DNA of 64,000 nucleotides. It comes from Eubacteriales bacterium (lineage in GTDB: Bacteria > Bacillota > Clostridia > Oscillospirales > CAG-272). Below, one piece after another: positions 1 through 64,000 of the stretch. The position numbers and the translations under genes are program-made. The notes under the pieces are model-generated. The model was not told the origin of the DNA, did no database searches, and saw nothing but the letters and a program-made list of their open reading frames with translations. The DNA is taken from positions 1,730-65,729 of the forward strand of contig JAZQWM010000009.1 in the NCBI GenBank assembly GCA_045632345.1, given 5' to 3'. How positions within the stretch are numbered: position 1 is the first letter of the stretch; each line of letters opens with the position of its first letter.

Positions 1-494
1 CCGTCAATAATTGCTTTGACTTCCTCGAAGGTTTTGCCAATTTCGCTTCCCTTGCCTGCCATTGTTTCAATAAGAACCATTGTTCTTTCGCTATTTTTTA
101 AAATATCGTTTAACGTGTCAATGGTCTTGGCAATTCCAACGTCTGAGCCTTGTGAAACGTGGCTGCCCGGGTGGAAGTTGTAAAGAACATTTGGGATTTT
201 ATCAAGAAGGCGTAAATCCTCTGCCATTGTTCTTTTTGTATAATCACGAATCCCTTCGTCAGCCGCGCATGGATTGAAGGTATATGGCGCGTGGGCAATA
301 ATTGGAGCAAAATTGTTTTCTTCCATTATTTTAATTAAGCCGTTTATATCCTCGTCGGTGGGAATCTTAATTCCGCCGCCACGTGGGTTTCTGGTAAAAA
401 ACTGGAACGTATTTGCACCGATTGAAAGTGCGGTTTTGCCCATATTTGTATATCCGCCCGATACGGATAAATGGCATCCTATGTTAATTTTCAT
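1..494 (-). CDS. nfo: Endonuclease IV (AP endonuclease 2 family), N-terminal part; the C-terminus runs off the window
   Basis: Not in the ORF track because no stop lies in the window. Translating the reverse strand by eye from ATG 494-492 gives MKINIGCHLSVSGGYTNMGKTALSIGANTFQFFTRNPRGG...IIAHAPYTFNPC...NFHPGSH...IETMAGKGSEIG. RBS gaggaagc lies just upstream. Confidence 0.85.
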   Translation of the reverse strand, partial: MKINIGCHLSVSGGYTNMGKTALSIGANTFQFFTRNPRGGGIKIPTDEDINGLIKIMEENNFAPIIAHAPYTFNPCAADEGIRDYTKRTMAEDLRLLDKIPNVLYNFHPGSHVSQGSDVGIAKTIDTLNDILKNSERTMVLIETMAGKGSEIGKTFEEVKAIID

Positions 495-506
495 TTTTGC
501 TTCCTC

Positions 507-1790
507 TTAAATTATGAAATCAAATTCAAAATCATAAATTGAAACAGCGTCTCCGTCCTTACAGCCCGCCTCTTTAAGCTTTTCAATAACGCCGCTCTTA
601 AGTAAAACTCTTTGGAAGAAGGATAGTGATTCTCTGTCATAGAAGTTAACCTGACCAACCAAGTTAAAGAGCCATTCGCCCTCAACTATATAAGTACCCT
701 TATCATCCTTAGTGATTGTAATAGCATGGTCGTCGCCATCACTTAAAATAGCGTCCTCCGGAGCATAATCTGCTTCATAGATTGTAAGCGGTGGTAGTTC
801 GGTAAGCATATTATCAATTTTTTCAATAAGCTCGTCTGTATTTTCGCCTGTATATGCTGAAATATAAATTAAATCCCAGCCCTGCTCCTTGATATATGCT
901 TCAAAAGCATCAACGTCAACAACACTTCTGTCAAGCGAATCCACTTTGTTTGCACAGATAATACGAGGTCTTGTTGATAGCTCTGCAGAAAACTTGGAAA
1001 GCTCTTCGTCAATTACCTTAATATCGTCTATTGGATTTCTGCCCTCGAAGCATGAAATATCCACAACTTGAACAAGAAGTCTGCATCTTTCGATATGGCG
1101 CAAAAACGCATGTCCTAAGCCTTGTCCCTCAGATGCTCCCTCAATAAGTCCCGGAATATCAGCCATTACAAAGCCATGTCCTTCTCTTACTCTAACAACA
1201 CCTAAATTTGGTGAAAGAGTTGTGAAATGATAATCTGCAATTTTAGGTCTTGCATCGCTGACTGCTGCAAGAAGCGATGACTTTCCTGCGCTTGGCAAGC
1301 CAACAAGTCCTACGTCTGCAAGCATTTTAAGTTCAAGAACTAATTCCCATTCCTGACCCTTTGTTCCGCTTTTTGCAAACATTGGAATTTGGCGTGTTGG
1401 TGTAGCAAAATGCTTGTTACCCCAGCCGCCACGTCCGCCCTTGGCGCAAATCCAGTCTTCACAGTCGGACATATCCTTTAATATTTTACCTGATTTTTCG
1501 TCCTTAATAAGCGTTCCCTCAGGTACTTTGATAATAATATCCTCGCCGTTTTTGCCGTGGAACTTAGCTCCTGCGCCATCTCCACCGTTTGTTGCGACAA
1601 ATTTTCTTTTATATCTAAATGACAAAAGAGTATTTGTTCCTTTATCAATAGTGAAAATAACGTTTCCGCCGTTTCCACCGTCGCCGCCGTCAGGTCCACC
1701 CTTGGCAACGTATTTTTCTCTTCTGAAGGAAACGCAGCCGTTTCCGCCGTTTCCTGCTTTTACATAAATTTTAACCTTATCTATAAACAT
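507..1790 (-). CDS. obg: GTPase Obg/CgtA
   Basis: 427-aa ORF. Gly-rich Obg fold (GNGGNGCVSFRREKY, GGDGGNGGNV), G1 GLPSAGKSS, G3 DIPGLIEGA. RBS aggaggt. Confidence 0.96.
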   Translation of the reverse strand: MFIDKVKIYVKAGNGGNGCVSFRREKYVAKGGPDGGDGGNGGNVIFTIDKGTNTLLSFRYKRKFVATNGGDGAGAKFHGKNGEDIIIKVPEGTLIKDEKSGKILKDMSDCEDWICAKGGRGGWGNKHFATPTRQIPMFAKSGTKGQEWELVLELKMLADVGLVGLPSAGKSSLLAAVSDARPKIADYHFTTLSPNLGVVRVREGHGFVMADIPGLIEGASEGQGLGHAFLRHIERCRLLVQVVDISCFEGRNPIDDIKVIDEELSKFSAELSTRPRIICANKVDSLDRSVVDVDAFEAYIKEQGWDLIYISAYTGENTDELIEKIDNMLTELPPLTIYEADYAPEDAILSDGDDHAITITKDDKGTYIVEGEWLFNLVGQVNFYDRESLSFFQRVLLKSGVIEKLKEAGCKDGDAVSIYDFEFDFII

Positions 1791-1844
1791 TTTTTACCTC
1801 CTTGTTTTTGCATGATATAAAGTGAGGTTAATCAATATCAAAAT

Positions 1845-3995
1845 CTATATATTATCTTCTTCGGAGTCCGTATTATCAACGGTTTCGTTTAAATCCTCTT
1901 CCGTCATCTGCACCCTTACGGATGCTTTTTCTATTTTAAGCGGATTTTCCAAAGTATTTTCTATTATTTGATATTCACTTGAGTTATCAAATTCTTCTTT
2001 TTGCTGTTGCTTTTCTTTAGCGCTTGCCGCGTAGTCGTCCATACGCTTTTTAAATTTAGCATCAATGTTTTTAGGCAAACGAACGTATTTTCTGCTTGGA
2101 GTTTTTTCTTGATTAGCTTCCTCATCTAACACGACATCCAAAACTGACATAGTATGGTCGTAGGTCAAGCTTTCAGGAGCTTCCTCTTCTCTTTCGATAC
2201 GGATATACGCAAAGGAAAGAGCGATTAAAATCCAGAACATTAAAAATATTTTTTTGTCATACCACGTATAGTTGGCAACGCCTGCCAAGGTTAGACCTGC
2301 AATAGCGCAAAAGCTTGCACAGCAGTTTATTTTTCTATATTGGTTTTTCGCCTTCAAACAATAGGAAAACGTAAGTCTGATAAGCATAACGCCAAACACT
2401 AATATACCGATAAATACTATTACACCGTACTCTAACAGTGCTTGAATTATTGCGTTATCAAAATATCCCTCGTTAGCTTGGAACGTTGATTTGAAAACCC
2501 CTTCGCCAAGACCGATACCGAAAGGCTTTTTGAGTACTAGGCTTAATCCGTTCATTGTTTCATCAATCAAGCCTGTTAACGATACACCCTCAAGAATTTT
2601 AGTGGATAAAATACTTTCAAGAGCTGTTTTTGGAAGTGTAAAATAAAGAACCGGACACATCACTAAAATGGCTAGCGTTAAATATACGAAGTTCCTATTA
2701 AATATCATCAGCAGCAGTAATGATGCGCATGCTATGCCGATAATGCCTGAAAGTGAATTTGTAAGGCATAAGGCAACCACCATAACTATACCGATTAAAA
2801 TACCGTTTAATTTCTTCCAGCCGTTTCTCTCCGATATAAAATGCACCATGGAAAATGGGATTACCGCGGCAAGATAATGAGCTAAAACGTCGGAGCTATT
2901 GAACGTTCCTACCGCGTTTTGTCCATTAATAAATAAGAATGAAAGCTGTGGAATATTTACTTCCGTATTACCGAATATTACTTGAATAATTGAAATGATA
3001 GCTACCGCTAAGCCTGAAAACACTAGTGAAATCAAGCATCTTCTAAACCATTCCTTTGAGCGTATTAGATTTGTTAATACAAAATAGAACAAGGTGAAGC
3101 ATGCTAAAAACAATGCGTTTGTGATTGACTCCTTAGGGTTAACGGAGATAGAGCCACGTATCAGGGTTAGGGCGAATATCATTATAACAAATACGTCAAA
3201 ATATTCGATTTTAAAGGTTCTTCTGCCTAAAATACACTTTACCGTGTAGCTAAAGAGCACGAATAAAACGCAATATAGAAGTATTTTAACAGGTGCGAAT
3301 GGCAATATTGTAACAACTGCCAAGGCGCCGATTTCCGGGTGGCGTAAAACGCAATATGCTAGTATAGTCAAGAGCATGATTCCCACTAAGCCAAGAGGCG
3401 TAGTAAAATAGGATAAAATTCCTAATCCTATTCCAATGAAAAATGCTACGTTAGTAAGTGATACACGTTTTTTTTCAGAAATTTGTCTCATTCTTTCTTT
3501 GTTCATGCCAAAAAATCTGAACAAAATCAAATCACTTATCTTACTGTTGTAAATATTGGTTGATATAGGTTTTCCCGACACTAAAAAGGGAATGCCTAAA
3601 CCGCATACAATTAGTCCGGATACGAACATAGGAAACGTTACTTCCAAAAACAAAACGTATTCGTTTAACGGATACAATAGCGCTATTGTTGCGCCCATTG
3701 TTATTAGTATAAAGCCGTAATCGCGCGTTGTTACACGAAGCAGCCAATCAGCGAACTTACGGATTGCTTTTATGATAGCGTTTTTTTGAATTGATTTGGA
3801 AACAGCCTTTTTAATTCTGCTGTGTCCTACTTTTTTTCTTTTGCGTTTAGCCGATTGCAGATATTTTTCGTTAGCCTCGTCATATGAGGTAAAGAATCTG
3901 CCAAATATTCCGTTTTTAAAAAGGAAAAAGATTTTTTCACTGATAACATCAAATATTGAGCGACCGTCTATCTTGCTCTTCTTTTTTCTTTCCAA
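1845..3995 (-). CDS. Polytopic membrane protein, O-antigen-ligase (Wzy_C)-like, with a long acidic C-terminal tail
   Basis: 716-aa ORF with many hydrophobic helices. SLSGIIGIACASLLLL and GIGLGEG...DNAIIQALLEYGVIVFIG resemble the Wzy_C core. The last ~110 aa are rich in K, E and D. Confidence 0.55.
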   Translation of the reverse strand: MERKKKSKIDGRSIFDVISEKIFFLFKNGIFGRFFTSYDEANEKYLQSAKRKRKKVGHSRIKKAVSKSIQKNAIIKAIRKFADWLLRVTTRDYGFILITMGATIALLYPLNEYVLFLEVTFPMFVSGLIVCGLGIPFLVSGKPISTNIYNSKISDLILFRFFGMNKERMRQISEKKRVSLTNVAFFIGIGLGILSYFTTPLGLVGIMLLTILAYCVLRHPEIGALAVVTILPFAPVKILLYCVLFVLFSYTVKCILGRRTFKIEYFDVFVIMIFALTLIRGSISVNPKESITNALFLACFTLFYFVLTNLIRSKEWFRRCLISLVFSGLAVAIISIIQVIFGNTEVNIPQLSFLFINGQNAVGTFNSSDVLAHYLAAVIPFSMVHFISERNGWKKLNGILIGIVMVVALCLTNSLSGIIGIACASLLLLMIFNRNFVYLTLAILVMCPVLYFTLPKTALESILSTKILEGVSLTGLIDETMNGLSLVLKKPFGIGLGEGVFKSTFQANEGYFDNAIIQALLEYGVIVFIGILVFGVMLIRLTFSYCLKAKNQYRKINCCASFCAIAGLTLAGVANYTWYDKKIFLMFWILIALSFAYIRIEREEEAPESLTYDHTMSVLDVVLDEEANQEKTPSRKYVRLPKNIDAKFKKRMDDYAASAKEKQQQKEEFDNSSEYQIIENTLENPLKIEKASVRVQMTEEDLNETVDNTDSEEDNI

Positions 3996-4033
3996 TTTCT
4001 CACATCCAATCTTTGTTATACAGTTTGGTAGGT

Positions 4034-4759
4034 TTACTTACGCTTTTTAGTAAAAGGCAAGCCGTTCTTTTCAACATATTTTTCGTAAAGGTCCGGGCGG
4101 CGTTCCTTTGTTAACTCTAAGGATTTTTCAAGCCGCCATTTATCAATATTGGCATGATGACCAGAAAGTAAAACCTCTGGAACTTCTTTGCCGTTGAACA
4201 CGGGAGGGCGTGTATATTGAGGATATTCTAAAAGCCCTGATGCTATGCTTTCCTTTTCGTAGCATTCCTTATCGGATAATACTCCGTCAATAAGACGTGA
4301 AATTGCATCAACCATTATACATGCAGGAATTTCGCCACCTGTTAATACGTAGTCTCCTATAGAAATTTCCTCATCAACTATTTCATCAATTACTCTTTGG
4401 TCAACGCCCTCATAATGTCCGCAAAGGATAACTATGTTATCATACTGTGTTAGCTCTTTTGCAATTTCATGATTGAAAATTCTGCCTCGGGGAGATGCGT
4501 AAATTACGTATCTTTTACATTCAGGCTGTTTTTCGCAAACTGCTTTAAAGCAATCACAGATTGGCTGAGTTGCCATAAGCATTCCCTTGCCGCCTCCATA
4601 TGGAGCGTCATCTGTTTTCTTGTGCTTATCAAGAGTGTAATCGCGTATATTATGGGTCTCAACCGTGATAAGATTGTTTTTTTGCGCTCTACCGATTACA
4701 CTTTCATTTAAAACCGCTTCAACCATTTCCGGAAAAAGCGTCATTACGTCAAATCTCAT
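4034..4759 (-). CDS. trmD: tRNA (guanine37-N1)-methyltransferase
   Basis: 241-aa ORF. MRFDVMTLFPEM, GHYEGVDQRV, YPQYTRP. Confidence 0.96.
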   Translation of the reverse strand: MRFDVMTLFPEMVEAVLNESVIGRAQKNNLITVETHNIRDYTLDKHKKTDDAPYGGGKGMLMATQPICDCFKAVCEKQPECKRYVIYASPRGRIFNHEIAKELTQYDNIVILCGHYEGVDQRVIDEIVDEEISIGDYVLTGGEIPACIMVDAISRLIDGVLSDKECYEKESIASGLLEYPQYTRPPVFNGKEVPEVLLSGHHANIDKWRLEKSLELTKERRPDLYEKYVEKNGLPFTKKRK

Positions 4760-4779
4760 TTTGCTTTCCTTATATTGTT

Positions 4780-5289
4780 TTAGTCAATCATTCCTTCTAT
4801 CGGAGTGATTTTAATTCCTGTTTCTAAGGATATTTCACTAACGAATTCGCTTATTGCAGGAACATAGGCTTCGCTCTTGCCTTCTCTTTGGATTACGTAG
4901 ATGTCCTGCGCGCCTTGGTTGATAACGTCCTTAAGGGTACCATATAGCTCGTTTGTATTAGCGTCTCTTACCTCTAAGCCGATTAGGTCAACTATGAAAA
5001 AGTCGTTTTCATCAACTAAAAGATCTTCTCTTTTAGCGTAAATTGTTTTCATTCTAACGCCGACTACTTGCTCGGGAGTTGTAAATCCGTCAAGTAAAAC
5101 TATTACAGAGTTTTTATAAGGAGAGGACTTTTTAACCTTTACTGCCTTATAGCTATTTCCTTCTTTGAAATATACGGTTTTCAGCTCCATAAAAATCTCT
5201 GCGCTGTCGCAAAAGTGATTAACCACCATCGCGCCGTTTATGCCGTGGGCTCGTGTTATTTGACCGCACTCTAAATATTCGTGTATCAT
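4780..5289 (-). CDS. rimM: 16S rRNA processing protein RimM
   Basis: The ORF runs 4780..5325. I moved the start to ATG 5289 (ggaga RBS upstream). GQITRAHGINGAM N-domain plus a PRC-barrel C-domain; lies directly upstream of trmD. Confidence 0.9.
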   Translation of the reverse strand: MIHEYLECGQITRAHGINGAMVVNHFCDSAEIFMELKTVYFKEGNSYKAVKVKKSSPYKNSVIVLLDGFTTPEQVVGVRMKTIYAKREDLLVDENDFFIVDLIGLEVRDANTNELYGTLKDVINQGAQDIYVIQREGKSEAYVPAISEFVSEISLETGIKITPIEGMID

Positions 5290-5412
5290 ATTATCTCCAT
5301 TCAGTAAGCTTCTAAAATAGATCATAAATTTCCATAGTATATTGTAGCATATTATTATATAAATATCAAGATAAATAATTATAAAAAAGCGATAAAAATG
5401 TTGGAAAAGCCC

Positions 5413-5441
5413 TTGACAAGTTGGAATTTATGTGTTAAAAT
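5413..5441 (+). promoter_or_regulatory. Sigma-A-type promoter of rpmG-secE-nusG
   Basis: TTGACA (5413-5418), 17-nt spacer, TGtTAAAAT (5436-5441). Leaves a leader of about 140 nt. Confidence 0.55.
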
Positions 5442-5587
5442 AGTTGCACCTCTTGTATGGGGTACTTTTTTTGGCGCGCAAAAATGTCAAAAAATAGGTA
5501 AATCCTCTTGTAAGAGGGAGGTACAAAATGCACGCAAGTGCAAATTTATGGGTTCTACCCAAATCATAATTAGGAGGTGCCGCAAAA

Positions 5588-5749
5588 ATGGCTAATGAAG
5601 CAAGAGTCAAGGTTACTTTCGTTTGCACAGAATGCAAACAACGTAATTACGACACAAAGAAAAACAAGAAGAACGACCCTGATAGACTTGAAATGAACAA
5701 GTTCTGTCGTTTTTGTCGTAAGCACACCTTGCACAAGGAATCTAAGTAA
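5588..5749 (+). CDS. rpmG: 50S ribosomal protein L33
   Basis: Below the ORF-track size cutoff. By-eye translation: [56 protein letters not shown] aggaggt 8 nt upstream; CxxC...CxxC zinc ribbon. Confidence 0.93.
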
Positions 5750-5760
5750 GGAGTGAGAGT

Positions 5761-5997
5761 ATGGCAGACAAGACAAACGTAAAAACTCAAAAATCAGACA
5801 AGCCCGGTTTCTTCGCCAGACTCGGCAAAAGATTCAAGGGGCTCAAGAGCGAATTCAATAAAATCAAATGGGCTAACCTCAAGGCTACTACAAAGAGCTT
5901 TGGTATAGTTCTCGTTGGTTTAATTGTATTTGGCGTTGCTATCGGTATTGTTGACTTAGGTCTCGGTTCACTTTTCAGATGGCTTCTCTCTCTATAA
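5761..5997 (+). CDS. secE: Preprotein translocase subunit SecE
   Basis: 78 aa with a basic N-terminus and a single C-terminal TM helix (FGIVLVGLIVFGVAIGIV). Canonical position between rpmG and nusG. Confidence 0.9.
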   Translation: MADKTNVKTQKSDKPGFFARLGKRFKGLKSEFNKIKWANLKATTKSFGIVLVGLIVFGVAIGIVDLGLGSLFRWLLSL

Positions 5998-6009
5998 AGA
6001 GGTGCAGCG

Positions 6010-6549
6010 ATGAGTGATTTTAACGAGCTTAACGTCGGACCAAGATGGTATGTTGTACATACCTACACAGGTTACGAAAATAAGGTTAAAGCAACTATTG
6101 AAAAGGCTGTTGAATACAGAAGTCTTCAAGATTCAATTTTTGACGTAAAGATTCCTGTAATCACAACTACTACTGTTGATGCAAAGGGTAAAGAAAAAAT
6201 CGTTGAAGAAAAGATTTTCCCAGCTTACGTTTTCGTTAAAATGGTTATGAATGATGAAACATGGCACGTTATCAGAAATATTAGCGGTGTTACAGGTTTC
6301 GTAGGTCCTGGATCACGTCCAGTTCCATTAACCGATGAGGAAGCACTTGCAATCGCAGTTGAAGAAAAGGTTGAGCTTAATAAGTTCACAGTTGGCGACG
6401 AAGTAGAAATCATCGACGGTTTCTTAACTGGCCACAGCGGTAAAATCAGCGAAATTTCTGATGACGCTCAAGAAGTTACCGTTATCGTATCATCTATAGG
6501 CCGTGATATGCCTGTAAGTCTTGATGCGAAAGCAATCAAAAAGAAATAA
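6010..6549 (+). CDS. nusG: Transcription termination/antitermination factor NusG
   Basis: 179 aa. NGN motif WYVVHTYTGYENKV; KOW motif GDEVEIIDGFLTGHSGKISEI. Confidence 0.96.
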   Translation: MSDFNELNVGPRWYVVHTYTGYENKVKATIEKAVEYRSLQDSIFDVKIPVITTTTVDAKGKEKIVEEKIFPAYVFVKMVMNDETWHVIRNISGVTGFVGPGSRPVPLTDEEALAIAVEEKVELNKFTVGDEVEIIDGFLTGHSGKISEISDDAQEVTVIVSSIGRDMPVSLDAKAIKKK

Positions 6550-6585
6550 AATTATAGCGCGTGACTGCTATGAGAGTCACAAATC

Positions 6586-6640
6586 AGTGGGAGAGAGAAA
6601 AATCTTTTCTAATTCTCTCGTAGAGTACCACTTAGGAGGT
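6586..6640 (+). promoter_or_regulatory. Candidate L1-binding translational operator hairpin abutting the rplK RBS
   Basis: AGTGG-GAGAGAG...CTCTC-gtagagta-CCACT (6586-6632), immediately followed by taggaggt. Confidence 0.3.
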
Positions 6641-6648
6641 TTTTAATT

Positions 6649-7074
6649 ATGGCTAAGAAAATTCAGGGTTACATTAAACTTCAAATCCCTGCAGGTAAAG
6701 CAACACCACAACCACCAATCGGTCCAGCCCTTGGTCAATACGGTGTTTCAATTCCTAACTTCACAAAGGAATTTAACGAAAGAACAAAAAATGATATCGG
6801 TTACATCATTCCTGTTGTAATCACAGTATATGCTGACCGTTCATTCACATTTATCACAAAGACTCCACCAGCTCCAGTTCTTATTAAGAAGGCTGCAGGT
6901 ATTGAAACTGCTTCAGCTGCTCCTAACAAGACAAAGGTTGCTAAGCTCACAAAGGAACAAGTACAAAAGATCGCTGAAACAAAGATGCCTGACTTAAATG
7001 CAGGTTCTTTAGAGGCTGCTATGAGCATGATCGCTGGTACTGCTCGTTCTATGGGTATCACTGTTGAGGAATAA
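6649..7074 (+). CDS. rplK: 50S ribosomal protein L11
   Basis: 141 aa. [33 protein letters not shown]. Confidence 0.97.
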
Positions 7075-7094
7075 GGATTAGGAGGTAATTTGAG

Positions 7095-7787
7095 ATGAAA
7101 ATGGGAAAGAAATATATCGCAAGTGCGGAACTCATTGAAGCTTCAAAGCTCTATGATCCAGCAGAAGCAATGAAATTAGTTTGCGAAACAGCAAAGGCTA
7201 AATTTGATGAAACTATCGAAGTTCACGTTCGTCTCGGCGTTGACTCACGTCACGCTGACCAACAGGTAAGAGGCGCAGTTGTTCTCCCACACGGTACAGG
7301 TAAGACAGTTCGTACACTTGTATTCGCTAAGGGCGACAAGGCAAAGGCTGCTCTTGATGCAGGCGCTGACTACGTTGGTGACGTTGACTACGTTGAAAAG
7401 ATTACAAAGGAAAACTGGTTTGAGTTCGACGTTGTAATCGCAACTCCTGATATGATGGGTGTTATCGGTCGTCTCGGTAAGGTTCTCGGTCCTAAGGGCC
7501 TTATGCCTAACCCAAAGGCTGGTACAGTTACAATGGATACTGCTAAGGCTGTTACAGAAGCTAAGGCTGGTAAGATTGAGTACCGTCTTGACAAGACAAA
7601 CATCATTCACTGTCCAATCGGTAAGGCTTCATTCGGCGTTGAAAAGCTTGGCGAAAACTTCGCTACTCTTCTCGGTGCTATTATCAAGGCTAAGCCAGCT
7701 GCTGCAAAGGGACAATACATTAAGAGCTGCACAGTAGCTTCTACAATGGGCCCTGGCATCAAGGTTAACTCAGCTAAGATTGGCTAA
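7095..7787 (+). CDS. rplA: 50S ribosomal protein L1
   Basis: 230 aa. [44 protein letters not shown] ggagg 9 nt upstream. Confidence 0.97.
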
Positions 7788-7797
7788 TTTATAAAAT

Positions 7798-7830
7798 TAA
7801 AATCCTCACAAGCTTGTGAGGATTTTTTAT
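7798..7830 (+). terminator. Rho-independent terminator after rplA
   Basis: aatcctcaca-agct-tgtgaggatt followed by a T-run. Confidence 0.85.
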
Positions 7831-7845
7831 TTGTCTTATAAAGTA

Positions 7846-7876
7846 AAATAAAGCGAGATACCTCGCTTTATTTTTA
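7846..7876 (-). terminator. Terminator after the 7884..8507 gene (bidirectional hairpin)
   Basis: aaagcgag-atac-ctcgcttt flanked by A-runs and T-runs. Confidence 0.7.
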
Positions 7877-7883
7877 TCCAATT

Positions 7884-8507
7884 TTAGATATTTGCGTTTG
7901 CTTCTCTCTTTTTCTTTAAGCCGTACTTAATAGCCACCACCATTTCATAAATGAAATATCCGTGAAGCGCTAAGTCAATTATGTACGTTGCATCTAAAGC
8001 TGTAATAGTGTCAACTAAAAGTAAAAGCGTATCGAATGCAAATAGCACCATAGCGCAAATTAGCCAGCCAACCTTTTTCTTTGAGAAAATCCAACAAATG
8101 ATATACGGTATAACACTAATAACACCTATTATAACGGTTGCAATTAAAATTGCTATATCTCCGTCTGCTTCTGCGTAGATATATCCGCCTGTCGCTCCTA
8201 TCATAAGAGTGATATATGAAGAAAAAAGAAAGTACGTTCCATTAAAAATTAATGAGAAAAGGTTCACTATTGATAATACTGTTACTATAAGTAATGAATA
8301 TCTTGCAACCTTATATTTTTGCTCGCCTATCTTTTCTGCAACGTTTTCCGGAGTTATAGCAGTCTCGTTTTGCGCTTCTTCTCCGCCATTTTCATTGGAT
8401 TTCTCTGACACAACATCGGTATATTCTTCTTTAGAAGATTTTCCTTCAATTGAATCTTCAAGCTCGTTTGCAACAGAATTTACGTTGTTTAACTCGTTAT
8501 TTTCCAT
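7884..8507 (-). CDS. Hypothetical membrane protein (acidic N-terminal region plus about 4 TM helices)
   Basis: 207-aa ORF with RBS aaggaga and flanking terminators. I recognise no family. Confidence 0.6.
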   Translation of the reverse strand: MENNELNNVNSVANELEDSIEGKSSKEEYTDVVSEKSNENGGEEAQNETAITPENVAEKIGEQKYKVARYSLLIVTVLSIVNLFSLIFNGTYFLFSSYITLMIGATGGYIYAEADGDIAILIATVIIGVISVIPYIICWIFSKKKVGWLICAMVLFAFDTLLLLVDTITALDATYIIDLALHGYFIYEMVVAIKYGLKKKREANANI

Positions 8508-8581
8508 TTTATTGTCTCCTTTCGCGAAATTTATAATAATTTGACATTACTCTGTCATTATATCACTTAAAATAAGATAAA

Positions 8582-9361
8582 TCAATATAACTTTTCTAAA
8601 AGCTTTATTGATTCCTGTCCCTCTTGAATTTCGCTTGCATTTTGAATAACAAATTCAAGCTGTTCCTTAGCTTTTTCAATTTCGTTTTCTAGTATGTATA
8701 TACGTGCAAGATTATAGGCATACGTTACTTTTAAAAGCTGACAATTAGCATTGAATTTTTCAAGGTGTGCTTTAGCCTGTTCAGCGTCATTTTTCATGAT
8801 AGCAATATCACTTGCGATACCAGATAAACGGCTAATGTTTTCTTCTTTGATTTTAGGATTTGTTATCATATCATTAAAGCCAAATGCTAAGTTATAATTC
8901 TCCTCCGCTTTTGCTGCATTATTTAATGCTGAATAAATTGCCGACAAGTTTAAATTGTACACAAAAAACACATGTGGGTGCTTAGGTGGAATTTTATTTA
9001 GGGCAACAGAAAGCATGATTTCAAGAGCTTTTTCTTGCGTTTCCATTTTTTGTGCTAATGCAGAAGCATAATTCATTTGGGTGATATAGCTTTTGGGGTT
9101 GTATTTATACATAAGCTCAGTATATTCGATATACTCTTTCGGTTTGCAAGTAATTTGATACTCCTTGATTATACTTTTTAATTTCCTATACGGAATTGAA
9201 TTAATTATTAAACCAAATAATAAGCTTACACTAATAAAAATTAGAATTATATATATTCGCCCTAATGTGCTGAAATATTCTGCTAGCGTTATAAAAACAC
9301 ATGCAATAATAATAAAAATCCACGTTAAAAGCTTACTATGTTTTACAATAAATTTATCCAT
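8582..9361 (-). CDS. Hypothetical membrane-anchored helical-repeat (TPR-like) protein
   Basis: 259-aa ORF with two N-terminal TM helices followed by helical-repeat-like sequence. Has its own TTGACA-17-TACAAT promoter. Confidence 0.6.
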   Translation of the reverse strand: MDKFIVKHSKLLTWIFIIIACVFITLAEYFSTLGRIYIILIFISVSLLFGLIINSIPYRKLKSIIKEYQITCKPKEYIEYTELMYKYNPKSYITQMNYASALAQKMETQEKALEIMLSVALNKIPPKHPHVFFVYNLNLSAIYSALNNAAKAEENYNLAFGFNDMITNPKIKEENISRLSGIASDIAIMKNDAEQAKAHLEKFNANCQLLKVTYAYNLARIYILENEIEKAKEQLEFVIQNASEIQEGQESIKLLEKLY

Positions 9362-9389
9362 GTATTATTCCCTTTCATATTATGTTTAC

Positions 9390-9418
9390 ATTGTATCACT
9401 TATAAAATGCTTTGTCAA
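9390..9418 (-). promoter_or_regulatory. Promoter of the 8582..9361 gene
   Basis: Gene-sense TTGACA-17-TACAAT. Confidence 0.5.
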
Positions 9419-9429
9419 TAAAAGCAAAG

Positions 9430-9477
9430 AAAAAAGCTGTAAACCGTAGGTTGCTTCTTGCTAACCTACGGTTTACA
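9430..9477 (-). terminator. Terminator after the NUDIX gene
   Basis: 15-bp stem tgtaaaccgtaggtt / aacctacggtttaca, with a U-run on the minus strand. Confidence 0.85.
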
Positions 9478-9488
9478 TTTTGTATTTT

Positions 9489-9998
9489 TCACAGGGATGT
9501 GTGGATATATCCCATTTTTTCAAGGTATGGTAGATAGCGAACGCGTTGGGCTTCAATCATTTCATTTGAATTTACGAATTTAATAAATTCCTGTTCGTTT
9601 AGCCATTTAAAAGATACAGTTTCGCCTTCTTGTAAAAGGACTTTCGTTTTATCGCAATCAGTAATTGCTAGGAAGTTATGATAAATTGTATTGTGAGACA
9701 CAAAAATAGATATTTCTTCTAAGGATAATGCGGTAATTCCTGTTTCTTCAAGTAATTCTCTTTTTGCACAGGTTAATGGCTCTTCTCCCTTTAGTGCAGA
9801 GCCGCTTGCGGTAGCTTCAAACATGCCGCCATAGTTTGGTTTACGTGGATCTCTTTGCATAAGTAGGTAGTCGCCGTCTTTGTGTCTTACGATAATTTCG
9901 CAAACTAGGTGGTAAAGCCCCTTGGGAATTTCCTTGCCACGAATAAGGTCAACGCCTGCTTTTGTGCCGTCCGATAAATATGCGTCCCAAATTTCCAT
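9489..9998 (-). CDS. NUDIX hydrolase
   Basis: 169 aa. Nudix box GSALKGEEPLTCAKRELLEETGI. Confidence 0.88.
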   Translation of the reverse strand: MEIWDAYLSDGTKAGVDLIRGKEIPKGLYHLVCEIIVRHKDGDYLLMQRDPRKPNYGGMFEATASGSALKGEEPLTCAKRELLEETGITALSLEEISIFVSHNTIYHNFLAITDCDKTKVLLQEGETVSFKWLNEQEFIKFVNSNEMIEAQRVRYLPYLEKMGYIHTSL

Positions 9999-10024
9999 AC
10001 TGTTACCTCTCTTCCTTTAGAATA

Positions 10025-10053
10025 ATTATAGCACTTTTTTATTTTTGTTACAA
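10025..10053 (-). promoter_or_regulatory. Promoter of the NUDIX gene
   Basis: Gene-sense TTGTAA-17-TATAAT. Confidence 0.5.
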
Positions 10054-10067
10054 TATTGATTTCCAAA

Positions 10068-10099
10068 ATAAAAAGCTCTGCAAAATGCAGAGCTTTTTG
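10068..10099 (-). terminator. Terminator (bidirectional) downstream of the methyltransferase 3' region
   Basis: gctctgca-aaa-tgcagagc flanked by A-runs and T-runs. Confidence 0.75.
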
Positions 10100-10113
10100 A
10101 ATATAGATAAGAA

Positions 10114-10127
10114 ATTATCTCTTTGAG
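10114..10127. repeat. Copy A of the rpsI 3'-end word (ATTATCTCTTTGAG; minus strand reads tca aag aga taa)
   Basis: 12-15-nt identity with 11128-11144 (inverted) and 11200-11214 (direct). Confidence 0.85.
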
Positions 10128-10145
10128 TTTTGAGAGTACCGTTTG

Positions 10146-10204
10146 ATATCGTGAATATCGTTAAATATCGTGTGATTTCGTGCGATGTCGTGAATGTCGT
10201 GAGC
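10146..10204. repeat. Six tandem AT(A/G)TCGTG units spaced 9-10 bp apart (iteron-like)
   Basis: TCG cores at 10149, 10158, 10168, 10178, 10188 and 10197. A degenerate seventh lies at 10206. Confidence 0.85.
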
Positions 10205-10222
10205 ATCGCATGATAAAGTGTT

Positions 10223-10250
10223 GCACCAAATTTGCACCAAAATCGCACCA
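10223..10250. repeat. Three GCACCA(AA) units spaced 11 bp apart
   Basis: GCACCA at 10223, 10234 and 10245. Confidence 0.85.
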
Positions 10251-10289
10251 CATTAAACGCCCATTCAGCTCGACAAATTGGAATTTGTT

Positions 10290-10886
10290 TTATTGTTTTC
10301 TGCTTACAATAATGTATGCGTTATCAGTTTCAATTACATTTACAACTGACATTGCGACATCACCGATAATCGATGTTATATTATCGAGAGTATCGGGATA
10401 GATCTTTACTTTACGATTTCCCATATCAATATATTCGCTTTGGTTCTTGTCTATGGACAAGCAAAAGATACCGTCATCATTTAACAATTTATAAACCTTG
10501 GTAATGACAGTTGCCTTATTCTTGAAGTGCATCATAGTAAGGGATGAATATATAACATCGAATGTTCTGGTAAATTGATAATAACTGAAATCATCACATA
10601 TAAAAGAAATGTTCTTGTACTCTTTTAAGTTTTCTTTTGCTCGTTCAATGGTTTTTGGAGAAATATCTATACCTGTGAGGGTCATGCAAAATGGTGCAAC
10701 CTTAACAGCGATTCTTCCTGTGCCAATACCGATCTCAAGAACTTTTTTATTCTTGGTAAGCTCCAATGCTTCTATAAATCGTTCGCCATCCCACTGGGAC
10801 ATATATTCTTGCAACATAGGAGGGTCACGAAAAGGGTCGTTATCTTCATCTATCAATAAATCGTAATGGTCGATTACATTCATCAT
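10290..10886 (-). CDS. Class I SAM-dependent methyltransferase
   Basis: The ORF runs to 10904 (TTG); ATG 10886 is the likelier start. Motif I is VLEIGIGTGRIA and post-I is LTGIDISP. Substrate unknown. Confidence 0.82.
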   Translation of the reverse strand: MMNVIDHYDLLIDEDNDPFRDPPMLQEYMSQWDGERFIEALELTKNKKVLEIGIGTGRIAVKVAPFCMTLTGIDISPKTIERAKENLKEYKNISFICDDFSYYQFTRTFDVIYSSLTMMHFKNKATVITKVYKLLNDDGIFCLSIDKNQSEYIDMGNRKVKIYPDTLDNITSIIGDVAMSVVNVIETDNAYIIVSRKQ

Positions 10887-10933
10887 ATATACCTTCAAAT
10901 TCAAGTTTATCGAGTAGATAACTACCCAAAGTA

Positions 10934-10962
10934 ATTATACCATAAAGCATCTAAAATGTAAA
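10934..10962 (-). promoter_or_regulatory. Promoter of the methyltransferase gene
   Basis: Gene-sense TTTACA-17-TATAAT (TGg upstream). Confidence 0.5.
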
Positions 10963-10980
10963 TAGGACGGCTCAAAATGT

Positions 10981-11127
10981 TATGAATTGAAGCCTTACGG
11001 CTTCATGATTTGAAATCTTTGATTTCATGAATTGAATTGCCCTATCATATCAATGCCGTAGGCAATTCACGAGCCGAAGGTTCAATTCATGGCGCAAGCC
11101 AATTAATGCCCGATAGGGCGATTCATT
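10981..11127. repeat. Cluster of short hairpins and ATGAATTGAA / TTCAATTCAT words
   Basis: ATGAATTGAA at 10982 and 11027, inverted at 11081. Hairpins: gaagcc-ttac-ggcttc, tgaaatc-tttg-gatttca, gaattgcc...ggcaattc, ggc-gcaa-gcc, gccc-gata-gggc. Confidence 0.8.
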
Positions 11128-11144
11128 GTTCTCAAAGAGATAAT
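11128..11144. repeat. Copy B (inverted) of the rpsI 3'-end word (GTTCTCAAAGAGATAAT)
   Basis: Positions 11128-11142 are the perfect reverse complement of 11200-11214 (15 bp); positions 11131-11144 reverse-complement-match copy A over 14 nt. Confidence 0.85.
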
Positions 11145-11176
11145 AAAAAAATGCCCCGAAAAAATCGGAGCATTTT
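11145..11176 (-). terminator. Terminator after rpsI
   Basis: Minus-strand aatgctccga-ttttt-tcggggcatt followed by TTTTTTT. Confidence 0.8.
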
Positions 11177-11198
11177 TTGTATCGACCAAAGGTCGAGA

Positions 11199-11600
11199 CT
11201 ATCTCTTTGAGAACTGTGGTGCGCGACGAGCAGCCTTGAGACCGTACTTCTTTCTTTCCTTCATACGTGGGTCACGTGTGAGGAGACCAGCAGCCTTAAG
11301 AGCGCCTCTTGTTGTTTCGTCAGCTGTGAGTAATGCTCTTGCAATACCGTGACGAATAGCACCTGCTTGACCTGAGATACCGCCGCCTACAACGTTAGCA
11401 ACAACATCGAATTTGCCCATGTTGTTTGTTACGTCGAATGGTTGGTTCATGATAAGCTTTAATGTTTCGAGACCGAAGTAGTCGTCAACGTCTCTTCCGT
11501 TGATAGTGATTGAACCAGTACCTGGATAAAGACGAACGCGAGCTACTGATTTCTTTCTTCTACCTGTTCCGTAGAAATATGGTTTAGCACTTGTATACAT
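11199..11600 (-). CDS. rpsI: 30S ribosomal protein S9
   Basis: 133 aa. [19 protein letters not shown]; C-terminal ...RRAPQFSKR. Confidence 0.97.
11200..11214. repeat. Copy C: the actual rpsI 3' end (…cag ttc tca aag aga tag)
   Basis: TATCTCTTTGAGAAC on the plus strand. Confidence 0.9.
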
Positions 11601-11620
11601 ATTCTTCTATCCTTTCCTGA

Positions 11621-12049
11621 TTATTTTACTTCGTAGTTGATTGGTTGTTGAGCAGCTTGATTGTGGTTAGCACCAGCATAAACCTTAAGTCTTGTGAAAG
11701 ACTTAGCTCCGATTGTGTTGTGTGGGAGCATACCCTTAACTGCAAGCTCCATAGCAAGCTCTGGACGTGTAGCCATAAGAGTCTTGTATTGAACTTCCTT
11801 AAGACCACCGATGTAACCTGAGTGACGACGGTAGTACTTTTGCTCAAGCTTCTTACCTGTTAAGATAGCCTTTGATGCGTTTACGATGATTACGAATTCG
11901 CCACAGTCAGCGTGTGGTGTGAATTCTGGACGGTGCTTACCTCTTAAAATGTTAGCAGCAGCAACAGCTGTCTTACCAAGTGGCTTGTTAGCAGCGTCGA
12001 TAACATACCATTTACGTTCAATGGTGTTGTTAGCCATAAATGTTGACAT
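11621..12049 (-). CDS. rplM: 50S ribosomal protein L13
   Basis: The ORF extends to 12097. I moved the start to ATG 12049 (ggaggaaaacaaaATG). [13 protein letters not shown]. Confidence 0.95.
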
Positions 12050-12099
12050 TTTGTTTTCCTCCATTAAATTGAGTTGTTCTCTTTTTTTATTGCTCACAT

Positions 12100-12128
12100 A
12101 TTATAGCATTTTGTTTGTGATATGTCAA
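12100..12128 (-). promoter_or_regulatory. Promoter of rplM-rpsI
   Basis: Gene-sense TTGACA-17-TATAAT. Confidence 0.65.
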
Positions 12129-12232
12129 TATGTTTTTTAAAATATTTTTTGTTTTAGATTGAATACTCATTTTTTCTCGTTTATTCTCTCATTTTCTCTT
12201 GTTTTCTCAAAAACTATTTTTAAAAAATCGCA

Positions 12233-12261
12233 TAAAAAATAGCGATTTTTCATCGCTATTT
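12233..12261 (-). terminator. Terminator after the 5-FTHF cyclo-ligase gene
   Basis: aatagcgat-ttttc-atcgctatt, with a U-run on the minus strand. Confidence 0.75.
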
Positions 12262-12263
12262 TT

Positions 12264-12857
12264 CTATTTTTCAATTTTTAATTGCTTAATGCCCTTTTCG
12301 GTTAGCATTATATCGCATGGACGGTCAAATCTGCCCTTTGGTAAACTATTTGTTATAAGCTCTGTATAGGTTAGACCTATGGCACTTCCTCTGTATTGGT
12401 TTAGGAATTTGTCGTAATAGCCTTTACCATAGCCTAAGCGATAGCCGTAAACGTCAAATGCAAGTCCCGGAAGGTAGCATACTGCACTTCCTATGGTTGT
12501 TTCAGGGTCATAGACGGGTAATTCTTCCTTTGGCTCTCTTATACCGTAAGCACAGATTTCAAGGTCATCCTCGCTTGTAACAAAGTGAAATTTCATTGTT
12601 CGGTCTTCCATATTACATTTTGGAAATGCAACCTTTTTGCCTTTGGATAATGCTTCGTACATAATCGGCATTACGTCAATTTCAGACTTTATCGGTGCGT
12701 ACAGAAGAATAATTTCCGCATGGCGAAAGCTAACTAATGATGTGGCAAGAGCGCAGATTTTTTTGTCTCTTGCTTCTTTATCCAATTTATCTATGCTATC
12801 ACGCTTTAATGAAAACTCTTTTCTTATCGCGTCCTTTTCTCTTTTTATAGGCGTCAT
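12264..12857 (-). CDS. 5-formyltetrahydrofolate cyclo-ligase
   Basis: 197 aa. GLAFDVYGYRLGYGKGYYDKFL, typical of the MTHFS family. Confidence 0.88.
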   Translation of the reverse strand: MTPIKREKDAIRKEFSLKRDSIDKLDKEARDKKICALATSLVSFRHAEIILLYAPIKSEIDVMPIMYEALSKGKKVAFPKCNMEDRTMKFHFVTSEDDLEICAYGIREPKEELPVYDPETTIGSAVCYLPGLAFDVYGYRLGYGKGYYDKFLNQYRGSAIGLTYTELITNSLPKGRFDRPCDIMLTEKGIKQLKIEK

Positions 12858-12883
12858 AGTACGTTCCTTTCAAGTTAAGTCTA

Positions 12884-13423
12884 TTAGTATATGATAGATG
12901 CTTTTGTTTTTTCTCTTGCTTCCTTGCCTAAAAGCGCTTCAATAATTTCAAGCGCAAAATCGGTTGCGCTGCCCATGGCTCTTGCTGTGATAATTTTGCC
13001 ATCGCGTACAACGCCTGCATTTTGGCAAATTGCTCCTTCTAGCTTGTTTTCAAAGTCTGGATAGCAAGTCGCTTTCTTGTTTTTTAAAATCCCTCTCACG
13101 CCTAACACGTAAGGTGCTGCGCAGATGGCGCAAATGAATTTATCAGCTTCGTTTGCTTTTTTAATAAAAGCATCAACCACCTTGCTTGCATGTAGATTAT
13201 CGCTGCCAGGAAGTCCGCCAGGTAAAATAATCATATCGAAGCTATCGTTTATATCAAGCTCGTTTTCTGTTACATCGCAGATTACAGGAATATTATGTGA
13301 GCCGTTTACAGTCTTGCCTGTAACGCCAACTGTTTTTGTTTCAACCTTGTTTCTTCTAAGTAAATCTAATACGCAAAGCGCTTCAATTTCCTCAAAGCCC
13401 TCTGCTAAGAATAAGTAAACCAT
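12884..13423 (-). CDS. DJ-1/PfpI (ThiJ) family protein
   Basis: 179 aa. LPGG...; nucleophile elbow ICAICAAP. Confidence 0.88.
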   Translation of the reverse strand: MVYLFLAEGFEEIEALCVLDLLRRNKVETKTVGVTGKTVNGSHNIPVICDVTENELDINDSFDMIILPGGLPGSDNLHASKVVDAFIKKANEADKFICAICAAPYVLGVRGILKNKKATCYPDFENKLEGAICQNAGVVRDGKIITARAMGSATDFALEIIEALLGKEAREKTKASIIY

Positions 13424-13424
13424 C

Positions 13425-14087
13425 TTATAATTCCTTTACCTTATTATAGATTTCTTCAAAAATATCCTCACGGGTACGGATTTTTCCGTCCTTATGGCAC
13501 GTAATTCTTGCCCAGCCAAGCTTTTCACAGGAATAGAGTGCTGCGTCATAGCATTTTGCCATATAAGCGGTATCCTTTTCGTGAATATCCATTTTTTGTC
13601 CCGTGGAGTCGCTTCTGCTCTTTACTAAGGACAATGAAATTGATGGTGGAAGCTCAAGATAAAGAACCAAGTCAGGCTCAGGGAGTCCTAGCTTTGTAAA
13701 TTCAAAATCCCATAACCAAGTAAGAAAGCCTTCCCATTCCTCTTCAGGCAGCTTAGATAATTGATGTACTGCATTGGCTGTTGTATAACGGTTGGCTACA
13801 ACGTAGGTATCAGGGTCCTCGATATCCTTTTTCCAGTCGGTTGCGTAGCTTATATATCTATCGCACGCAAAAAACATTGATGCGGTATAAGCGTTTGTAT
13901 CTGAGGGCTTGTCGCCAAGCTTGCCCTCAAGATACATTTTTACAAATAATGAGCTATCACTTTCGTACATTGGGAAGGATAGGATTTTAACCTTTTTACC
14001 TTCGCTGATTAATTTATCTACAAGCTTTTCGCTTTGAGTACCCTTTCCGCTTCCGTCAAGGCCGTCAATTGCTATAAACTTTCCCAT
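13425..14087 (-). CDS. tmk: Thymidylate kinase family protein (dTMP kinase-like)
   Basis: 220 aa. P-loop FIAIDGLDGSGKGTQ. Confidence 0.72.
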   Translation of the reverse strand: MGKFIAIDGLDGSGKGTQSEKLVDKLISEGKKVKILSFPMYESDSSLFVKMYLEGKLGDKPSDTNAYTASMFFACDRYISYATDWKKDIEDPDTYVVANRYTTANAVHQLSKLPEEEWEGFLTWLWDFEFTKLGLPEPDLVLYLELPPSISLSLVKSRSDSTGQKMDIHEKDTAYMAKCYDAALYSCEKLGWARITCHKDGKIRTREDIFEEIYNKVKEL

Positions 14088-14109
14088 AAGTTTCTCCGTT
14101 TTTCTATCT

Positions 14110-17085
14110 TTATTCTTCGTCGTCTTCTCTTCTCATCATTATCTCGCGATAATCATCAAGAGTTATTAAAACATCTCTTGGCTTAGAGCCGTTTGGCTCT
14201 CCGATATAGCCCATGTCATACATTTGGTCAATGATTCTTGCGGCACGTTGGAAGCCAAGTCTTAATTTTCTTTGTAATTGAGAGGACGAAATTTTTCCTT
14301 CCTCTGCGGCAAGTCTTAATGCATCGTAGAATACTGCGTCAAGATCGTCATCCGGGCCGCCGCTTTCTGTGTCCTCGTCCTTCTTCTCCGCCTTAGCAAG
14401 CTTTGCAGCGTTAGAGTCGATTTGCTGCATTACGCTTTCATCGTAATTTGCTTCTCCGTTTGATTTTAAGAAATTGATAACTGATTCAATTTCAGATGCA
14501 GATACAAATGCACCTTGAACACGGATTGGCTTAAGCGCGCCTACGATTTTTACAAGCATATCGCCACGGCTGACAAGCTTTTCTGCACCCTGCTCATCAA
14601 GGATTGTTCTTGAGTCAACCTGTGATGGAACTCTGAATGCAATTCTTGAAGGGATATTATTCTTAATAAGACCTGTAATTACGTCAACAGACGGACGCTG
14701 TGTGCCGATAATAATGTGAATACCTGCTGCACGCGCCTTTTGCGTTAAGCGTGTGATATGTCCTTCAATATCCGGAACAGCCATTTTCAAGTCGGCAAGC
14801 TCGTCAATTACGATAACAATACGGGACATTTTTTCTGCCTCGTAGCCCTCATCAATCTTTTCGTTAAACTCGGTAAGGTTACGAACGCCTGCTTTTTCAA
14901 TATCCTCAAAGCGCTTATCCATTTCAGTAACTGCCCATTGTAATGCGCCAAGTGATTTCTTAGGCTCACATACAACAGGTACTAAAAGGTGCGGAATTCC
15001 GTTATAGTTAGATAATTCAACACGCTTAGGGTCAACTAAGATAAGTCTTAAATCGTCTGGGGACGCTTTATAAAGTAAGCTGATAAGAAGTGAGTTGATA
15101 CATACGGACTTACCCATACCGGTAGCGCCTGCAACTAATAAGTGAGGTGTTTTTTCAATGTCAACGTAAATATCGTCGCCAGAAATGCTTTTACCGATTG
15201 CACAGGTAAGCACAGCATTGGCATTTTGGAACTTTTCCTTAGCAAGTAGGTCTTTAAGATAAACGATTGAGGTTGTTTTATTTGGCACTTCAATACCAAC
15301 TGCACTCTTACCCGGGATTGGACTTTCAATTCTTATGCCCTCTGCAGCTAGGTTAAGCGCGATATCATCGGCAAGGTTGGCGATTGATTTTACTCTTACG
15401 CCTGCCTCAGGCGCAATTTCGTATCTTGTAACCGTTGGTCCTCTTGCAACGTCAACAACGCGTGTTCTAACACCGAAATCGTTTAAGGTATTTACGATTT
15501 TATTTGCGTTTTCGTCAAGCTCCTCACGGATTTCTTCTTGGTTTTCGTCCTGTGATTTGCTCTTTAAGAAGTCAAGAGGTGGGAACTGATGTGGCTTCTT
15601 TGGCTTTGGCTGTTCCATCTTCTTTTCCTCCTTTAGCTCTGCTTTAATTTCTACCCTTGGCTCTTCCTTGGCCTTTGGTGCTTCGTTTTTCTCTTTCGCT
15701 GTAACAACCGGATCGGTATCCGCGCTTGGCATATAGCGTTCCTTGTTGCTACTAGCATTCGGTGTCATGAAGAATACGTCTTCCTGCTCATCTTCAAATT
15801 GTGTGTCGTTTTCTTCAATATAGCCATCGTTTGAATATGATTCGCTCTCGATTTCATCATCTTGAAGCTCCTCAATTGACAATTCTTCCTCGTAAATCTC
15901 TTCAGCCTCTTCTATTGACGCTTCTGAGTTATACTCGATAGCTTCTGAAATAATATCCTCTTCATCAATAATTTCAACCGGCACTTCTTCGTTTTCCGCG
16001 TAGCTTATCAGCTCGTCCTCGTCATCAATATAACTGATGCCATCCATGCTATTTTCCGTCTCAACGTTATGCTCTGCTTCTACACTATATACGTCATCGG
16101 CTTCCAAATTTTGATCAAATCTATTATCACTACCAAGCTTGGTTTTTGTAACTGAAAGATCGTTTACAGTATTCTCCGCATTATCGGTACGATTGCTGCT
16201 TGATACAGAATAATCTTTATTTTCGTCGTATGGCTCAAGCTGATCGCGATGATCGTTTTGGCGAGTAACGTTTACTGCGTGAGTGGTTTCTTCCCCGTCA
16301 TTGCTAACGTCAATTTCCTCGGTGTTAGAAAGCTCAAAATCTGACATAGTGGCATCAAAATCATCTTCATCATCAAATATATCAACGTTTTTGTGCTTAA
16401 CCTTGCCTTTGTTTCTAACGGATGATGGTGTAACAGTGTCAGGTTTTGGCTTCTTCTTTTTGTTTTTAGAGGTTAAAGCCTTTACCATATATACAGGTGT
16501 GATGTTAAACATTTGCAAAAGCATGAGCGTTAGAACGATGAAAACTATAATTATAGCTAAAACGTTACCGCCGATGCTTGTTAATGCCTGTGTAAAAAGT
16601 CCGCCAGATACGCCTCCACCCTGTCCGTTCATTCCGTTTGAATATAGCTCGCCCATATTTTTAACTGCGGCAAGCTCAGAGTCAACAGTTGTGGTTATAA
16701 TGTGCTGGAGCGTGGACATGCCGAAAAGCGCAAAAAATGAGCAGATAACTCTGCGAAAGCAAATTTTTCTTTTCGTATCGTAGTACCACATAATAGCGTG
16801 ATAAAGCATAAACAGCGGAATAAAATACGTTGCAAAGTTGGAAAATAATCCATAGCATACGTTCTTTATCGCCATACCAAGTCCGCCAAGAAGTCCTATC
16901 AATGAAAATAGAACCACAACAGATGATATAGTTAATATATATGGCATGGCTTTGCCGATTATTTTTAAAATCTTCGAGCCATTTTTTGGTTTTGTTTTGT
17001 TTGTTGTATTGTTATTTTTTCCTCTACCCTTTTTGTTGGATATGGTAGAAGCTTTACTTTTTTTACTCTCCTTCAATTTAAACAA
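14110..17085 (-). CDS. ftsK: DNA translocase FtsK/SpoIIIE
   Basis: 991 aa. N-terminal TM helices, a long acidic linker, Walker A GATGMGKS, Walker B IDELADL, and a gamma winged-helix tail. The exact start is uncertain (TTG 17085 or 17076). Confidence 0.95.
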   Translation of the reverse strand: MFKLKESKKSKASTISNKKGRGKNNNTTNKTKPKNGSKILKIIGKAMPYILTISSVVVLFSLIGLLGGLGMAIKNVCYGLFSNFATYFIPLFMLYHAIMWYYDTKRKICFRRVICSFFALFGMSTLQHIITTTVDSELAAVKNMGELYSNGMNGQGGGVSGGLFTQALTSIGGNVLAIIIVFIVLTLMLLQMFNITPVYMVKALTSKNKKKKPKPDTVTPSSVRNKGKVKHKNVDIFDDEDDFDATMSDFELSNTEEIDVSNDGEETTHAVNVTRQNDHRDQLEPYDENKDYSVSSSNRTDNAENTVNDLSVTKTKLGSDNRFDQNLEADDVYSVEAEHNVETENSMDGISYIDDEDELISYAENEEVPVEIIDEEDIISEAIEYNSEASIEEAEEIYEEELSIEELQDDEIESESYSNDGYIEENDTQFEDEQEDVFFMTPNASSNKERYMPSADTDPVVTAKEKNEAPKAKEEPRVEIKAELKEEKKMEQPKPKKPHQFPPLDFLKSKSQDENQEEIREELDENANKIVNTLNDFGVRTRVVDVARGPTVTRYEIAPEAGVRVKSIANLADDIALNLAAEGIRIESPIPGKSAVGIEVPNKTTSIVYLKDLLAKEKFQNANAVLTCAIGKSISGDDIYVDIEKTPHLLVAGATGMGKSVCINSLLISLLYKASPDDLRLILVDPKRVELSNYNGIPHLLVPVVCEPKKSLGALQWAVTEMDKRFEDIEKAGVRNLTEFNEKIDEGYEAEKMSRIVIVIDELADLKMAVPDIEGHITRLTQKARAAGIHIIIGTQRPSVDVITGLIKNNIPSRIAFRVPSQVDSRTILDEQGAEKLVSRGDMLVKIVGALKPIRVQGAFVSASEIESVINFLKSNGEANYDESVMQQIDSNAAKLAKAEKKDEDTESGGPDDDLDAVFYDALRLAAEEGKISSSQLQRKLRLGFQRAARIIDQMYDMGYIGEPNGSKPRDVLITLDDYREIMMRREDDEE

Positions 17086-17244
17086 CTCCTTTGCTTTGAA
17101 ATAGTATGGTATAAAACCTTAAAGCGGCGAAATACTAACATTATTATAAAGCTAGTAAGACATACTTATATATAATATAATAACAGAATCCTTTTGGAAA
17201 ATCAATAGATTTTTGGCAAAAGCAAAAAATATTTTTGGTGGGAT

Positions 17245-17628
17245 ATGAATTTAAAGAATTTTAAAATAAAACACCTTAGCTTGATAATGTTTGTTGTTCT
17301 TTCATTCGTAGCTGGCGGGATAAACGGGTTTTTAGGAACGGGCGGCGGTATCATTTTTATATTCATGCTTTCTTTTCTTACAAACAATGAGACAAGGGAT
17401 AATTATGCTACCTCACTTTGTGCAACCGTTATAATTTCTGCTTTTGGCTTGATTTCATATACAATCAACGGGAAAGTCGATTTTTCTATGATAAGCGTGG
17501 TATGGCTTCCTGCCATTATAGGCGGTGGGTTAGGCGCACTATTTGTTGACAGGATAAAAATAAAGTGGTTGAACTTGATTTTTGCTCTGCTGATTATATA
17601 TTCAGGCTTTCGTATGGTTTTTAAATAA
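17245..17628 (+). CDS. TSUP (TauE/SafE) family half-size transporter subunit
   Basis: 127 aa, about 4 TM helices, GTGGG motif. Confidence 0.72.
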   Translation: MNLKNFKIKHLSLIMFVVLSFVAGGINGFLGTGGGIIFIFMLSFLTNNETRDNYATSLCATVIISAFGLISYTINGKVDFSMISVVWLPAIIGGGLGALFVDRIKIKWLNLIFALLIIYSGFRMVFK

Positions 17629-17640
17629 AACTGAGGGGTA

Positions 17641-18015
17641 ATGATGATATTAAACGTAATCGTAAGCTTTTTAGTGGCTTTGCTAATGGGAATGGGCGTT
17701 GGCGGCGGTGGACTATTTGTAATTTTCCTTACCATGTGTCTAAATTATGGACAAATTTACGCGCAAGGAACGAATCTCGTATTTTTTATTATTGCCATTT
17801 CATCATCCATTTTTGTTCATTTGCAAAAAAGAAAGCTATATTTTAAGCAAATTTTAGTAATGGCAATTATCGGTTCTATTGGTAGCGTGATATTTTCAAG
17901 AATGGTTAATTACGTAAATCCTGAGATACCGAAAAAGATTCTTGGCGGACTGCTGATCATAGGCGGGGCTATCTCATTATACGGTAACCTATTCAAAAAG
18001 GATAAGGTCGAATAA
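17641..18015 (+). CDS. TSUP (TauE/SafE) family half-size transporter subunit
   Basis: 124 aa, about 4 TM helices, GVGGGG motif. Lies 12 nt after the first half. Confidence 0.72.
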   Translation: MMILNVIVSFLVALLMGMGVGGGGLFVIFLTMCLNYGQIYAQGTNLVFFIIAISSSIFVHLQKRKLYFKQILVMAIIGSIGSVIFSRMVNYVNPEIPKKILGGLLIIGGAISLYGNLFKKDKVE

Positions 18016-18080
18016 TTTTCCAATATTGCTTTCGATAGGATACGACTGAGTGAAATATTTAGAAAAATTTGAAAAAGGTC

Positions 18081-18109
18081 TTTACAAAACGGAATGTTTG
18101 TGCTATAAT
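18081..18109 (+). promoter_or_regulatory. Promoter of rpsO
   Basis: TTTACA-17-TATAAT (TGc upstream). Leaves a leader of about 110 nt. Confidence 0.6.
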
Positions 18110-18223
18110 ATCACGCGAAGTCGCCTGCGACTAGGCTTTCGGATATAAGCCCTATAATATTGGGGATTCACCCACCGATGGCGTAGTTCATGGCGCAAAA
18201 ATAAATTTATGAGGTGAAGAAAA

Positions 18224-18478
18224 ATGACAAAGCAGGAAATCATTGCTACTTACGCTACTCACGAGGGTGATACAGGTTCACCAGAAGTACAAATCGCACT
18301 TCTTACAAGCCGTATCAACAACCTTAACGAGCATCTTAAGGTTAACAAGAATGACCACCACAGCCGTAGAGGTCTTCTCAAGATGGTTGGTCATAGAAGA
18401 AACCTCCTTGCTTACCTTGCAAAGGTAGACATCGAGCGTTACCGTGCTATCATCGACAAGCTCGGTCTTAGAAAGTAA
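18224..18478 (+). CDS. rpsO: 30S ribosomal protein S15
   Basis: 84 aa. [45 protein letters not shown]. Confidence 0.97.
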
Positions 18479-18508
18479 TAAAACTGTGCGCACCTTGGTG
18501 CGTAGGCT

Positions 18509-18543
18509 TAGCTGTGCAAATATTTGCACAGCTAAAGTTTTGT
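18509..18543 (+). terminator. Hairpin after rpsO (terminator or attenuator; weak U-run)
   Basis: 12-bp stem tagctgtgcaaa / tttgcacagcta, then aagttttgtt. Confidence 0.5.
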
Positions 18544-18680
18544 TATGAGTAGCTTAGCATAAATTACGGAGCTAGCCGTCTGTAATTTATTAAGTATCGG
18601 CTAAATTTTGTTCAAAAGAAATGCGTGATGAGATAGCAGTTAACCAAACGCCAAAGGCATTTGGCTTAGGGTACAGAATA

Positions 18681-18744
18681 TAGAGGATAGGATATAGGGC
18701 GATAGCTAACTGCTGACCGCTAACCACTAGCCACTGACCACTAC
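18681..18744 (+). repeat. Degenerate heptanucleotide-periodic tract in the pnp leader
   Basis: tagagga taggata tagggcga tagctaa ctgctga ccgctaa ccactag ccactga ccactac. Confidence 0.8.
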
Positions 18745-18819
18745 TTTTGACTTTTGGTTAAATGCTATGTCCTCTCACGCGAAAGTAAAATTAAGATTTA
18801 TAAAACGGAGGAAAACAAA

Positions 18820-20931
18820 ATGGCAAAAATGTTCTCAGAAAAGGTTTTTGACAACTATAAGACCTTTGAGTATGAGCTTGCAGGCCGTAAGCTTATCGTT
18901 GAAAACGGTAAGATGGCAGGTCTTGCAAACGGTAGCGTATTAGTTCGCTACGGTGAAACTGTTATTCTTGCTTGTGCTACTGCATCAGCAGCACCAAGAG
19001 ACGGTATTGACTTCTTACCTCTTTCAGTTGACTACGAGGAAAGAATGTACGCAGTTGGTAAAATCCCAGGCGGTTATTTAAAGAGAGAGGGTAAGCCATC
19101 TGAAAAGGCTGTACTTACATCCCGTGTTATTGACCGTCCAATTAGACCTTTATTCCCTAAGGATTTAAGAAATGACGTTAACCTTTCATTAACAGTTCTT
19201 TCAGTTGACCCAGATTGCTCACCTGAAATTACAGCTATGATTGGTGCTTCTATTGCTTTATCTATCTCAGATATTCCATGGAACGGCCCTATCGGTGGCT
19301 TATTCGTTGGTATGGTTGACGGTAAGATTATCCTTAACCCAACACTTGAGCAAAGAAAAGAAAGCATTCTTGAATTAACTGTTGCTGCTTCTGAAAAGAA
19401 GGTAGTAATGATTGAGGCAGGCGCTAAGGAAGTATCAGATGATGATATGTTCAACGCTATTATGCTTGCTCATGAAGAAATCAAGAAGCTTGTTAAGTTT
19501 ATTAATGAGATTGTAGCTGAAATCGGTAAGCCAAAGTTTGCTTATCCATCATGTGAGCTTGACCACGATATGTTTGACGAAATCTTCGCATTCTGCGAAA
19601 AGGACGTTATGGAAGCTCTTGATACAGACGATAAGACTGTTCGTGATGCTAAGATGCAACCAATTATGGAAAGCATCGTTGCTACGTTTGAAGAAAAGTA
19701 CGAGGACATCAAGACAATTCTTCCAGAGCTTATCTACAAGATTCAAAAGAAGATTGTTCGTAGATGGTTACTTAACGACAAGAAGCGTGTTGACGGTCGT
19801 GGTATGAATGATATCCGTCCATTAACTGCTGAGGTTGGTATGTTTAAGAGAGTTCACGGTAGCGGTATGTTCACACGTGGACAAACTCAGGTTATGACTC
19901 TTGCAACACTTGGTCCTATCTCTGAGTGCCAAATGCTTGACGGTATTGACGAAGAAACTGAAAAGAGATATATGCACCACTACAACATGCCTGGCTATTC
20001 AACAGGCGAAGCTAAGGCTTCCCGTACTCCTGGCAGACGTGAAATCGGACATGGTGCGCTTGCTGAGCGTTCACTTGTTCCTGTTCTTCCATCAGTTGAG
20101 GAATTCCCATATGCAATCAGACTTGTATCTGAGGTTATCTCTTCAAACGGTTCTACATCACAGGCTTCCGTATGTGGCTCTACACTTGCTCTTATGGACG
20201 CCGGTGTTCCAATTAAGGCTCCTGTTGCAGGTATTTCTTGCGGTCTTATCACAGCTGAGGACGGCTCATGGGATACAATGATCGACATTCAAGGTCTTGA
20301 GGACTTCTATGGCGATATGGACTTCAAGGTAGCAGGTACACATAAGGGTATTACTTCTATCCAAATGGACTTAAAGATTGACGGTCTTACACCAGAAATT
20401 ATTAAGAAGGCATTTGAGCAAACACACGCAGGCCGTGATCAAATCATTGATGAGGTTATCTTAAAGGCTATTCCAGCTCCAAGAAGCGAGGTTTCCGACT
20501 TTGCTCCTAAGATGATTTCAATGAAGATTAAGCCTGACAAGATTCGTGAGGTTATCGGCTCCGGCGGAAAGGTAATCCAAAAGATTGTTGCTGATACAGG
20601 CGCTAAGATTGACATTGAGGACGATGGAAGCATCTTCATCTCTGCAGTTGATAAGAATGCTATTGAAGCTGCAAGAGAAATTATTGCAGGTATCGTATTT
20701 GAGCCAGAGGTTGGCGCAATTTACAATGCTAAGGTAACAAGAATCATTCCTATCGGCGCATTCGTTGAGTATGCTCCTGGCAGAGAAGGTCTTGTTCACA
20801 TCTCCAAGCTTGCAAAGGAAAGAACCGAAAAGGTTGAGGACGTTTGCAAGGAAGGCGATGAGTTCCCAGTTAAGTTCTTAGGAATTGACGAAAAGGGACG
20901 CGCAAATCTTTCAAGAAAAGACGCGCTTTAA
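18820..20931 (+). CDS. pnp: Polyribonucleotide nucleotidyltransferase (PNPase)
   Basis: The ORF runs from 18754. I moved the start to ATG 18820 (ggaggaaaacaaaATG). Two RNase PH domains, KH (GSGGKVIQKI) and a C-terminal S1 domain. Confidence 0.96.
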   Translation: MAKMFSEKVFDNYKTFEYELAGRKLIVENGKMAGLANGSVLVRYGETVILACATASAAPRDGIDFLPLSVDYEERMYAVGKIPGGYLKREGKPSEKAVLTSRVIDRPIRPLFPKDLRNDVNLSLTVLSVDPDCSPEITAMIGASIALSISDIPWNGPIGGLFVGMVDGKIILNPTLEQRKESILELTVAASEKKVVMIEAGAKEVSDDDMFNAIMLAHEEIKKLVKFINEIVAEIGKPKFAYPSCELDHDMFDEIFAFCEKDVMEALDTDDKTVRDAKMQPIMESIVATFEEKYEDIKTILPELIYKIQKKIVRRWLLNDKKRVDGRGMNDIRPLTAEVGMFKRVHGSGMFTRGQTQVMTLATLGPISECQMLDGIDEETEKRYMHHYNMPGYSTGEAKASRTPGRREIGHGALAERSLVPVLPSVEEFPYAIRLVSEVISSNGSTSQASVCGSTLALMDAGVPIKAPVAGISCGLITAEDGSWDTMIDIQGLEDFYGDMDFKVAGTHKGITSIQMDLKIDGLTPEIIKKAFEQTHAGRDQIIDEVILKAIPAPRSEVSDFAPKMISMKIKPDKIREVIGSGGKVIQKIVADTGAKIDIEDDGSIFISAVDKNAIEAAREIIAGIVFEPEVGAIYNAKVTRIIPIGAFVEYAPGREGLVHISKLAKERTEKVEDVCKEGDEFPVKFLGIDEKGRANLSRKDAL

Positions 20932-21017
20932 TAAAAAATATAAGGGGCAGTTGCGTTAAGCAAAAGCCCCTTTTTTTGAATGGGGATAGTGAAATGAGTG
21001 CAGAAGACGCGCTTTAA
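20918..21017 (+). repeat. 14-nt direct repeat AAGACGCGCTTTAA (pnp stop region and a second copy 86 bp downstream)
   Basis: Copies at 20918-20931 and 21004-21017; both read ...D A L stop. Confidence 0.85.
20942..20978 (+). terminator. Terminator after pnp
   Basis: ggggc...gcccc stem followed by TTTTTTT. Confidence 0.75.
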
Positions 21018-21074
21018 CACGGAGCGTAGGCGTACTTGCGTACGGTAGAGCCGTGTTCGCGTCTAAAAAACATA

Positions 21075-21112
21075 CATAAAAATGAAGAGAACTTGCTAAA
21101 ATGCAAGTTCTC
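21075..21112 (-). terminator. Terminator about 135 nt after the S1-domain gene
   Basis: gagaacttgc-taaaat-gcaagttctc, with ttcattttt on the minus strand. Confidence 0.7.
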
Positions 21113-21247
21113 AACATTAAAAAATATTTTGATATACAAATAGAGCTTTTTTATGAGATATGTGTCTGTTTTTGGTCTGTGCTTATTACGAGCCTGCGAG
21201 TAACAAGGTTCTGCGCAGCAGGTTCTTATTGCAACATCCCCTTTTTG

Positions 21248-22183
21248 TTAGAATACGGTTTCAACTATTTTCGAGGACTGCTCGGGGGAGTATTTCCAAT
21301 AGTCCATGTGGGTTACGGTATTTGTGTTAATATAGTAATCCTCATCGGTTATTTTTTTGGTGGCGGTATCGTAGGTATCTATGATTACAAGCTTGATTTT
21401 CATTTTATCGGGGATAATGCTTTTGATGTACACGGCGCAGCTTTGACCGACGTATGCGCCATCATAAAGCTCGGCTAAGCCTGCAAGGTTTGGGGTTAGC
21501 TCCACGAATATGCCGTAGTCCTCAATACTTCGTATTATGCCTGAGACGGTTTGACCTACGCTGAAGCTTGATATATTCTCTTCCCACGTACCGAAAAGCT
21601 CCTTGGTGGAAACGCTGAGTCTTCCGCTTTCGTAATCTATATCCTTGACGATTACCTTTATTTCCTCGCGTAAGGAAAATCTTTCGCTAGGATTGGATAT
21701 GCGTGAAATTGAAATACTATCAATGCTGAGAAGTGATGCAACTCCGCAGCCTACGTCAACAAATGCGCCGAATTGCTCAAAATGAGTGATTTTGGCAGGG
21801 ATAATATCTCCTAAGGTTAAATCCATCAAATAGTTGGCTACGCACTCTCTTTGGGCTTCCCTACGTGATAGGATTGCTATCGGCTTTTCGTTTTCTTTTT
21901 TAACGATGTCAATTACCTTAAAGGATACGGGCTTACCAACTCGCGTTATGATGGCAATGTCCTTTATTTTATCGCAATATACGCTTTCATTTTTTGGAAT
22001 TATACCCTTTACGCCGTACAGGTCAACGTGCAAATCAAGAGTTGCACTATCGCACATTGTAACCACGCCCTCAAGAATTTTCCCTTCCCTTTTAGCGTTT
22101 TCTAATCCCTTTAAAGAGGATAGGTATTCCCTGTTTTCCATGGTGCCGTATAGATAGCCCTCGGGAAGATATTTATTTTGCAT
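21248..22183 (-). CDS. S1 RNA-binding domain protein (multiple S1 repeats)
   Basis: 311 aa. Repeated S1-like G.I..G.V..I..FGAFV / YGIFVEL segments. Confidence 0.75.
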   Translation of the reverse strand: MQNKYLPEGYLYGTMENREYLSSLKGLENAKREGKILEGVVTMCDSATLDLHVDLYGVKGIIPKNESVYCDKIKDIAIITRVGKPVSFKVIDIVKKENEKPIAILSRREAQRECVANYLMDLTLGDIIPAKITHFEQFGAFVDVGCGVASLLSIDSISISRISNPSERFSLREEIKVIVKDIDYESGRLSVSTKELFGTWEENISSFSVGQTVSGIIRSIEDYGIFVELTPNLAGLAELYDGAYVGQSCAVYIKSIIPDKMKIKLVIIDTYDTATKKITDEDYYINTNTVTHMDYWKYSPEQSSKIVETVF

Positions 22184-24773
22184 TTACTTTGCCTCCGTTA
22201 TACTTTTTTAGTTTGCTTTTGAATTTTGCTCTTTTGATAAGTAGCTTTCTTATAAAGTCGAATATTACAACAGTGAAGGAAATGGAAATTATGCTGAAAA
22301 GGTCGGAAAAATAAAGAGGAGTAGCTCTGAATAGGTCTCCGCCGAAATAAATAAAGGAAATTTGCATAAGGGAAATTAGTAGCATGATCAGGATAAATGA
22401 TTTGTTTTCACTTATGCCGCTTAATATATTCATTCTTTCCGTTCTTGATATAAAGCATACAAAAACTCCCATAAATATAAATGCGCCGAAAAATGCGCTT
22501 AGAATATATTTATCGTCGCCGCGTCTTAAAATCATAGGGAGAGTGTCGCTCTTTAAAAACCAAATACATAATACAAGAATATATAAGCCTCTTGTTACAA
22601 CGGATTTAAGCATTGATTTTGAGAGAATTTTTTCGTCCCTTGGCTTTGGTGCTTCATGCATATATTCGTTCCTTGACGGCTCGTTAGCAAACGCTAAAGC
22701 GCCTAACGTATCCATAATTATATTTACCCAGAGCATTTGGGTTATGGTTACAGGGTTATCAACGCCGATAAATGGGCCTATAAGGGATATGCCCACAGCA
22801 CCTAGATTCATTGTTAACTGAAAAACTATAAATTTTCGTATTGAATGAAAAATTGTTCTGCCGTATAAAATTGATTTTACTATTGACACGAAGTTATTAT
22901 CGTTTATTATAATATCGCCAGCCTCTTTTGCAATATCCGTTCCGCTGCCCATTGCAAAGCCTACGTCGGCAATTTTAAGTGAGGGCGCGTCGTTTATTCC
23001 ATCTCCCGTCATACCTACCACATATCCGTATTTTTGTGATATTTTAACTAGTCGGCTCTTATCGGACGGCAACGCTCTTGCAATTACAGCCACATTTGGA
23101 AGAACCTTCATTATTTCCTCATCGGTCATATTAGATAGCTGCGTACCTGTTAATGCTATGCTTCTGCCCGTTTGCTTTGATATTATGCCGCATTCTGTGG
23201 CTATTGCGCATGCGGTATCTATGTTATCTCCTGTTATCATAATAACGCCTACTCCTGCGCCTGTTACCTGTTTAATGGCGTTTGGTACGTCCTTGCGGAT
23301 TTTATCTCTTATGGCTAAGAAGCCTACAAATGTTATTTTGTCGCATGAGGTGTCGCTAATTCCTAATTTTATGCCAAGAGCAACTACGCGATAGGTTTCG
23401 CCGGCTAATGCTTTCAGCTTTGATTGAAGCTTTGCTTTATCTAAGTCTGTTATTTCTGTTACTATACCGTTTGATTTTATTATTTGAGTTGCGTTATTTA
23501 TTATTTTCTCAGGCGCACCCTTAAAGAGCGTGTATGTATTATTTTCATGCTCTATAACTGCTACGCTATATTTTTTTGTGCTGTCAAAATGAATTTTTTC
23601 CTTTATTTCAGCTTCCTTTTTTGTTTTAATAAAATAATCTAAAATTGCTCTGTCGGTGGCATCTGAGCCTATTGATTTTTTGCCGTTATATGAAGCGTCA
23701 TTACAGTAATTTGCACACAGGGTTATATATTTTTCTAAAATCGGCACGGATTTTAAATCATTTAATCCTGTGTATTTGTTATCGATTGTATGTATTTCCT
23801 TTACCTTAAGCTTTCCCTCGGTTAACGTTCCTGTTTTATCAGTAAATAGCAGGTTAACGTTTCCTGCCGTTTCAATTCCTACCATTTTTCGTACCAGCAC
23901 GTTATCCTTTATCATTTTTTTCATATTAGAGGAAAGTACCACCGTTATCATCATAGGAAGTCCCTCGGGTACTGCCACTACAACTATTGAAATTGCAAGA
24001 GTCAACGCATTTATAAGATGAGAAAATAAAAACCGTACGTCCTTAATTTTTAGAAGCACGTCGCTCCATATCATATGGCTATCAATTATAAAGACGTTTA
24101 TAAGATATGCTAGAGCAATTAGACCTGCAAATACGTAACCGATTTTACTTATGGCTTTTGCAAGCTCTGTTAAGCGGTGCTTTAATGGGCTAGGGCGTGT
24201 ATCTACGCTTAAATCCTTTGCTACCTTGCCGTAATATGTGTTTTCTCCAACGGAAGCTACGCCCACGGTGCATTTTCCTTGGCATACTATGCTTCCCTTT
24301 AAAACCGTGTCATTTACACTTTTTGATATTTCTTGGCTTTCTCCTGTCAATGCAGATTCATCTACTGTTATTTTTCCGTCTAATATTATTCCGTCTGCAC
24401 AAATCATTTCTCCTGCGTTTAAAATTAATACGTCGTTTACAACCACGTCGTCGGTTAAAATTTCTGTTTCCACGTTGTTTCGCACTGCTATACATTTTGT
24501 ATTTTTGCTTTTTTCCTTTAGCTTTTCAAACGCATTTTCGCTACTGTATTCCGATACGGTTGACACTAGCGTGGCTATCAAGACAGAGGCTGCTATGCCG
24601 CCGCTTTCAAACCAATTTACGTTGGGAAACATGAAAATTATATTTATAAAAAGCGCTATTATAAGCACCTTGATTATTGGGTCTGTGAGATTTAATATAA
24701 AGCATTTAAGAAATGATTTTCTTTTATATTCATTAAGTATATTTGCGCCGTGCTTTTCTCTTGATGCTTGCAC
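22173..24773 (-). CDS. P-type cation-transporting ATPase (Ca2+-ATPase-like, P2 type)
   Basis: 866 aa. DKTGTLT, TGDN, GDGINDAPSL, about 10 TM helices. GTG start; overlaps the S1-protein gene by 11 nt. Confidence 0.92.
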   Translation of the reverse strand: MQASREKHGANILNEYKRKSFLKCFILNLTDPIIKVLIIALFINIIFMFPNVNWFESGGIAASVLIATLVSTVSEYSSENAFEKLKEKSKNTKCIAVRNNVETEILTDDVVVNDVLILNAGEMICADGIILDGKITVDESALTGESQEISKSVNDTVLKGSIVCQGKCTVGVASVGENTYYGKVAKDLSVDTRPSPLKHRLTELAKAISKIGYVFAGLIALAYLINVFIIDSHMIWSDVLLKIKDVRFLFSHLINALTLAISIVVVAVPEGLPMMITVVLSSNMKKMIKDNVLVRKMVGIETAGNVNLLFTDKTGTLTEGKLKVKEIHTIDNKYTGLNDLKSVPILEKYITLCANYCNDASYNGKKSIGSDATDRAILDYFIKTKKEAEIKEKIHFDSTKKYSVAVIEHENNTYTLFKGAPEKIINNATQIIKSNGIVTEITDLDKAKLQSKLKALAGETYRVVALGIKLGISDTSCDKITFVGFLAIRDKIRKDVPNAIKQVTGAGVGVIMITGDNIDTACAIATECGIISKQTGRSIALTGTQLSNMTDEEIMKVLPNVAVIARALPSDKSRLVKISQKYGYVVGMTGDGINDAPSLKIADVGFAMGSGTDIAKEAGDIIINDNNFVSIVKSILYGRTIFHSIRKFIVFQLTMNLGAVGISLIGPFIGVDNPVTITQMLWVNIIMDTLGALAFANEPSRNEYMHEAPKPRDEKILSKSMLKSVVTRGLYILVLCIWFLKSDTLPMILRRGDDKYILSAFFGAFIFMGVFVCFISRTERMNILSGISENKSFILIMLLISLMQISFIYFGGDLFRATPLYFSDLFSIISISFTVVIFDFIRKLLIKRAKFKSKLKKYNGGKVNAK

Positions 24774-24856
24774 CTCTTCGCTTGTTAGTCCTCTTTTTTC
24801 TATATTATCACTTCCCTTCTACATTATATTTATTCGGTAGTTTTTTATTTATTACA

Positions 24857-24891
24857 TAAAAAAATAACCGCTTATAAAAAGCGGTTATTTT
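24857..24891 (-). terminator. Terminator after the 585-aa LRR gene
   Basis: aataaccgc / gcggttatt stem, with a U-run on the minus strand. Confidence 0.75.
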
Positions 24892-24904
24892 ATGTTGAAT
24901 GTAA

Positions 24905-26662
24905 TTATGCTGCTTGCCCTTCAATCTGAGCAAAGGTTAGCGTTTGTGGTGCTTTATCGCAATAGTCCTTAGCATCAGCACTTCCTACGTAGTAAAATTC
25001 GCCGTCATATACGTATGTGCACATTACAAGATTTAATGCTTTAAGGTTAATCTTGTCGCCTTCTTCATATGTCTTAAAGCCTGAGAGCTTAAAGTCAACG
25101 CCTGCGTATGTACTATCAACGCCAGCAATTACAGTATTATTAAGATTAGATGTTACTACACCCTCGTTATATGATAAAGCTAACGCTTCGCCTTCGTCGA
25201 TAATTGTTGCAACAACGCCGTATGCAATTGTTTTGTTGTTCGCTTTATTGTATTCATCAATTGCTACTAGGTTAAATGCATATCCTACGCAAAGCTCTGT
25301 ATTATCCTTATTTGTTGAGTAGCCTACAAATTCAAATAATGCTGCGGCTTCAAGAACGTCATCCTTGGAGCAGCCGTCATTTGTACAATATACGTGCTTT
25401 TCGCCCACTAAAACGTATGAAGTATATGAAATTTCAGTTGTTAAAGCGTGAACTGGGTTTTCAAGAGGCTTTACGTCCTCACATACTGAGCATTTTTCTA
25501 CACATGGGTTAGCTACGTAGTTATGGACTCCCTTATAGAATGCATCGCACTCGCTGTAATTATAAACGATAATGTTTTTGCCAAGTGACTCGGCATAGCC
25601 CTCATAGTTGATTGTTGGGTCGTATGCCATAAGCTCTGCTTTTGCAATTGTATCATTTGCCGTTGCTGCAATAAATTTATCCTGGGATGCCTTAGCTTCA
25701 TTATAAGTACCAGTAAAGAAGAATGTTACGTTCTTGCCTTGACCGAAAATATTATAGAATCCCTTTGATCCGGTTAACACATTAGCAAAAGTGGATGGTA
25801 AGTATATGTACTTTATGCTTGTTGTATTTAAAAACGTTTCGTAGTCAGCATTTGGACTTGTAAACGTTGTGAAGGATGCTCCGAAGTTTACTGTTTCAAG
25901 CTTAGCGCAATCGCAAAATGCCATTTTGCCAACTGTTGTAACTGTGTTAGGCAAAATAACCTCTGTAAGCTCATCACAATTATAGAATGCTGTTTGACCA
26001 ATTGAAGTTACACCTTCAGGAATTGTAATTGACGTAATACCTGTACCGGTAAACATTTGAGTGTTAATAGAGGTTACCGCAACAGGCCAATCAATGTGAA
26101 TATTAAGCTTTGGGCAACCGTTAAAGCCCGCATTGTTAATTTGAGTCATATGAGAAATATCTGAGATATACTCAAGATTTTTGCAGTTTGAGAATGCATT
26201 TTGAGCATGGATTCTCTTCAAATGAGTACCCCAACGCGCTTCTACTATTGTTGGGAAGTTTTCAAACTTTGCGGTGTTATGGTTAATTTCCTCAACATAT
26301 GTAGGAATTTGAATTCTCACAAGGCATTCCTTAATGCTATTAAATGTAACGCCCTCAGCTGCCATTGCGGTTTTTAGAGTGTTATTAAATCCACTTGGAT
26401 TGTAATAGACACTCATATTTACTACATAGTATGCAGGGAACACATAATACTTGCTTCCGTCTGTTAATACAACTCTTGACTCTCTGTCTGTGGCGGTGTT
26501 GCTTTCGCCGTATGCCGCTATGTCAAGTGTTGAAACGAGGCTTGCATCACAATCAAGACCTGGGTCAGAATCGAGTGGAATGATAGCTGCGCTTGCAGAA
26601 ATTGCAAATACGCATATGAGCATAGCAACCATAAGTGCTATGATAAAAATTTTCTTTTTCAT
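24905..26662 (-). CDS. Secreted BspA-type leucine-rich-repeat protein with Cys module and shared C-terminal domain
   Basis: 585 aa. Signal peptide MKKKIFIIALMVAMLICVFAISASA. LRR_5-like repeats (AFSNCKNLEYI, TSITIPEGVTSIGQTAFYNCDELTEV). The C-terminus is homologous to the C-termini of the three genes at 50303, 53412 and 56442. Confidence 0.85.
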   Translation of the reverse strand: MKKKIFIIALMVAMLICVFAISASAAIIPLDSDPGLDCDASLVSTLDIAAYGESNTATDRESRVVLTDGSKYYVFPAYYVVNMSVYYNPSGFNNTLKTAMAAEGVTFNSIKECLVRIQIPTYVEEINHNTAKFENFPTIVEARWGTHLKRIHAQNAFSNCKNLEYISDISHMTQINNAGFNGCPKLNIHIDWPVAVTSINTQMFTGTGITSITIPEGVTSIGQTAFYNCDELTEVILPNTVTTVGKMAFCDCAKLETVNFGASFTTFTSPNADYETFLNTTSIKYIYLPSTFANVLTGSKGFYNIFGQGKNVTFFFTGTYNEAKASQDKFIAATANDTIAKAELMAYDPTINYEGYAESLGKNIIVYNYSECDAFYKGVHNYVANPCVEKCSVCEDVKPLENPVHALTTEISYTSYVLVGEKHVYCTNDGCSKDDVLEAAALFEFVGYSTNKDNTELCVGYAFNLVAIDEYNKANNKTIAYGVVATIIDEGEALALSYNEGVVTSNLNNTVIAGVDSTYAGVDFKLSGFKTYEEGDKINLKALNLVMCTYVYDGEFYYVGSADAKDYCDKAPQTLTFAQIEGQAA

Positions 26663-26698
26663 TGCTTTTCTCCTTAAAAAATATAATATTACATATAC

Positions 26699-26727
26699 AG
26701 TTTATCATATAATTTCGTATTTGTCAA
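26699..26727 (-). promoter_or_regulatory. Promoter of the 585-aa LRR protein gene
   Basis: Gene-sense TTGACA-17-TAAACT with TGa extended -10. Confidence 0.55.
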
Positions 26728-26758
26728 CAAAAAAGCACCGATTATCTCGGTGCTTTTT
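26728..26758 (-). terminator. Terminator after aroG (end of the aro operon)
   Basis: gcaccga-ttatc-tcggtgc flanked by A-runs and T-runs. Confidence 0.8.
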
Positions 26759-26765
26759 GTGTATT

Positions 26766-27794
26766 TTATCTTAAATCTGCTAAGTCGAGGATAAGTCTTT
26801 CTGTCTTTTCCCAGCCTAAGCATGGGTCGGTAATTGATTTACCGTAAATGCCTTCCTCAGCCTTTTGACATCCGTCCTCAATGTAGGACTCAATCATAAT
26901 ACCCTTTACTAAATTGAAAACATCGTTATTATGTCTTGTGCTATGGAGAATTTCCTTACAAATTCTTATCTGCTCTTCCCACTTTTTGCCTGAGTTTGCG
27001 TGGTTAGCGTCAACGATAACGCCTGGGTTTACCAAATTTGTTTTTGCATAACATTCGCAAAGATTGATTAAATCCTCATAGTGATAGTTAGGGAATGAAC
27101 GTCCGTATTTATCTACGTAGCCACGTAAAATAGCGTGCGTTAGAGGATTGCCCTTGCTTTGTACCTCCCAGCCTCTGTATATGAAAGCGTGAGGGTGTTG
27201 ACCTGCTGTAATTGAGTTCATCATTACAGAAATGTCGCCGCCTGTTGGGTTTTTCATGCCTACCGGAATGTCAAGTCCGCTTGCGGTAAGTCTGTGCTGT
27301 TGGTTTTCGGATGAACGCGCACCTACTGCAACGTATGATAAAAGGTCGGACATGTATCTATGATTTTCAGGGTAAAGCATTTCATCAGCACACGTGAAGC
27401 CTGTTTCCTCTACAGCCTTCATATGAAGCTTTCTGATTGCTATAAGTCCCTTAAGCATATCTGGGTTTTCGTTTGGATTTGGTTGGTGGAGCATGCCCTT
27501 ATAGCCGTCTCCTGTTGTTCTTGGTTTGTTGGTGTAAATTCTTGGGATGATAACAATTTTATCCTTTACCTTCTCTTGAACCGTACGAAGCCTTGAAATG
27601 TAATCAAGCACTGCGTCCTCACGGTCTGCCGAGCATGGGCCTATAACTAAAACGAGCTTTTTGCTTTCGCCTGTAAAGACAGCTTGAATCTCCTTATCAT
27701 TTTCTTCCTTTACCCTTGCCATTTCATCGGAAATTGGATACATTTCTTTAACTTCCTTTGGCGTGGGTAGTTTTCTTTTGAAGTCCATATTCAT
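26766..27794 (-). CDS. aroG: 3-deoxy-7-phosphoheptulonate (DAHP) synthase, AroG/F/H type
   Basis: 342 aa. LVLVIGPCSADREDAVLDY, KPRTTGDGYKGM, YGKSITDPCLGWE, colinear with E. coli AroG from memory. Confidence 0.9.
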   Translation of the reverse strand: MNMDFKRKLPTPKEVKEMYPISDEMARVKEENDKEIQAVFTGESKKLVLVIGPCSADREDAVLDYISRLRTVQEKVKDKIVIIPRIYTNKPRTTGDGYKGMLHQPNPNENPDMLKGLIAIRKLHMKAVEETGFTCADEMLYPENHRYMSDLLSYVAVGARSSENQQHRLTASGLDIPVGMKNPTGGDISVMMNSITAGQHPHAFIYRGWEVQSKGNPLTHAILRGYVDKYGRSFPNYHYEDLINLCECYAKTNLVNPGVIVDANHANSGKKWEEQIRICKEILHSTRHNNDVFNLVKGIMIESYIEDGCQKAEEGIYGKSITDPCLGWEKTERLILDLADLR

Positions 27795-27952
27795 AGCTTC
27801 ATTTCTCCTTTCTTGCCACCCGGCGATTATTTTTATAAAAGAGGCTACGGCGTTTTGTCGAAAGTCTCAGTATTTCCTTTATTTTTCCTTGATATCGTTT
27901 TCTATTGAGGTCTAAATACATAGAACCACATCAAGAAATTTCACGTCATTTT

Positions 27953-29158
27953 TTATTCTGCTATCTCCCACTTAATGCCAAGTGATTTTATGTCCTCAAA
28001 GAACGTTGGATAGCTTTTTGAAACTGCTTCGCAGCCTTCAATTTCGCCACCGTAAATCGTGGATAAAACCGCAAGGGACATTACTATTCTGTGGTCGTTG
28101 TGTCCGTATAGTGTTTCAGTTGGCTTTTTAATTTCGCCTTTATGAACTATAACGGAGTTTTCATACACGCTGACATCTATGCCGAATTTTTCAAGCTCAA
28201 GTGCCATAGCTTCAGCTCTGTCGCTTTCCTTGATTTTTAGCCTTTTTGTGCCTGTAAAGGTTGCTCCGTTGTGGGATGCGGCAAGCGCAAATAAAATAGG
28301 CGCTAAATCAGGGCAATTTGACAAGTCAATTTCGGGTGTGCCGTTTTTCAAGCTCAGCATATGCTGTAAATACAACTTATCAGCTTGATATGAGTCAAAT
28401 TTACACCCAATTATAGACACGTTGCCGCCTAAAATGTTAAAAGCATCTAAAAACGCGGTGTTTGACATATCCCCCTCGACAGTTAAGCTTTGAGGCTGAT
28501 ATTTTTGATTTCCCTTTACAAAAAAGGTATTTCCATTGCGGTTAATTTCAATACCGAACGTTTTTAAGGTATCTAAGGTAATATCAATATATCCTGCGCT
28601 TTCAAGGGTGGTTGTTACGTTTACCACGCTATCTCCGTTAAGCAGCGGTAAAGCAAATAAAAGTCCTGAAATAAACTGACTGCTTATATCTCCTCTTACA
28701 TTAAAGGTGTCCGACTTAAGCTTGCCCTCAAATGTAACCGAAGCTGCTTCATTTGTTACCTTTATGCCTTGGCTCTTACAAATATCGTAATAGGCATCAA
28801 GTCCACGGGATAAAAGCTTTTCGGTGCCGTAAAACTTATTCATTCCGCCAAACACAAGCGCGATTGGAATAAAAAATCTAAGTGTACTGCCGCTTTCGTT
28901 ACAGTGAAAGTCGGCAATTTCGTTTTTCGTGAAATTTACGCTATTTACCGTTACTGTATCATTTTCCTTGGAACAGGAAACGCCGAGCGATTTAATACAA
29001 TTAAGGGTGGCTTCCATATCCTTACTGTCAATTATTCCCTTGACGGTGCTTATTCCCTTGGCTAAAGCGGAGCAAATTAAAAGTCTATGGGCATAGCTTT
29101 TTGAGGGTGGGGCGGTAATTTCGCCCTTTGCTATGCTTGGTTTAATAATTACCTTCAT
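27953..29158 (-). CDS. aroA: 3-phosphoshikimate 1-carboxyvinyltransferase (EPSP synthase)
   Basis: 401 aa. PPSKSYAHRLLICSAL, ESDRAEAM. Sits inside the aro operon. Confidence 0.92.
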   Translation of the reverse strand: MKVIIKPSIAKGEITAPPSKSYAHRLLICSALAKGISTVKGIIDSKDMEATLNCIKSLGVSCSKENDTVTVNSVNFTKNEIADFHCNESGSTLRFFIPIALVFGGMNKFYGTEKLLSRGLDAYYDICKSQGIKVTNEAASVTFEGKLKSDTFNVRGDISSQFISGLLFALPLLNGDSVVNVTTTLESAGYIDITLDTLKTFGIEINRNGNTFFVKGNQKYQPQSLTVEGDMSNTAFLDAFNILGGNVSIIGCKFDSYQADKLYLQHMLSLKNGTPEIDLSNCPDLAPILFALAASHNGATFTGTKRLKIKESDRAEAMALELEKFGIDVSVYENSVIVHKGEIKKPTETLYGHNDHRIVMSLAVLSTIYGGEIEGCEAVSKSYPTFFEDIKSLGIKWEIAE

Positions 29159-29586
29159 TTTAACTCCAATAAAGCGTCAATGGCTTCTAAATAACCATCA
29201 AAGCCTTTACCTGTTATTGTTTTAATTGCTATCTGTCTTACATAGCTGATTTGACGGAAGCTATCTCTTTCTTCTACCTTTGATATATGTACCTCAACAG
29301 TTGGAATAGAAACTGCTTTTAAAGCGTCTAAAATCGCTACGCTTGTGTGAGTGTATGCGGCAGGGTTGATTACAATACCATCAACATTATCAAAGTACGC
29401 TCTTTGGATTGCATCTACTAATTCGCCCTCGTGGTTTGATTGAAAAAACGACACGTCCACGCACTTTTTGTCTGCATATACTTTGATTTTTTCAATTAAA
29501 TCGTTATACGTTTGGCTTCCGTATATATCTGGCTCTCTAATCCCTAAAAAGTTGATATTAGGTCCGTTTAATACTAAAATTTTCAT
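29155..29586 (-). CDS. aroQ: Type II 3-dehydroquinate dehydratase
   Basis: 143 aa. MKILVLNGPNINFLGIREPDIYG, NPAAYTHTSVA. Confidence 0.94.
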   Translation of the reverse strand: MKILVLNGPNINFLGIREPDIYGSQTYNDLIEKIKVYADKKCVDVSFFQSNHEGELVDAIQRAYFDNVDGIVINPAAYTHTSVAILDALKAVSIPTVEVHISKVEERDSFRQISYVRQIAIKTITGKGFDGYLEAIDALLELK

Positions 29587-30821
29587 TTTTTATATTCTCC
29601 GTAAATTATGTCAGCTACCTCGCTTGGAGTACCGTTAGCGTCAATTTTTATATCACAGGTTGACAGATAAATTGGATATCTTTCGTCATACCTCTTTTTA
29701 AGAGCGTCAATGTCGCTTGACAATGGTCTATCACTTGTTGGTATTAGATTATCTAAGCTTCTGTCAAGGAAATAGATGCTTCCGTTTTGCTTTAAGCGTC
29801 TTACGTTGTCGGAATTTAGGATTACACCGCCACCTGTGGCTATAATTAAGGAATTTTTAGAGGAAATTTCCTTAATTACCTCACGTTCAATTTTTCTAAA
29901 TTCTGCTTCGCCGTATCTAGAAAAGTACGTGGTGATATCCATTCCTATTTTCTTTACAATTTCATCATCGGCGTCAATAAACGTCTTGCCTGTTTTTTCG
30001 GCTAAAATTTTACCAACTGTTGTTTTACCTGAGGACGGCATTCCTGTCAAAACGATATTATCCTTTTGGGAGAGGATATCGTTGAATATTGTGTTGCAAA
30101 GAGTGTCGCTTGCTTTGGTATCCATAAAATGCTCGTAGGCGTTAATAGCTTGTGAAACCAGCATATATAAGCCCCCTTCGGCTTTGATACCTAGGCTTTG
30201 AGCTTCGATAACTAAATTTGTTTTAAGTGGATTGTAAACCACATCTAAAACGCCCTCAAGCTTTGGGAATTTTGTCAAATTGATTGGAATACCGTCATTA
30301 TTTGGATACATTCCCACCGGGGACGTATTGATAATTATCTCTGTGTCTGTGTGATGCTCGTATATTTCATCATAGGAGTATGCGTTATCAGTTTTGGACT
30401 TATATGCATAGATAATTTCCTCAGCTTCCATATCAGAGGTAACGGCGGTGGCAGTTTTAGCTGTTCCGCCTGTGCCGATAATTAACACTTTTTTATCCTT
30501 AATAGTAATGCCGATTTTGTTTATAAGTACCATCATGCCGAAATAGTCGGTATTATAGCCGTATAGCTTGCCATTTTTATTGACTACCGTATTTACTGCG
30601 CCGATTTTTTTTGCGCTTTCGTCAATATAATCAAGATACGGCATAACTGTTTCCTTATAGGGTATTGTAACGTTGATGGCTAAAAAATCCTTAAATTTCA
30701 TAAACGCTTCAACGTTTTGAGGCTCAATTTCCTTAATTTCGTACACGTAGTCGGCTATTTTTTCGTGTATCACCTTTGAGAAGCTATGTGTTAAATGCTC
30801 CCCTATTAGTCCGTATTTCAT
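29583..30821 (-). CDS. aroE: Bifunctional shikimate dehydrogenase / shikimate kinase (AroE-AroK fusion)
   Basis: 412 aa. N-terminal AroE (YGLIGEHLTHSFSKVIH, NVTIPYK, GYNTDY, GTGGTAKT). C-terminal AroK (IVLTGMPSSGKTTVGKILA, IATGGGVI). Confidence 0.9.
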   Translation of the reverse strand: MKYGLIGEHLTHSFSKVIHEKIADYVYEIKEIEPQNVEAFMKFKDFLAINVTIPYKETVMPYLDYIDESAKKIGAVNTVVNKNGKLYGYNTDYFGMMVLINKIGITIKDKKVLIIGTGGTAKTATAVTSDMEAEEIIYAYKSKTDNAYSYDEIYEHHTDTEIIINTSPVGMYPNNDGIPINLTKFPKLEGVLDVVYNPLKTNLVIEAQSLGIKAEGGLYMLVSQAINAYEHFMDTKASDTLCNTIFNDILSQKDNIVLTGMPSSGKTTVGKILAEKTGKTFIDADDEIVKKIGMDITTYFSRYGEAEFRKIEREVIKEISSKNSLIIATGGGVILNSDNVRRLKQNGSIYFLDRSLDNLIPTSDRPLSSDIDALKKRYDERYPIYLSTCDIKIDANGTPSEVADIIYGEYKK

Positions 30822-30831
30822 TGTTTGTTCC

Positions 30832-31929
30832 TTAATTTATTCCTTTTGTGAATACGTCTGTGCCGTATCTTTGGGCAAGCATATCGCAAATTGCAAGAGC
30901 GCATACGCTATCAACTACAACGCATACTCTTCTAATAATTGCAGGGTCATGTCTGCCCTCGATATTTAAAGACGTATTTTCCATTGAGATAAAATCTACT
31001 GTTTGTTGCTCTTTTGCTATTGACGGGGTAGGCTTTACGGATAGGTTAAAGAGAATTGGCATTCCGTTTGTAATGCCGCCGTTTATGCCGCCGTTATTGT
31101 TTGTTTTAGTTGTGATTTTGCCGTTTTTGATTTCAAATTGGTCATTTGCTTGGCTACCCTTCATATTAACAAAATTGAAGCCTTGACCGAACTCAATGCC
31201 CTTTACTCCACCAATACTGAATAGAGCATGAGATAAAATACTCTCAACGCTATCAAACCAAGGCTCTCCAACGCCTGCAGGAATACCGCTGATTGCTGTT
31301 TGAACTATTCCGCCTACACTATCAAGCTGCTTTCTTGCTTCATCAATTTTATTTATCATTTCCTCTTGGCAATCGTTAAGGACTGGGAATGACTTTTTTG
31401 ATAAATTATCGATATCTGTGTCAACGTTTTCAAATTCTCTGTCGTTAATGTCTGCACATTTTAGAATGTGAGTGCCGATTTTTATATTTAATTTTTCAAG
31501 TGCTTTTAATGCTATTGCTCCACTTGCAACAAGAGCGGCTGTTATTCTCCCTGAGAAGTGTCCGCCACCGCGATAGTCCTCATAGCCGTGATACTTACAG
31601 TATGCGGTATAGTCGGCGTGAGATGGACGAGCAATACCTTTTGTTTTATCATAATCCTTGCTTTTTGTATTTTCGTTTGGAATAACGATACAAATTGGAG
31701 TACCTGTTGTTTTGCCCTCAAAAACTCCGCTTAAAATTTGATAATTATCCATTTCAACGCGAGGAGTGTCTGTTTTTCCCTGTGGTCTGCGCTTTGATAG
31801 TTGATAGGCGATAAAGTCATTATCAACCTCAATTCCAGGTGCAAGACCGTCTATTACAGCACCGATTGCTTGTCCGTGGCTTTCGCCGAAAACTGTTACG
31901 CTAACGCTTTGTCCGAACGTATTTTTCAT
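30832..31929 (-). CDS. aroC: Chorismate synthase
   Basis: 365 aa. FGESHGQAIG, RPSHADYTAY, GGGHFSGR. Confidence 0.95.
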   Translation of the reverse strand: MKNTFGQSVSVTVFGESHGQAIGAVIDGLAPGIEVDNDFIAYQLSKRRPQGKTDTPRVEMDNYQILSGVFEGKTTGTPICIVIPNENTKSKDYDKTKGIARPSHADYTAYCKYHGYEDYRGGGHFSGRITAALVASGAIALKALEKLNIKIGTHILKCADINDREFENVDTDIDNLSKKSFPVLNDCQEEMINKIDEARKQLDSVGGIVQTAISGIPAGVGEPWFDSVESILSHALFSIGGVKGIEFGQGFNFVNMKGSQANDQFEIKNGKITTKTNNNGGINGGITNGMPILFNLSVKPTPSIAKEQQTVDFISMENTSLNIEGRHDPAIIRRVCVVVDSVCALAICDMLAQRYGTDVFTKGIN

Positions 31930-31930
31930 T

Positions 31931-32938
31931 TTAAATACCTCCGTTTATATATTTTCTCATATTTTCTATTTCCATTTCGCGCATTTCAAAGGAGCCGATT
32001 TCCTTTACGTAAATTACGGTGATTTTCGTTCCGCTTGACTTTTTGTCATGTGTGATATATGAAATTAGGATATCTGTGTCTACATTTACGCTATTATTTA
32101 ATAAGTATTTTTCTAAAACCTTAGTAAGCTTTTCTTTTACTCTCTGGCTGCATAATGGAAGCATGCCAAGCGCTACGCATTCGCCATGCAATAGCTTACC
32201 GTCCATATAGCTTTCAATGGCGTGTCCTACGGTGTGACCGAAGTTAAGTACCTTGCGAAGTCCTTTTTCCTTTGGGTCTATTTCCACTACGTTTTTCTTT
32301 ATAAGTAGTGATTTTTCAATGATTGTATCAATATCGTGTGTGAAGTCTGTGCTATTTTCGATAAGGTTAAAAAGCTCTTTGTCGCTTGTTAAGGACATTT
32401 TGATTGCTTCGCAAAGCCCTGCGTTTATTTGTCTAATATCAAGGGTTTTAAGCGTGTCAGAGTCAATTAAAACCTTTTTAGGCTGATAAAATGAGCCGAT
32501 AATATTTTTTACGCCGTTAAAATCTATTGCTGCCTTGCCGCCGATTGAGGAATCAAGCTGGGATAAAAGTGTAGTTGGAATATTATAAAAATCAACGCCA
32601 CGCATATAGCTTGATGCTACAAAGCCGCTAAGGTCTCCTACTACACCGCCGCCTACTGCAATTACGCAATCCGTACGAGTAAAGGAATACTCAACCATTT
32701 TTTCAAGAAGCATTTTGTAGTTGTCAAAGGATTTACTTTTTTCGCCCTGTGGGATTACGCATATATAGCCTTCCTTGGCTTGGTTTTTAACCGATTGAGC
32801 GTACGTCGATGGCACGCCGTCATCTGTTACTATTAAGCATTTTCTATTCAAATTAAGATAATCTGAGGCTTTATTTAAAGCACCTCTTTCAAGCACGATA
32901 TCGTAGCTTTGTTCTCCTAAATTTAACGGTATAATCAT
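31931..32938 (-). CDS. aroB: 3-dehydroquinate synthase
   Basis: 335 aa. IAVGGGVVGDLSGFVAS, FGHTVGHAIE. Confidence 0.94.
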   Translation of the reverse strand: MIIPLNLGEQSYDIVLERGALNKASDYLNLNRKCLIVTDDGVPSTYAQSVKNQAKEGYICVIPQGEKSKSFDNYKMLLEKMVEYSFTRTDCVIAVGGGVVGDLSGFVASSYMRGVDFYNIPTTLLSQLDSSIGGKAAIDFNGVKNIIGSFYQPKKVLIDSDTLKTLDIRQINAGLCEAIKMSLTSDKELFNLIENSTDFTHDIDTIIEKSLLIKKNVVEIDPKEKGLRKVLNFGHTVGHAIESYMDGKLLHGECVALGMLPLCSQRVKEKLTKVLEKYLLNNSVNVDTDILISYITHDKKSSGTKITVIYVKEIGSFEMREMEIENMRKYINGGI

Positions 32939-32968
32939 ATTTCACCTCGTTTAAGAGGCGCATGCCTC

Positions 32969-34063
32969 TTAGTTATCAGTATTGTAAGTGCCTGCAAGCT
33001 TTAATTTATCGCAGGTGGCATTTAGCTCTCTTAGCATGTCCTTGCCGTCTTGGGTGCTTATATTTCCGTCTGCTTCAATATAGAAGTAATAGCTCCACAT
33101 AAGCTCCTTCATCGGACGTGAACGTAAATTTCTCATATTAAAGCCGTGTGCGCCGATAATATCAAGTGTTTTAGCAAGTGCGCCTGCTTCATTTTTTACT
33201 GTGAATACCAAAATAAAATGGTCGTCCATTCTTCTCTTTTTACTTGTGTTATCATTGCGAACGCGAGAAAATGCAGCAAAGCGTGTTGTATTGTTTCTGC
33301 TTTCGTTGATTTTACTTTCCAAGATTTTAAGACCGAAAATTCTTGCGGTTTCGTCAGAGGCGATTGCGGCAATTTCAATGCTTCCGCTTTCCTTAACCAT
33401 CTTTGCAGATAAAGCTGTATTTGTATAGGGCTTTTCCTCGTAATTATGCTTTGAAATAAAGCTATTGCACTGGGACAATGCTTGTGGATGGCTAACCACC
33501 TGCTTAATTGTATCAAGAGTTGCGCCTTCGTTAGCAAGGAGATTATGCTCAACGGCAAGGTCGGTTACTTGATTAATATATAGGTTGCCTGAGAAGATAA
33601 GGTCCATTACGGTTCCTACGTCTCCTGCAAAGCTGTTTTCGATAGGCAATACGCAGGAATCGCAGTCTCCGTCCTCAACGGATTTATACGCTTCCTCAAA
33701 CGTAGGGTATGCGATTAAATTAGCGTGTGGAAACATTTTCTTGGCAGCTATGTAAGCAAATGCGCCCTCTACCCCTGAATAAGATACTTTCATACCGTTA
33801 TTTAAACGTGATTGATAATTACGGGAAAGAGTCATATTGTATTCAAGAAATTTCACGTAGTATTCCTTAATTTCGTTATCCTCAATATAATTTGAGTTAT
33901 TGTTGATTATTTCCTTTTCGCGTGTGGAGTCGAGTATTGAAAGTCCATGCTCTTTTTTGTATTTGGCAACAAGCTGAGCAGCACACATCCTTTTTTCAAA
34001 GAGCTGTGCCATTTCCTTATCAACCTCGTTTATGATTTTTCTTGCTTCTTCAAGTTCATTCAT
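32969..34063 (-). CDS. pheA: Bifunctional chorismate mutase / prephenate dehydratase (P-protein)
   Basis: 364 aa. N-terminal AroQ-class CM helix (INEVDKEMAQLFEKRM), PDT domain (NTTRF) and a C-terminal ACT domain. Confidence 0.9.
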   Translation of the reverse strand: MNELEEARKIINEVDKEMAQLFEKRMCAAQLVAKYKKEHGLSILDSTREKEIINNNSNYIEDNEIKEYYVKFLEYNMTLSRNYQSRLNNGMKVSYSGVEGAFAYIAAKKMFPHANLIAYPTFEEAYKSVEDGDCDSCVLPIENSFAGDVGTVMDLIFSGNLYINQVTDLAVEHNLLANEGATLDTIKQVVSHPQALSQCNSFISKHNYEEKPYTNTALSAKMVKESGSIEIAAIASDETARIFGLKILESKINESRNNTTRFAAFSRVRNDNTSKKRRMDDHFILVFTVKNEAGALAKTLDIIGAHGFNMRNLRSRPMKELMWSYYFYIEADGNISTQDGKDMLRELNATCDKLKLAGTYNTDN

Positions 34064-34114
34064 ATATGTCTCCTAATGCTAAATAGCATACTAATATGTT
34101 ATAATATAATAAAT

Positions 34115-34143
34115 ATTATACTACTGTAAAATTATAATGTCAA
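34115..34143 (-). promoter_or_regulatory. Promoter of the pheA-aro operon
   Basis: Gene-sense TTGACA-17-TATAAT. Confidence 0.65.
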
Positions 34144-34183
34144 GTATAAATATGTATATAGTTCTACTGCTTTTTCTCAAAAA

Positions 34184-34207
34184 GTGAATAAATATTCACA
34201 TATTCAT
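34184..34207. promoter_or_regulatory. Candidate operator: GTGAATA-aa-TATTCAC palindrome plus a third TATTCAT half-site
   Basis: Perfect 7-bp arms at 34184-34190 and 34193-34199, starting 41 bp upstream of the pheA -35. Extra half-site at 34201-34207. Confidence 0.3.
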
Positions 34208-34221
34208 TACATATACATAAA

Positions 34222-34254
34222 ACAAAAAGAATCCGAAAATATCGGATTCTTTTG
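34222..34254 (-). terminator. Terminator after the Cys3-His lipoprotein gene
   Basis: agaatccga-aaata-tcggattct, with a U-run on the minus strand. Confidence 0.8.
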
Positions 34255-34265
34255 TATATTAGTTA

Positions 34266-36281
34266 TTAGCCTTCGTATGCATAGAAGCTTACAGTTGCAT
34301 CTGCAGAAGCTGTAATTGTTACGTTAGTAACGCCCTCGTTCTCGTAGAGATCGAAGAATGTCTCAGCAGAATTTACTGTGTATGTCTTGCTTTCTTCGCC
34401 ACATTCAACTACGATTGTGTACGTAGTATCAGCAGATGCGCTTGAAAGCTTGATAATGCCCTTAGAAATATCAATGCTATCTTCTGTTACAGCAAGGCTG
34501 TATGCTACGTTAGCTGTAAGTGTTGTTGGTTCAGCTGGATTTCCGTAGCCCTTGAGTTCCCATGAGAGTGATGTGTTCTCGTCGATAACGAGGTCGCCAT
34601 CCATGATTGGCTCATCCATGTATGTTGTTATATCTCTGTATGTAACGTTGCATACTGAACATACAAGACGACCGTCGATGTACTCAGTAAATGGATGCTC
34701 TGTTCTTCTTGTGAAGTCCTTTTGGCACTTTTCTGTACAATCAGCATCGTTTGTACATGCGTAGTATGTATAACCCACAGACGTACATGTTGGATTTACA
34801 ACCTCTTGTGTTAAAATCCATTTATCTTCGCCGTTAGCGCCTACACCGTGCTTAAGAAGTGGTTTTTCTTCTTCAGTATATGTTTGTCTCCACTCTGTGT
34901 TACAATCGCCACATTCCCAAATTGTGTACGCATTCTTAATACATGTTGTAGGAACGAATTCGATTGGATTTCCATCTGCATCAACTGTCTTGTTAATTGT
35001 TGCCTTATGTGGAACTGTTTTAACGTTTCTTTCTTCTCTACAGCCTAAAGTACATGTGGTTTCTGCTGTTGTACTTGTCTCACAAATTGTACACACATAG
35101 AGGTCATAACCATATGCATAGCACTTTGCATCGATAACAGCTGTTGGAGCTTCTGCAAATACGTGGTCAAGCTTTTCGCCTGAGTGTCTCTTTTCTGTTG
35201 CTGTACAAGCAGCATCAGTTGTACACTTGAATTCTTCATATGCAGCCTCGTGACATGTAGCTGCCTTTGAGCTGATTAGCTCATCTGTTACATAGTGAAC
35301 GCCTGTTGCAGGAATCGCTTTAACATAGCTATTGCCAGTATCAGGGTCAATCTCAACGTCAAGAATTTCACCACATTCAGGTCTCATACACTTAGGTGTA
35401 ATTGTACCTTCTGTGATACACGTTGGCTCTACTCTTGTGATGTAGTCAACGTTTTCGTAATCAACTAAGTGTCCATTAGCCCCATCGTGTTCACCAGGAA
35501 GAACGTTCTTCTCTGTACAGCCTGCGTTTAAGCACTCATAATAGTCGTAACCAGGAAGTGTACACGTTGGTCGGTTCCATTGAACGTTCTCTTCGTCCCA
35601 ATCGTGACCGAGAGCGTCAGCAGTTTTAACTGTCCATGTTTCATCACATACTGTACATTTAAAGTTGTCTGTACCCTCTGTTAAGCATGTAGCTGGGGAA
35701 GAACCTGTTTGAACTTCTGTGTGTGGGAGTTTTGGAATTTCATCAACCTTACCACGAGCACCACATGTCTTACAAACTTGTGATACTGAGCCAGGAGCCT
35801 TACATGTAGCTTCTACTGTAACCTGTTCGTAATCATGCGCCCATCTAACTAATTCGCCTGTGCCATCTTCCGCTTCGCCGCAGATTGAACATACAGTCTC
35901 CTCAATACCGTTTTGTTGCTTACCGCAATCAACCGGTGTTGTCATCTTTTTCTCGCTGAAATCATGGAACTCAGCGCTTGACTTAATTTCGTCTTTTGGT
36001 TCACTTTCAGCTCCACATACTGAACATACTTGGTATGTGTAACCGTTATGACGGCATGTTGGCGCTTTAACGATTTCTTCGCCAAACGCGTGAGGAAGTG
36101 CCGCAACTTCTCTTTCCTCTGATTCGCCACATTCACAAGCAAAAATTGCTTTACCTGCAGCTTCACATGTTGCCTCTGTAATAACCTCTGTTTGCTTAAA
36201 GTCATGCTCATGTCCGCATGAAACTAAAACAAATGTAAGAGCTAGTACAGCAAGTACTAATAACAATACTCTTTTTTTCAT
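34266..36281 (-). CDS. Lipoprotein built from about 12 tandem Cys3-His modules plus a C-terminal beta-rich domain
   Basis: 671 aa. Lipobox LVSC|G. Repeated H-x(8-20)-[TK]C-x(8-12)-C-x2-C-x(8-20)-H modules. Has its own TTGACT-17-TATAAT promoter and terminator. Confidence 0.82.
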   Translation of the reverse strand: MKKRVLLLVLAVLALTFVLVSCGHEHDFKQTEVITEATCEAAGKAIFACECGESEEREVAALPHAFGEEIVKAPTCRHNGYTYQVCSVCGAESEPKDEIKSSAEFHDFSEKKMTTPVDCGKQQNGIEETVCSICGEAEDGTGELVRWAHDYEQVTVEATCKAPGSVSQVCKTCGARGKVDEIPKLPHTEVQTGSSPATCLTEGTDNFKCTVCDETWTVKTADALGHDWDEENVQWNRPTCTLPGYDYYECLNAGCTEKNVLPGEHDGANGHLVDYENVDYITRVEPTCITEGTITPKCMRPECGEILDVEIDPDTGNSYVKAIPATGVHYVTDELISSKAATCHEAAYEEFKCTTDAACTATEKRHSGEKLDHVFAEAPTAVIDAKCYAYGYDLYVCTICETSTTAETTCTLGCREERNVKTVPHKATINKTVDADGNPIEFVPTTCIKNAYTIWECGDCNTEWRQTYTEEEKPLLKHGVGANGEDKWILTQEVVNPTCTSVGYTYYACTNDADCTEKCQKDFTRRTEHPFTEYIDGRLVCSVCNVTYRDITTYMDEPIMDGDLVIDENTSLSWELKGYGNPAEPTTLTANVAYSLAVTEDSIDISKGIIKLSSASADTTYTIVVECGEESKTYTVNSAETFFDLYENEGVTNVTITASADATVSFYAYEG

Positions 36282-36318
36282 ATCCTACTCCTTTTTAATG
36301 AGAATTTGTTACAACTGT

Positions 36319-36347
36319 ATTATATTATATTAAAAGTTTAAAGTCAA
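36319..36347 (-). promoter_or_regulatory. Promoter of the Cys3-His lipoprotein gene
   Basis: Gene-sense TTGACT-17-TATAAT. Confidence 0.6.
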
Positions 36348-36468
36348 TAGATTTGTTGATTTTTGTTTATTTGCACAATAAATATGTCACACTTTTGTGC
36401 ATTTTGACTATTAAAAAATTGTTTTTTATATACCGCCTCTACCATTATTATATATTAGACTTTTTTTG

Positions 36469-36504
36469 CAAAAAAACAAGACTGCAAAACATTGCAATCT
36501 TGCT
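36469..36504 (-). terminator. Terminator after ftsH
   Basis: 10-bp stem with one mismatch (caagactgca / tgcaatcttg), with U7 on the minus strand. Confidence 0.65.
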
Positions 36505-36514
36505 TTTATTCAGT

Positions 36515-38797
36515 TTAATTATCTGAGGAAGTATTATCATCATCGCTTTCGACGTTTTCAATAATCTCAGCGTCTACTTGCTCTGCATCCTCTTCATCGT
36601 TAAAATCCGTATCATTTGAATCTGCAATTTGAAGAACCTCATCCTCGTCATCAAGCAAGCCAAGCTCTTTTTCAAGACGGCGGCGTTCTTCTAATTTTTT
36701 ACGATTTTCTTCTTCGATAGCCTTACGCTTTTCTTCCTCAAGCTTTTCAGCTCTTCTTTTGTTTTCCTCTTCGCTTCTGCGCTTCTTTTCGGTAACTAGG
36801 TTTTCAACCTGTTCCATTGTTGCGCCCTCTGTCATAGCAAGAGCAAACTGCTCGTCATCCATGATTTCGTATTTAAGAAGGAATTCCGTTATAAAGTCAA
36901 GCTTTTCTCTGTATTTTTCAATGGTTGAGTATGCAAGATTATAAGCATCATCAACAATTTTTTTGATTTCCGCATCAATTTTAGATGCTGTGCTTTCTGA
37001 ATAGCTTGGTGTTGAGCTGAAATCTCTGCCTAAGAATACCTCATCGCTACCGTGATTTGAACCAAAGTGGATTGTGCCAAGCTCGCTGCTCATACCGTAA
37101 ACCGTAACCATTTTTCTTGCAGTTTCGGTAGCGCGCATAATATCGTTAGATGCTCCGCCTGTATAGTCATCAAATACGATTTGCTCAGCAACTCTACCGC
37201 CAAGCATCATAGCGATTCTTTCCTGCATTTCTTTTTTGGACTCACTATATTTATCCTCAGTTGGTGGAGTTAAGGTGTAGCCTAATGCTCTGCCGCTTGG
37301 AATAATTGAAATTTGGCGAACAGGGTCTTGAGTTTCAAGAACGTGAGCAAGAATTGCGTGTCCTGCCTCGTGAACTGCTGTGTTTCTCTTTTCCCTCTCA
37401 CTCATTTTTCTTGCTTTCTTTTGTGTACCTACCGTTACCTTAATCATGGCATCCTCGATTTCGGTCATACCGATAAGAGTTTTGCCGTTTCTTGCAGCAA
37501 GTAAAGCTGCCTCGTTAAGTAGGTTTGCAATATCTGCACCCGTGAAGCCAACAGTTGTTTGAGCAATTTTGTGCATATCAACAGTTTCTTCAAATGGCTT
37601 ACCCTTAGAGTGAACATGTAAAATCGCTTCTCTGCCCTCTAGGTCTGGATAGCCTATTGTTACCTGTCTATCAAATCTGCCCGGTCTTAATAATGCTGAG
37701 TCAAGAATGTCAGGACGGTTAGTTGCCGCCATAACGATAATGCCCGATTGTGTACCGAAGCCATCCATTTCAACTAAAAGCTGATTAAGTGTTTGCTCTC
37801 TTTCATCATGGCCGCCGCCTAAGCCTGCACCTCTTTGACGTCCTACTGCGTCAATTTCATCAATGAATATAATTGCGGCAGGTGTTTTTCTTGCTTGCTC
37901 AAATAAATCTCTTACACGGGAAGCACCTACACCAACATAAAGCTCAACGAAGTCTGAGCCTGACATTGAGAAAAATGGTACGCCTGCTTCGCCTGCAACT
38001 GCCTTGGCAAGCAATGTTTTACCTGTACCCGGAGGGCCTACTAATAATACGCCTCTTGGAATTTTCGCGCCAAGCTGTGTAAATCTTGCAGGGTTACGAA
38101 GGTATTCAACTACCTCCTTTAATTCTTCCTTTTCCTCTTCAGCGCCTGCTACGTCGTCAAAGGTTACGTTTTTAACAGTTGACTGTACTGCCTTTGATTT
38201 ACCGAAGCCGCCCATTTTTCCGTTACCTTGGCTACGGAATAAGAAAAACATTGACACGCCAATAACGATTACTAAAATAATCGTAGGAAGGTATTGCATA
38301 AAAGCAGACTGCTGCTTTAATGCCTTTGTGCTTGTTTTAAATGAGCTGTCAACGCCTTGTGCGTCAAGCTCATCCTTGATTGTGTATAGTAAGCTATTGG
38401 CTACGCCTACGTTTGTGCCAAAGAACTCAATGTACTCCTCGTAGGTAAGTGTTATAGTTTTAACCTTTTTAGCAAGGTCTTTATCATTTCTGCTATTTCC
38501 GTCAAAATAGTTATCCCAATCCTCTTTTGATTCAAAGATTGTTACTGTGTATTTATTGATGTTTCTAATGTAACCGTAAACTCGTCTTGTCTTTTCCGGA
38601 ACGTCAGTTTCATCAATTACGCCATCTCCGTTTGAATCTACGGGTATAGCTACAACCTCTTGAAATTTAGCCACCATATCGTCATACGTTAGCGGTTTTT
38701 CATCGTTATTCTGCTTGAACATTGCAAAAATTGCAATCATGATAGCTGTGATTATTATGAAGTAAAAAATATAAGTTATAACGTTACTCTTCTTCAT
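36515..38797 (-). CDS. ftsH: ATP-dependent zinc metalloprotease FtsH (with long charged C-terminal extension)
   Basis: 760 aa. Walker [12 protein letters not shown], zinc motif HEAGHA. Confidence 0.97.
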
Positions 38798-38828
38798 TTA
38801 TCCGAAGCACCTCCTGTTTATGTGGTAT

Positions 38829-40163
38829 TTATATTTTTTTAACTCTGTACACTTTTATATTTGTTTCGCCGTTTTTTGATTTAGCCTCATCGCGTGTTGC
38901 AACCAGCGGTATATAAAGTATTCCATTTTCATCGCAAATTAGCGGAATTTTATCTCTGTAATGGGACGGGATATGCTTATCGCAGAAAATGGTTTTTAAT
39001 TTTTTGGTCATTTTGCCTTGAATCATTTTGTCGCCGTCTTTTTTGTTTCTGACAATCAGCTTACCCTCGGATTTTAAAATTACCGTTTCAACGTGCTCGT
39101 ACTTCTTTAAGTCAGGAACCATTTCCGTGTTAACGGCAATAGCTGTCTTTATTTCCTCAATGTAATTAAGACCTTCTCTTAGTGCTTTGTTGTATTTTAG
39201 CTTAATTAAGTTTTCTGTGTTTACAAACTTAACGTATCCTCTTTCCTTTTTGAATGAGGTTTTATTAGGCAAATTGATATATTGACCTACATTGCCACTT
39301 TCTGCTAATTTCAAGCATGCGTCTATTGATTTTCTATCAAGAGTGTCTCTTGAAATCGTTAAGAGTAATCTTGATGCGATTGGTCTTTCCAATGAATTAA
39401 GAAGATCTGTGCTTACTCTTGTTCTAATTCTGTTTTCTTCAATGATTTTGTCGCAAGCATCCTGAATAAATTTATCGTCATCGCGAAGAAGCTCGCCCAT
39501 TCTAAGACATGAATCAATAAACGATGGATTAATTTTTTCGAGCATTGGAATTACTTCGTGTCTTATATAATTTCGAGTATAATCTGTGTCAAGATTAGTA
39601 GAGTCGTTTACGAAGGTAATTGAATTTTTCTTGCAATATTCGAGAATTTCTTCCTTGGAGCAATAGATAAGAGGTCTTACAACGTTATTAGCCACAGGCT
39701 TAATTCCAGCAATTCCCTTTGCTCCGCTTCCTCTTGATAAATTAAATATTACAGTTTCAGCATTATCGTTTGCATTATGGGCAGTTACAATACATTTATA
39801 GTCGCTGTTTTGTGAAATTATTTTATTAAAGATTTTATATCTTTCTTCTCTTGCCGTTTCCTCAAGGCCTTGCTTTCTTTCCTCAGCCAAATATGGAACG
39901 TCAATACGGAAGGATAAAAACTTTACGCCGAGCTTTTTGCACATGTTTTTACAGAAAAACTCGTCTCTTAGCGCTTCCTCGCCTCTTATCATATGATTGA
40001 TATGAATCGCTAAAAGCTTTTTTGTTTTCTTTGACAAATAATGCAGTATTGCGCTTGAATCCGCTCCACCTGAAAAGCCTATTATAGCGCCTTCATAAAT
40101 ATTACTCATTTCATATTGCTTGATAGCTTTTTCAATCTTATTTTCCACAACTAAAATCCTCAA
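38829..40163 (-). CDS. tilS: tRNA(Ile)-lysidine synthetase
   Basis: PP-loop GFSGGADSS. The ORF begins at TTG 40163. GTG 40148 is a plausible real start (gagga 8 nt upstream). Confidence 0.9.
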   Translation of the reverse strand: MRILVVENKIEKAIKQYEMSNIYEGAIIGFSGGADSSAILHYLSKKTKKLLAIHINHMIRGEEALRDEFFCKNMCKKLGVKFLSFRIDVPYLAEERKQGLEETAREERYKIFNKIISQNSDYKCIVTAHNANDNAETVIFNLSRGSGAKGIAGIKPVANNVVRPLIYCSKEEILEYCKKNSITFVNDSTNLDTDYTRNYIRHEVIPMLEKINPSFIDSCLRMGELLRDDDKFIQDACDKIIEENRIRTRVSTDLLNSLERPIASRLLLTISRDTLDRKSIDACLKLAESGNVGQYINLPNKTSFKKERGYVKFVNTENLIKLKYNKALREGLNYIEEIKTAIAVNTEMVPDLKKYEHVETVILKSEGKLIVRNKKDGDKMIQGKMTKKLKTIFCDKHIPSHYRDKIPLICDENGILYIPLVATRDEAKSKNGETNIKVYRVKKI

Positions 40164-40244
40164 ACTGTATTTATTTTTTACGATTTATGCTTAAAGAAAA
40201 TTTGCTTTGTATATAATACTATAAAAAATATAAAATTTCAAGAG

Positions 40245-40277
40245 AAAAAAAGAAAAAACCGCTTTTTTCAGCGGTTG
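40245..40277 (-). terminator. Terminator after the 85-aa ORF
   Basis: aaccgc-ttttttca-gcggtt, with a long U-run on the minus strand. Confidence 0.6.
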
Positions 40278-40286
40278 TTCAGAATT

Positions 40287-40544
40287 TCAACACATTTGAT
40301 CGAAAATTATGTACTTTATTGTGCCCTCACAGGCTTTATTTTTTACTAAAAACTTGAATATTCTTAATGCCTCACTTCTATCGGTCGTTAGGTTCATTAC
40401 TTTTTCGCAGCTTTGCTTATTAGTTAACAGATTATTCTCAATGCAAATTATTGAATACTTTTTATTAAACTCCACTAGCTGATACGTTTCTGTAACGTTC
40501 TTCGTTACCTTTAAGGTTTCGCTTTTGCAAATTTTACTTTTCAT
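40287..40544 (-). CDS. Hypothetical small protein
   Basis: 85-aa ORF with RBS gaggt and a terminator downstream. I recognise no family. Confidence 0.5.
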   Translation of the reverse strand: MKSKICKSETLKVTKNVTETYQLVEFNKKYSIICIENNLLTNKQSCEKVMNLTTDRSEALRIFKFLVKNKACEGTIKYIIFDQMC

Positions 40545-40752
40545 GATATACCTCGGTTTTAAATTGTACTGCTAAATTAAATAGCTTCCAAAATTATACC
40601 ACAAAAATTTTTAAGTTCCGTCAAACCCGTTTTTATTATATAGTATAGCAGCTTCGATAATCTTTAATAAAGTTCCTTTATTTAATTGCCACTTATTACC
40701 GGTTGTAAAAATTTTGTTATCATGCTAAGATTTTAGTAAAAGGGGGGAACTT

Positions 40753-40968
40753 ATGAAGGATAAGGATAAATTAAAATTTTTGTATCTTCTGAAAGGATTA
40801 TGGCTTTATGCTATTCTTTTCGGTTTTTTAGCTTTAAGGTTAGAGCTTGGAGTTTTTTGCGGTAATATACTTAGAATTGAAGTAGATACTACATATATGC
40901 TTGACAGCTTAGTTGCAACAAATTTTATCCTTGGTGGAGCTAGCTTTTTGGTTTTCAAGTATTTTTAG
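40753..40968 (+). CDS. Hypothetical small membrane protein (2 TM)
   Basis: 71-aa ORF with a strong RBS (aaagggggg) and two hydrophobic helices. Confidence 0.5.
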   Translation: MKDKDKLKFLYLLKGLWLYAILFGFLALRLELGVFCGNILRIEVDTTYMLDSLVATNFILGGASFLVFKYF

Positions 40969-41018
40969 TTTTGTGCAAAATGCCAATTTGACAGTTTTTT
41001 CAAAAATTTCCAACACCG

Positions 41019-41372
41019 GAAAATGAATATTTTTTTGTCAAGATGAAAATTGATAATTTTTTAAATTCTACACGTTGATTTTTGGCAAATGAATAAAATG
41101 AGGTGCCACTTTTCCACTTTTCCACGGTCTCTTTCCGTGGAAAAGTGGAAAAGTGCCGTGATTTGGCTTGAGTTTTGCACGGTTTCCACGGAGTTTTCCA
41201 CGTTTTTAGCATTTTCGCACACTAAAGCGTGGATATTTTCTGTTTTATACATTTGCCTATCTTGATTGTGCAACATTAACAAATTTAGTTAGTAAACTAA
41301 TATATTTTCGCGATTTGGACACCAAATTATTTTTAGAAAAATGAATAAAGACAATAGCCGAAAATGAATAAA
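41019..41372 (+). repeat. Four same-orientation AAATGAATA(AA) words flanking the DnaA-box cluster
   Basis: Copies at 41021-41029, 41087-41097, 41339-41349 and 41362-41372. Confidence 0.8.
41107..41236. promoter_or_regulatory. Cluster of eight DnaA-box-like 8-mers, including a perfect 21-bp inverted repeat
   Basis: TTTTCCAC at 41110, 41118 and 41194. Inverted GTGGAAAA at 41137 and 41145. TTTTGCAC at 41173, GTTTCCAC at 41182, inverted GTGGATAT at 41229. Palindrome arms 41107-41127 and 41135-41155. Confidence 0.6.
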
Positions 41373-41515
41373 TTTTTACAGCTTTTCGACAATAAAATCT
41401 GTTGTTTTTTGTAGAATAATATCATTTATGATAATATTTTGTGTTTTTCATTTTTTCATGGTCAAAATGCATAAATTGTTAACTTTTCTTTAATATTGAA
41501 ATTTGTGTTTGGCAT

Positions 41516-41552
41516 AAAACAAAAAAGGATTTTGCATCTGCAAAATCCTTTT
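41516..41552 (-). terminator. Terminator after the DUF1846 gene (hairpin also usable on the plus strand)
   Basis: aggattttgca-tc-tgcaaaatcct flanked by A-runs and T-runs. Confidence 0.7.
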
Positions 41553-41562
41553 CAAATTTTAA

Positions 41563-43047
41563 TTAACCGTGGAATAATTTTTTCGTTTGGTAAACAGGCT
41601 CACAGGTCAGATTAACACCTAGCTTTCTAAAGGTTGCTGTATCAACAGGACTTAAGATAACTGTTGAATGTAGCTCTGCTCCCTTAAGAAGCTTTAATGC
41701 ATCCATTGCTTTCTTAGCTTCTTTATCGGTTGCCGCTGTTATGGCAAGAGCAATAAGCACCTCGTCGGTATGTAATCTTGGATTGTGATTTCCTAAATTT
41801 TCGATTTTTAACTTTTGTACAGGCTCTAATACGTCATGGGAAATAATATCTATATCCTTATCAATGCCGGCTATTGCTTTAACTGCATTTATAAGTGCGG
41901 CAGAGGATGAGCCTAAAAGCGAGGTTGTTTTTCCTGTAACTACTCTACCGTCGCAAAGCTCGATTGCTACGGCAGGAGCGCCTGTTTCCTCTGCTTTATC
42001 AAGAGCAGCTTGAATACATTTTCTTTGCTTAACTGTAATATCACTTTGATTCATAAGAAGCTTGATTTTGTTTATTTCGTCTTGGCAATCACAGCCCTTT
42101 CTTTGAATGCAAAGAGCATTATAGTATCTTCTTATAATTTCGTTTTTAGCAGCTTCTCTTACTGCTTCATCATCAATGATGCAGTTGCCAGCCATATTAA
42201 CACCCATGTCTGTTGGGGATTTATATGGACATTTACCCATAATTCCCTCGTACATTGCACGAAGAACAGGGAAAATTTCAACGTCGCGGTTATAATTGAT
42301 TGCAGTTTCTCCATATGCTTCTAGATGGTATGGGTCAATCATGTTTATATCGTTTAAGTCGGCAGTTGCAGATTCGTAAGCTACGTTTACAGGGTGTGAA
42401 AGAGGAATGTTCCAAATTGGGAACGTTTCAAACTTTGCGTATCCTGCCTTTACTCCATGCTTATGGTCATGATAAATTTGAGAAAGACACGTTCCCATTT
42501 TACCGCTTCCCGGTCCAGGAGCTGTAACGATTACTAAGGATCTTTCCGTTTCAACGTACTCGTTTTTACCGAAGCCGTTCTCGCTTACTACCTTAGCAAC
42601 GTCATATGGATAATTTTCTATTTCAAAATGCTTATATACCTTAATGCCCTTGCTTTCAAGAGTCTTTTTGAAGCTTTCTACAACTGAGGTTGCGCTATAT
42701 CTTGCAAGCACAACGCTTCCTACAAATAAGCCGAAGCCACGGAATGCATCAATTAAACGGAAGGTTTCAAGGTCATAGGTAATACCAAGGTCGCCTCTTA
42801 TTTTATTTTTCTCAATATCATGCGCGTTTACAACGATGATAACCTCTGCTTGATCCTTTAATTCAGCAAGCATTTTAATTTTACTGTCAGGAGCAAAGCC
42901 AGGTAACACTCTAGAAGCGTGATGGTCATCAAAGAGCTTTCCGCCGAATTCAAGATATAGCTTATCTCCGAATTGGCTTATTCTTTCCTTGATTTTTTCT
43001 GATTGAGTTTTAAGATACATTTCATTATCAAAGCCTATTTTGTACAT
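41563..43047 (-). CDS. DUF1846 / UPF0371 family protein (function unknown)
   Basis: 494 aa. The N-terminus MYKIGFDNEMYLKTQSEKIKERI...LYLEFGGKLFDDHHASRVLPGF matches my memory of the UPF0371 family. Starts 3 nt after the pfp stop. Confidence 0.7.
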   Translation of the reverse strand: MYKIGFDNEMYLKTQSEKIKERISQFGDKLYLEFGGKLFDDHHASRVLPGFAPDSKIKMLAELKDQAEVIIVVNAHDIEKNKIRGDLGITYDLETFRLIDAFRGFGLFVGSVVLARYSATSVVESFKKTLESKGIKVYKHFEIENYPYDVAKVVSENGFGKNEYVETERSLVIVTAPGPGSGKMGTCLSQIYHDHKHGVKAGYAKFETFPIWNIPLSHPVNVAYESATADLNDINMIDPYHLEAYGETAINYNRDVEIFPVLRAMYEGIMGKCPYKSPTDMGVNMAGNCIIDDEAVREAAKNEIIRRYYNALCIQRKGCDCQDEINKIKLLMNQSDITVKQRKCIQAALDKAEETGAPAVAIELCDGRVVTGKTTSLLGSSSAALINAVKAIAGIDKDIDIISHDVLEPVQKLKIENLGNHNPRLHTDEVLIALAITAATDKEAKKAMDALKLLKGAELHSTVILSPVDTATFRKLGVNLTCEPVYQTKKLFHG

Positions 43048-43050
43048 TGT

Positions 43051-44283
43051 TCAATATCCTCTTATCTTAAAATGAACGGGAAGCCCGTTTTCGTATTTTA
43101 TATTTCTTTCGCCTATGATTAAAGGAGCTATATACTCCATACATTCATTTGTAACGTTGTTTTTCTCAGGGCTTATATAGTTAGCGGGAACAAATTTGAC
43201 CTTATTGGCTATTTTTTCTATATCCTCATATGAAAGCTCAATCTGATAGTCTCTTGAGCTTTTTCTTTTGAATACAACCATTTTGCCGTTTATTCCCTTT
43301 TCAGCACATTCTGCTGCATACCTTCCAATAGCAACGCTTTCAGAAATATCGGTTGCTGATGCAATGTGAGACGAGCATCTTTGAGGCAAGCTCAATTCAA
43401 CTGAGCGCACCTTACAGTCAATCTGCTCTCTTATCATAATTTCAAGAGATTTTCCCGCACCGGACAAATATTTATGTCCAAATGCATCAACTGCTCCGCT
43501 TTGCGTGTTTTCGCTCACGTATATTCCGTTTGAATATTTAATTCCCTCACTTACTGCTATAACGACGTTTGATTTTTCAGTAAACAGCTTATTTACTGAA
43601 GAAATAAGCTCCTCACCGCTAAAGCTAACCTCAGGCAAATAAATAAGGTCTGCTCCGTTGTTGCCGAAATATTTCGGTAAGCCTGCAGAGGCTGTAAGCC
43701 AACCTGCATCTCTGCCCATAATTTCAATAATTGTAACCGCGTTGCAAAGATAGCACGCAGTATCACGAGCAATTTCCTGAACGGTGGTTGATATATATTT
43801 AGCAGCTGAGCCAAAGCCAGGAGTATGATCTGTGATTACCAGGTCATTATCAATAGTTTTTGGAATACCGATTACGTTAATTTTATAATCGCAGCTTTTT
43901 GAATATTCGCTAATCTTTGACACGGTATCCATAGAATCATTACCGCCGATATAGAAAAAGTAACGAATATCGTTTCTTTTAAAAATATCAAAAATCCGCT
44001 GATAAATTGTAATATCTTCCTTTACGCTTGGAATTCTTTTACGGCATGAGCCAAGAGCAGATGCAGGGGTTGATTCCAATAAAAAAAGCTGCTCTTCATT
44101 ATCAAACAAGTAAGATAAATCAATAAGGTTTTCATTAAGAAAGCCTTCAATTCCGTTTTTCATTCCGAATAATTTTTTAATTGATTTAGACGTGCTTGCT
44201 CCTCTGATAACACCCGAAAGAGTAGCGTTGATAGCTGAGGTGGGTCCGCCTGACTGTCCGATTATTGCGTTTCCTACTAACAA
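43051..44283 (-). CDS. pfp: Phosphofructokinase, PPi-dependent type predicted
   Basis: The ORF runs to 44301. I moved the start to TTG 44283 (aaggaga RBS upstream). GQSGGPTSAINA, GGNDS and PKTIDNDL; Asp and Lys at the two PPi-versus-ATP marker positions. Confidence 0.82.
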   Translation of the reverse strand: MLVGNAIIGQSGGPTSAINATLSGVIRGASTSKSIKKLFGMKNGIEGFLNENLIDLSYLFDNEEQLFLLESTPASALGSCRKRIPSVKEDITIYQRIFDIFKRNDIRYFFYIGGNDSMDTVSKISEYSKSCDYKINVIGIPKTIDNDLVITDHTPGFGSAAKYISTTVQEIARDTACYLCNAVTIIEIMGRDAGWLTASAGLPKYFGNNGADLIYLPEVSFSGEELISSVNKLFTEKSNVVIAVSEGIKYSNGIYVSENTQSGAVDAFGHKYLSGAGKSLEIMIREQIDCKVRSVELSLPQRCSSHIASATDISESVAIGRYAAECAEKGINGKMVVFKRKSSRDYQIELSYEDIEKIANKVKFVPANYISPEKNNVTNECMEYIAPLIIGERNIKYENGLPVHFKIRGY

Positions 44284-44313
44284 TAAAATTCTCCTTAACA
44301 AACCACAAGAAAT

Positions 44314-44342
44314 AGTATATCATATTATAAAATAAAAGTCAA
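44314..44342 (-). promoter_or_regulatory. Promoter of pfp-DUF1846
   Basis: Gene-sense TTGACT-17-TATACT with TGa extended -10. Confidence 0.55.
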
Positions 44343-44541
44343 ACAAATTAAGATAAAATATTTCTTTTTTTATTTATTATTTTCATTTTTCGCAAAATTC
44401 ACTCGTTTTTTAAACGTTTTAGTCAAAATAAACAAAAATTTTAAAAATATTTTGAAATTTCTATTTATTTTAATCAAAAATTGTGATATAATATAATCAA
44501 CAAAGGAAGTTCCTTTGAATTTACTCACAAGAGGTGATTTT

Positions 44542-45072
44542 ATGAAGATGAATTTTACGGCAAGACAAATGAAGGTTTATGAATCTGTGAAATTAACCGC
44601 AGAGAAAAAGCTATCCAAGTTCGATAAGTTCTTTGATGATGGCGCAGAAATGGATGTTACCTTCTCCATGCCTAAAAATCTTGAAAAGGTTGAAATTACC
44701 ATCTATGCAAGCGGCATGATGTTTCGTGCTGAGGAAGCTGCTGAAACGTTTGCAACCGCTATTGACAGAGCAAGTGAGGCCCTTGAAAGACAAATTAGAA
44801 AAAACAAAACAAGACTTCAAAAGCGTGTTAAGGACGAGGGCTATGCCATAGTAGATGAAGAATATCCATACCTTGAAGAAGAAGAAATTTTACTTGAAGA
44901 GGTAAAAATCAAAACATTTTCATTTAAGCCAATGTCCCTTGATGAAGCAATTTTACAAATGAATCTTTTAGGACATGATTTCTACGTATTTAAGGATGCG
45001 GAAAACAATGAAACCTGTGTAGTTTATAAGCGCAAGGCAGGGGGATACGGCTTAATCGTTCCTGAGTTATAA
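44542..45072 (+). CDS. hpf: Ribosome hibernation promoting factor, long form
   Basis: The ORF runs from 44515. I moved the start to ATG 44542 (agaggtga RBS). An S30AE domain plus the C-terminal dimerisation domain (KPMSLDEAILQMNLLGHDFYVF). Confidence 0.92.
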   Translation: MKMNFTARQMKVYESVKLTAEKKLSKFDKFFDDGAEMDVTFSMPKNLEKVEITIYASGMMFRAEEAAETFATAIDRASEALERQIRKNKTRLQKRVKDEGYAIVDEEYPYLEEEEILLEEVKIKTFSFKPMSLDEAILQMNLLGHDFYVFKDAENNETCVVYKRKAGGYGLIVPEL

Positions 45073-45078
45073 TACAAC

Positions 45079-45111
45079 AAAACCACCCTGTTTTTGCAGG
45101 GTGGTTTTTTA
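45079..45111 (+). terminator. Terminator after hpf
   Basis: ccaccctg-tttttg-cagggtgg followed by TTTTTT. Confidence 0.85.
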
Positions 45112-45170
45112 AGGTGCGAGGGTCATGGGGTATGGCGTCTAGCTAGCCACTTGTTACTGTCGCCTATTAA

Positions 45171-45209
45171 CAAAAAAGCAAATGAAATTGTAGTTTCATT
45201 TGCTTTTTA
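45171..45209 (-). terminator. Terminator after the E2-like acyltransferase gene
   Basis: 11-bp stem agcaaatgaaa / tttcatttgct flanked by A-runs and T-runs. Confidence 0.8.
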
Positions 45210-45211
45210 CG

Positions 45212-46093
45212 TTATCTTATGTCTTTTATAACCGTTTCCGGTGGAGTATCAAGAACCTCAGGCTTTTTAAAGAGCGTGCGCATATATTTCATGGCAGAGG
45301 CGTAATAGAAGCCGTCGCAAATTCTTTCATCAAGGTTATAGGTAACCTCAACGTAGTTGTATTTATAGACACTTCCGTCGGGATTTACTCTAAACTCTCT
45401 TTGCTTTGCGCCAAATGCGCAGAAGGTCGGAACGTTACCGAAATCGTAAAGGTGATGAACGATTGGCGGAATACCAAGTGAGCCCATTGAGGTAATAAAG
45501 AATGATGCGTGGAATGGGCTGAGATTTGTAAGCGCCTTTGGAAGAAGTCCCCAGTAATCAAGGAAGCGTAAAAATCTTACCGTCCATCTTAGAAAAATGC
45601 CTGGGATATAGTTAATAATTTTAATGAGCTTATCTAAGCCGTTTTTCTTAACCTCTCTGTATTCCTCAATTTTATCGTTTAATTGATTATATACGTCCTC
45701 GGCTGTGCAATCAGGCTTAACCATAATTTTAATAACGGTATCAGGAGATTCAAGCGTCATTTCCTTTTTGATTACAAGGCAAATTTCAACGTTCTCTCTT
45801 GAATATATTTTTTGACCTCTGATAAAACGGTTGATTGCAGGTCTTTGTGAGCAAGTTCTTGCATATGCTGCAACTAAGATATGCATCATATTGAAGTTTT
45901 TTAAGCCCTGCTCCTGCTTCTTCTTTATGTATTTATCAATAGGGGTTAAATTTATTTTATCAAAAATAAAGTTTTGTGAGCCGATACGATTTTCCATAAT
46001 AAACGGAATTAAGCGTGCCATTGGAGAAATTCCGCGCACTCTATGTACCTTATTCTTTAGCGGCTTTACCTTGACCTTTTTTTCTTTTTTCAT
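45212..46093 (-). CDS. 2-oxoacid dehydrogenase E2 / CAT-like acyltransferase catalytic-domain protein (no lipoyl domain)
   Basis: The ORF runs to GTG 46102; ATG 46093 has the better RBS. The C-terminal LDERICDG sits where E2/CAT enzymes carry DHRxxDG. Confidence 0.6.
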   Translation of the reverse strand: MKKEKKVKVKPLKNKVHRVRGISPMARLIPFIMENRIGSQNFIFDKINLTPIDKYIKKKQEQGLKNFNMMHILVAAYARTCSQRPAINRFIRGQKIYSRENVEICLVIKKEMTLESPDTVIKIMVKPDCTAEDVYNQLNDKIEEYREVKKNGLDKLIKIINYIPGIFLRWTVRFLRFLDYWGLLPKALTNLSPFHASFFITSMGSLGIPPIVHHLYDFGNVPTFCAFGAKQREFRVNPDGSVYKYNYVEVTYNLDERICDGFYYASAMKYMRTLFKKPEVLDTPPETVIKDIR

Positions 46094-46242
46094 GCTGTCC
46101 ACCCATTTAAGTTTAATTTCAGTTTAATTTAAGGTAGATATATTTTACCATATTTTTCGCAATTTGTACAGTACTTTTTTGTTTTTTTCAATGACTTGTC
46201 AACATTTTTAAAAGAAAATAGCGACACATGCCTCAGTTTTTA

Positions 46243-46271
46243 TTGATTTTAGCAATAAAATGTGATATAAT
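46243..46271 (+). promoter_or_regulatory. Promoter of deoB-cdd-pdp
   Basis: TTGATT-17-TATAAT with TGa extended -10. Confidence 0.55.
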
Positions 46272-46307
46272 TAAATTGAAAAGAAACTAACGACAAGGGG
46301 GATAAAT

Positions 46308-47468
46308 ATGAAGAGAATATTTTTAACTGTGCTTGACAGCTTTGGCGTTGGCTATTTGCCCGACGCAGATAAATTTGGAGACATGGGAGCTAACACGCTA
46401 AAGAGCGTTGCAAAAAGCGAAAGCTTAAATATACCTAACCTTATTAAATGCGGTCTTGGAAACATAGACGGTGTTGACGCTATCTCAAAATGCGACACAC
46501 CTACCAGCATATACGGTAGATTAAGAGAAAAATCTATGGGCAAGGACACAACCGTTGGACATTGGGAAATTGGCGGTATTGTATCAGACAGCCCGTTGCC
46601 TACGTATCCAGACGGATTTCCAAATGAGGTTTTAGAGGAGTTTACCGCTCTTACCGGCTACGGTGTATTATGTAATAAGCCATATTCGGGAACTCAGGTT
46701 ATAAATGATTATGGCAAGGAGCATCTTGAAACAGGAAAGCTGATTATTTACACATCTGCTGACAGCGTATTTCAAATTGCGGCTCACGAGGAGCTTGTTC
46801 CTCTTGAAAAGCTATACTCTGTGTGCGAAATTGCAAGAAAAATGCTTGTAGGTAAGCACGGAGTTGGCAGAGTTATTGCAAGACCATTTGTGGGAGAATA
46901 TCCTAATTTTAAGAGAACGGCAAACAGACGCGATTTTTCGCTTGAGCCAACAGGCAAAACTGTGCTTGATGCATTATATGAAAGTAAATTTGATGTAATT
47001 TCAGTTGGCAAGATTTACGATATATTTGCCCATCGCGGAATTAGTGAATATCATTTGACACATTCCAATACTGAGGGCATTGCTAAAATGCTTGAAATTA
47101 TGGAGCGTGATTTTAACGGTCTTTGCTTTACAAATTTAGTTGATTTTGATATGCTTTACGGACACAGAAACGATGCTAACGGCTATGCAGCTGCTTTAAG
47201 TGAGTTTGACTTATGTATCCCTGAGATTACGAAGCGACTTAACGATGATGATATTTATATTATCACCGCAGACCATGGCTGCGACCCTGGAGATGTTAGC
47301 ACAGACCATACAAGAGAGTATGTGCCTATTATTATTCTTGGCAAGAATATTGAAAGTAAAAATATCGGCACTATTGATTACTTCTCCACCATTGCTAAAA
47401 CTATTGGAGATTTAATGGGACTTGACTATGAATGTAAGGGCACTTCCCTTGCAAATTTAATTAAGTGA
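46308..47468 (+). CDS. deoB: Phosphopentomutase
   Basis: 386 aa. LDSFGVG, GKDTTVGHWE, TADHGCDP. Confidence 0.95.
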   Translation: MKRIFLTVLDSFGVGYLPDADKFGDMGANTLKSVAKSESLNIPNLIKCGLGNIDGVDAISKCDTPTSIYGRLREKSMGKDTTVGHWEIGGIVSDSPLPTYPDGFPNEVLEEFTALTGYGVLCNKPYSGTQVINDYGKEHLETGKLIIYTSADSVFQIAAHEELVPLEKLYSVCEIARKMLVGKHGVGRVIARPFVGEYPNFKRTANRRDFSLEPTGKTVLDALYESKFDVISVGKIYDIFAHRGISEYHLTHSNTEGIAKMLEIMERDFNGLCFTNLVDFDMLYGHRNDANGYAAALSEFDLCIPEITKRLNDDDIYIITADHGCDPGDVSTDHTREYVPIIILGKNIESKNIGTIDYFSTIAKTIGDLMGLDYECKGTSLANLIK

Positions 47469-47477
47469 GGTAATAAA

Positions 47478-47882
47478 ATGATAAATTACGAGGAGCTTGT
47501 TCAGCTAGCACTTTTTTCAAGGCAAAGAGCTTATTCGCCTTATTCAAATTTTAAGGTTGGCGCGTATCTTTTAGATGCTAACGATGAATGCTATTACGGC
47601 TGTAATATTGAAAACGCTTCCTACTCTGCTACAATTTGTGCGGAAAGAGGCGCGTTTATGCAGGCGGTATCTGTTGGAACCAGAAAATTCAAGGCGATTT
47701 GCATTGTGGGCGGAACTAATGAAATTACAGATTTTTGCTACCCCTGTGGCGTTTGTTTACAGTTCATGAGTGAATTTTGCGATAAGGATTTTGAAATCGT
47801 ATTGTTTAACGGCAAGGAAATTCGAGTACATACTCTTGGAGAGCTTTTGCCATACGTATTTGATAAGGAACAATTAAAATGA
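47478..47882 (+). CDS. cdd: Cytidine deaminase
   Basis: 134 aa. CAERGA and PCGVCLQ zinc ligands. Confidence 0.94.
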   Translation: MINYEELVQLALFSRQRAYSPYSNFKVGAYLLDANDECYYGCNIENASYSATICAERGAFMQAVSVGTRKFKAICIVGGTNEITDFCYPCGVCLQFMSEFCDKDFEIVLFNGKEIRVHTLGELLPYVFDKEQLK

Positions 47883-49177
47883 GAGCTTACGATATTATTT
47901 ATAAGAAAAGACAGGGGCTTGCTAACTCAAAAGAAGAAATTGAGTTTATGATTAACGGATATATGTCCGGAGACGTGGCTGATTATCAAATTTCAGCATA
48001 TCTTATGGCTATTTGCTTTAACTCAATGAATGAAGCTGAAACCTTTTACTTAACCGACGTAATGATGCGCTCGGGAGACTTAGTTGATTTAAGTCAATTT
48101 GGCAATTTATCCGTTGACAAGCACAGTACAGGCGGGGTTGGCGATAAAACAACGTTAATTGTTGCGCCTATTGTCGCTTCTCTTGGTTGCAAGGTTGCTA
48201 AAATGTCCGGTCGCGGTCTTGGTCATACAGGTGGCACGGTTGATAAGCTGGAGTCATTAGACGGATATAAATCTTCTCTTTCATCAGAGGAATTTTTAGG
48301 TCAGGTTGAAAGCGTTGGTATTGCCGTTACGGGACAAAGCGGAAATTTAGCTCCTGCTGACAAAAAGCTATACGCGTTAAGAGACGTAACTGCAACTATT
48401 GACTGCATACCTTTAATTGCTTCAAGCATTATGTCAAAGAAGCTAGCATCAGGTGCTAACACTATCGTTCTTGACGTAAAGTGTGGCAGCGGAGCTTTTA
48501 TGAAAGACCCCGAAAGTGCAAAAGCGTTGGCTAAGGCTATGATTGATATTGGCAAGAAATTTGGAAGAAACGTTCGTGCTTTAATTACAAACATGGACGT
48601 GCCTCTTGGCTCCTTTGTGGGTAACGCGTTAGAGGTTTATGAGGCAGTACAGGTATTAAGCGGTAAGGGCGAAAAAAATCTTACTGAGATTTGTATTTCT
48701 CTTGCTTCAAATATGGTTTCTCTTTCATTGAATATTGATATTGATGAAGCGAAATCGCGTGTTGAAAATGCTATATCAAGCGGTAAGGCACTTGAGAAAA
48801 TGAAGGAATGGATAGATGCTCAAGGCGGAGATATTGCTCCTTTAAACGAGCCAAGCTTACTTCTTAACGCTCCATGCAAAAAGGAATATAAAGCTGCTAC
48901 AAGCGGCTATATTTCAAAGATCAATGCGGAACGCGTCGGAATTGCATCAATGCTTTTAGGTGCAGGCCGTGCTAAGAAGGACGATATTATTGATTATCGT
49001 GCCGGCATCGAGCTTATATGCAAGCAGGGTCAATACGTAAATAAGGGCGACACACTTTGCGTGCTTTATTCATCAAATGAAGATTTATTTAATTCCTGTG
49101 AAGGAAAACTAGAGGAAGCTTTTTCATATGATACACGTGCTGTAAATGACAGCAAGCTGATTTACGATATATTATAA
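47879..49177 (+). CDS. pdp: Pyrimidine-nucleoside (thymidine) phosphorylase
   Basis: 432 aa. DKHSTGGVGDKT, SGRGLGHTGGTVDKLES. Overlaps cdd by 4 nt. Confidence 0.94.
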   Translation: MRAYDIIYKKRQGLANSKEEIEFMINGYMSGDVADYQISAYLMAICFNSMNEAETFYLTDVMMRSGDLVDLSQFGNLSVDKHSTGGVGDKTTLIVAPIVASLGCKVAKMSGRGLGHTGGTVDKLESLDGYKSSLSSEEFLGQVESVGIAVTGQSGNLAPADKKLYALRDVTATIDCIPLIASSIMSKKLASGANTIVLDVKCGSGAFMKDPESAKALAKAMIDIGKKFGRNVRALITNMDVPLGSFVGNALEVYEAVQVLSGKGEKNLTEICISLASNMVSLSLNIDIDEAKSRVENAISSGKALEKMKEWIDAQGGDIAPLNEPSLLLNAPCKKEYKAATSGYISKINAERVGIASMLLGAGRAKKDDIIDYRAGIELICKQGQYVNKGDTLCVLYSSNEDLFNSCEGKLEEAFSYDTRAVNDSKLIYDIL

Positions 49178-49181
49178 AATT

Positions 49182-49213
49182 ACTGCCTACGAAAATTTCG
49201 TAGGCAGTTTTTC
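49182..49213 (+). terminator. Terminator after pdp
   Basis: ctgcctacg...cgtaggcag stem followed by TTTTT. Confidence 0.85.
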
Positions 49214-49222
49214 AAACATGTA

Positions 49223-49251
49223 TTGATTTTATAAATTTTTAGGTATATAAT
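49223..49251 (+). promoter_or_regulatory. Promoter of the PHP-domain gene
   Basis: TTGATT-17-TATAAT. Confidence 0.5.
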
Positions 49252-49284
49252 ATAAGCGATAATATAAAATGAGGTAAATTTAAG

Positions 49285-49950
49285 ATGTTTAAAACGGAAT
49301 TACATTGCCACTCAAACGATATTAGCGCATGCGCTAGAGTTGGCACTACGGAAATTATAGATACGTTTGTTAAGGCGGGATATTCTTCTCTCGTTTTAGC
49401 TAACCACCTAAACAGCTGGACAGTTGATAATATTTGTCCTAACGACTGGAACGGATTTGTTGACAAGTATTATGAGGCTTACGAGAAACTAAAAAAGGAC
49501 GCTGAGGGTAAATTAAATATTTTATTTGGTGCGGAGCTAAGATTTAACGGAAGCAACAATGACTATTTAGTTTTCGGTATGACTAAGGAATTTTTATATG
49601 AGCATCCGGATATTTTTGATTTACATGCTGAGAAGTTCCACAATCTTGCCAAAGAAAATAACATGCTCTTTATTCAAGCCCACCCATTTAGAAACTGGAT
49701 GATGGTAATTGACCCAAGAATGGTTGACGGCGTTGAGGTATTTAACGGACATTTCGGTCATGATTCAAGAAATGAAATTGCTGACATGTGGGCTGAAAAG
49801 TTTAATTTAATTAAGACATCAGGCACAGATTTCCACTATATTACATCCCCTGCAAACGGTGGTATTTTCACAGAGGAAGAAATTACCGATATGGCTCAGC
49901 TTGTTGAAATTTTAAAGAGCGGCAATTACACTTTAAATAGAGATTGCTAA
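49285..49950 (+). CDS. PHP-domain metal-dependent phosphoesterase
   Basis: 221 aa. N-terminal ELHCHS; later HPF and DFH metal-ligand-like positions. Confidence 0.7.
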   Translation: MFKTELHCHSNDISACARVGTTEIIDTFVKAGYSSLVLANHLNSWTVDNICPNDWNGFVDKYYEAYEKLKKDAEGKLNILFGAELRFNGSNNDYLVFGMTKEFLYEHPDIFDLHAEKFHNLAKENNMLFIQAHPFRNWMMVIDPRMVDGVEVFNGHFGHDSRNEIADMWAEKFNLIKTSGTDFHYITSPANGGIFTEEEITDMAQLVEILKSGNYTLNRDC

Positions 49951-49962
49951 CACGGAGAAAAC

Positions 49963-50271
49963 ATGATTACACTTTCACAGTATAATGCTAAGTTTGAGGA
50001 ATGCTACAAAAGAATGACAAGAGTTAGAAATCTTGCAAGCGCATTAAAGGACGGTCGCTTTTGGTTTGGCGCAACGTCATTCAGATTAGACGTTGACAAA
50101 TATATGAAAACCATTAAATCTGTAAATGATGCATATAACTCTTCCCCATCGTATAAAAGCAAGGATTTTACACAGTACGTAGAAAAGCTTGAATATGACG
50201 TTAAGGGATACGAGGAATATTTAATAAAGGTTAAGGAAATATCGGAAGCGACTAGAAAAGCAGGATATTAA
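49963..50271 (+). CDS. Hypothetical protein
   Basis: 102-aa ORF with RBS ggaga, probably helical. I recognise no family. Confidence 0.5.
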   Translation: MITLSQYNAKFEECYKRMTRVRNLASALKDGRFWFGATSFRLDVDKYMKTIKSVNDAYNSSPSYKSKDFTQYVEKLEYDVKGYEEYLIKVKEISEATRKAGY

Positions 50272-50302
50272 AAAGCAAGAGGATTTTCCTCTTGCTTTTT
50301 TG
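50270..50302 (-). terminator. Bidirectional terminator between the 102-aa ORF and giant paralog 1 (GCAAGAGG stem family)
   Basis: gcaagagg-atttt-cctcttgc flanked by A5 and T6. Confidence 0.8.
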
Positions 50303-53248
50303 TTATTCTGTTAGTGAGTTTATCGACACACCTGTTGGTAGGCTTGTTTGAGTAGCTTGTAGATATACTGTTGTATCTCCCTCAGTTAAGTAGATTGCCA
50401 TAACAACTGCTAGGTCTTTATTTGCATCGTTAAAGCCTGATACCTTCAAGTCAAAGCCACAGAATTTTCTGTCAAGCTCTGCTTTTTGAGTAAAGGATAC
50501 TATCTCGTTATCAAGAGGAGCTTTTCCGTTGAGCTTTTCTTCAAGCGATAATACAACGCCGTAGCTTACTGACGTTTGATTTAAAGCTTCATAAGCATCA
50601 ATGGCACTCTTATTTATCATAAAGCCCATTGTAATTTCAAGTCTGCCATCCTCTGGCATTGAGTAGCCTAGGAATAAGAATAGTGGATCGGCAGATGGTG
50701 CTTCCTCAATATATTCACTCTCGCACACGCTGCAAATACAGGTCTTTGTACCTGTAAATACAAATCCGTTTGCGTAAGAAACGCCGATTATTTCGCCTTC
50801 CTTATGACCTGTAATTGGTAATAGCTCGTAGGTGTACGTAATTTCCTCATAGTTATTGCTATTTGTTTTTTGGTTAGTAAACACCTTAACGGTTACCTCG
50901 CCCTCAACGAATTCTCCGCAAGGGCAGTCGCCCTTATAACCCTTAAAGCCCACCTCTGTACACGTATCAACAACCTTGGTTGCTTCAACTAGTGGATGCG
51001 GAATACCGTAAACAATTTTATATGCAGGATAGGTTACACCGTCAACGGTTTTAGATTCACAGTTACTGAATGCGCTTCCGTGTGTAATTGGAGCGTTTGT
51101 ATAAACGGTAATACCGTGGCTCTTATGGAATGCATCATTGCTAAGTGAAAGCTCTGTTGAGTGAATATAAATTTCCGCAGGTCCTGTTGTTGGGTCGTTA
51201 TCGTCTGCCCATTCGTACGAGTAGCAGAACGTCCAGCCTGCTGGGAATTTATTTACTTCCATTAAAACAGCCTTTTTGAGCTTATAGTTTCTATTAAACG
51301 GGTCGTTATCTAAGGAAGTTATTCCTCTGCCTACGTAGATATATTCTATATTGTTTTCCCAGAATGCACTACCTGTAAATTGAGGTCTTGAATAGTCAGG
51401 CAAAATAATTTCTTTAATGCCTGTACAGTTACCAAATGCTTTACCTGCAAGAACATAATCGCTGTTTGTTGAGAAGGTTACCCTCTCAATGCTTTTTACC
51501 ATGCTGAAAACTTCTGCTTCATAGGTAACGAACGCGCCTTCCTTATCGGAAAGAATATTTTTGATTGCGGTGTTTGCGCAGCCCTTTTTAAACGTTACGT
51601 TGGCAGCGCCAATATTGATGGTTTCAAGTGAGGATAATTGTGCAAAGCTATATACGTTGATTTTTGCACCGTCCTCAATATTTATTGTTCTTAATCTATA
51701 TGCACCAAATTCAAATCTAATTGCTGAAATACATGCAGGAACAGATACCTCGGCAACGTCATCTGATGAGAAATCTCCGTAATACTTAATGCCTGTGATT
51801 GTATATGAGTATGCGCCCTCTTCGCCTGATGCTTCAAGATGGAATATATCGGTAACGGGAACACTCATTTTCACTTCTCCGTCTGATGTGTAGAAAACAA
51901 CTTCAACGCTTATGAATGATGGGTCATAGGAATACTTTTTGTTTTCTATTTTTCCACAAGAGGAGCATTCATAGGTTTTAACTCCCGCTTCCGTTGGAGT
52001 GGCAGGAACGTCATTTATAACGCTGAAGCTATGAGGTGCTTTTCCCTCTGATTCAATATAGTATGAATGCTGACATAGTGAACACGTAAATTCTGTTCTG
52101 CCTGATGATATACAGGTTGCTGCATATTCAGACTTTTCATAATTATGGATACAGTCAATAGGTACTACTGTAACAAACACCGTATCACCGACCTTTTGGG
52201 ATACTGTCGTGTGTGTATCAAGTAATAGCTCCTTAAGAGCTTCCGTTTCTGCAAAATTCAAAACAAATGAGCCACCTGTTACGTTGAAGTAGTTAAGCTG
52301 TTCATTATTATATGAATTTGTATTAGCTGAGAAAATCGCTGCATTTTCCTCGATAAAGATAAACGAGCCGCCGCTGATATTAACGTTTATAATACCTACG
52401 TAGGTTGTTCCGCCTGTAAGTGAAGGTCCTGTTAAAACGATTTCGGCTCCCTCATAAACGTTAACGTTTGGTTGTCTTTCCAAGTCTCTATCCATGTGTA
52501 GCAGTCTATACGCGGTAACCTTACCGTAAATATCCATTGTTGGATATAGCTGTGTACCAATGGTGTTTGTATCGCAGCCAAGAATAGCGGTTGATGCTTC
52601 AACTACGATATCAGCGCCGATAAGTAAATAGTTATTATTTCCCGCATAAGTATGAGAGTGCATTCTAAAAAGGTGCGCGCCTAAGCCTGACGTATCGCTT
52701 GGCTCAAATATAATTTCGCCCTCTCCGTAAAATCTTCTGCCTGCTCTTTCCTGCTCAAAGCCACGGTTTGTGCCTTTGATTGTCAAGGAATGTCCATTCA
52801 TAAAGAAATTGGTAATGCCTTGGTTTTTTGTTGAAATGGTGCCGCTTTCTGATACTAAGTCATTCATAAGCTTTACTGCTGTACCGTTTGCAACGGCAGT
52901 TTTCATGGCTTCGATTGTATCAACCTCAAGTGCCTTAAACTGATAAAGAGGTGTATTCTTATCAAAGCTTACAACGTCTCCTGCGCTCCACGCTTTACCG
53001 TCAGGTGTTGCCCATACTAAGCAGTAGCCTGTATCTACTGTTTTTGTAGGGAGTGTAATTTTTTCTCCCTTAGCAACAACTTGCGTTCCCTCTGTTCCAA
53101 CAGTCTTATCCAAGGAAGTTGAGTTTATTCCCGTCATATAGGAAATTGTTATTTGCTCCTGCTCTGCAAAGGTATTAAATGCCAAAAGCATAGCTGAGCA
53201 AATTGTAACTGTTATTATCGCTAATATAAGCAATATTCTTTTTTTCAT
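50303..53248 (-). CDS. Giant secreted protein, paralog 1: Flg_new-like repeat, Cys3-His modules, BspA-type LRRs, shared C-terminal domain
   Basis: The ORF runs to 53272. I moved the start to ATG 53248 (taaggagaaaagctATG), giving 981 aa. Signal peptide MKKRILLILAIITVTICSAMLLAFNTFA. Confidence 0.88.
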   Translation of the reverse strand: MKKRILLILAIITVTICSAMLLAFNTFAEQEQITISYMTGINSTSLDKTVGTEGTQVVAKGEKITLPTKTVDTGYCLVWATPDGKAWSAGDVVSFDKNTPLYQFKALEVDTIEAMKTAVANGTAVKLMNDLVSESGTISTKNQGITNFFMNGHSLTIKGTNRGFEQERAGRRFYGEGEIIFEPSDTSGLGAHLFRMHSHTYAGNNNYLLIGADIVVEASTAILGCDTNTIGTQLYPTMDIYGKVTAYRLLHMDRDLERQPNVNVYEGAEIVLTGPSLTGGTTYVGIINVNISGGSFIFIEENAAIFSANTNSYNNEQLNYFNVTGGSFVLNFAETEALKELLLDTHTTVSQKVGDTVFVTVVPIDCIHNYEKSEYAATCISSGRTEFTCSLCQHSYYIESEGKAPHSFSVINDVPATPTEAGVKTYECSSCGKIENKKYSYDPSFISVEVVFYTSDGEVKMSVPVTDIFHLEASGEEGAYSYTITGIKYYGDFSSDDVAEVSVPACISAIRFEFGAYRLRTINIEDGAKINVYSFAQLSSLETINIGAANVTFKKGCANTAIKNILSDKEGAFVTYEAEVFSMVKSIERVTFSTNSDYVLAGKAFGNCTGIKEIILPDYSRPQFTGSAFWENNIEYIYVGRGITSLDNDPFNRNYKLKKAVLMEVNKFPAGWTFCYSYEWADDNDPTTGPAEIYIHSTELSLSNDAFHKSHGITVYTNAPITHGSAFSNCESKTVDGVTYPAYKIVYGIPHPLVEATKVVDTCTEVGFKGYKGDCPCGEFVEGEVTVKVFTNQKTNSNNYEEITYTYELLPITGHKEGEIIGVSYANGFVFTGTKTCICSVCESEYIEEAPSADPLFLFLGYSMPEDGRLEITMGFMINKSAIDAYEALNQTSVSYGVVLSLEEKLNGKAPLDNEIVSFTQKAELDRKFCGFDLKVSGFNDANKDLAVVMAIYLTEGDTTVYLQATQTSLPTGVSINSLTE

Positions 53249-53282
53249 AGCTTTTCTCCTTAATATATACAATTACAATAAA

Positions 53283-53311
53283 ATTTTATCATATTTAGTT
53301 ATAATTGTCAA
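53283..53311 (-). promoter_or_regulatory. Promoter of giant paralog 1
   Basis: Gene-sense TTGACA-17-TAAAAT with TGa extended -10. Confidence 0.6.
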
Positions 53312-53373
53312 TAAATCGAGCGATATATATGCGTTTTTGGCAACAATGCACAAAACAATATTTTTATTTTTAT

Positions 53374-53406
53374 GCAAAAAAGCAAGAGGCTTAGCCTCTT
53401 GCTTTT
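53374..53406 (-). terminator. Terminator after giant paralog 2 (GCAAGAGG stem family)
   Basis: agcaagaggc-tta-gcctcttgct flanked by A6 and T4. Confidence 0.8.
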
Positions 53407-53411
53407 CTATT

Positions 53412-56288
53412 TTAGGATAATGAGTTTATTGATACCCCTGTTGGTAGGTTGGTTTGAGTATCTTGCAGATATACCGTTGTATCTCCATCGGTTACGTAGA
53501 TTGCCATAACGACTGCTAAATCCTTAATATTATCGTTAAAGCCTGAAATCTTTAAGTCAAAGCCACAGAGTTTTCTGTCAAGCTCTGTCTTTTGAGTATA
53601 TGATGCCACCTCGCTATCGAGAGGAGCTTTACCGTTAAGATTGTTTTCAAGGGCTAATACAACGCCGTAATTGAAGGTATTTCCAGATAATTCTTCGTAG
53701 GTATCAATTACTTTATTGTTAATCATAAAGCCCATTGTGATTTCAAGTCTGCCATCCTCAGGCATTGAGTAGCCTAAGAATACAAATAATGGGGCAGCAC
53801 TTGGCACAAGCTCTGTGTATTCCTCGTTACAAACGCGACAAATACAATCCTTTAAGCCCTCAAGCATGTAGCCATTGAGATAGTCAACGTAAACAATATC
53901 ACCCTCAAAGTGTCCTGTTGCAGGAATTACGGTTGAATAATATACTTTATCTACAAAGTTTTCGCTATTAGTAAGAGCTGCTGTAAAGGTTCTTGCAGTT
54001 ACTTCTCCGTCTAATTGAACACCGCAAGGACAATCAGTCTTATATCCGTTTACGCCGTTTTCTGTACATGTTGGCTCCTCGTATGCTTCAACGAGCTTAT
54101 GAGGAATACCGTACACAATGGTATATGCAGGATAGTACACGTCGTTTTTAGTTACTTCGGTACAGCCATTGAATGCACTTCCGTTTGTAATAGGCGCATT
54201 TGTGTAAATGGTAACGCCATGACATTGATAGAACGTATTGTTTGGAAGTGAGAGTGAATCTGAGTGAATGTAAACCTCAACAGGCTTTTCTGCAGTATTT
54301 TCAACACAGAAGGTATATTCTTGGATTATTTTAACAACGTCCATAAGAACGATTTTCTCAACGTTTTGGCAATAGTCAAACGCTTTACCATCAAGATATT
54401 TTATTCCTCTACCTAAATAGATATATTTGAGTGAAGTGCACTTATAGAACGGAGGATCCATTTTAAACGTTACATCTGAATAGTCAGGGGCTATAAACTC
54501 TGTTATACCTACTCCTCTAAAGCTATTGCTTCCAAATACGTACTTACTGTAAGAGCTAAGCTTTAATTCTGTAATAGATGATCTACCGTCAAATACCTGT
54601 GTGTCAAAGGTTATGTCTGCTCCCTGCACCTCTGATTTAATAGAGAATATTACTTTATTAGTACAGCCCTTAACAAATTTTACAGTTGATGCGCCAATTT
54701 CAATATGAGTTAACGCTTTACAATTTGCAAAGCTGCTAACAGTTACATTTGCTCCGTCGATTATTACGAGCTTTTGAAGCGTTGTGTTTTCTGATGCAAA
54801 ATTTATATCAGCTATGCCCACAGGAACGTTGATAGCTACTATATTTGCTACTGTATAGCCGCCAAAGTCCTTTAAGCCAACTAGCTTATATTGATTATTG
54901 CCCATGCTTTCTAAGTTGAATACGTCGCTTACCTTTACAGATACTTCTTCTTCAATTTCGTCTGTTTTTACGGTAACCTTTACTTCCTTTTCAGCTACGT
55001 CGTCATAATAGATTTCGCTTTTTGTATCAAAGCAAACCTTACACTCATAGCTCTTTACGCCCGCTGACGTATAGGTAGGTTGCTTATCATCTACTAATTT
55101 CCAGTCATGGTCTGCATAATCCCCATATACAACGGTATAAGTGTGATTGCATTTTGAACAGGTATAAGTTTTATCTGCAAGCGCAATACAAGTTGCATTA
55201 ATCTCACTGGTAACTGCGTAAGTATGAGCGCATTCGCTCTCTTCTACAACGATATAGTAGGTTGCTCCGCCAAGCTCAAGTGGTTGAATTTTATATCCTA
55301 AAGCGATATATTCTTCAACTTTTTCTCCAAAAGCCACGTTAAACGTGCCGCCGGATATTGATATAATTTGACGATCGCCATATGATACGGTATCGTTATT
55401 ATTCCAATAGTCTGTTCCGCTTGCATTTTCAGCTAATTTAATATATCCGTCGGTTACTGTTATGCGAACCTTACCGTTTCCTGCGGCATCATAAGTTCCG
55501 ATCGTAAATAGCGCGTCTCCTGTTACGGTTAAATCTTTAGCGTTGATTTTAATGTCAAGCTCATGGTTAAGAGTAGATATATAAGCGATTTTTGCGCAAG
55601 AGGCTTTACCAAAAATATGAATTGGAATTACGCTATTATTGCCGTTAGTGTAATGTAATAACGTTCCTTTTGTTGATATAGTAACATCCTTACCAACGAT
55701 AAGTCTTTGGTTTCCGTCGCCGAAGCCGTGTGAAGAAGCATTAAAGAAATTGCCTGTTCCTGTGTGGATAACGGAACCTTCGCCTACAAGTATAACACCT
55801 GCTCTTTGCTCTTCAAACAAATTTTTTGCTGATGAGGTAATTGAGTAGCCGTTTAAATCAAAGATTACTCTACCGCCCCAAGGTGGCGCGATTCTAGACT
55901 CTAAAACGATATCCTCTTGAAGACGTACAAAGATTTGGTCCCATTGGCTGTTACCCTGTGTAGCACCTTGGTACTTAATGCTTTCGTTTGTTCCGTCATA
56001 TCCGTACGCCTCATACAAATCAAGGTCGCTTGTTAACGTAACTACTTCGCCAACATCGTAAACATCACCCTCTACATTATACCAGCCAAAAAGTGTTTTT
56101 CCACTTTGGTTAGTATAGCCTGTGCTTTTTATGGTAATTTGTCCGTTTGCATCAGTTGTGGCCGTTTCCTTTACAGAACCCCATATATCACGGTAGGTTA
56201 CCAAGTATTCTTCAGCGCATACTGATATTGCGAAAATAAAAGCAAAAACGAATATTAGTGAAATAAATATAAGTATTTTCTTTTTCAT
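53412..56288 (-). CDS. Giant secreted protein, paralog 2 (same architecture)
   Basis: 958 aa. Signal peptide MKKKILIFISLIFVFAFIFAISVCA. The C-terminal ~126 aa are close to paralog 1 (PLF(L/V)FLGYSMPEDGRLEITMGFMIN). Confidence 0.88.
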   Translation of the reverse strand: MKKKILIFISLIFVFAFIFAISVCAEEYLVTYRDIWGSVKETATTDANGQITIKSTGYTNQSGKTLFGWYNVEGDVYDVGEVVTLTSDLDLYEAYGYDGTNESIKYQGATQGNSQWDQIFVRLQEDIVLESRIAPPWGGRVIFDLNGYSITSSAKNLFEEQRAGVILVGEGSVIHTGTGNFFNASSHGFGDGNQRLIVGKDVTISTKGTLLHYTNGNNSVIPIHIFGKASCAKIAYISTLNHELDIKINAKDLTVTGDALFTIGTYDAAGNGKVRITVTDGYIKLAENASGTDYWNNNDTVSYGDRQIISISGGTFNVAFGEKVEEYIALGYKIQPLELGGATYYIVVEESECAHTYAVTSEINATCIALADKTYTCSKCNHTYTVVYGDYADHDWKLVDDKQPTYTSAGVKSYECKVCFDTKSEIYYDDVAEKEVKVTVKTDEIEEEVSVKVSDVFNLESMGNNQYKLVGLKDFGGYTVANIVAINVPVGIADINFASENTTLQKLVIIDGANVTVSSFANCKALTHIEIGASTVKFVKGCTNKVIFSIKSEVQGADITFDTQVFDGRSSITELKLSSYSKYVFGSNSFRGVGITEFIAPDYSDVTFKMDPPFYKCTSLKYIYLGRGIKYLDGKAFDYCQNVEKIVLMDVVKIIQEYTFCVENTAEKPVEVYIHSDSLSLPNNTFYQCHGVTIYTNAPITNGSAFNGCTEVTKNDVYYPAYTIVYGIPHKLVEAYEEPTCTENGVNGYKTDCPCGVQLDGEVTARTFTAALTNSENFVDKVYYSTVIPATGHFEGDIVYVDYLNGYMLEGLKDCICRVCNEEYTELVPSAAPLFVFLGYSMPEDGRLEITMGFMINNKVIDTYEELSGNTFNYGVVLALENNLNGKAPLDSEVASYTQKTELDRKLCGFDLKISGFNDNIKDLAVVMAIYVTDGDTTVYLQDTQTNLPTGVSINSLS

Positions 56289-56323
56289 TTTCAGTTCTCC
56301 TTATAATATATTGTTACGATTTA

Positions 56324-56352
56324 AGTTTACCATATTTTGTTCTATTTGTCAA
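56324..56352 (-). promoter_or_regulatory. Promoter of giant paralog 2
   Basis: Gene-sense TTGACA-17-TAAACT with TGg extended -10. Confidence 0.6.
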
Positions 56353-56394
56353 TAATCTCATAATTTTCAAATTGTTTTTATTCAATTTGCACAA

Positions 56395-56427
56395 ACAAAA
56401 AAGCAAGAGGTTGCCCTCTTGCTTTTT
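56395..56427 (-). terminator. Terminator after giant paralog 3 (GCAAGAGG stem family)
   Basis: gcaagagg-ttgc-cctcttgc flanked by A-runs and T-runs. Confidence 0.8.
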
Positions 56428-56441
56428 CATTAAGATTTGAA

Positions 56442-59400
56442 TTATTCTACCGGTGTTTCTTCTTCCTTTGGTTCTTCCGCAGGTGGATTTACAGGAGCTT
56501 CACTTCCAAGATATTTGTTAATTGAAATTGAAGCCGGTAAATCTGTTTGAGTATCTTGTAGATATACCAAGCTATCGCCCTCAGCTACGTATGCAGCCAT
56601 AACAAGCTCTAAATCATAAAGCTCAGTTGTAAAGCCTGAAACAACAAAGTCAAATGATAAAAACTCCTTAGGTACAGTTGTCTTAACCACAGCCACATTC
56701 TCAAGCGTTTCATCAAATGGAGCCTTGCCATCAAGAGCGTTAGCTAATGCAAAAGCAACGCCGTAGCTTATCGAAGTTTCTGCCACTGATTCATATTCTG
56801 CGATTGCTTCCTTATTTACAATATAGCCAATGCTCATTTGGAGTCTTCCGTCCTCAGGCATTGAGTAGCCATTAAAGATGAATAATGCTGCTGCATCCTT
56901 TTCTACTGTATGCTCAACGTTACATCTTGTACAGATGTATGATACTGCGCCCTTTTCAAGATAGCTTACGTATGCGATGTTTGTCTTTTCGCCAAGCTTA
57001 TCGTGTCCTAAAGGAGCGATTTCTGTTACAGTGAATGTAACTGCCTCATCAACTGCTGTATCAGCTGTGATATTGTGCTTCTTTTCATACTTATTGATTA
57101 CTGTTGTTTCAGTAAAGTACGTTTCAGAGCCACATGGACACTTTGTGATATCTACAATCCAAGTATTTAAGCCGATATTTACACAGTCAGGGTCAACAAC
57201 GTGGTTTGTAAGTGGATGAGCAAGACCGAGATATACTGTCCAAGCCTTAAAGCCGTTTGTATCGCCACAGTTTGCAAATACTTCGCCGCTTGTGCCGATA
57301 TTGTCTGTTATTGTATATACGAAGATACCGTCGCACTCCTTAAATAAGCCCTTATTGAATACAAAGTCAAGTGAGTGGTTATAAACATAGAAAGGTGTTG
57401 CGTAGTTGCTTGAGCCAGCGTATTCAAATTCATATTCGCTTGTGTGTGTAACACCTTCCATGATATAAAGTGTTTCAAGCGCTTTAAGGTTTCTAAATGG
57501 ATAGTTTTTAATCTCAATATTCTTACCGATATAGAGAGTTACAGCCTTATCACATTCCTTAAATGCATCAACGCCTGTGAATTCTACATTTATGTTATCT
57601 TCAAATGTGATTGAAGCGAAGTCAGCATAACGGAATGCTTCTCTACCAATCTTAAATGTGGATGTATTTGAGAATACGACGTCGTTTGTTGGTGATGTGC
57701 TTCTGAATGCATAGTCGCCGATTGTGTAGGTTGAGTTTTCACCAAATGCAAGATATGTTACTGTGCTTCTGCCGTCAAATGCCTGTGAGCCAAATGTTGC
57801 GGTTACATTATTTGCGGTAAAGTCAAGCGTATTAATTGCTGAACAATCACGGAAGCAGTAGTATCCAAAATCATATGTAGAATTTGCACCGAATTTTACC
57901 TCGGTAAGCTTTGCGTTCTTAAAGCACTCTTGACCGAATGTATATGTGGAGTTTTCGCCGCTTACATCAAGTGATGTAATTGCGCTCTTTCCGTTAAATA
58001 CATGGTTAGCAACTATAACTGTTAAGTTATTTGCACTTGCATCAATCCTTTGAAGATTATTTGTTGAGCTGTAGCAGTTGCTATTAAAGTTATAGGTTGA
58101 GCCTTCTCCAAGTGTTAATTCAGTAAAAATAGAGTTTCTGAACGCTTCGCTATTGAATGTATATGTGCCGTTTTTACCGTTGATTAAAAGCGTCTGAAGT
58201 GTGTTCTTACCGAATCCGTACGCATTTACTGTTACATTTAAGCTGTCTGCGCTTGCATCAATCTTAGCTATTGGAGTTGAACCATTAAAGCAGTTATTGA
58301 ATACGTAGGTTGAGCCTTTACCGAGTGTTACCTCTGCAATCTTTGTATCAACAAACGCGCTACCGTTAAAGGTATATGTGGAGTTTTCGCCGTTAATCTT
58401 TAAGGTATCAAACGCTGTATGTCCCTTAAACGCCTCTCCTTCAATCAATAATGTAATTCCGCTTGCGCTTGCATCAAGAGCTTTGAAGGATGATTTATTT
58501 GGAGTACCGTTTATGCAGTATCTCTTGAATGTGTATGATGAATTCGGTGCTAAAACAAACTCTGTAAATAATGCATCATTAAATGTGCCTTCGCTAATTA
58601 CATATGTTGAATTTTCACCAAATTTAAGTGTTGTGATAGCACCTGTTTGCTTGTTGTCTAACCATGAGTTAAAGGCACTATTGTTCATAGTTACAGTCAT
58701 ATTGCCTGCACTCATATCAATTTCTTCAAGTATTGTGTTTGTAAATGCTTGTTGACCTATTGTGTAGCTGCTGTTTGGCGCTAACACAACCTTTGGAATT
58801 GGGCAATATGTAAAGCATCTTGATCCTATGCTATACGTTGCATTTTCGCCGAATTTTACGCTTGTAAGTGTTTTACAGTTTTCAAACATTCTATACATTA
58901 AATCAAAGCTTACTCCATCAGGGAAAACAAGCTCTGTCATATCGTTTCCGTAGAAGTTTTGTTCGCCTGAGAATGTATATGTGTTTGTTGCAGGGAATTT
59001 TAATTCTGTAATTGTACAGTTATAGAATGCATATGACTTAATATCGTAAGTTGAATTTTCGCCAAAAATAAGATTTGTTAACGCGCCTCTTCCATTAAAT
59101 GCACTTGGCATAAAGGTTACCGTATGATTGCCCGCGCTTAAGTCGATTGTAGCAATCTTTTGCATGTCGCGTCTTTCGTTGTTTGGACTATAGTAGCTAC
59201 AGCTTGCGCAGAATACTACATTAGCATTTTTGCCTACTGTAATCTTTTCAACCTTTCTTAGGTTACCGATATTTTGAAACTCAACCTTTGCGCCTTCTGC
59301 GATATTAAGCTCAGCTACGCCGTATTCTACATTATTATATTTTTCGTAGTTGTGAGTTGTGATGTAGATATACATAATTCCCTTAGGAATTGTAATACCG

Positions 59401-61349
59401 TAAATGTTTCTAATCTTATAGTCGCCAAATGCTTTAACTGCGGAAAGAGTATAAACATAGTCTCCATCTGAGCCTGATGTAGCAAAGTCGAAAACCTCGC
59501 TTGCCTTAACAGTGATTTCCTCAAATGTGCCATCATCAAGTCTAATCTTAACTAAAATGTCAAGGTTAGATGGATCAAGGTTGTATGGAGATGTTTTTGA
59601 CATACCACACATTGAGCACGCGTATGATTTTGAACCAAGGGATGTAAGTGTTGCTTCGATGTGCTCACCTAAAACAAGGTTGTGGTTAAGCTTTTCGCCC
59701 CATGTGAAGTATACATTATGACCGCACTCTGTACAGTTATAGTCTGCATATGCAGCGTGGCTACATGTAGCATCTGTTGGTTCGCCACTGAATGTGTGCT
59801 CACATGCTGCAGGAACAACTACTTGGAATGTTGTGTTGTCTGCTACAAGATTTTGAAGCTTATAGTCAACTGATGTAGTAGCGTTCTTAAATAAGAAGAA
59901 GTTAGCACCTTGAACCATTACGAAATCATCTGTTAATTTATCGTATGTTGTAGTTGTTGTGCCATCGCCGTTATCTACTACTGTTGCTTCGTAAATAAGT
60001 AATGTTTCAATAGCGTTGCCATCAGCGTTCTTTGTTGATGTGTATCTATACTCTGTTTTGTTGCCTGCGAAGTCAGTTACAACGAGCTTTGCAGGATTTG
60101 TTCCATCGTACTTGCTGAATACGAGCTTGTATGCAGCCTTGTTGTAGTATGGAACATAGTATGTTGAGTCGTTATTGTTTGTAACAAGACCATTACCGCC
60201 ATCGTGAATCATATTAACATAATCTTCTGTTAAAAATGATGAAATAGCAGGAACCTTATTGTCAGGAAGAACGAATGAACCGCCTGAAATCTTGATTGAG
60301 TCTCTATTTGTATCTGTAACCTCATATGGTGAGTATGTTGCAGATCCTACAACAAATTCCTCAAGGTATTCATCTGACCAGAATGAAAGGTTTTCAGCCT
60401 CTGCAGGTAAGTAGAATGTACCACCGTAAATTCTTATTTGAATAGCGTGGCTGTTGAAGTAGTATTGCGTATTTGATGATTTGTAATAGCACTGATATAA
60501 TGCAGGACCATTAATTTTAACTACTGCGTTTTCATAAATTTCAAAAACTTGAGTTCTGGTTGGGCCTGTGCTTGTTACCATAAGACCGTAAACATCAATC
60601 TTACCGTAAATTCTGATCCAAGGATAGTGTGGGTTAGTGCCATCCCAGTCCTGTGTGAGCCAGAAGTCAGGAGCGTTAATTGTAACATCGCGACCAACAA
60701 CGGATTTGTTCTTTGTACCATTATAGCCGTGACCTTGGCTATTGATTACATAGTATGAGCCAACCTTACCATCTGTGCTTGTTACATTTAATGTACCTTC
60801 ACCTAAGATTTGCTTACCCGAACGCTGATTACCGATAATATCACCGTTTCTTGTCATATCGATAGTGTGGCCATTTAAGATAAGTGCGGACATATCCTGG
60901 TCCCTAACATCAATACCAACGGTGGTTATGATATCAGCCATTAAGATAGCGGCAATGCTTTCGTTTGTCATAGCATAGTTAACTTCTGTAATTGTGTAAC
61001 ATTCCTTAGCTACGCATCTGAAAAGCTTTGTGTCCTTATCGAATGATACGGTCTCTCCCGCTTTATATGTGCGACCGTCTTCTGTGTAGAATACAAGCTG
61101 GAAGCCATCTTGTCCTACATATGAGTTGTCGGCAGTTAATGGAAGCGTAAATTCTTCTCCTGCCTTTACTGTTTGTTTACCGCCTGCATATGCAACTGTA
61201 TCAAGAGTGGTTGTAGTACTTGTTGTATCTTGAGACTTTACATATGAAACGGTAATGTCCTTTGCTTCTGCTTCGTTTGCAATTGCTACAACGCCAAGAA
61301 CTAAAATAGCAACTAAAACGAAAATCAAAGCAATTAAACTCTTTTTCAT
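56442..61349 (-). CDS. Giant secreted protein, paralog 3, with an expanded LRR array
   Basis: The ORF runs to 61394. I moved the start to ATG 61349 (aaaggagaaaccaaaATG), giving 1635 aa. Signal peptide MKKSLIALIFVLVAILVLGVVAIANEAEA. Confidence 0.88.
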   Translation of the reverse strand: MKKSLIALIFVLVAILVLGVVAIANEAEAKDITVSYVKSQDTTSTTTTLDTVAYAGGKQTVKAGEEFTLPLTADNSYVGQDGFQLVFYTEDGRTYKAGETVSFDKDTKLFRCVAKECYTITEVNYAMTNESIAAILMADIITTVGIDVRDQDMSALILNGHTIDMTRNGDIIGNQRSGKQILGEGTLNVTSTDGKVGSYYVINSQGHGYNGTKNKSVVGRDVTINAPDFWLTQDWDGTNPHYPWIRIYGKIDVYGLMVTSTGPTRTQVFEIYENAVVKINGPALYQCYYKSSNTQYYFNSHAIQIRIYGGTFYLPAEAENLSFWSDEYLEEFVVGSATYSPYEVTDTNRDSIKISGGSFVLPDNKVPAISSFLTEDYVNMIHDGGNGLVTNNNDSTYYVPYYNKAAYKLVFSKYDGTNPAKLVVTDFAGNKTEYRYTSTKNADGNAIETLLIYEATVVDNGDGTTTTTYDKLTDDFVMVQGANFFLFKNATTSVDYKLQNLVADNTTFQVVVPAACEHTFSGEPTDATCSHAAYADYNCTECGHNVYFTWGEKLNHNLVLGEHIEATLTSLGSKSYACSMCGMSKTSPYNLDPSNLDILVKIRLDDGTFEEITVKASEVFDFATSGSDGDYVYTLSAVKAFGDYKIRNIYGITIPKGIMYIYITTHNYEKYNNVEYGVAELNIAEGAKVEFQNIGNLRKVEKITVGKNANVVFCASCSYYSPNNERRDMQKIATIDLSAGNHTVTFMPSAFNGRGALTNLIFGENSTYDIKSYAFYNCTITELKFPATNTYTFSGEQNFYGNDMTELVFPDGVSFDLMYRMFENCKTLTSVKFGENATYSIGSRCFTYCPIPKVVLAPNSSYTIGQQAFTNTILEEIDMSAGNMTVTMNNSAFNSWLDNKQTGAITTLKFGENSTYVISEGTFNDALFTEFVLAPNSSYTFKRYCINGTPNKSSFKALDASASGITLLIEGEAFKGHTAFDTLKINGENSTYTFNGSAFVDTKIAEVTLGKGSTYVFNNCFNGSTPIAKIDASADSLNVTVNAYGFGKNTLQTLLINGKNGTYTFNSEAFRNSIFTELTLGEGSTYNFNSNCYSSTNNLQRIDASANNLTVIVANHVFNGKSAITSLDVSGENSTYTFGQECFKNAKLTEVKFGANSTYDFGYYCFRDCSAINTLDFTANNVTATFGSQAFDGRSTVTYLAFGENSTYTIGDYAFRSTSPTNDVVFSNTSTFKIGREAFRYADFASITFEDNINVEFTGVDAFKECDKAVTLYIGKNIEIKNYPFRNLKALETLYIMEGVTHTSEYEFEYAGSSNYATPFYVYNHSLDFVFNKGLFKECDGIFVYTITDNIGTSGEVFANCGDTNGFKAWTVYLGLAHPLTNHVVDPDCVNIGLNTWIVDITKCPCGSETYFTETTVINKYEKKHNITADTAVDEAVTFTVTEIAPLGHDKLGEKTNIAYVSYLEKGAVSYICTRCNVEHTVEKDAAALFIFNGYSMPEDGRLQMSIGYIVNKEAIAEYESVAETSISYGVAFALANALDGKAPFDETLENVAVVKTTVPKEFLSFDFVVSGFTTELYDLELVMAAYVAEGDSLVYLQDTQTDLPASISINKYLGSEAPVNPPAEEPKEEETPVE
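57465..59162 (-). repeat. Coding super-repeat: about 72-aa units, each of three ~24-aa BspA-type LRRs, in giant paralog 3
   Basis: G(E/K)N(S/A/G)TY anchors at ORF aa 778, 849, 926, 1002, 1073, 1146 and 1218. ID(A/L/M)SA anchors at aa 750, 892, 973, 1045, 1117 and 1190. Confidence 0.85.
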
Positions 61350-61384
61350 TTTGGTTTCTCCTTTAAGATATATAATATATATTA

Positions 61385-61413
61385 ATGATATCACATATTG
61401 TGTAATATGTCAA
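61385..61413 (-). promoter_or_regulatory. Promoter of giant paralog 3
   Basis: Gene-sense TTGACA-17-TATCAT with TGa extended -10. Confidence 0.6.
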
Positions 61414-61476
61414 CCAACGAGTGATTAAAAGAGGTTTTTTCGTAATATTGCACAAAACTAAGATGGTTTATTTATA

Positions 61477-61506
61477 CAAAAAAGCAAGAGCTTTGTTGCT
61501 CTTGCC
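61477..61506 (-). terminator. Terminator after valS (GCAAGAGC stem, same family)
   Basis: gcaagagc-tttgtt-gctcttgc preceded by A6. Confidence 0.75.
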
Positions 61507-61518
61507 TTTAGTTTTGAT

Positions 61519-64000
61519 TTAGAGTGATGCTAAAGCATCAAGGATGCCTTGCTTTTGGCTTTCGTATTTTGCAAGCTTTGCTTTTTCGCCCTCAACTACC
61601 TTTTCAGGCGCTTTGTTTACAAACTCTGCGTTGGAAAGCTTCTTTACAAGTCTGTCTATTTCAACGTTTACCTTGTCAAGCTCGCCGTTTAAGCGTGCTT
61701 TTTCCTTTTCGGTATCAATCATTTCAGCCATTGGGATGTAGATTGTAGCCGCGTGAGTGATAATTTGAACTGCGTTTTCGCCTTGGTAGTCCTCAGTTAA
61801 TTCAACCTCGGAAGCAGATGCAAGCTTCTTAAAGAACTCGAATGTTGCCTCGTTGAAGCTGTCTGTATGCTTAGATGAAATGAAAACCTTTGCCTTTCTT
61901 GAAGGTGGAACGTTCATTTCTGTTCTTCTTTGACGAATAGCTTTAATTGTTTCAATTACTCTTTCCATAATTTCAAGCTCTGTGTCAAAATTATACTCAT
62001 TTTTAGACACAGGGTAGGATGAAATCATGATGCTTTCGCTTTCCTCAAAGTGTGGAAGTGAGAGGTAGATTTCCTCTGTGATAAATGGCATAAATGGATG
62101 TAGGAGCTTTAAGATGCTTTCAAGAACGTAAACGATAACGTTTTGTGAAACTAAGTTTGCTTCTGTTCCCTTAGCGGAAAGTGTTGTCTTTGAAAGCTCA
62201 ATATACCAGTCGCAGAATACGTCCCAGATAAAGTCGTAGATTTCGCCAAGAGCAATACCTAATTCGTATGAATCAAGGTTGTCTCTTACGCGCTTAATAA
62301 GTGAGTTAAGCTTGCCTAAAATCCATTTATCTTGGATACCGAGCTTACACTCGCATGGCATTTCAACCTTTTCAATATCAAGGTTCATCATTACGAAGCG
62401 GGCAGCATTCCAAAGCTTGTTAGCGAAGTTTCTTGCGCTTTCAATCTTTTCATCGCTGAAACGCATATCGTTTCCTGGGGAGTTGCCTGTTGCTAAAGCA
62501 AAGCGGAGTGCGTCTGCGCCGTATTTTTCAATAATTACAAGTGGGTCAATGCCGTTACCTAAGGATTTTGACATTTTTCTGCCTTGAGCATCACGAACAA
62601 GACCGTGGATAAGAACTGTGTCAAATGGCTTCTCTCCCATGTACTCAAGACCGCTGAAAATCATTCTTGATACCCAGAAGGTAATGATATCGTAGCCGGT
62701 AACAAGTGTATTTGTTGGGTAGAAGTATTTTAAGTCCTCTGTTTGGTTTGGCCAACCGAGTGTTGAGAATGGCCAGAGGGCGGATGAGAACCAGGTATCA
62801 AGTGTATCTGGGTCTTGGCGCATTTCCTTGCCGCACTTTGGACAAGTAGCCTTGCCTTCCTTTGTTACTACGATTTCATCGCAGTCATCGCAGTAGAATG
62901 CAGGAATTCTGTGTCCCCACCATAATTGACGGGAGATACACCAGTCTCTGATATTTTCCATCCAGTGGAAGTAGTTCTTTTCAAATCTTTCAGGAACGAA
63001 TTTGATGTCGCCGTTTCTTACCGCATCAATAGCAGGCTTTGCAAGTGGCTCCATTTTAACGAACCATTGGAGTGATACTCTTGGCTCAACGGTTGTGCCG
63101 CAACGGTAGCAGGTGCCTACGTTATGTGAGTAGTCCTCAACCTTGATCAAGAAGCCTTGCTCGTCAAGATCCTTAACGATTGCTTTTCTTGCTTCAAAGC
63201 GGTCCATACCCGCGTATGCTTGGTAGTCCTCTGTGATTTTTGCATCAGGAGTCATAACGTTAATAATTGGTAAATTATGACGCTTACCAACCTCAAAGTC
63301 GTTAGGGTCGTGGGCAGGAGTGATTTTAACTACGCCTGTACCGAAGTCCATTTCAACGTATTCGTCAGCAACTACCGGAATTTCACGGTTTACAAGTGGA
63401 ATAATGAGAGTTTTGCCGATAATGTCTTTGTATCTTTCATCGTTAGGGTTTACAGCTACTGCTGTATCGCCAAGCATTGTTTCAGGACGGGTTGTAGCAA
63501 ATTCAAGGTAACCGCTGCCGTCCTTGAATGGATACTTAATGTGCCAGAAGTGGCCTGCTTGATCCTCGTATTCTACCTCTGCATCGGAAATTGAGGTTAA
63601 GCAATGTGGACACCAGTTGATAATTCTTTCGCCACGGTAGATAAGTCCCTTATTGTAAAGGCGAACGAATACCTCTTTAACTGCCTCGGAGCAGCCCTCG
63701 TCCATTGTGAAGCGTTCTCTTGACCAGTCGCATGATGAGCCTAATTTTTTAAGCTGAGAAATAATTCTTCCGCCGTATTGCTCCTTCCATGCCCATGCTC
63801 TTTCAAGGAAGCCGTCTCTGCCGATATCGTCCTTTGTTACGCCGTCCTTACGCATAGCTTCAACGATTTTTGCTTCTGTTGCGATTGAAGCGTGGTCTGT
63901 GCCTGGGAGCCAAAGTGTTGAATAGCCGTTCATTCTCTTGTAGCGAATGAGGATATCTTGTAATGTGTTATCAAGGGCGTGTCCCATGTGGAGCTGACCT
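61519..64000 (-). CDS. valS: Valine--tRNA ligase, N-terminus beyond the window
   Basis: The frame stays open to the window edge (…[15 protein letters not shown] is the HIGH region). KMSKS motif as [10 protein letters not shown]; C-terminal coiled coil. Confidence 0.96.

Follow-up and report, generated by a model that had tools for sequence, protein, structure and literature searches.

An insert of 1,084 bp, with a methyltransferase gene as its sole gene, occupies the 3' end of rpsI at positions 10116-11199 of the window, by which we mean the whole 64-kb stretch of DNA that was analysed. Related genomes hold the same site empty, with a replaced cargo or with two elements in tandem, and the methyltransferase cassette is shared between unrelated genomic contexts. 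We consider the insert to be probably a non-autonomous integrative island that is moved in trans and carries a swappable cassette. Read from rpsI towards the NUDIX hydrolase gene, it consists of a new rpsI stop and terminator, an inverted core, a hairpin cluster, a promoter, the cargo gene, two sets of ~11-bp repeats and a second core. The features of the region are:

9489-9998, minus strand: NUDIX hydrolase gene, the conserved right-hand neighbour of the insert
10070-10098, minus strand: native rpsI terminator, a terminator-like hairpin now 3' of the insert
10114-10127, no strand assigned: core copy A (attR core), the original end of rpsI, now displaced; the minus strand reads ...TCAAAGAGATAA
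10145-10209, minus strand: right arm, CACGA(T/C)AT iterons spaced ~10-11 bp (repeat finder); CACGATAT about 7 times here
10220-10251, minus strand: right arm, three GGTGC(G/A)A repeats at 11-bp spacing (repeat finder), kept in relatives
10269-10287, minus strand: cassette 3' motif CAAATTCCAATTTGTCGAG, in which the 5' motif recurs imperfectly in inverted orientation
10290-10886, minus strand: cargo gene, class I SAM-dependent methyltransferase of 198 aa, ATG at 10886 (Pfam Methyltransf_31/25/11)
10896-10914, minus strand: cassette 5' motif CTCGATAAACTTGAATTTG, with the ribosome-binding site GAAGG after it
10934-10970, minus strand: cargo promoter, CCGTCCTATTTACA, 17 nt, TGGTATAAT
10984-11123, minus strand: hairpin cluster, in which the 8-nt word ATGAATTG appears first forward and later reversed, always beside a small G+C-rich hairpin
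11128-11142, no strand assigned: core copy B, the inverted rpsI end immediately after the element's terminator
11146-11178, minus strand: element-borne terminator-like hairpin, predicted now to end the rpsI transcript
11179-11196, minus strand: left-end module, the small hairpin TCGACCTTTGGTCGA and then TAC, unique in the window
11199-11600, minus strand: rpsI (ribosomal protein S9), the target gene, 133 aa, stop TAG at 11199-11201
11200-11214, no strand assigned: core copy C (attL core), the last rpsI codons, which pair with copy B in a 15-nt perfect inverted repeat
11621-12049, minus strand: rplM (ribosomal protein L13), an open reading frame of 142 aa, the upstream neighbour in the rplM-rpsI operon

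The preliminary description had reported that the end of rpsI recurs twice, and three copies are indeed present: the core word TATCTCTTTGAG occurs exactly three times in the 64-kb window, at 10116-10127 (+), 11131-11142 (-) and 11200-11211 (+). When at most one mismatch was allowed, shuffled sequences averaged 0.51 matches, and none of the 100 shuffles reached three. Relative to rpsI and its stop codon, copy C had been placed one base off. According to the repeat finder, copies B and C form a perfect 15-nt inverted repeat (arms 11128-11142 and 11200-11214, 57 nt apart) and copies A and B a perfect one of 14 nt (10114-10127 and 11131-11144); the direct repeat formed by copies A and C (10111-10127 and 11195-11211) is identical at 15 of 17 positions, with a 12-nt exact core and a spacing of 1,084 bp. 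The iterons, the methyltransferase, its promoter, the hairpin cluster and both terminators that had been described between and around the copies were all found. The rpsI reading frame is intact despite the insertion and ends with TAG, and an identical 133-aa RpsI was encoded on 23 contigs among those read. The host is an uncultured gut Clostridia bacterium, and rpsI is an essential gene. For rplM, the 142-aa product had an exact match in the protein collection, where the named members of its cluster are L13, and Pfam Ribosomal_L13 is recorded on the rplM of relatives; an exact protein look-up returned no identical record for the methyltransferase or the NUDIX product of the window. No Rfam family matched the whole window at gathering thresholds, and all matches within 9950-11300 fell far under the thresholds of their families. 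Base composition does not mark the insert off from its surroundings, and we count this against the island reading.

Comparison with relatives that encode the identical RpsI protein and share about 92-96% DNA identity upstream of rpsI revealed the empty site that the preliminary description had predicted. In one relative (L017), rpsI ends ...TTCTCAAAGAGATAA and runs directly into TTTCTTATCTATATTCAAAAAGCTCTGCA..., matching the window from copy A onward. The junction of the empty site can be written rpsI-TAA-TTTCTTATC. In three others (L010, L012 and L013), rpsI likewise runs straight into the native terminator and matches the window from copy A on; in all four, this terminator lies directly 3' of rpsI and is the same as in the window save for one extra T in the loop. 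Copy A and the terminator to its left had been proposed to be the ancestral rpsI end, and their occurrence directly 3' of rpsI in L017 bears this out. Two relatives (L009 and L016) share the frame but have another gene as cargo, which encodes a 204-aa protein without known function; in a further one (L011), two tandem elements come with three core copies, a further core lying between the elements. Together with the empty site, these arrangements confirm the proposed 1.08-kb insertion between A and C that restores the 3' end of the gene. In L147, a right end is followed by another left end, and the last gene was different in each of 12 further metagenome right arms. ERZ28633552 / SAMN15870984, ERZ27297804 and the JAEIGA01 assembly are among the samples in which the element or relatives of it occur.

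Frames of the same design are also found after tRNA genes. In L001 and L102 the tRNA 3' end recurs around them as a direct repeat; in L006 no repeat was identified. At one rpsI locus (L148), the right arm ends ACTCGAAGAGATAA and the resident rpsI ends ...TCCAAGCGCTGA; at least some copies must therefore have come, or have been remodelled, by another route, which counts against the island reading.

The relatives also show which parts of the insert are constant. Segments 11260-11122, 10985-10895 and 10288-10067 form the conserved frame, and the hairpin cluster and the cargo are the variable segments. At the left end, the module made of TCGACCTTTGGTCGA and TAC is kept in L009, L011 element 2, L147 and L014. 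In the element-borne terminator, stem letters change between relatives and pairing is retained; this hairpin scores as a terminator on one strand only, and a T run follows it on both strands. The left region of 261 nt is the most structured stretch of the window (-64.7 kcal/mol, z = -10.8). Within it, the architecture of the hairpin cluster is retained in relatives and its words differ, and core copy B is kept as ATTATCTCTTTGAGAAC in related left ends; cluster and inverted copy are conserved parts of the element. The cargo promoter (TTTACA-17-TGGTATAAT at 10962-10934) matches the consensus at 11 of 12 positions and has an extended -10 box, and its word CCGTCCTATTTAC, unique in the window, is kept in L009 and L011. 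In the right arm, the number of CACGA(T/C)AT iterons varies from 2 to 9 copies among relatives, and the GGTGC(G/A)A repeats were present in 10 of the 12 metagenome loci retrieved by the right-end pattern; the right-arm words had no match in IMG/VR.

Based on these findings, we propose that site-specific recombination inside the 12-nt identity CTCAAAGAGATA brought the 1,084-bp element into the 3' end of rpsI. The left end of the element would have given rpsI a new stop codon and terminator, while the old rpsI end and its terminator would have been shifted 1.08 kb downstream, where the end now appears as copy A. The agent would most likely be a tyrosine integrase that recognises the rpsI end specifically and whose gene lies elsewhere, either on the chromosome or on a helper element, and the ~11-bp repeats of the right arm (GGTGCAA three times, CACGATAT about seven times) are putative arm-type binding sites. 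A promoter in the frame would drive one exchangeable cargo cassette, here the class I SAM methyltransferase, and cargo swaps may occur at the 5' motif with its ribosome-binding site and at the inverted 3' motif. An excised island circle would join as ...AAAACTCAAAGAGATA(A/G)TCTCGACCTTTGG; no excised circle or attP junction was seen, which counts against the island reading.

The element itself lacks the genes for its movement. As had been noted before, the window contains no recombinase gene: none of the open reading frames of at least 150 aa across the 64 kb showed a recombinase or transposase domain. The insert contains no relaxase gene; its hairpin cluster is a conceivable oriT or single-strand origin. 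The 10 rpsI loci from relatives, the 12 loci from metagenomes and IMG/VR yielded neither an integrase using this core nor an autonomous relative sharing the att site, and the lack of such an integrase likewise counts against the island reading. All island members were found without an integrase, which is odd if they are merely decayed copies of autonomous elements.

The cargo has a history of its own. The methyltransferase has 1,958 homologues, fell under every NCBIfam cut-off so that no name was assigned, and has generic small-molecule methyltransferases as its closest solved structures. Its cassette (10270-10912) stands in three unrelated settings with 98-99% identity, and the DNA in common stops at the motifs, which form 19-nt inverted ends of 84% complementarity. 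The preliminary description had taken the A-C segment as the mobile unit of the methyltransferase. This does not hold: sharing with other genomes is confined to 10270-10912, between the inner motifs, and the smaller stretch appears to be the unit of movement. At three loci (L143, L148 and L150), the cargo meets the right arm without a 3' motif, a further point against the island reading.

Where cassettes follow one another, a 3' motif abuts a 5' motif in a near-invariant junction of 39-41 nt, with the consensus CAAATTCCAATAGGTCGAA followed by CAGTTAGGAAAATAAGAATTTG. We found this junction in at least 120 stretches from species-representative gut Clostridia genome assemblies, spread over several Clostridia families and in shuffled combinations. 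The arrays hold 2-5 cassettes, all co-oriented (at least four complete cassette ORFs and a truncated fifth in L149), and their genes encode GNAT acetyltransferases, glyoxalase/bleomycin-resistance proteins, GrpB, kinases and MerR-TipAS regulators. The junction with the start of the commonest cassette had no match in PLSDB plasmids or GenBank phages, and the junction pattern none in IMG/VR. A literature search with the motif words returned only two papers, both on TDP-43 and unrelated, and in the literature on integron-like cassettes in Firmicutes, Clostridia and Lachnospiraceae we found no description of this junction or pool. The cassettes belong to a large, apparently undescribed pool.

This pool raises the question of which unit matters most. 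In an alternative reading, the key unit is a cassette-capture system, in which a dedicated recombinase encoded elsewhere acts on a double-stranded site of ~40 bp and cassettes enter and leave downstream of a promoter in the manner of an integron, the rpsI insert being one landing frame with one cassette. We hold this to be nearly an even proposition; it is compatible with the island explanation for the outer layer. In its favor, the same methyltransferase cassette ends at the motifs in all three contexts, and the junction is exactly 39 nt long in 111 of 117 cases. The 113 junctions analyzed for their neighbors combine 84 upstream with 80 downstream cassette types, one downstream cassette having 13 different upstream partners. 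The co-directional cassettes stand behind a TATAAT box located 7-9 nt before the first 5' motif in the majority of 57 examples, as read by eye from the sequences, and their gene content resembles that of integron cassettes.

Several observations speak against cassette capture. The consensus junction is unfolded on either strand (-1.3 kcal/mol, z about 0), and it has CAAATTC and GAATTTG as outer boxes without the attC cores RYYYAAC/GTTRRRY. Arrays terminate in single half-sites, certain junctions have collapsed or extend over 160-220 nt, and no circular cassette was seen, the junction of which would read ...TCGAA followed by CAGTTAGG.... In addition, no recombinase family recurs beside the 120 arrays examined. 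Isolated recombinases do occur near arrays: a phage-type integrase lies upstream of one (L071), an IS91-family transposase and an integrase are inserted in another (L072), a recombinase fragment is found near a third (L105), and an IME lies about 7 kb from a cassette in L156; none of these recurs. Junction variants gave no clue to the crossover position: each half of the junction is associated to the same degree with the cassette before it and the one after it.

Tentatively, and as a suggestion that we would sooner doubt than assert, the two layers may be combined: cassettes would be shuffled in gut Clostridia in a role like that of integrons, each gene having a leader and an inverted 3' motif, with a double-stranded site of ~40 bp, short promoter-led arrays, recombinase-free frames at rpsI and tRNA 3' ends and a recombinase acting in trans. 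The insert in the window would be the minimal case with one cassette.

It is unlikely that site-specific recombination played no part, in which case the gap between rpsI and the NUDIX gene would have been exchanged by homologous recombination in its flanks, and cassettes reshuffled at the 39-nt linkers or frame sequences by a RecA-dependent or short-homology route. The flanks are 80-96% conserved between relatives, the frame segments and linkers supply 40-240 nt of homology, and the variable iteron copy number, the collapsed junctions and the mismatch between core copy and resident rpsI end in L148 would all fit such an exchange. However, homologous exchange makes no direct repeat of the last 12-13 nt of the target gene, nor three copies in tandem, and it leaves unexplained both the tRNA 3'-end repeats around the L001 and L102 frames and the identical motifs on unrelated genes across bacterial families. 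That the region is an invertible DNA switch working through the inverted copies A/B or B/C is very improbable. The inverted repeats of 14 and 15 nt are perfect, and the preliminary description had raised an A/B inversion, but of the five relatives covering both ends every one is collinear with the window and none is inverted. Moreover, inversion between A and B would carry promoter and gene together and switch nothing, and B and C enclose, within their 57 nt, the one-strand terminator with T runs on both strands. We give practically no credence to chance repeats or to a native structured rpsI 3' untranslated region without insertion: the region folds strongly and copy B pairs with the gene end, but the shuffles never produced three copies, relatives lack the whole segment or have other genes there, and the empty site of L017 contradicts it.

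The insertions known so far at the rpsI end are exclusively islands of 9-18 kb with their own integrase, whereas the one described here measures 1.1 kb and has no recombinase. Its being swapped and stacked among sister species suggests a class of tiny hitchhiking elements that annotation pipelines will overlook. We regard it as more important that the cargo comes from a cassette pool joined by one conserved 39-nt site of which we found no description. If a dedicated recombinase moves these cassettes, it would help to account for the exchange of small accessory and resistance-type genes among Firmicutes without the aid of integrons, and the site would provide a simple sequence tag for such genes in metagenomes.

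Among known systems, tyrosine integrases that target the 3' end of rpsI are documented (PMC5341023, PMC5090054, review PMC5704250). IMESag-rpsI of Streptococcus agalactiae and McRImecD-1/2 of Macrococcus caseolyticus, which insert there, are 9-18 kb long and encode their own integrase; IMESag-rpsI additionally encodes a relaxase, and the McRImecD repeats of about 160 bp contain a 61-nt core (PMC5090054, PMC5341023). Our element resembles these islands in its insertion in the last bases of rpsI with the frame restored, in the direct repeats of the gene end, in its tandems and in its Firmicutes host. Unlike them, it is 1.1 kb long with one cargo gene and no recombinase, and its identity segment spans 12-13 nt; the likeness is one of design, and we claim no sequence relationship.

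The ccr-less pseudo-SCC elements sit at the 3' end of rlmH. Cis-mobilizable elements (CIMEs) are described as degenerate ICEs or IMEs for which an autonomous relative can be recognised (PMC5704250). With both kinds the insert shares retained attL and attR, the lack of integration and transfer genes, tandem accretion at the same site and a recombinase presumed to act in trans. In contrast to CIMEs, no autonomous relative was found in the rpsI and metagenome loci or in IMG/VR, and the design is constant and compact: terminator, hairpin cluster, promoter, cassette or cassettes, and repeats. The design of the island family looks built rather than decayed.

Integron cassettes carry similar kinds of genes. 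The arrays are like integrons in that a promoter is followed by co-oriented, promoterless single-gene cassettes and that the same cassette occurs in many arrays with many neighbors. They differ from integrons in having no IntI adjoining them, a near-invariant, unfolded site of 39-41 nt without attC core words, and a conserved ribosome-binding leader on each cassette. Integrons are, furthermore, almost absent from Firmicutes, the hosts of these arrays (PMC4889954, PMC9024848). An attC-like site was ruled out by the absent folding and core words. A dif-like site was also rejected by inspection, with 8 of 11 positions on one arm and 2 of 11 on the other matching the Bacillus dif sequence. The 19-nt, 84% inverted ends recall a MITE or mobile insertion cassette, but the cassette is not flanked by a target-site duplication in the window, L001, L002 or L003. 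Ends of the IS200/IS605 type were dismissed as well, neither end having stable subterminal hairpins. The pdif (Xer) modules of Acinetobacter plasmids have 28-bp sites (11-6-11) that alternate in orientation around the modules. Like them, the cassettes are small gene modules between short sites; they encode no recombinase themselves, and an enzyme of the host presumably moves them. Unlike in pdif modules, the junctions take the form of direct repeats of ~40 bp, in which inspection showed no resemblance to the XerD arm. The closest known kinds are thus rpsI-targeting islands, CIMEs and integrons.

We found that the 12-mer TATCTCTTTGAG, which belongs to the end of rpsI, occurs three times in the 64-kb window, at 10116-10127 (+), 11131-11142 (-) and 11200-11211 (+); shuffled sequence had 0.51 matches on average, and three were reached in no shuffle out of 100. 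The pattern count and shuffles confirm that the rpsI-end word is present in three copies (A, B and C), as a preliminary description had claimed. Copy C exists, but its coordinates had been placed one base off, because the rpsI stop codon TAG lies at 11199-11201. A repeat finder delimited a perfect 15-nt inverted repeat (11128-11142/11200-11214, spacing 57 nt), a perfect 14-nt inverted repeat (10114-10127/11131-11144) and a direct repeat of the rpsI end matching at 15 of 17 positions with a spacing of 1,084 bp. Read along the minus strand, which is the direction of the genes, the region is organized as follows.

12049-11621, minus strand: rplM, upstream of rpsI
11600-11199, minus strand: rpsI, TAG stop codon at 11199-11201
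11196-11182, minus strand: small hairpin TCGACCTTTGGTCGA
11178-11146, minus strand: terminator after rpsI
11142-11128: inverted core copy B
11123-10984, minus strand: hairpin cluster, word ATGAATTG four times forward, then three times reversed
10970-10934, minus strand: promoter CCGTCCTATTTACA, 17 nt, TGGTATAAT (11/12 promoter match)
10914-10891, minus strand: 5' word CTCGATAAACTTGAATTTG, then GAAGG
10886-10290, minus strand: class I SAM methyltransferase, 198 aa
10287-10269, minus strand: 3' word CAAATTCCAATTTGTCGAG
10251-10220, minus strand: three GGTGC(G/A)A repeats, 11 bp apart
10209-10145, minus strand: about seven CACGA(T/C)AT repeats, spacing roughly 10.5 bp
10127-10114: core copy A
10098-10070, minus strand: terminator beyond copy A
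9998-9489, minus strand: NUDIX gene

The 261 nt from the rpsI end to the promoter form the most structured stretch of the window (folding energy -64.7 kcal/mol, z = -10.8). Copy B pairs with the rpsI gene end around the terminator, and each ATGAATTG copy of the hairpin cluster adjoins a small G+C-rich hairpin. The neighboring genes are housekeeping genes of an uncultured Clostridia bacterium known from metagenome assemblies, and a domain search of ORFs of at least 150 aa found no recombinase or transposase domain in the 64-kb window, which bears out the earlier reading on this point. Elsewhere in the window, a 1.4-kb AT-rich, gene-poor stretch (40160-41560) also ranks with the most structured parts; GTGGAAAA and TTTTCCAC repeats resembling DnaA boxes cluster there in both orientations, especially at 41090-41270, and the stretch includes a small ORF (~40290-40544, minus strand) with a TTGACG...TGGTATAAT promoter of its own. 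The window also encodes, at 24905-26662 and 50303-61394, four large leucine-rich-repeat proteins of the BspA type (585, 989, 958 and 1,650 aa), three of them consecutive.

Look-up of the exact RpsI protein retrieved ten loci from relatives, with 92-96% identity to the window upstream of rpsI and 78-90% on the NUDIX side, among which the rpsI-NUDIX gap varies. One of them, L017, represents the empty site: its rpsI ends in ...TTCTCAAAGAGATAA, directly followed by TTTCTTATCTATATTCAAAAAGCTCTGCATTTGCAGAGCTTTTT, and the alignment matches the window after copy A save for one extra T in the terminator loop. In three further relatives (L010, L012 and L013), rpsI is directly followed by the same terminator, then a promoter and a 166-aa gene. 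Two others (L009 and L016) carry the frame of the window element, i.e. left module, promoter, right arm and second core, around another gene, which encodes a 204-aa protein of unknown function, and their hairpin cluster differs in sequence. L011 contains two tandem elements, set apart by three core copies, with a 247-aa gene and a cytidine-deaminase-like gene as cargos. At the level of sequence comparison, the relatives prove an insertion at the rpsI end, with copy A and its terminator as the original gene end and the A-C segment as the insert. This was the main interpretation of the preliminary description, which stands together with its observation; the idea of inversion through the A/B pair does not, since nothing speaks in its favor and all five relatives spanning both ends are collinear with the window.

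According to the alignment, the left module is kept between elements, including copy B as ATTATCTCTTTGAGAAC, and its terminator stem changes in sequence while retaining pairing. The architecture of the hairpin cluster is likewise kept while its repeated word differs, which suggests that the cluster may act as a folded nucleic acid (for example, a single-strand origin, oriT or insulator) rather than as a protein-binding site. The region before the NUDIX gene is polymorphic as well (L009 ~6585-6655, L010 ~5440-5520 and L011 ~7500-7570, compared with window 9999-10069): in some relatives, TATGGTACAAT and a variant of the cassette 5' motif (CAATAAACTTAAATTTGGCGAGG) precede the NUDIX gene or the 166-aa gene before it, instead of which the window and L017 have an unrelated promoter.

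Scanning metagenomes for the right end (pattern ATTCACGATATCAAAC, 10 nt, AAACTCRAAGAGATA) yielded twelve more loci, each with a different last gene. Their common right arm consists of the 3' motif (missing in L143, L148 and L150), GAGCTGAATAGGCG, GGTGCAAATTTGGTGCAACAC repeats, two to nine CACGATAT units and the core. In L147 the right end is joined to a further left end, and L149 carries at least four complete cassette ORFs and a truncated fifth. By BLAST comparison, the conserved frame of the window element comprises 11260-11122, 10985-10895 and 10288-10067, and the hairpin cluster and cargo are its variable parts. In the more distant L148 (14-931), the right arm still ends in ACTCGAAGAGATAA, whereas the end of the resident rpsI reads ...TCCAAGCGCTGA; the core copy thus travels with the element, and this one did not arise from simple integration at that gene end.

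The cargo gene is itself part of a smaller unit. Among 1,958 methyltransferase homologues, the closest (P0001, 99% identical) was found in three unrelated neighborhoods (L001, L002 and L003), which share with the window only 10270-10912, i.e. the gene and its 5' and 3' words, at 98-99% identity. Every copy has ...GATAAATAAGAATTTG and a ribosome-binding site upstream and CAAATTCCAATTTGTCGAA downstream, motifs that a homologue of just 78% identity still has; according to the repeat finder, the two words are imperfect inverted repeats of each other. In L152 (~3795-3825), the 3' motif is likewise found at the end of an EamA-family gene that lies convergently on the opposite strand, so that the motif marks accessory-gene ends on either strand.

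In the arrays of L003 and L006, successive genes meet with the 3' word of the first directly against the 5' word of the second. When one genome per species was scanned for this junction, it was found in at least 120 stretches, in assemblies that bear the names Acutalibacteraceae, Oscillospiraceae, Lachnospiraceae, Ruminococcus, Christensenellaceae and others; several of these records are long chromosomal contigs. Among the matches listed, the junction is exactly 39 nt long in 111 of 117, nearly every column of the consensus AATTCCAATAGGTCGAACAGTTAGGAAAATAAGAATTTG is >90% identical, and 113 junctions join 84 upstream with 80 downstream cassette types, the commonest downstream cassette having 13 different upstream partners. 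Cassette genes include GNAT acetyltransferases, GrpB, glyoxalase/bleomycin-resistance proteins, small kinases, MerR-TipAS regulators, cyclases, HTH proteins and MATE pumps. Arrays usually have a TATAAT box 7-9 nt ahead of their first 5' word, from which we infer that transcripts would start at about this word. Two nearly identical promoter segments were seen repeatedly in different genomes within the 60 nt that precede an array's first 5' motif (L108, L095, L137, L043, L066 and L090, L125, L083, L067); promoter pieces may circulate as modules too. In L149 (~205-240) and L155 (3095-3125) the junction is collapsed, with the ribosome-binding site immediately following the 3' motif (CAAATTCCAATTTGACGGAGG), as a deletion between the two AATTTG words of the full junction would be expected to produce.

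Frames of like design are found at tRNA genes, where L001, L006 and L102 show, in order, tRNA gene, terminator, one or two hairpin clusters, promoter, cassettes and repeats, with cluster word and repeats differing in sequence from those of the rpsI element. The unit is closed by a direct repeat of the tRNA 3' end in L001 (29 nt plus 116 nt) and L102 (~22 nt, read by eye), so that, in its behavior, the outer layer resembles a classic integrative element carrying a copy of its target's 3' end. L006 (1980-2440) has two modules in succession between its tRNA-Leu gene and first cassette, each combining a terminator with a hairpin cluster; the two clusters use different 8-nt words, and the modules may be left ends that stayed behind after successive integrations.

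The comparisons show a 1,084-bp element whose site at the rpsI end is empty in a sister lineage and which stacks in tandem; cargo is replaced within the frame, and the cargo gene circulates among unrelated loci. We consider it fairly probable that an integrase encoded elsewhere inserted the element through site-specific recombination within CTCAAAGAGATA. The rpsI stop codon reads TAG at the left and TAA at the right, as a crossover located to the left of that base would predict, and arrays like the ~11-bp right-arm repeats can provide arm-type sites. For the cassettes, we tentatively propose a recombinase that acts on double-stranded DNA and exchanges them at the motif pair, with recombination at the short homologies themselves as the alternative. 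The junction does not fold on either strand (-1.3 kcal/mol, z about 0), and no target-site duplication was found around the cassette. No recombinase family recurs beside the arrays among the at least 120 stretches listed, near which we saw an IS91 insertion, one phage-type integrase and one IME some kilobases off. Inside the array of L072 (559-2611) lies an IS91-family transposase (Y2_Tnp and zinc-binding domain) with an adjacent tyrosine recombinase. L156 (11688-18445) contains an IME-like module with a ParE/Phd toxin-antitoxin pair, NikA-like protein, relaxase and tyrosine integrase; a methyltransferase cassette situated after an alcohol dehydrogenase gene lies 1-8 kb away from this module, a single sighting that is a possible lead to a helper element.

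The junction is not an integron attC, because the attC core words are absent, nor a Xer site, being a ~40-bp direct repeat as opposed to alternating 28-bp sites. Queried with the start of the commonest cassette attached, it had no match among PLSDB plasmids and GenBank phages, its pattern alone had none in IMG/VR, and no description of it was found in the literature searched. Like the window element, IMESag-rpsI and McRImecD reside at the rpsI 3' end, an established tyrosine-integrase target in Firmicutes (PMC5090054, PMC5341023, PMC5704250), but they span 9-18 kb and encode their own integrase, whereas the 1,084-bp element has no recombinase. It fits the definition of CIMEs, which are att-bounded and without recombination genes, as are pseudo-SCC elements; its compact and constant design does not resemble that of a decay product, however, and no autonomous relative turned up among the ten rpsI loci of relatives, the twelve metagenome loci and IMG/VR. 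In function the inner layer is similar to an integron array, yet it has neither of the two defining features, an IntI gene and an attC site, and integrons are nearly absent from Firmicutes (PMC4889954, PMC9024848). What makes the finding more interesting than the preliminary description had stated is that the insert belongs, as a minimal member, to a cassette system that is widespread, modular and apparently undescribed.

Follow-up and report, generated by a model that had tools for sequence, protein, structure and literature searches.

Two repeat arrays in an insertion at the rpsI 3′ end

In the 64-kb stretch of DNA analyzed as a whole (hereafter the window), the 3′ end of rpsI was found by comparison with empty-site relatives to carry an insertion of about 1.08 kb (10128–11211), flanked by a 17-bp direct repeat, CTCAAAGAGATAATTTC. 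The two arrays of short direct repeats highlighted by the original prediction, here termed DR1 and DR2, lie within this insertion; this placement, like the assignment of the terminator at 10070–10098 to rpsI itself, goes beyond what had been noted before. The features of the region are as follows.

10070–10098, no strand assigned: native rpsI terminator hairpin with a perfect 13-bp stem, bordered on either side by T/A runs
10111–10127, minus: att core copy A (attR side), CTCAAAGAGATAATTTC on the minus strand, defined from the empty sites L083, L084, and L221
10128–11194, minus: insertion body between the two core copies, missing in same-genus empty-site relatives
10146–10212, minus: DR2 array, (T)CACGAYAT units on the minus strand (ATRTCGTG on the plus strand) at 9–10 bp, six plus a degenerate seventh at 10205–10212
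10221–10254, minus: DR1 array, 3 units at 11 bp, minus strand GTGGTGCGATT TTGGTGCAAAT TTGGTGCAACA; proposed integrase arm-type sites
10266–10290, minus: cassette 3′ boundary site, AAACAAATTCCAATTTGTCGAGCTG; identity stops immediately past the site in dozens of other loci
10290–10886, minus: SAM-dependent methyltransferase cassette gene, 198 aa from the ATG at 10886, with a GAAGG ribosome-binding site
10892–10914, minus: cassette 5′ boundary site, CTCGATAAACTTGAATTTGAAGG; inverted relative of the 3′ site, containing the ribosome-binding site
10934–10962, minus: platform promoter, TTTACA, 17-bp spacer, TG-extended TATAAT, 11/12 consensus matches
10965–11127, minus: hairpin-rich array, 8–10-nt motif ATGAATTG alternating with small variable hairpins, then inverted CAATTCAT with hairpins
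11128–11144, plus: copy B, an inverted copy of the intact target, GTTCTCAAAGAGATAAT
11146–11196, minus: element-borne terminator hairpin (11146–11178) and small hairpin TCGACCTTTGGTCGA (11182–11196)
11195–11211, minus: att core copy C (attL side), overlapping the rpsI stop codon, identical to copy A at 15/17 positions

The native rpsI 3′ end runs on from core copy A into the terminator at 10070–10098, which directly follows rpsI in the empty-site relatives and was not listed by a simple terminator scan. This hairpin is the original rpsI terminator, now ending the transcript of the methyltransferase, the sole protein-coding gene of the 1.08-kb body (stop codon 10290–10292 on the minus strand; the mechanical ORF call begins at a TTG at 10904). 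The arrays do lie, as originally described, between the methyltransferase stop and the terminator (a 13-bp inverted repeat with a T-run at 10070–10098), and they do begin 18 bp from the rpsI-end repeat copy at 10111–10127. Read in the direction of rpsI, the right arm consists of the last cassette site, 11 nt, DR1, 8 nt, DR2, 18 nt, the core, and the native rpsI terminator, with DR2 at 18–101 bp and DR1 at 95–143 bp from core copy A.

On the other side of the methyltransferase, the platform promoter is kept in L205, L213, L214, and L023, and the left-arm module of terminator hairpin and small hairpin in L082, L205, L206, L213, and L214. The hairpin-rich array gave fold z values of −4.3 and −5.5 in the window and of −3.3 to −7.0 in seven other loci, and copy B is able to base-pair with core copy C, enclosing the small hairpin and terminator. 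In L214 the 17-bp direct repeat is perfect. A promoter candidate inside DR1 (TTGGTG ... TATCAT) was rejected on its poor −35, its 19-nt spacer, and a −10 that was not conserved in L213/L214.

No tyrosine integrase or excisionase was detected in the element or the 64-kb window by tblastn and a motif search for integrase, and no small winged-helix gene, rep or par gene, or transposase was found in the element. On the left arm, no copies of DR1 or DR2 were found beyond the background rate at up to 2 mismatches. The element thus keeps its 17-bp direct repeats (attL and attR) and is devoid of integration and transfer genes, the combination by which a cis-mobilizable element (CIME) is recognized.

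Both arrays, predicted as six ATRTCGTG-type units at 9–10 bp and three (T/C)GCACCA units at 11 bp, were confirmed by Tandem Repeats Finder and direct reading and were also recovered by a second repeat search. DR2 was reported at 10146–10202 (period 10, 6.0 copies, 78% matches, consensus ATATCGTGA), with units starting at 10146, 10155, 10165, 10175, 10185, and 10194 (spacing 9, 10, 10, 10, 9). Four of its six units are exact ATRTCGTG and two are variants (ATATCGTT and ATTTCGTG), neighboring units are the most alike, and a seventh, degenerate unit, ATCGCATG, follows from 10205. DR1 was reported at 10221–10254 (period 11, 3.1 copies, 82% matches, TTGCACCAAAT), with TTGCACCA at 10221 and 10232 and TCGCACCA at 10243. 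Exact ATRTCGTG occurs eight times in the window, four of these inside the 57-bp DR2 stretch, and two of the six occurrences of GCACCAAA likewise fall within the array stretch; no second array of comparable kind was found in the rest of the 64 kb, in agreement with the reported uniqueness. When fixed-lag self-identity was compared with dinucleotide shuffles, the observed value was reached in 0 of 2,000 shuffles for the 11-bp array, which is decisive, and in 9 of 2,000 for the 9/10-bp array, which is moderate; the test is weak for DR2 because its spacing varies. Conservation at orthologous loci provides stronger proof against chance than the shuffle test.

Conservation and variation of the arm among rpsI loci

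At the empty sites (L083, L084, and L221), rpsI was followed by the terminator and NUDIX, 120–124 nt apart, and the insertion was found to be polymorphic (present or absent) among hosts with identical rpsI protein. Both arrays were detected at the orthologous place, unit for unit, in L213, L214, and L220, where the cassettes and hairpin-array motifs differ, the host genes differ by 4–19%, and the same DR1 and DR2 stand beside the core. The right arm goes with the target and not with the cargo: DR1 and DR2 were confined to rpsI-platform loci, neither being present in some 55 cassette loci located at tRNA sites or elsewhere, and the arm was kept in every rpsI-platform variant, accretion junction included. 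Loss of the array from syntenic relatives with no other change, which the original prediction had named as evidence against a function, was not seen; relatives without the arrays were also without the whole element, and relatives with the element and different cargo retained them.

The two arrays differed in how they varied. DR1 had three copies in all relatives with different cargo, and its gap to the cassette 3′ site was 11 nt in 5/5 loci. The 30-nt DR1 block was invariant in four loci while the flanking spacers diverged, with 0/30 mismatches in the block versus 20/45 in the adjacent spacers of L214 (Fisher P = 6e-6) and 8/45 in those of L213 (P = 0.019). The DR1 block, being significantly more conserved than its flanks, is under selective constraint. 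In the more distant L205, DR1 was kept despite a rebuilt interior and was followed by another cassette instead of DR2 and the core. In L213, DR1, DR2, and the core lead directly into the left arm of a second element, a tandem accretion with the arm-core-arm order of an attP. The number of DR2 units was 6(+1) in the window, about 8 in L213, 8(+1) in L214, and 2(+1) in L220 (overall range about 2–9), with L220 corresponding to L214 without internal units; with this change in copy number, DR1 comes to lie anywhere between about 55 and about 115 bp from the core. All DR2 units across loci retain the CACGA core.

The arrays as the probable arm of an attachment site, and competing explanations

Motifs of the DR1 type were found beside integrase genes elsewhere. 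The exact DR1 21-mer was present in the attP of an IMG/VR phage, in the order three TGGTGCAA at 11 bp, tRNA 3′ fragment, two direct copies and one inverted copy, and integrase ATG. In this proteobacterial phage integrase family, 25 of 43 loci had two or more TGGTGCAA-type sites in the 500 nt upstream of int, against a chance expectation of about 0.4 per locus, and Kingella potus p1Npotu likewise carried tandem TGGTGCAA at about 11 bp. The low-GC prophage L197 (35% GC), whose integrase has its closest named homologues in Bacillales, showed collinearity with the arm in the window; its int stop is followed by three TTGGTGCAAAA, then about 90 nt, a tRNA 3′ fragment, and a terminator. Nearly all members of this second integrase family had 2–3 tandem repeats of about 11 bp right after the int stop codon, with motifs that varied from member to member. 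In L023, from this data set, three 11-bp repeats come after the integrase, with a tRNA-end core about 100 nt further on. Compared with such int-adjacent arm sites, DR1 agreed in motif, spacing, copy number, orientation, and distance; the likeness to the proteobacterial and Bacillales sites is a short-motif match and not long-sequence homology. No DR2-like array was found in the phage attP regions with the DR1 motif.

The right-end junction TTCACGATATCAAACRGT was not found in viral contigs; a degenerate three-unit pattern (GGTGCRA...) retrieved mostly period-12 coding repeats from them; and in a second three-unit scan, with matches filtered by spacing, the L181 match was set aside because what lies downstream of it is not an integrase but a small helix-turn-helix ORF with a 627-aa ORF beside it. 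Exact-protein look-up of the methyltransferase (both possible starts) and NUDIX returned no record, and nothing useful came from methyltransferase tblastn or cassette-junction blastn against plasmids or from array blastn against phages.

We consider that the two arrays probably belong to the attachment site of a small mobile element integrated here, as its protein-binding arm, and are neither a replication origin nor an RNA element. For DR1, the original suggestion of arm-type recombination sites is backed by the core 95–143 bp away, the target-linked conservation, and the motif beside int genes. DR1 would be the place where the N-terminal domain of a heterobivalent tyrosine integrase binds, its units being clustered arm-type sites; an enzyme of this type bridges arm and core so that the recombination complex assembles. 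Since the element is without an integrase, DR1 would be either used in trans, by an integrase encoded elsewhere (i.e., a cis-mobilizable element), or a conserved remnant of a former module in which the integrase gene was replaced by the cassette. The cognate tyrosine integrase would be expected to have att arms of its own with TTGGTGCAA repeats, or to have the rpsI 3′ end as its target. More tentatively, DR2 might be a binding and bending tract for an accessory protein that oligomerizes head to tail, candidates being a directionality factor of the Xis/Cox/Apl type or a host factor, with unit number altered by unequal crossing-over or slippage. The best reading of DR2 is an accessory-protein array or a slippage product.

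Several observations count against the recombination-arm reading, including: (i) the lack of an integrase or excisionase in the element and the 64-kb window; (ii) the lack of arm copies on the left arm, as attP of the lambda type has arm sites on both arms; (iii) the range of DR1-to-core distances (about 55–115 bp) that arises from the DR2 unit number, difficult to square with a precisely built complex and fitting a neutral repeat equally well; (iv) the lack of a DR2-like array in the phage attP with the DR1 motif; (v) the short-motif nature of the DR1 match to the proteobacterial and Bacillales sites; and (vi) the L205 order, in which DR1 is followed by a cassette.

A bolder form of the recombination-arm reading, which we find possible but somewhat doubtful, holds that the arrays may be the working recognition arm of an undescribed class of recombinase-less landing-pad elements of about 1 kb in uncultured gut Clostridia, with DR1 recruiting the integrase, DR2 serving as a length-variable tract that tunes excision, and all recombinases acting in trans. 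Elements of this class would occupy the 3′ ends of rpsI and of numerous tRNA genes and would bring with them a terminator, an inverted target mimic, a hairpin-rich array, and a promoter; the target mimic and att core could fold into a forked hairpin. Single promoterless genes would be shown as exchangeable cassettes between inverted sites of about 24 bp, the cassette boundary sites could double as attachment sites for integrase-bearing elements, and both integration and cassette exchange would depend wholly on trans-supplied recombinases. In the literature, no description was found of the cassette-site sequence or of an integron-like system in Clostridia.

The most serious competing explanation, although we regard it as unlikely, is that the arrays are left over from an integrase-bearing element and bind nothing now, DR2 being a 9–10-bp minisatellite shaped by slippage or unequal crossing-over. 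The missing recombinase and the lack of matching sites on the left arm would be expected of such a relic, and the unit counts of DR2 in four close loci, the relationship of L220 to L214, and the close similarity of adjacent units would be expected of such a satellite. However, conservation is significantly higher in the DR1 block than in its flanks, the block was retained in L205 where the interior had been rebuilt, the CACGA core is constant in all DR2 units across loci, and the arm is present in every rpsI-platform variant up to the accretion junction.

It is less probable still that the repeats aid a cassette-swapping recombinase from their position beside the last cassette boundary site, as integron attI repeats do with IntI. 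The constant 11-nt gap between DR1 and the cassette 3′ site, the placement of DR1 between two cassettes in L205, the presence of 2–3 direct repeats just past the last 3′ site in other platforms (L006, L017, and L010 type), and the insertion of L039-type integrases exactly at cassette sites are in accord with such a role. Yet cassette sites are common to all platforms, whereas DR1 and DR2 are limited to those targeted to rpsI, and the int-arm-core junction of L197, being collinear with the window arm, suggests that the partner is the rpsI core.

The original prediction also raised a multimeric RNA-binding-protein site, which is geometrically possible as the arrays are in the methyltransferase 3′ UTR; we rate such an RNA-level element as very improbable. 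In this scenario, the CACGAYAU and UGGUGCAA repeats in a 3′ UTR of about 190 nt would bind the protein or modulate stability or termination. The arrays are transcribed, there being no terminator between the methyltransferase stop and 10098, and the DR2 sense strand is richer in C than in G and unstructured. Nevertheless, secondary structure was not conserved in three loci, with fold z values for the arrays of −2.2 and −1.8 (window) and between −0.5 and +1.1 (L213 and L214); the single predicted DR1:DR2 stem was not conserved in L214; Rfam gave nothing at gathering score and only chance-level matches at E below 5; no known RNA-binding-protein motif was recognized; and the DR1 motif recurs in non-transcribed attP contexts adjoining integrase genes. 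The arm was without structure on both strands in three loci, as expected if the arrays are duplex protein-binding sites.

The remaining proposal, that the arrays are iterons as the original prediction also suggested, a centromere-like (Rep/ParR) site, or a response-regulator operator array, deserves hardly any credence: one-turn phased direct repeats are typical of ParR parC, of the 3 × 11-bp repeats of pMV158 RepB, and of OmpR/PhoB-type operators, and a 2.5-kb Pasteurella plasmid has TTGCACCA-type 11-bp repeats, but the context is chromosomal (between rpsI and NUDIX) with no rep or par gene in the element or replicon setting, the 9–11-bp units are shorter than typical iterons (usually 17–22 bp), the arrays are part of an insertion absent from the native NUDIX promoter region, and no convincing promoter was found in or beside them.

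By themselves, the arrays would be an ordinary object, namely the protein-docking repeats of an attachment-site arm as proposed here. Their interest is as a marker, since they reveal the methyltransferase downstream of rpsI to be in a tiny integrase-less element with conserved ends and a swapped interior. The same element build was found to recur at many tRNA genes. The same methyltransferase cassette, with the same boundary cuts, was found in over 50 species assembled from metagenomes of the ruminant and human gut. Provided that the arms remain functional in trans, these elements would constitute a compact system of gene display and gene exchange in Firmicutes, where classical integrons are rare. 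The link between TGGTGCAA and integrase arms in two integrase lineages (in one case from surveying a family of proteobacterial phage integrases, in the other from a single prophage locus of Bacillales type) may also be a practical aid for delimiting the ends of prophages and islands.

Comparison with known systems

Among the systems compared, the ends of Tn7- and Mu-like transposons carry inverted repeats at both ends and an approximately 5-bp duplication, unlike the window, which has repeats at one end only, a 17-bp target-copy repeat, and no transposase; a transposon-end reading was rejected after the left arm had been examined for DR1/DR2 copies and the element for terminal inverted repeats, with nothing more than a weak ACC(N)TTTG similarity. 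Plasmid iterons, the 3 × 11-bp distal direct repeats of pMV158 RepB, and ParR parC share the phased short direct repeats and the 3 × 11-bp format with the window, but the arrays here belong to no replicon and are chromosomal, inside an integrated element. A Xer/dif-like 11-6-11 reading of the core and cassette sites was considered, and neither was seen to resemble the Firmicutes dif consensus. Integrons (attI/attC) resemble the element in their promoter-bearing platform, promoterless single-gene cassettes, imperfect inverted sites, and repeats beside the cassette junction. The element differs in that it has no IntI-type integrase, the repeats are at the promoter-distal end, and the platform is itself an insertion with att repeats; in addition, the cassette sites have their own consensus, AAACAAATTCCAATTTGTCGAGC, with no fit to the attC R″/L″/L′/R′ consensus.

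With the arm-type sites of heterobivalent integrases, the arrays share their place on the arm of an element that has integrated at the 3′ end of a conserved gene. The likeness to lambda P′1–P′3 and P1/P2 and to the ICEMlSymR7A sites further consists of short direct repeats in tandem, spaced by roughly one helical turn and no more than about 150 bp from the core, and the three DR1 copies at 11 bp are like lambda P′1–P′3 and like the arrays found beside int genes; the window differs in having no integrase in cis and sites on one arm only. In lambda attR, the Xis sites are situated between the arm sites and the core. DR2, with at least three head-to-tail repeats at about one turn on the way from arm to core, has this layout and is comparable to the arrays of directionality factors (lambda Xis X1-X1.5-X2, P2 Cox, 186 Apl, RdfS, and BldC) in being head to tail, at about one turn, and between arm sites and core; it differs in its spacing of 9–10 bp and not 10–11, its unfixed copy number of about 2–9, and the lack of such a gene nearby. 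Multiple arm-type sites have been described for ICE attP sites, including five in that of ICEMlSymR7A, and winged-helix directionality factors and BldC form head-to-tail oligomers with one DNA turn per subunit (PMC11963761).

A single locus also compared is the Bacillales prophage IMGVR_UViG_3300027858_000035 (L197/L321), which shares with the window three TTGGTGCAAAA at 11–12 bp, about 90 nt, a target 3′ fragment, and a terminator, with the repeats oriented as the target gene. In the prophage, int ends 2 nt before the repeats, at the place where the window has the cassette boundary site and methyltransferase; its target is a tRNA gene as opposed to rpsI, and it has no DR2-type array. The rpsI 3′ end is an established target of tyrosine integrases, with tandem accretion and decayed elements (PMC5357655), and the concept of the CIME is set out in PMC5704250. 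Like the CIMEs and decayed integrative mobilizable elements at streptococcal rpsI (PMC5704250, PMC5357655), the window element is located at the rpsI 3′ end between direct repeats, and has lost its integrase and kept attL and attR, with tandem accretion seen at L213. It differs in being only about 1 kb long and in having a stereotyped build that is found at many tRNA genes and in many species; given that this build recurs as terminator, inverted target copy, hairpin array, promoter, and one exchangeable cassette, the element looks organized and not randomly decayed.

The repeat arrays and the insertion that carries them

The two adjacent arrays of short direct repeats in the original prediction were confirmed by Tandem Repeats Finder, which reported period 10 with 6.0 copies (10146-10202, consensus ATATCGTGA; DR2) and period 11 with 3.1 copies (10221-10254, consensus TTGCACCAAAT; DR1), and a second repeat search of the window was concordant on both. 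Exact ATRTCGTG matches are concentrated in the 57 bp of DR2, with one half of those in the 64-kb window, and a motif scan of the window found no comparable array outside 10146-10254, in keeping with the claim that the arrays resemble nothing else in it. A fixed-lag shuffle test was clear for DR1 and only moderate for DR2, the latter because DR2 spacing varies; what decides against chance is the recurrence of both arrays at orthologous positions elsewhere. The neighbouring genes are all on the minus strand. A mechanical ORF call placed the methyltransferase start at a TTG (10904); the ATG at 10886 was preferred because a GAAGG ribosome-binding site and the homologues indicate it. The 12-mer TATCTCTTTGAG, which represents the last rpsI codons on the other strand, has only three occurrences in the window (copies A to C).

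Features of the region, by position in the window
9489-9998, minus strand: NUDIX hydrolase gene
10116-10127: copy A of the 12-mer, 18 bp from DR2
10146-10202: DR2, read directly as units starting at 10146, 10155, 10165, 10175, 10185, and 10194 (four exact ATRTCGTG, two variants), with a degenerate seventh at 10205
10221-10254: DR1, with TTGCACCA at 10221 and 10232 and TCGCACCA at 10243
10290-10886, minus strand: class I SAM methyltransferase gene (ATG at 10886, GAAGG ahead of it)
11131-11142: copy B of the 12-mer, inverted
11200-11211: copy C of the 12-mer, at the rpsI stop
11199-11600, minus strand: rpsI
11621-12097, minus strand: rplM

Syntenic relatives were gathered through NUDIX homologues and through contigs encoding exactly the rpsI protein of the window. 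In three empty sites (L083, L084, and L221), the terminator CTCAAAGAGATAATTTCTTATCTATATTCAAAAAGCTCTGCA directly follows rpsI and NUDIX starts 120-124 nt after rpsI; this native sequence starts in the window at copy A and continues through the hairpin at 10070-10098. Therefore, 10128-11211 is an insertion of ~1.08 kb, and the methyltransferase terminator is the original rpsI terminator. Proceeding from rpsI, the element consists of (i) core copy C; (ii) a small hairpin, TCGACCTTTGGTCGA; (iii) a terminator hairpin; (iv) copy B, which repeats the intact target in inverted orientation; (v) an 8-10-nt motif alternating with small variable hairpins, then the inverted motif and further hairpins; (vi) a strong promoter; (vii) the cassette 5′ site, methyltransferase gene, and cassette 3′ site; and (viii) DR1, DR2, 18 nt, and core copy A. 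In the related locus L214, the element lies between perfect 17-bp direct repeats, CTCAAAGAGATAATTTC; the left copy in the window has two substitutions. No recombinase was found in the element or in the whole 64-kb window.

Because copy B starts within the T-tract of the terminator, it would more likely act at the level of DNA than of RNA, as a folded att mimic of the CTX phage or attC kind. Copy B (11128-11144) reproduces the 17 bp of the intact rpsI end in inverse orientation and could pair with the att core (11195-11214), and the predicted pairing encloses the small hairpin and terminator to give a forked hairpin. Both pairing sides carry a matching variant in L206 (CTCCAAGAG / CTCTTGGAG), and L205 has a G-G mismatch. 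The hairpin array (10965-11127) sits upstream of the promoter and contains the motif and small variable hairpins three or four times, many with UUCG or GNRA-type loops. Across the window, L004, L010, L015, L016, L022, L205, L206, and L214 the motif varies by locus (ATGAATTG, GTTATGA, GATGATATAC, GTGAAATGCGC, AATGATGT, and others), with direct/inverted complementarity kept.

The right arm among rpsI loci

The same right arm was found at rpsI with other cassettes, namely one of 247 aa in L213 and a different one of 204 aa in L214 and L220, where GTTATGA replaces ATGAATTG as the hairpin-array motif. Common to these loci are the 3′ site, three DR1 units, a 15-nt spacer, DR2, CAAACRGT...AAAA, and the core. 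The DR1 copy number is fixed at three units at 11 nt in these loci and the window; DR2 units number 6(+1) in the window, 8(+1) in L214, ~8 with an interruption in L213, and 2(+1) in L220. The L220 array corresponds to that of L214 minus internal units, the pattern typical of unequal crossing-over or slippage. All four loci share a 30-nt block, TTTTGGTGCAAATTTGGTGCAACACTTTAT, without a single difference, whereas the adjoining spacers differ at 20/45 positions in L214 and 8/45 in L213 (Fisher p = 6e-6 and 0.019, respectively); housekeeping genes of the hosts are 81-96% identical. A more distant platform from a metagenome scan for the left-arm hairpin (L205) retains DR1 with a few changes, followed by another cassette. 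Neither DR1 nor DR2 was present in ~55 other cassette loci, at tRNA genes or elsewhere. L213 has a second element, with a dCMP deaminase cassette, whose left arm abuts the right arm and core of the first; this arm-core-arm order is as expected from site-specific tandem accretion.

Among hosts with an identical rpsI protein (loci L081-L084, L207-L210, and L213-L222), the rpsI-NUDIX gap is a hotspot and exists in at least five different states, including (i) empty; (ii) the methyltransferase platform; (iii) the platform with the 204-aa protein; (iv) the 247-aa and dCMP deaminase platforms in tandem; (v) a promoter with a 166-aa membrane-protein cassette; and (vi) a decayed composite (L082). Many of these contigs end at the core or at a cassette site, and in L209 the inserted gene lies between two copies of the rpsI terminator. 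In some relatives, a second promoter and 5′-type site (CTAATCAATAAACTTAAATTTGTCGAGG) precede NUDIX, or the 166-aa cassette ahead of NUDIX (L213 6000-6068, L214 5090-5154, L081 900-970); thus, the native NUDIX gene can occupy a cassette position.

Comparison of the arrays with integrase arm sites

BLAST of the arrays against plasmids matched two records: (i) Kingella potus p1Npotu, in which TTGCACCA pairs at 11 bp precede a site-specific integrase gene by 7 nt and recur ~190 bp farther upstream; and (ii) a 2.5-kb Pasteurella plasmid with 11-bp repeats of the DR1-like type. The exact DR1 21-mer was matched in one IMG/VR phage contig, in which three TGGTGCAA at 11 bp precede a tRNA 3′ fragment that has a terminator; three further TGGTGCAA, two direct and one inverted, then lead up to the ATG of a 323-aa tyrosine integrase 37% identical to that of Kingella. 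Among relatives of these two integrases with enough upstream sequence, 25 of 43 loci have two or more TGGTGCAA-like sites in the 500 nt upstream (chance expectation ~0.4 per locus), typically in tandem at 10-12 bp. In these 25 loci, TGG(T/A)GCAA tandems spaced 10-12 bp apart lie beside tRNA-derived cores, and downstream of the cores come phage integrases of a broad family (~320 aa, N-terminus MAT..R.G...AQ.R..G; L224-L303, plus L212 2316-2522); we know of no description linking this motif and family.

A low-GC prophage (L197/L321; 35% GC), whose integrase is closest, among named homologues, to those of Bacillales genera, is collinear with the right arm of the window: the integrase stop is followed by 2 nt, the repeats TTGGTGCAAAA, TTGGTGCAAAAA, and TTGGTGCAAAA, ~90 nt, a tRNA 3′ fragment, and a terminator. 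The difference is that the window has a cassette boundary site and the methyltransferase where such prophages have the integrase gene. Nearly every member of this integrase family (Phage_integrase, SAM_3, and Int_M domains) for which downstream sequence was available (L321-L387) has two to three tandem repeats at ~11 bp just after the stop, with motifs that vary by member (TTGATGCAAAA, TTGTTGACGAA, TGGGGACGAA, CGTCCCCAAT, and others). In these Firmicutes prophages the repeats begin a few to tens of nucleotides past the integrase stop, often with an inverted copy added, and such repeats provide a convenient marker of prophage ends. At the cassette loci, the L023 integrase has three 11-bp repeats after it, ~100 nt before a tRNA-end core, and the L039-type integrase has its own arm-type repeats, AAGGGCAAAAAC AAGGGAAAATAC, just after its stop and ~85 nt before its core, together with an inverted copy. 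DR1 is oriented in the direction of its target gene. Judged against these integrase-adjacent repeats, DR1 matches an arm-type site cluster in motif, unit length, copy number, orientation, and core distance. The proposed recombination arm is supported for DR1 by good comparative evidence and is plausible but unproven for DR2. A separate pair of adjacent 11-bp arrays was observed in an IMG/VR contig (L181 420-482), where four CACTCTAACTT units run straight into three TGCACCAACTT units. Some 320 nt downstream lie a small helix-turn-helix ORF (only generic HTH domains in Pfam) and then a 627-aa ORF, neither firmly identified; no integrase was found nearby.

DR2 lies between DR1 and the core, and in lambda attR the Xis sites lie between the arm sites and core. 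With its units head to tail at roughly one turn, DR2 resembles the arrays to which Xis, Cox, Apl, RdfS, or BldC bind. Oligomers of a head-to-tail kind, in which each subunit spans one DNA turn, have been described (PMC11963761). Against this likeness in position and phasing, phage att regions sharing the DR1 motif have no DR2-like array, no small winged-helix gene was found near DR2, and close relatives span an about four-fold range in number of units, such that DR2 is about as likely to serve as an accessory protein-binding site as to be a neutral repeat undergoing expansion. The L197 spacer has two ACGAT(A/T) motifs on the same strand, a suggestive but weak parallel to DR2.

A binding site for a multimeric RNA-binding protein was not supported, as the right arm of three loci is unstructured on both strands (z -1.8 to +1.1, compared with -3.3 to -7.0 on both strands for the upstream hairpin arrays of eight loci) and an Rfam search of the arrays gave no match. 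Iterons, partition sites, and transposon ends fare no better, given that rep, par, and transposase genes are all absent, the repeats are confined to one end, and the flanking repeat duplicates 17 bp of the target gene end.

The cassette system and known mobile elements

Methyltransferase homologues (51-98% identical) occur in >50 metagenome-assembled species, mostly from ruminant guts, and often lie where a contig ends or on a short contig that was mis-binned. In comparisons of L001-L058, identity breaks exactly between AAACAAATTCCAATTTGT and CGAGC downstream and at CGATAAAYWWGAATTTGAC upstream, defining a 3′ site, AAACAAATTCCAATTTGTCGAGC (10266-10290), and a 5′ site, CGATAAAYWWGAATTTGAC(GGAGG) (10892-10914). 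The two are ~24-bp inverted relatives of each other, and between neighbouring cassettes they stand back to back as a ~47-bp imperfect palindrome. These sequence breakpoints mark the methyltransferase as a mobile cassette. Elements that bear an integrase sit exactly at cassette sites, in either orientation. In four loci (L039 4745-6079, L028 9-803, L033, and L054), a 444-aa tyrosine integrase (Phage_integrase and SAM_3) is ~140 nt away from a cassette boundary site, with the cassette in either orientation, indicating that cassette sites act as attachment cores for such elements. No description of the cassette system was found in the literature searched or in plasmid and phage collections.

At tRNA genes, the platforms lie between direct repeats that correspond either to the tRNA 3′ end (23 bp; L010 3683-3705 / 4831-4853) or to the tRNA end and terminator (69 bp; L025 3670-3738 / 4667-4735). 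In many of them, the stretch from the last cassette site to a terminator contains two tandem units of ~31 nt (ACACACCTTTTTACTGYTCTT...; L010, L015, L016, L020, L022, L056, and L058, with a single unit in L056), and in L006 and L017 the position after the last 3′ site is taken by three short repeats (TGTACGCA and GTGGTCAAA). These repeats may be counterparts of DR1 for other specificities.

Streptococcal integrative mobilisable elements are known to insert at the rpsI 3′ end by a tyrosine integrase, with tandem accretion and decayed elements (PMC5357655), and cis-mobilisable elements are those that have kept attL and attR and lost the integrase (PMC5704250). As far as sequence can show, the element in the window falls within the latter definition. 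It differs from such elements in being only ~1 kb and in having a stereotyped, recurrent build.

Follow-up and report, generated by a model that had tools for sequence, protein, structure and literature searches.

The lipoprotein gene and its surroundings

The window, by which we mean the whole 64,000-nucleotide stretch of DNA that was analysed, holds on its reverse strand a complete open reading frame for a 671-aa protein, composed of a signal peptide, an array of Cys/His modules and a C-terminal domain, as well as LRR_5 proteins in which modules of the same kind occur in pairs (Table 1). The N-terminus of the 671-aa protein reads MKKRVLLLVLAVLALTFVLVSC, followed by G, and its arrangement MKKR-VLLLVLAVLALTFV-LVSC gives in turn a positive n-region, a hydrophobic h-region and a lipobox fitting [LVI][ASTVI][GAS]C. 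Ser21 and Cys22 are without variation across 24 orthologs. Going by these sequence features, the protein is a bacterial lipoprotein with lipidation predicted, as the preliminary description had read it from the LVSC lipobox. It contains 40 cysteines (6.0%) and 17 histidines.

The gene appears to have promoter-like and terminator-like sites of its own. It lies between tilS-ftsH, upstream, and pheA-aroB-aroC-aroE/K-aroQ-aroA, downstream, a neighbourhood that is kept in the orthologous loci; we sought a functional link between these neighbours and the lipoprotein and found none. Source annotations give proteins of this type as 'hypothetical protein' only, or use the name of a partner domain.

Table 1. 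Features of the lipoprotein gene and of module-bearing LRR_5 proteins in the window
Feature	Position	Strand	Basis and remarks
Complete ORF, 671-aa lipoprotein	34266..36281	-	12-site Cys/His module array and C-terminal domain; 24 full-length orthologs, identity 87-32%
Promoter-like site TTGACT-17-TATAAT (11 of 12), 5' of start codon	36319..36347	-	consensus scan only
Signal peptide and lipobox, residues 1-22, LVS-C22	36216..36281	-	sequence; S21 and C22 invariant in ortholog alignment; AF2 helix at residues 3-19
Module array, residues 24-556: 11 full modules and terminal half module	34614..36212	-	motif and HMM detection; ligand conservation 22-24/24; AF2 strands
Predicted sites 1-4			H24/H26/C49/C51; C39/H64/C86/C89; C76/H106/C131/C134; C119/H149/C170/C173
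Predicted sites 5-8			C160/H187/C209/C212; C199/H226/C250/C255; C240/H271/C298/C303; C288/H329/C353/C359
Predicted sites 9-12			C343/H373/C397/C400; C387/H425/C457/C460; C447/H478/C509/C515; C499/H529/C541/C544
C-terminal non-repeat domain, residues 557-671	34269..34613	-	AF2 all-beta (~10 strands), conserved ...YEG end; pLDDT 81-93 over most of domain
Terminator-like hairpin with T run, directly 3' of stop codon	34225..34253	-	consensus scan only
Module pair, 989-aa LRR_5 protein, residues 374-445	51938..52153	-	C374-x-H376 N-cap; second module without C1; full-sequence E=4.4e-13
Module pair, 958-aa LRR_5 protein, residues 353-424	55017..55232	-	C353-x-H355 N-cap; second module without C1; full-sequence E=5.9e-15
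Module pair, 1650-aa LRR_5 protein, residues 531-601	59592..59804	-	C531-x-H533 N-cap; second module without C1; full-sequence E=3.9e-9
Degenerate, doubtful module pair, 585-aa LRR_5 protein, residues 372-437	25352..25549	-	seen by eye; HMM E=0.014 only

A tandem array with fixed module number

Behind the lipobox come 11 full Cys3-His modules of about 40 aa, then half a module that closes the array, and last a beta-rich C-terminal domain of 115 aa. The modules were found with an HMM drawn mostly from other database proteins, the lipoprotein's own orthologs being included, which returned all 11 at independent E-values of 5.5e-14 to 2.7e-6, matches that lie far beyond chance. The tandem array of the preliminary description is therefore real, and the extent given there, 34626-36215, agrees with ours; the example repeat that it quoted corresponds to residues 149-187. 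Anchoring on C-x9-C gives 11 matches, namely ten modules and one overlap within module 9, and the eleventh module has C-x11-C instead (C119/C131/C134). The array ends with the half module H529...C541-x2-C544. The two residues between C2 and C3 that had been taken as the rule hold for some modules, the spacing in the lipoprotein being 1-5 residues.

Pairwise identity among the modules is 23-43%. TRF detected no DNA-level tandem repeat in the ORF, and we have rejected recent DNA repeat expansion accordingly. Motif scans of the lipoprotein also led us to reject a Pht-type triad (HxxHxH absent) and a haem or multihaem c-type cytochrome (CxxCH absent).

All 12 predicted sites are present in 24/24 orthologs and the module number is fixed. 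Conservation of the Cys/His positions in homologs, on which the array had been staked at the outset, is borne out: 44 of the 48 predicted ligand positions are kept in 24/24 orthologs, down to 32% identity, and the rest in 22-23/24, with H26 replaced by Cys in two orthologs. The five other Cys/His residues (C519, C627, H78, H265, H366) are kept in just 4-10/24.

The AF2 model of the whole lipoprotein (pLDDT 82) has three strands in most modules, a layout taken from the AF2 secondary structure. A two-module fragment was modelled with pLDDT 94.7 and pTM 0.65; this model is most confident at the complete junction and least (89) where a knuckle has no partner C1. C1 and C2 flank a 7-residue strand and therefore cannot share one ion within a module. 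A Foldseek search with the full 671-aa model gave only meaningless long alignments (TM <0.12).

A metal site predicted between neighbouring modules

We examined the register of the Cys and His residues at HMM-aligned positions in 6,889 modules from 269 proteins. In this family profile, which repeats with a period of 37-44 aa, His is present in 100% of modules, C1 in 93%, C2 in 100% and C3 in 98%. The departures from the pattern fall at the ends of arrays. Of the array-final modules 34% have a Cys at C1, compared with 95.5% of all others (p=4e-158; this and the following p-values are inflated, paralogous repeats and related proteins having been counted as independent), and the one third of final modules that retain C1 may reflect in part a definition of 'last' that can overlook degenerate followers. 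At the other end, 49% of the modules that open an array have a Cys (50) or a His (53) two residues ahead of their first His, a feature of 2.7% of modules elsewhere (p=3e-86). Where a module within an array has no C1, the module after it tends to compensate: a His lies within its knuckle loop 34.6% of the time (2.2% otherwise), and a C/H cap is present 18.7% of the time (0.6% otherwise). In final modules, a missing C1 goes with a missing trailing His (odds ratio 11, p=4e-18).

This pattern points to a four-ligand site that lies between modules: module n-1 would supply its C1, module n the two Cys of its C-x(1-5)-C knuckle, and the junction between them the His. The assignment comes from sequence statistics and strand topology, and the caps seen in the lipoprotein and in the LRR_5 proteins agree with it. 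The ligand pattern first proposed, H...C...CxxC...H, is corrected in that the predicted set does not belong to a single module but straddles two. Interchange of Cys and His at the fourth position suggests metal, most likely Zn, rather than disulfides. The conservation of these Cys and His residues supports the view that they behave as metal ligands, and we regard zinc as the most likely, putative metal.

Distribution and partner domains

Judged by profile search, the module is very common in gut Clostridia, occurring in at least 25,116 protein clusters (50% identity), and the hosts of module proteins are gut anaerobes; cultured bacteria with such proteins include Monoglobus, Butyrivibrio and Eubacterium ramulus. 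A single protein may have up to 83 matched module stretches, and the carriers include giants that reach 3,000-7,500 aa; another, P0150, contains almost nothing except modules. When the lipoprotein, its 24 orthologs and seven multi-module proteins of diverse kinds were scanned against Pfam and NCBIfam, no family covering the module was returned.

The extracytoplasmic setting proposed at the outset is supported by signal-like N-termini in 233/265 Met-starting module proteins, by a crude heuristic, and by surface-type partner domains (SLH, Big_2, Flg_new, LRR_5 and dockerin). The module pairs that had been noticed in the giant LRR paralogs of the window were recovered with the family model (Table 1), and the 958-, 989- and 1650-aa proteins each have an additional, more degenerate second pair; the single unit claimed for the 585-aa protein is doubtful, and looks by eye like a degenerate pair.

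The IgA protease of Thomasclavelia ramosa as nearest described relative

By profile comparison, the module is homologous to ZBD1 and ZBD2 (CTD2 and CTD4) of the Thomasclavelia ramosa IgA protease, also known as IgAse or ThomasA (UniProt Q9AES2, PDB 9QA6 construct), which was described in 2025 in PLoS Pathog (PMC12237041) and PNAS (PMC12415215), where the term 'metal-associated periscope domain' is also used for the ZBDs. A family profile of 49 modules, the first of them from this window, matched PDB sequence 9qa6_A at E=3.4e-12 in three stretches. The canonical multi-module protein P0150 matched the IgA protease at E=5.4e-6 in a search of PDB sequences, and the local family HMM gave 9.7e-9 and 5.8e-6. 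Homology between the lipoprotein and the protease is transitive, via the family profile (lipoprotein against family HMM, E=2e-79), because a module profile made from the window only does not reach the protease (E=9.4). PDB sequence searches with the single lipoprotein and with its ortholog profile gave no match.

According to the two papers (PMC12237041, PMC12415215), the IgAse description combines AI models with SAXS; in the models, putative zinc sites of tetrahedral geometry lie where three-stranded subdomains meet, the zinc being called 'putative, pending experimental validation', and no disulfides occur in the experimental structures or models, 24 Cys notwithstanding. Three subdomains are ~110 Å long in the model (PMC12237041), and SAXS of CTD2 gave a fully extended rod, which was read as a molecular spacer (PMC12237041, PMC12415215).

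The IgAse domains and our lipoprotein both have three-stranded up-and-down beta-sheet subdomains arranged end to end (here from AF2 models), Cys/His sites predicted at the subdomain interfaces (here by sequence statistics), and an elongated rod, inferred in our case, on a Gram-positive surface protein, for which a spacer role with structural zinc is proposed. The two differ in that an IgAse domain has 2-3 partly degenerate subdomains with mostly His2Cys2 sites, whereas the lipoprotein has 12 consecutive canonical Cys3His sites over ~80% of its length, and in that the ZBDs lie between other domains of a sortase-anchored protease, whereas the lipoprotein would be lipid-anchored.

A tandem-repeat family, its size and its capping rules are not reported in the accessible text of PMC12237041 and PMC12415215, and a keyword search of the literature for Cys-rich, zinc-ribbon or extracellular repeats yielded nothing relevant. 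As far as that text goes, this one bacterial IgA protease is the only protein from which the module has been reported to date, and the lipoprotein is an extreme example of a recently noticed module type, with metal binding predicted. The preliminary description knew of no characterised function; homologous domains have now been described, with zinc that is still putative. It had also asked whether the modules belong to a named, characterised repeat family, to which the answer is a name in the literature, without a curated family and with putative metal binding.

Comparison with other module types

The remaining weak PDB and Pfam matches are to zinc ribbons, rubredoxins and zinc fingers, which is in line with a metal site. 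Classical zinc ribbons (the TFIIS C-terminal domain, the NrdR N-terminus, Rpp21), in which the weak fold and sequence matches are enriched, resemble the modules: the antiparallel sheet has three strands, a beta-turn holds the CxxC(G) knuckle, and the Cys/His site, predicted in our case, is tetrahedral. The PLoS Pathog authors (PMC12237041) noted that IgAse subdomain I distantly resembles the TFIIS zinc domain. In the classical ribbon, however, two CxxC-type knuckles supply the four ligands, whereas a module has one knuckle and would borrow the linker His and the C1 of the module before it; the modules are, moreover, extracellular and tandem. No zinc-ribbon Pfam model reached threshold, and no solved zinc-ribbon fold was matched, the best PDB hit by Foldseek having E=0.45.

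Periscope proteins and the stalks of fibrillar adhesins (SasG/Aap G5-E, SHIRT, Rib; PMC8201768, PMC9704523) use, as is proposed for the lipoprotein, rod-like tandem modules, each a single sheet poor in core, to project a functional domain from the Gram-positive surface. Their repeats are near-identical at the DNA level and variable in number, whereas those of the lipoprotein are divergent, undetected by TRF and constant in number in the 24 orthologs. Zinc in Aap brings about dimerisation via His/acidic surface sites, unlike the intramolecular Cys/His staples predicted here.

Proposed structure and function

We think it probable that the surface lipoprotein is a metal-stapled spacer rod of fixed length, made of twelve beta modules and presenting the C-terminal domain. 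It would sit on the surface of an uncultured gut bacterium of the Clostridia (Eubacteriales), anchored by a lipid at its N-terminus, with about four fifths of the chain forming a rod: twelve small beta-sheet modules, each of three up-and-down strands, placed end to end. A structural metal in tetrahedral coordination, most likely Zn(II), would hold each junction together. The preceding module would contribute C1, which lies in its beta1-beta2 loop, the linker would contribute the His, and the module that follows would contribute two Cys, those of the C-x(1-5)-C knuckle that connects its strands beta2 and beta3. At the start of the array, where no module comes before, the H-x-H cap (H24/H26) would complete the site, and at the far end the C1 of the last full module would be taken up by the terminal half module (H529, C541, C544), itself without C1.

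The metal would stabilise mini-domains that have no core and stiffen the joints between them, in the role that disulfides play in EGF-like modules, and in a strict anaerobe presumed unable to rely on extracellular disulfides. EGF-like and other disulfide-rich eukaryotic mini-modules are also small, extracellular, cross-linked, without a hydrophobic core and strung into rods, but their disulfides are intramodular, whereas the metal site predicted here would be common to neighbouring modules; the same analogy is drawn by the PLoS Pathog authors (PMC12237041). By analogy with the rods compared above, the array would serve as a spacer of fixed length that holds the 115-aa C-terminal domain some tens of nm beyond the membrane, about far enough to cross the cell wall.

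A different view, which we consider unlikely, is that the modules are themselves the working parts, repeated adhesive units with host or dietary glycans or proteins as their ligands, the metal sites still being structural. It would suit the co-occurrence of modules with adhesin-type partners (LRR_5/BspA, Flg_new, Big_2, SLH), proteins such as P0150 that are nearly all modules, and the other roles of CTD2/CTD4 that the PNAS authors keep open (PMC12415215), but it sits poorly with a module surface that is highly variable apart from the ligands, Gly19 and Thr14, with the low identity among the lipoprotein's own modules, and with the reported dispensability of the IgAse ZBDs for catalysis (PMC12237041, PMC12415215). 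The separate, conserved C-terminal domain is a better candidate than the modules for the binding end. Pfam, NCBIfam and PDB scans of this domain gave no match, and a database search with it alone returned one fragment.

Twelve predicted metal sites on one lipoprotein might also suggest a surface store or capture device that hands over Zn or another metal at these sites, in the manner of Pht lipoproteins or zincophores, or a zinc-regulated extension. We judge this improbable, and more so than the adhesive view. The pneumococcal Pht proteins are surface lipoproteins with several repeated zinc-binding motifs, as predicted here, but they acquire zinc with HxxHxH triads, which the lipoprotein lacks, its ligands being Cys-rich and of structural type. 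No zinc-uptake genes adjoin the lipoprotein gene, and the tilS-ftsH and pheA-aro neighbours persist in orthologous loci; the same modules, moreover, occur in giant adhesin-like proteins, with up to 83 matched stretches. As a rule, zinc with a complete Cys3His ligand set is tightly bound and structural rather than exchangeable.

It is very unlikely that the array is a metal-free, disulfide-stabilised repeat. Cys-rich extracellular repeats of other organisms are usually disulfide-bonded, and CxxC can form a disulfide, but here each module has three Cys and an invariant His, Cys and His stand in for one another at the fourth position and in the caps, a full strand separates C1 from C2, the hosts are gut anaerobes, and IgAse, as noted above, showed no disulfides. 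An extracellular electron conduit of redox-active, rubredoxin-like iron sites can hardly be credited at all: the knuckle does resemble rubredoxin CxxCG, and rubredoxins are among the weak PDB sequence matches, but each site has one knuckle and a Cys3His or His2Cys2 ligand set, the lipoprotein has no CxxCH and its gene no respiratory genes nearby, and the sites stand one module apart (three subdomains span ~110 Å in the published model), far beyond electron-tunnelling range.

Wider meaning

Returning to the metal-stapled spacer rod, we are evenly divided on a more general form of it, in which the Clostridia would have a very large, uncurated family of extracellular repeats and the 'ZBD' of the IgA protease would stand at its degenerate edge. 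In the canonical form neighbouring modules would share a Cys3His site, the array would be a metal-dependent rod of fixed length with a dedicated N-cap (C/H-x-H) and C-cap (a module without C1), and zinc would, as a general strategy, replace disulfides in the long surface structures of anaerobes. If this is true, the integrity of the rod could depend on zinc availability in the gut, and if the junction sites bind zinc, the module would be among the commonest building blocks of Clostridial surface proteins.

As a near-pure array, with 12 canonical sites, fixed length and one small terminal domain, the lipoprotein would suit better than the more complex IgA protease for questions that the 2025 papers raise: the binding of zinc, its effect on the stiffness of the rod, and a possible control of surface display by zinc availability. 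A curated model that includes the capping rules could annotate a large slice of the 'dark' surface proteins of the gut microbiome, and it would also clear spurious zinc-finger and A24_N_bact matches.

Tandem modules in a conserved lipoprotein

The lipoprotein has an N-terminal signal typical of Gram-positive lipoproteins (MKKRVLLLVLAVLALTFVLVSC) and contains 40 cysteines (6.0%) and 17 histidines. A C-x9-C anchor matches it 11 times, representing 10 modules and one overlap within module 9; one further module is spaced C-x11-C, giving eleven full modules, after which a half module (H529...C541-x2-C544) ends the array. The eleven modules are also detected (independent E-values 5.5e-14 to 2.7e-6) by an HMM that was rebuilt on 269 proteins from the database, mostly unrelated to the lipoprotein but including its orthologs. 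The array is real and well delimited, and the tandem Cys/His repeats of the preliminary description, with their coordinates and example peptide, are borne out by both anchors and HMM. Since pairwise identity among the modules is only 23-43%, and Tandem Repeats Finder detected no repeat in the DNA of the gene, the repeats are old and under maintaining selection, not a recent expansion. The gene has promoter-like and terminator-like sites of its own.

Coordinates of the lipoprotein, its parts and other features discussed
Feature	Position	Strand	Remark
Lipoprotein, single ORF	34266..36281	-	671 aa
Module array	residues 24-556, nt 34614..36212	-	within the lipoprotein ORF
C-terminal region of lipoprotein	residues 557-671		Cys-poor
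C-terminal ...YAYEG	window 34269..34280	-	
Perfect 12/12 sigma-70 consensus, TTGACA-17-TATAAT	window 34115..34143	-	upstream of pheA-like gene
LRR_5 surface proteins	window 50303..61394 and 24905..26662	-	
Module on locus L012	MT835476.1 5641..7887		113.9-kb 'Bacteriophage sp.' contig
Multi-module 'hypothetical protein', locus L010	NZ_OY725736.1 2957..8754		Monoglobus pectinilyticus 'plasmid 12'

Full-length orthologs reach down to about 30% identity and all come from MAGs of uncultured gut Clostridia/Eubacteriales (human faeces, goat caecum, water-deer caecum). The tilS-ftsH / pheA-aro operon flanks are kept at three loci of one database protein (P0001), and ORF sizes at two more distant ortholog loci are consistent with the same order. 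The pheA-like gene leads a shikimate-pathway gene run in the orthologous loci. Module number is identical in 24 of 24 orthologs. The preliminary description had made its reading depend on conservation of the Cys and His positions in homologs, and they are conserved: of 48 predicted ligand residues, 44 do not vary across the 24-sequence alignment and the others are kept in 22-23 sequences, replacement of H26 by Cys being one of the exceptions. Five other Cys or His residues (C519, C627, H78, H265, H366) are retained in just 4-10 of the 24.

An extra trio, H344, C410 and C414, is kept in 23 of 24 orthologs; H344 adjoins C343, and the two cysteines lie in an insertion following the module 9 knuckle. 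In the single divergent ortholog, P0024, all three are altered together with C400. The trio may belong to a 13th metal site, where modules 8 and 9 meet.

Predicted metal sites shared between neighbouring modules

Local structure in the AF2 models is predicted with confidence (pLDDT 82 for the whole protein; 94.7, with pTM 0.65, for residues 149-226). Well-defined modules have three short strands each, laid out as His, beta1, a first Cys (C1) in the beta1-beta2 loop, beta2 ending at the first knuckle Cys (C2), the second knuckle Cys (C3) opening the turn to beta3, and the next His after beta3. By this strand topology C1 and C2, separated by a 7-residue strand, would be at opposite ends of the module and unable to hold a common ion, and C1 and the next His would be at one end, beside the knuckle of the following module.

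This register was compared with 6,889 HMM-aligned modules from the 269 proteins. C1 is Cys in 34% of modules without a following knuckle versus 95.5% otherwise (p=4e-158, inflated by non-independence of modules). Likewise, a Cys or His stands two residues before the His in 49% of modules without a preceding knuckle versus 2.7% otherwise, these N-cap residues being 53 His and 50 Cys (p=3e-86, inflated for the same reason). After an internal module without C1, a knuckle-loop His (34.6% vs 2.2%) or a Cys/His cap (18.7% vs 0.6%) is far more frequent in the next module. Final modules lose C1 and the trailing His jointly (odds ratio 11, p=4e-18, again inflated by non-independence). The cap, compensation and co-loss effects are large despite the inflated p-values, and the lipoprotein obeys the cap rules, with an H24-x-H26 cap at its start and a half module without C1 at its end. 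These sequence patterns support predicted sites that are each common to two neighbouring modules.

The reading of the Cys/His spacing as zinc ligands is thus supported by caps, compensation and Cys/His interchange, but it is also sharpened, as the ligand unit is shifted and straddles two modules. The metal is most plausibly Zn(II), with redox-active iron as an unlikely rival occupant of the same sites. Free interchange of Cys and His at one position of a four-ligand site is the hallmark of a metal site and not of disulfides, which counts against the other rival, disulfide-bonded modules with no metal.

Relation to the IgA protease domains

No PDB match was obtained in a sequence search with the lipoprotein or its ortholog profile. 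A canonical multi-module protein gave one match among PDB sequences, 9qa6_A 'IgA protease' (E=5.4e-6), and a 49-module family profile matched that chain in three stretches (E=3.4e-12; a local check with the family HMM gave 9.7e-9 and 5.8e-6). The matches fall on ZBD1 and ZBD2 of the protease, which is that of Thomasclavelia ramosa. In PLoS Pathog 2025 (PMC12237041), AI models depict these as elongated (about 110 A per three subdomains), each subdomain a three-stranded up-and-down sheet, with putative zinc sites where subdomains meet, tetrahedral and either His2Cys2 or Cys3His. CTD2, which is ZBD1, is a fully extended rod by SAXS, with a proposed molecular-spacer role (PMC12237041, PMC12415215); the available portions of both papers contain neither a zinc measurement in ZBD1/ZBD2 nor a large repeat family. 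Foldseek with a di-module model did not retrieve 9qa6, consistent with a deposited structure in which the ZBDs are not modelled. Other weak fold and sequence matches were to zinc ribbons, rubredoxins and zinc fingers, whose likeness to the module is limited to the knuckle.

The preliminary description knew of no characterised function for the repeat. The module was recognised in 2025 in one protease, but no Pfam-A or NCBIfam model covers it in the lipoprotein, its orthologs or the canonical multi-module proteins scanned, and metal binding is predicted in lipoprotein and protease alike. The lipoprotein does not open a new category; it is an extreme and nearly pure example of that module. What appears new is the family scale, the canonical Cys3His form and the shared-ligand register with N- and C-caps, and no curated model appears to exist.

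A possible role for the lipoprotein

We suggest that an N-terminal lipid anchors the protein, and that twelve modules with twelve junction metal sites would make a stiff rod of fixed length, placing a small conserved beta-rich C-terminal domain at its far end. Extrapolated from the published value of about 37 A per subdomain, the rod would be roughly 40 nm long, close to how thick a Gram-positive wall is. Metal would do here the job of disulfides in EGF-like modules, which makes sense in a strict anaerobe. Unlike the arrays of classical periscope proteins, this one has diverged repeats in fixed number. Rivals to this spacer role are that the modules are themselves adhesive, or that the protein stores zinc or is zinc-regulated.

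The C-terminal domain matched no family, no PDB entry and no informative sequence. Its ...YAYEG end is almost invariant (E670 and G671 at least 90% in orthologs), which is not usual in a free tail; the end may be a site of recognition or processing.

Distribution and annotation of the module

The window's 11 modules, made into a profile and searched against 1.84 billion representatives of 50%-identity clusters, matched 25,116 proteins at E<=1e-3 (10,257 at <=1e-10 and 1,463 at <=1e-30), with up to 83 matched stretches per protein. Named sources are Clostridia in every case (Oscillospiraceae, Ruminococcus, Eubacterium ramulus, Monoglobus pectinilyticus, Butyrivibrio proteoclasticus, Faecousia), and the module is also on a few faecal 'phage' contigs. 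A crude heuristic assigns a signal-like N-terminus to 233 of the 265 module proteins that start with Met, and the partner domains are SLH, Big_2, Flg_new, LRR_5, fn3, transglutaminase core and dockerin; the extracytoplasmic setting proposed for the lipoprotein therefore holds family-wide.

Source annotations are 'hypothetical protein' or the name of a partner domain, and Pfam-A/NCBIfam hits are sub-threshold or spurious, of zinc-finger type only. A24_N_bact, the N-terminal zinc domain of prepilin peptidase, scores 36.5 bits (cut-off 23) at a module junction of P0265 (residues 662-696, '...HNYVDGVCTACG...APCTH...'); P0038 carries a precomputed PF06750 annotation of the same kind, and zf-CHY is almost at threshold on P0211. 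These seem to be false positives that arise from the uncurated module.

The phage-labelled contigs are human-faecal and unannotated, and their module proteins may be genuinely viral or may come from host DNA that was binned as viral. Two 'viral' BFVD models named for an SLH domain or LRRs (A0A8S5QLF9, A0A8S5SUG5) superpose on the di-module with TM 0.58-0.65. The Monoglobus multi-module protein is directly upstream of an SLH-domain protein, and the pair lies just downstream of MobC, relaxase and PcfB genes, a mobile-element context.

Four BspA-type LRR_5 surface proteins (989, 958, 1650 and 585 aa) are encoded in the one 64-kb window. The module had been reported in all of them; it stands in the three large ones, each with one clear and one more degenerate pair (full-sequence HMM E=5.9e-15 for 958 aa, 4.4e-13 for 989 aa, 3.9e-9 for 1650 aa), but the 585-aa protein has a doubtful degenerate pair only (E=0.014). 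The clear pairs in the three large proteins have a C-x-H cap and then a second module without C1, and seem to be connectors between other regions. The listed 1650-aa ORF begins at GTG, but translation probably starts 15 codons further downstream, at the internal MKKSLIAL....
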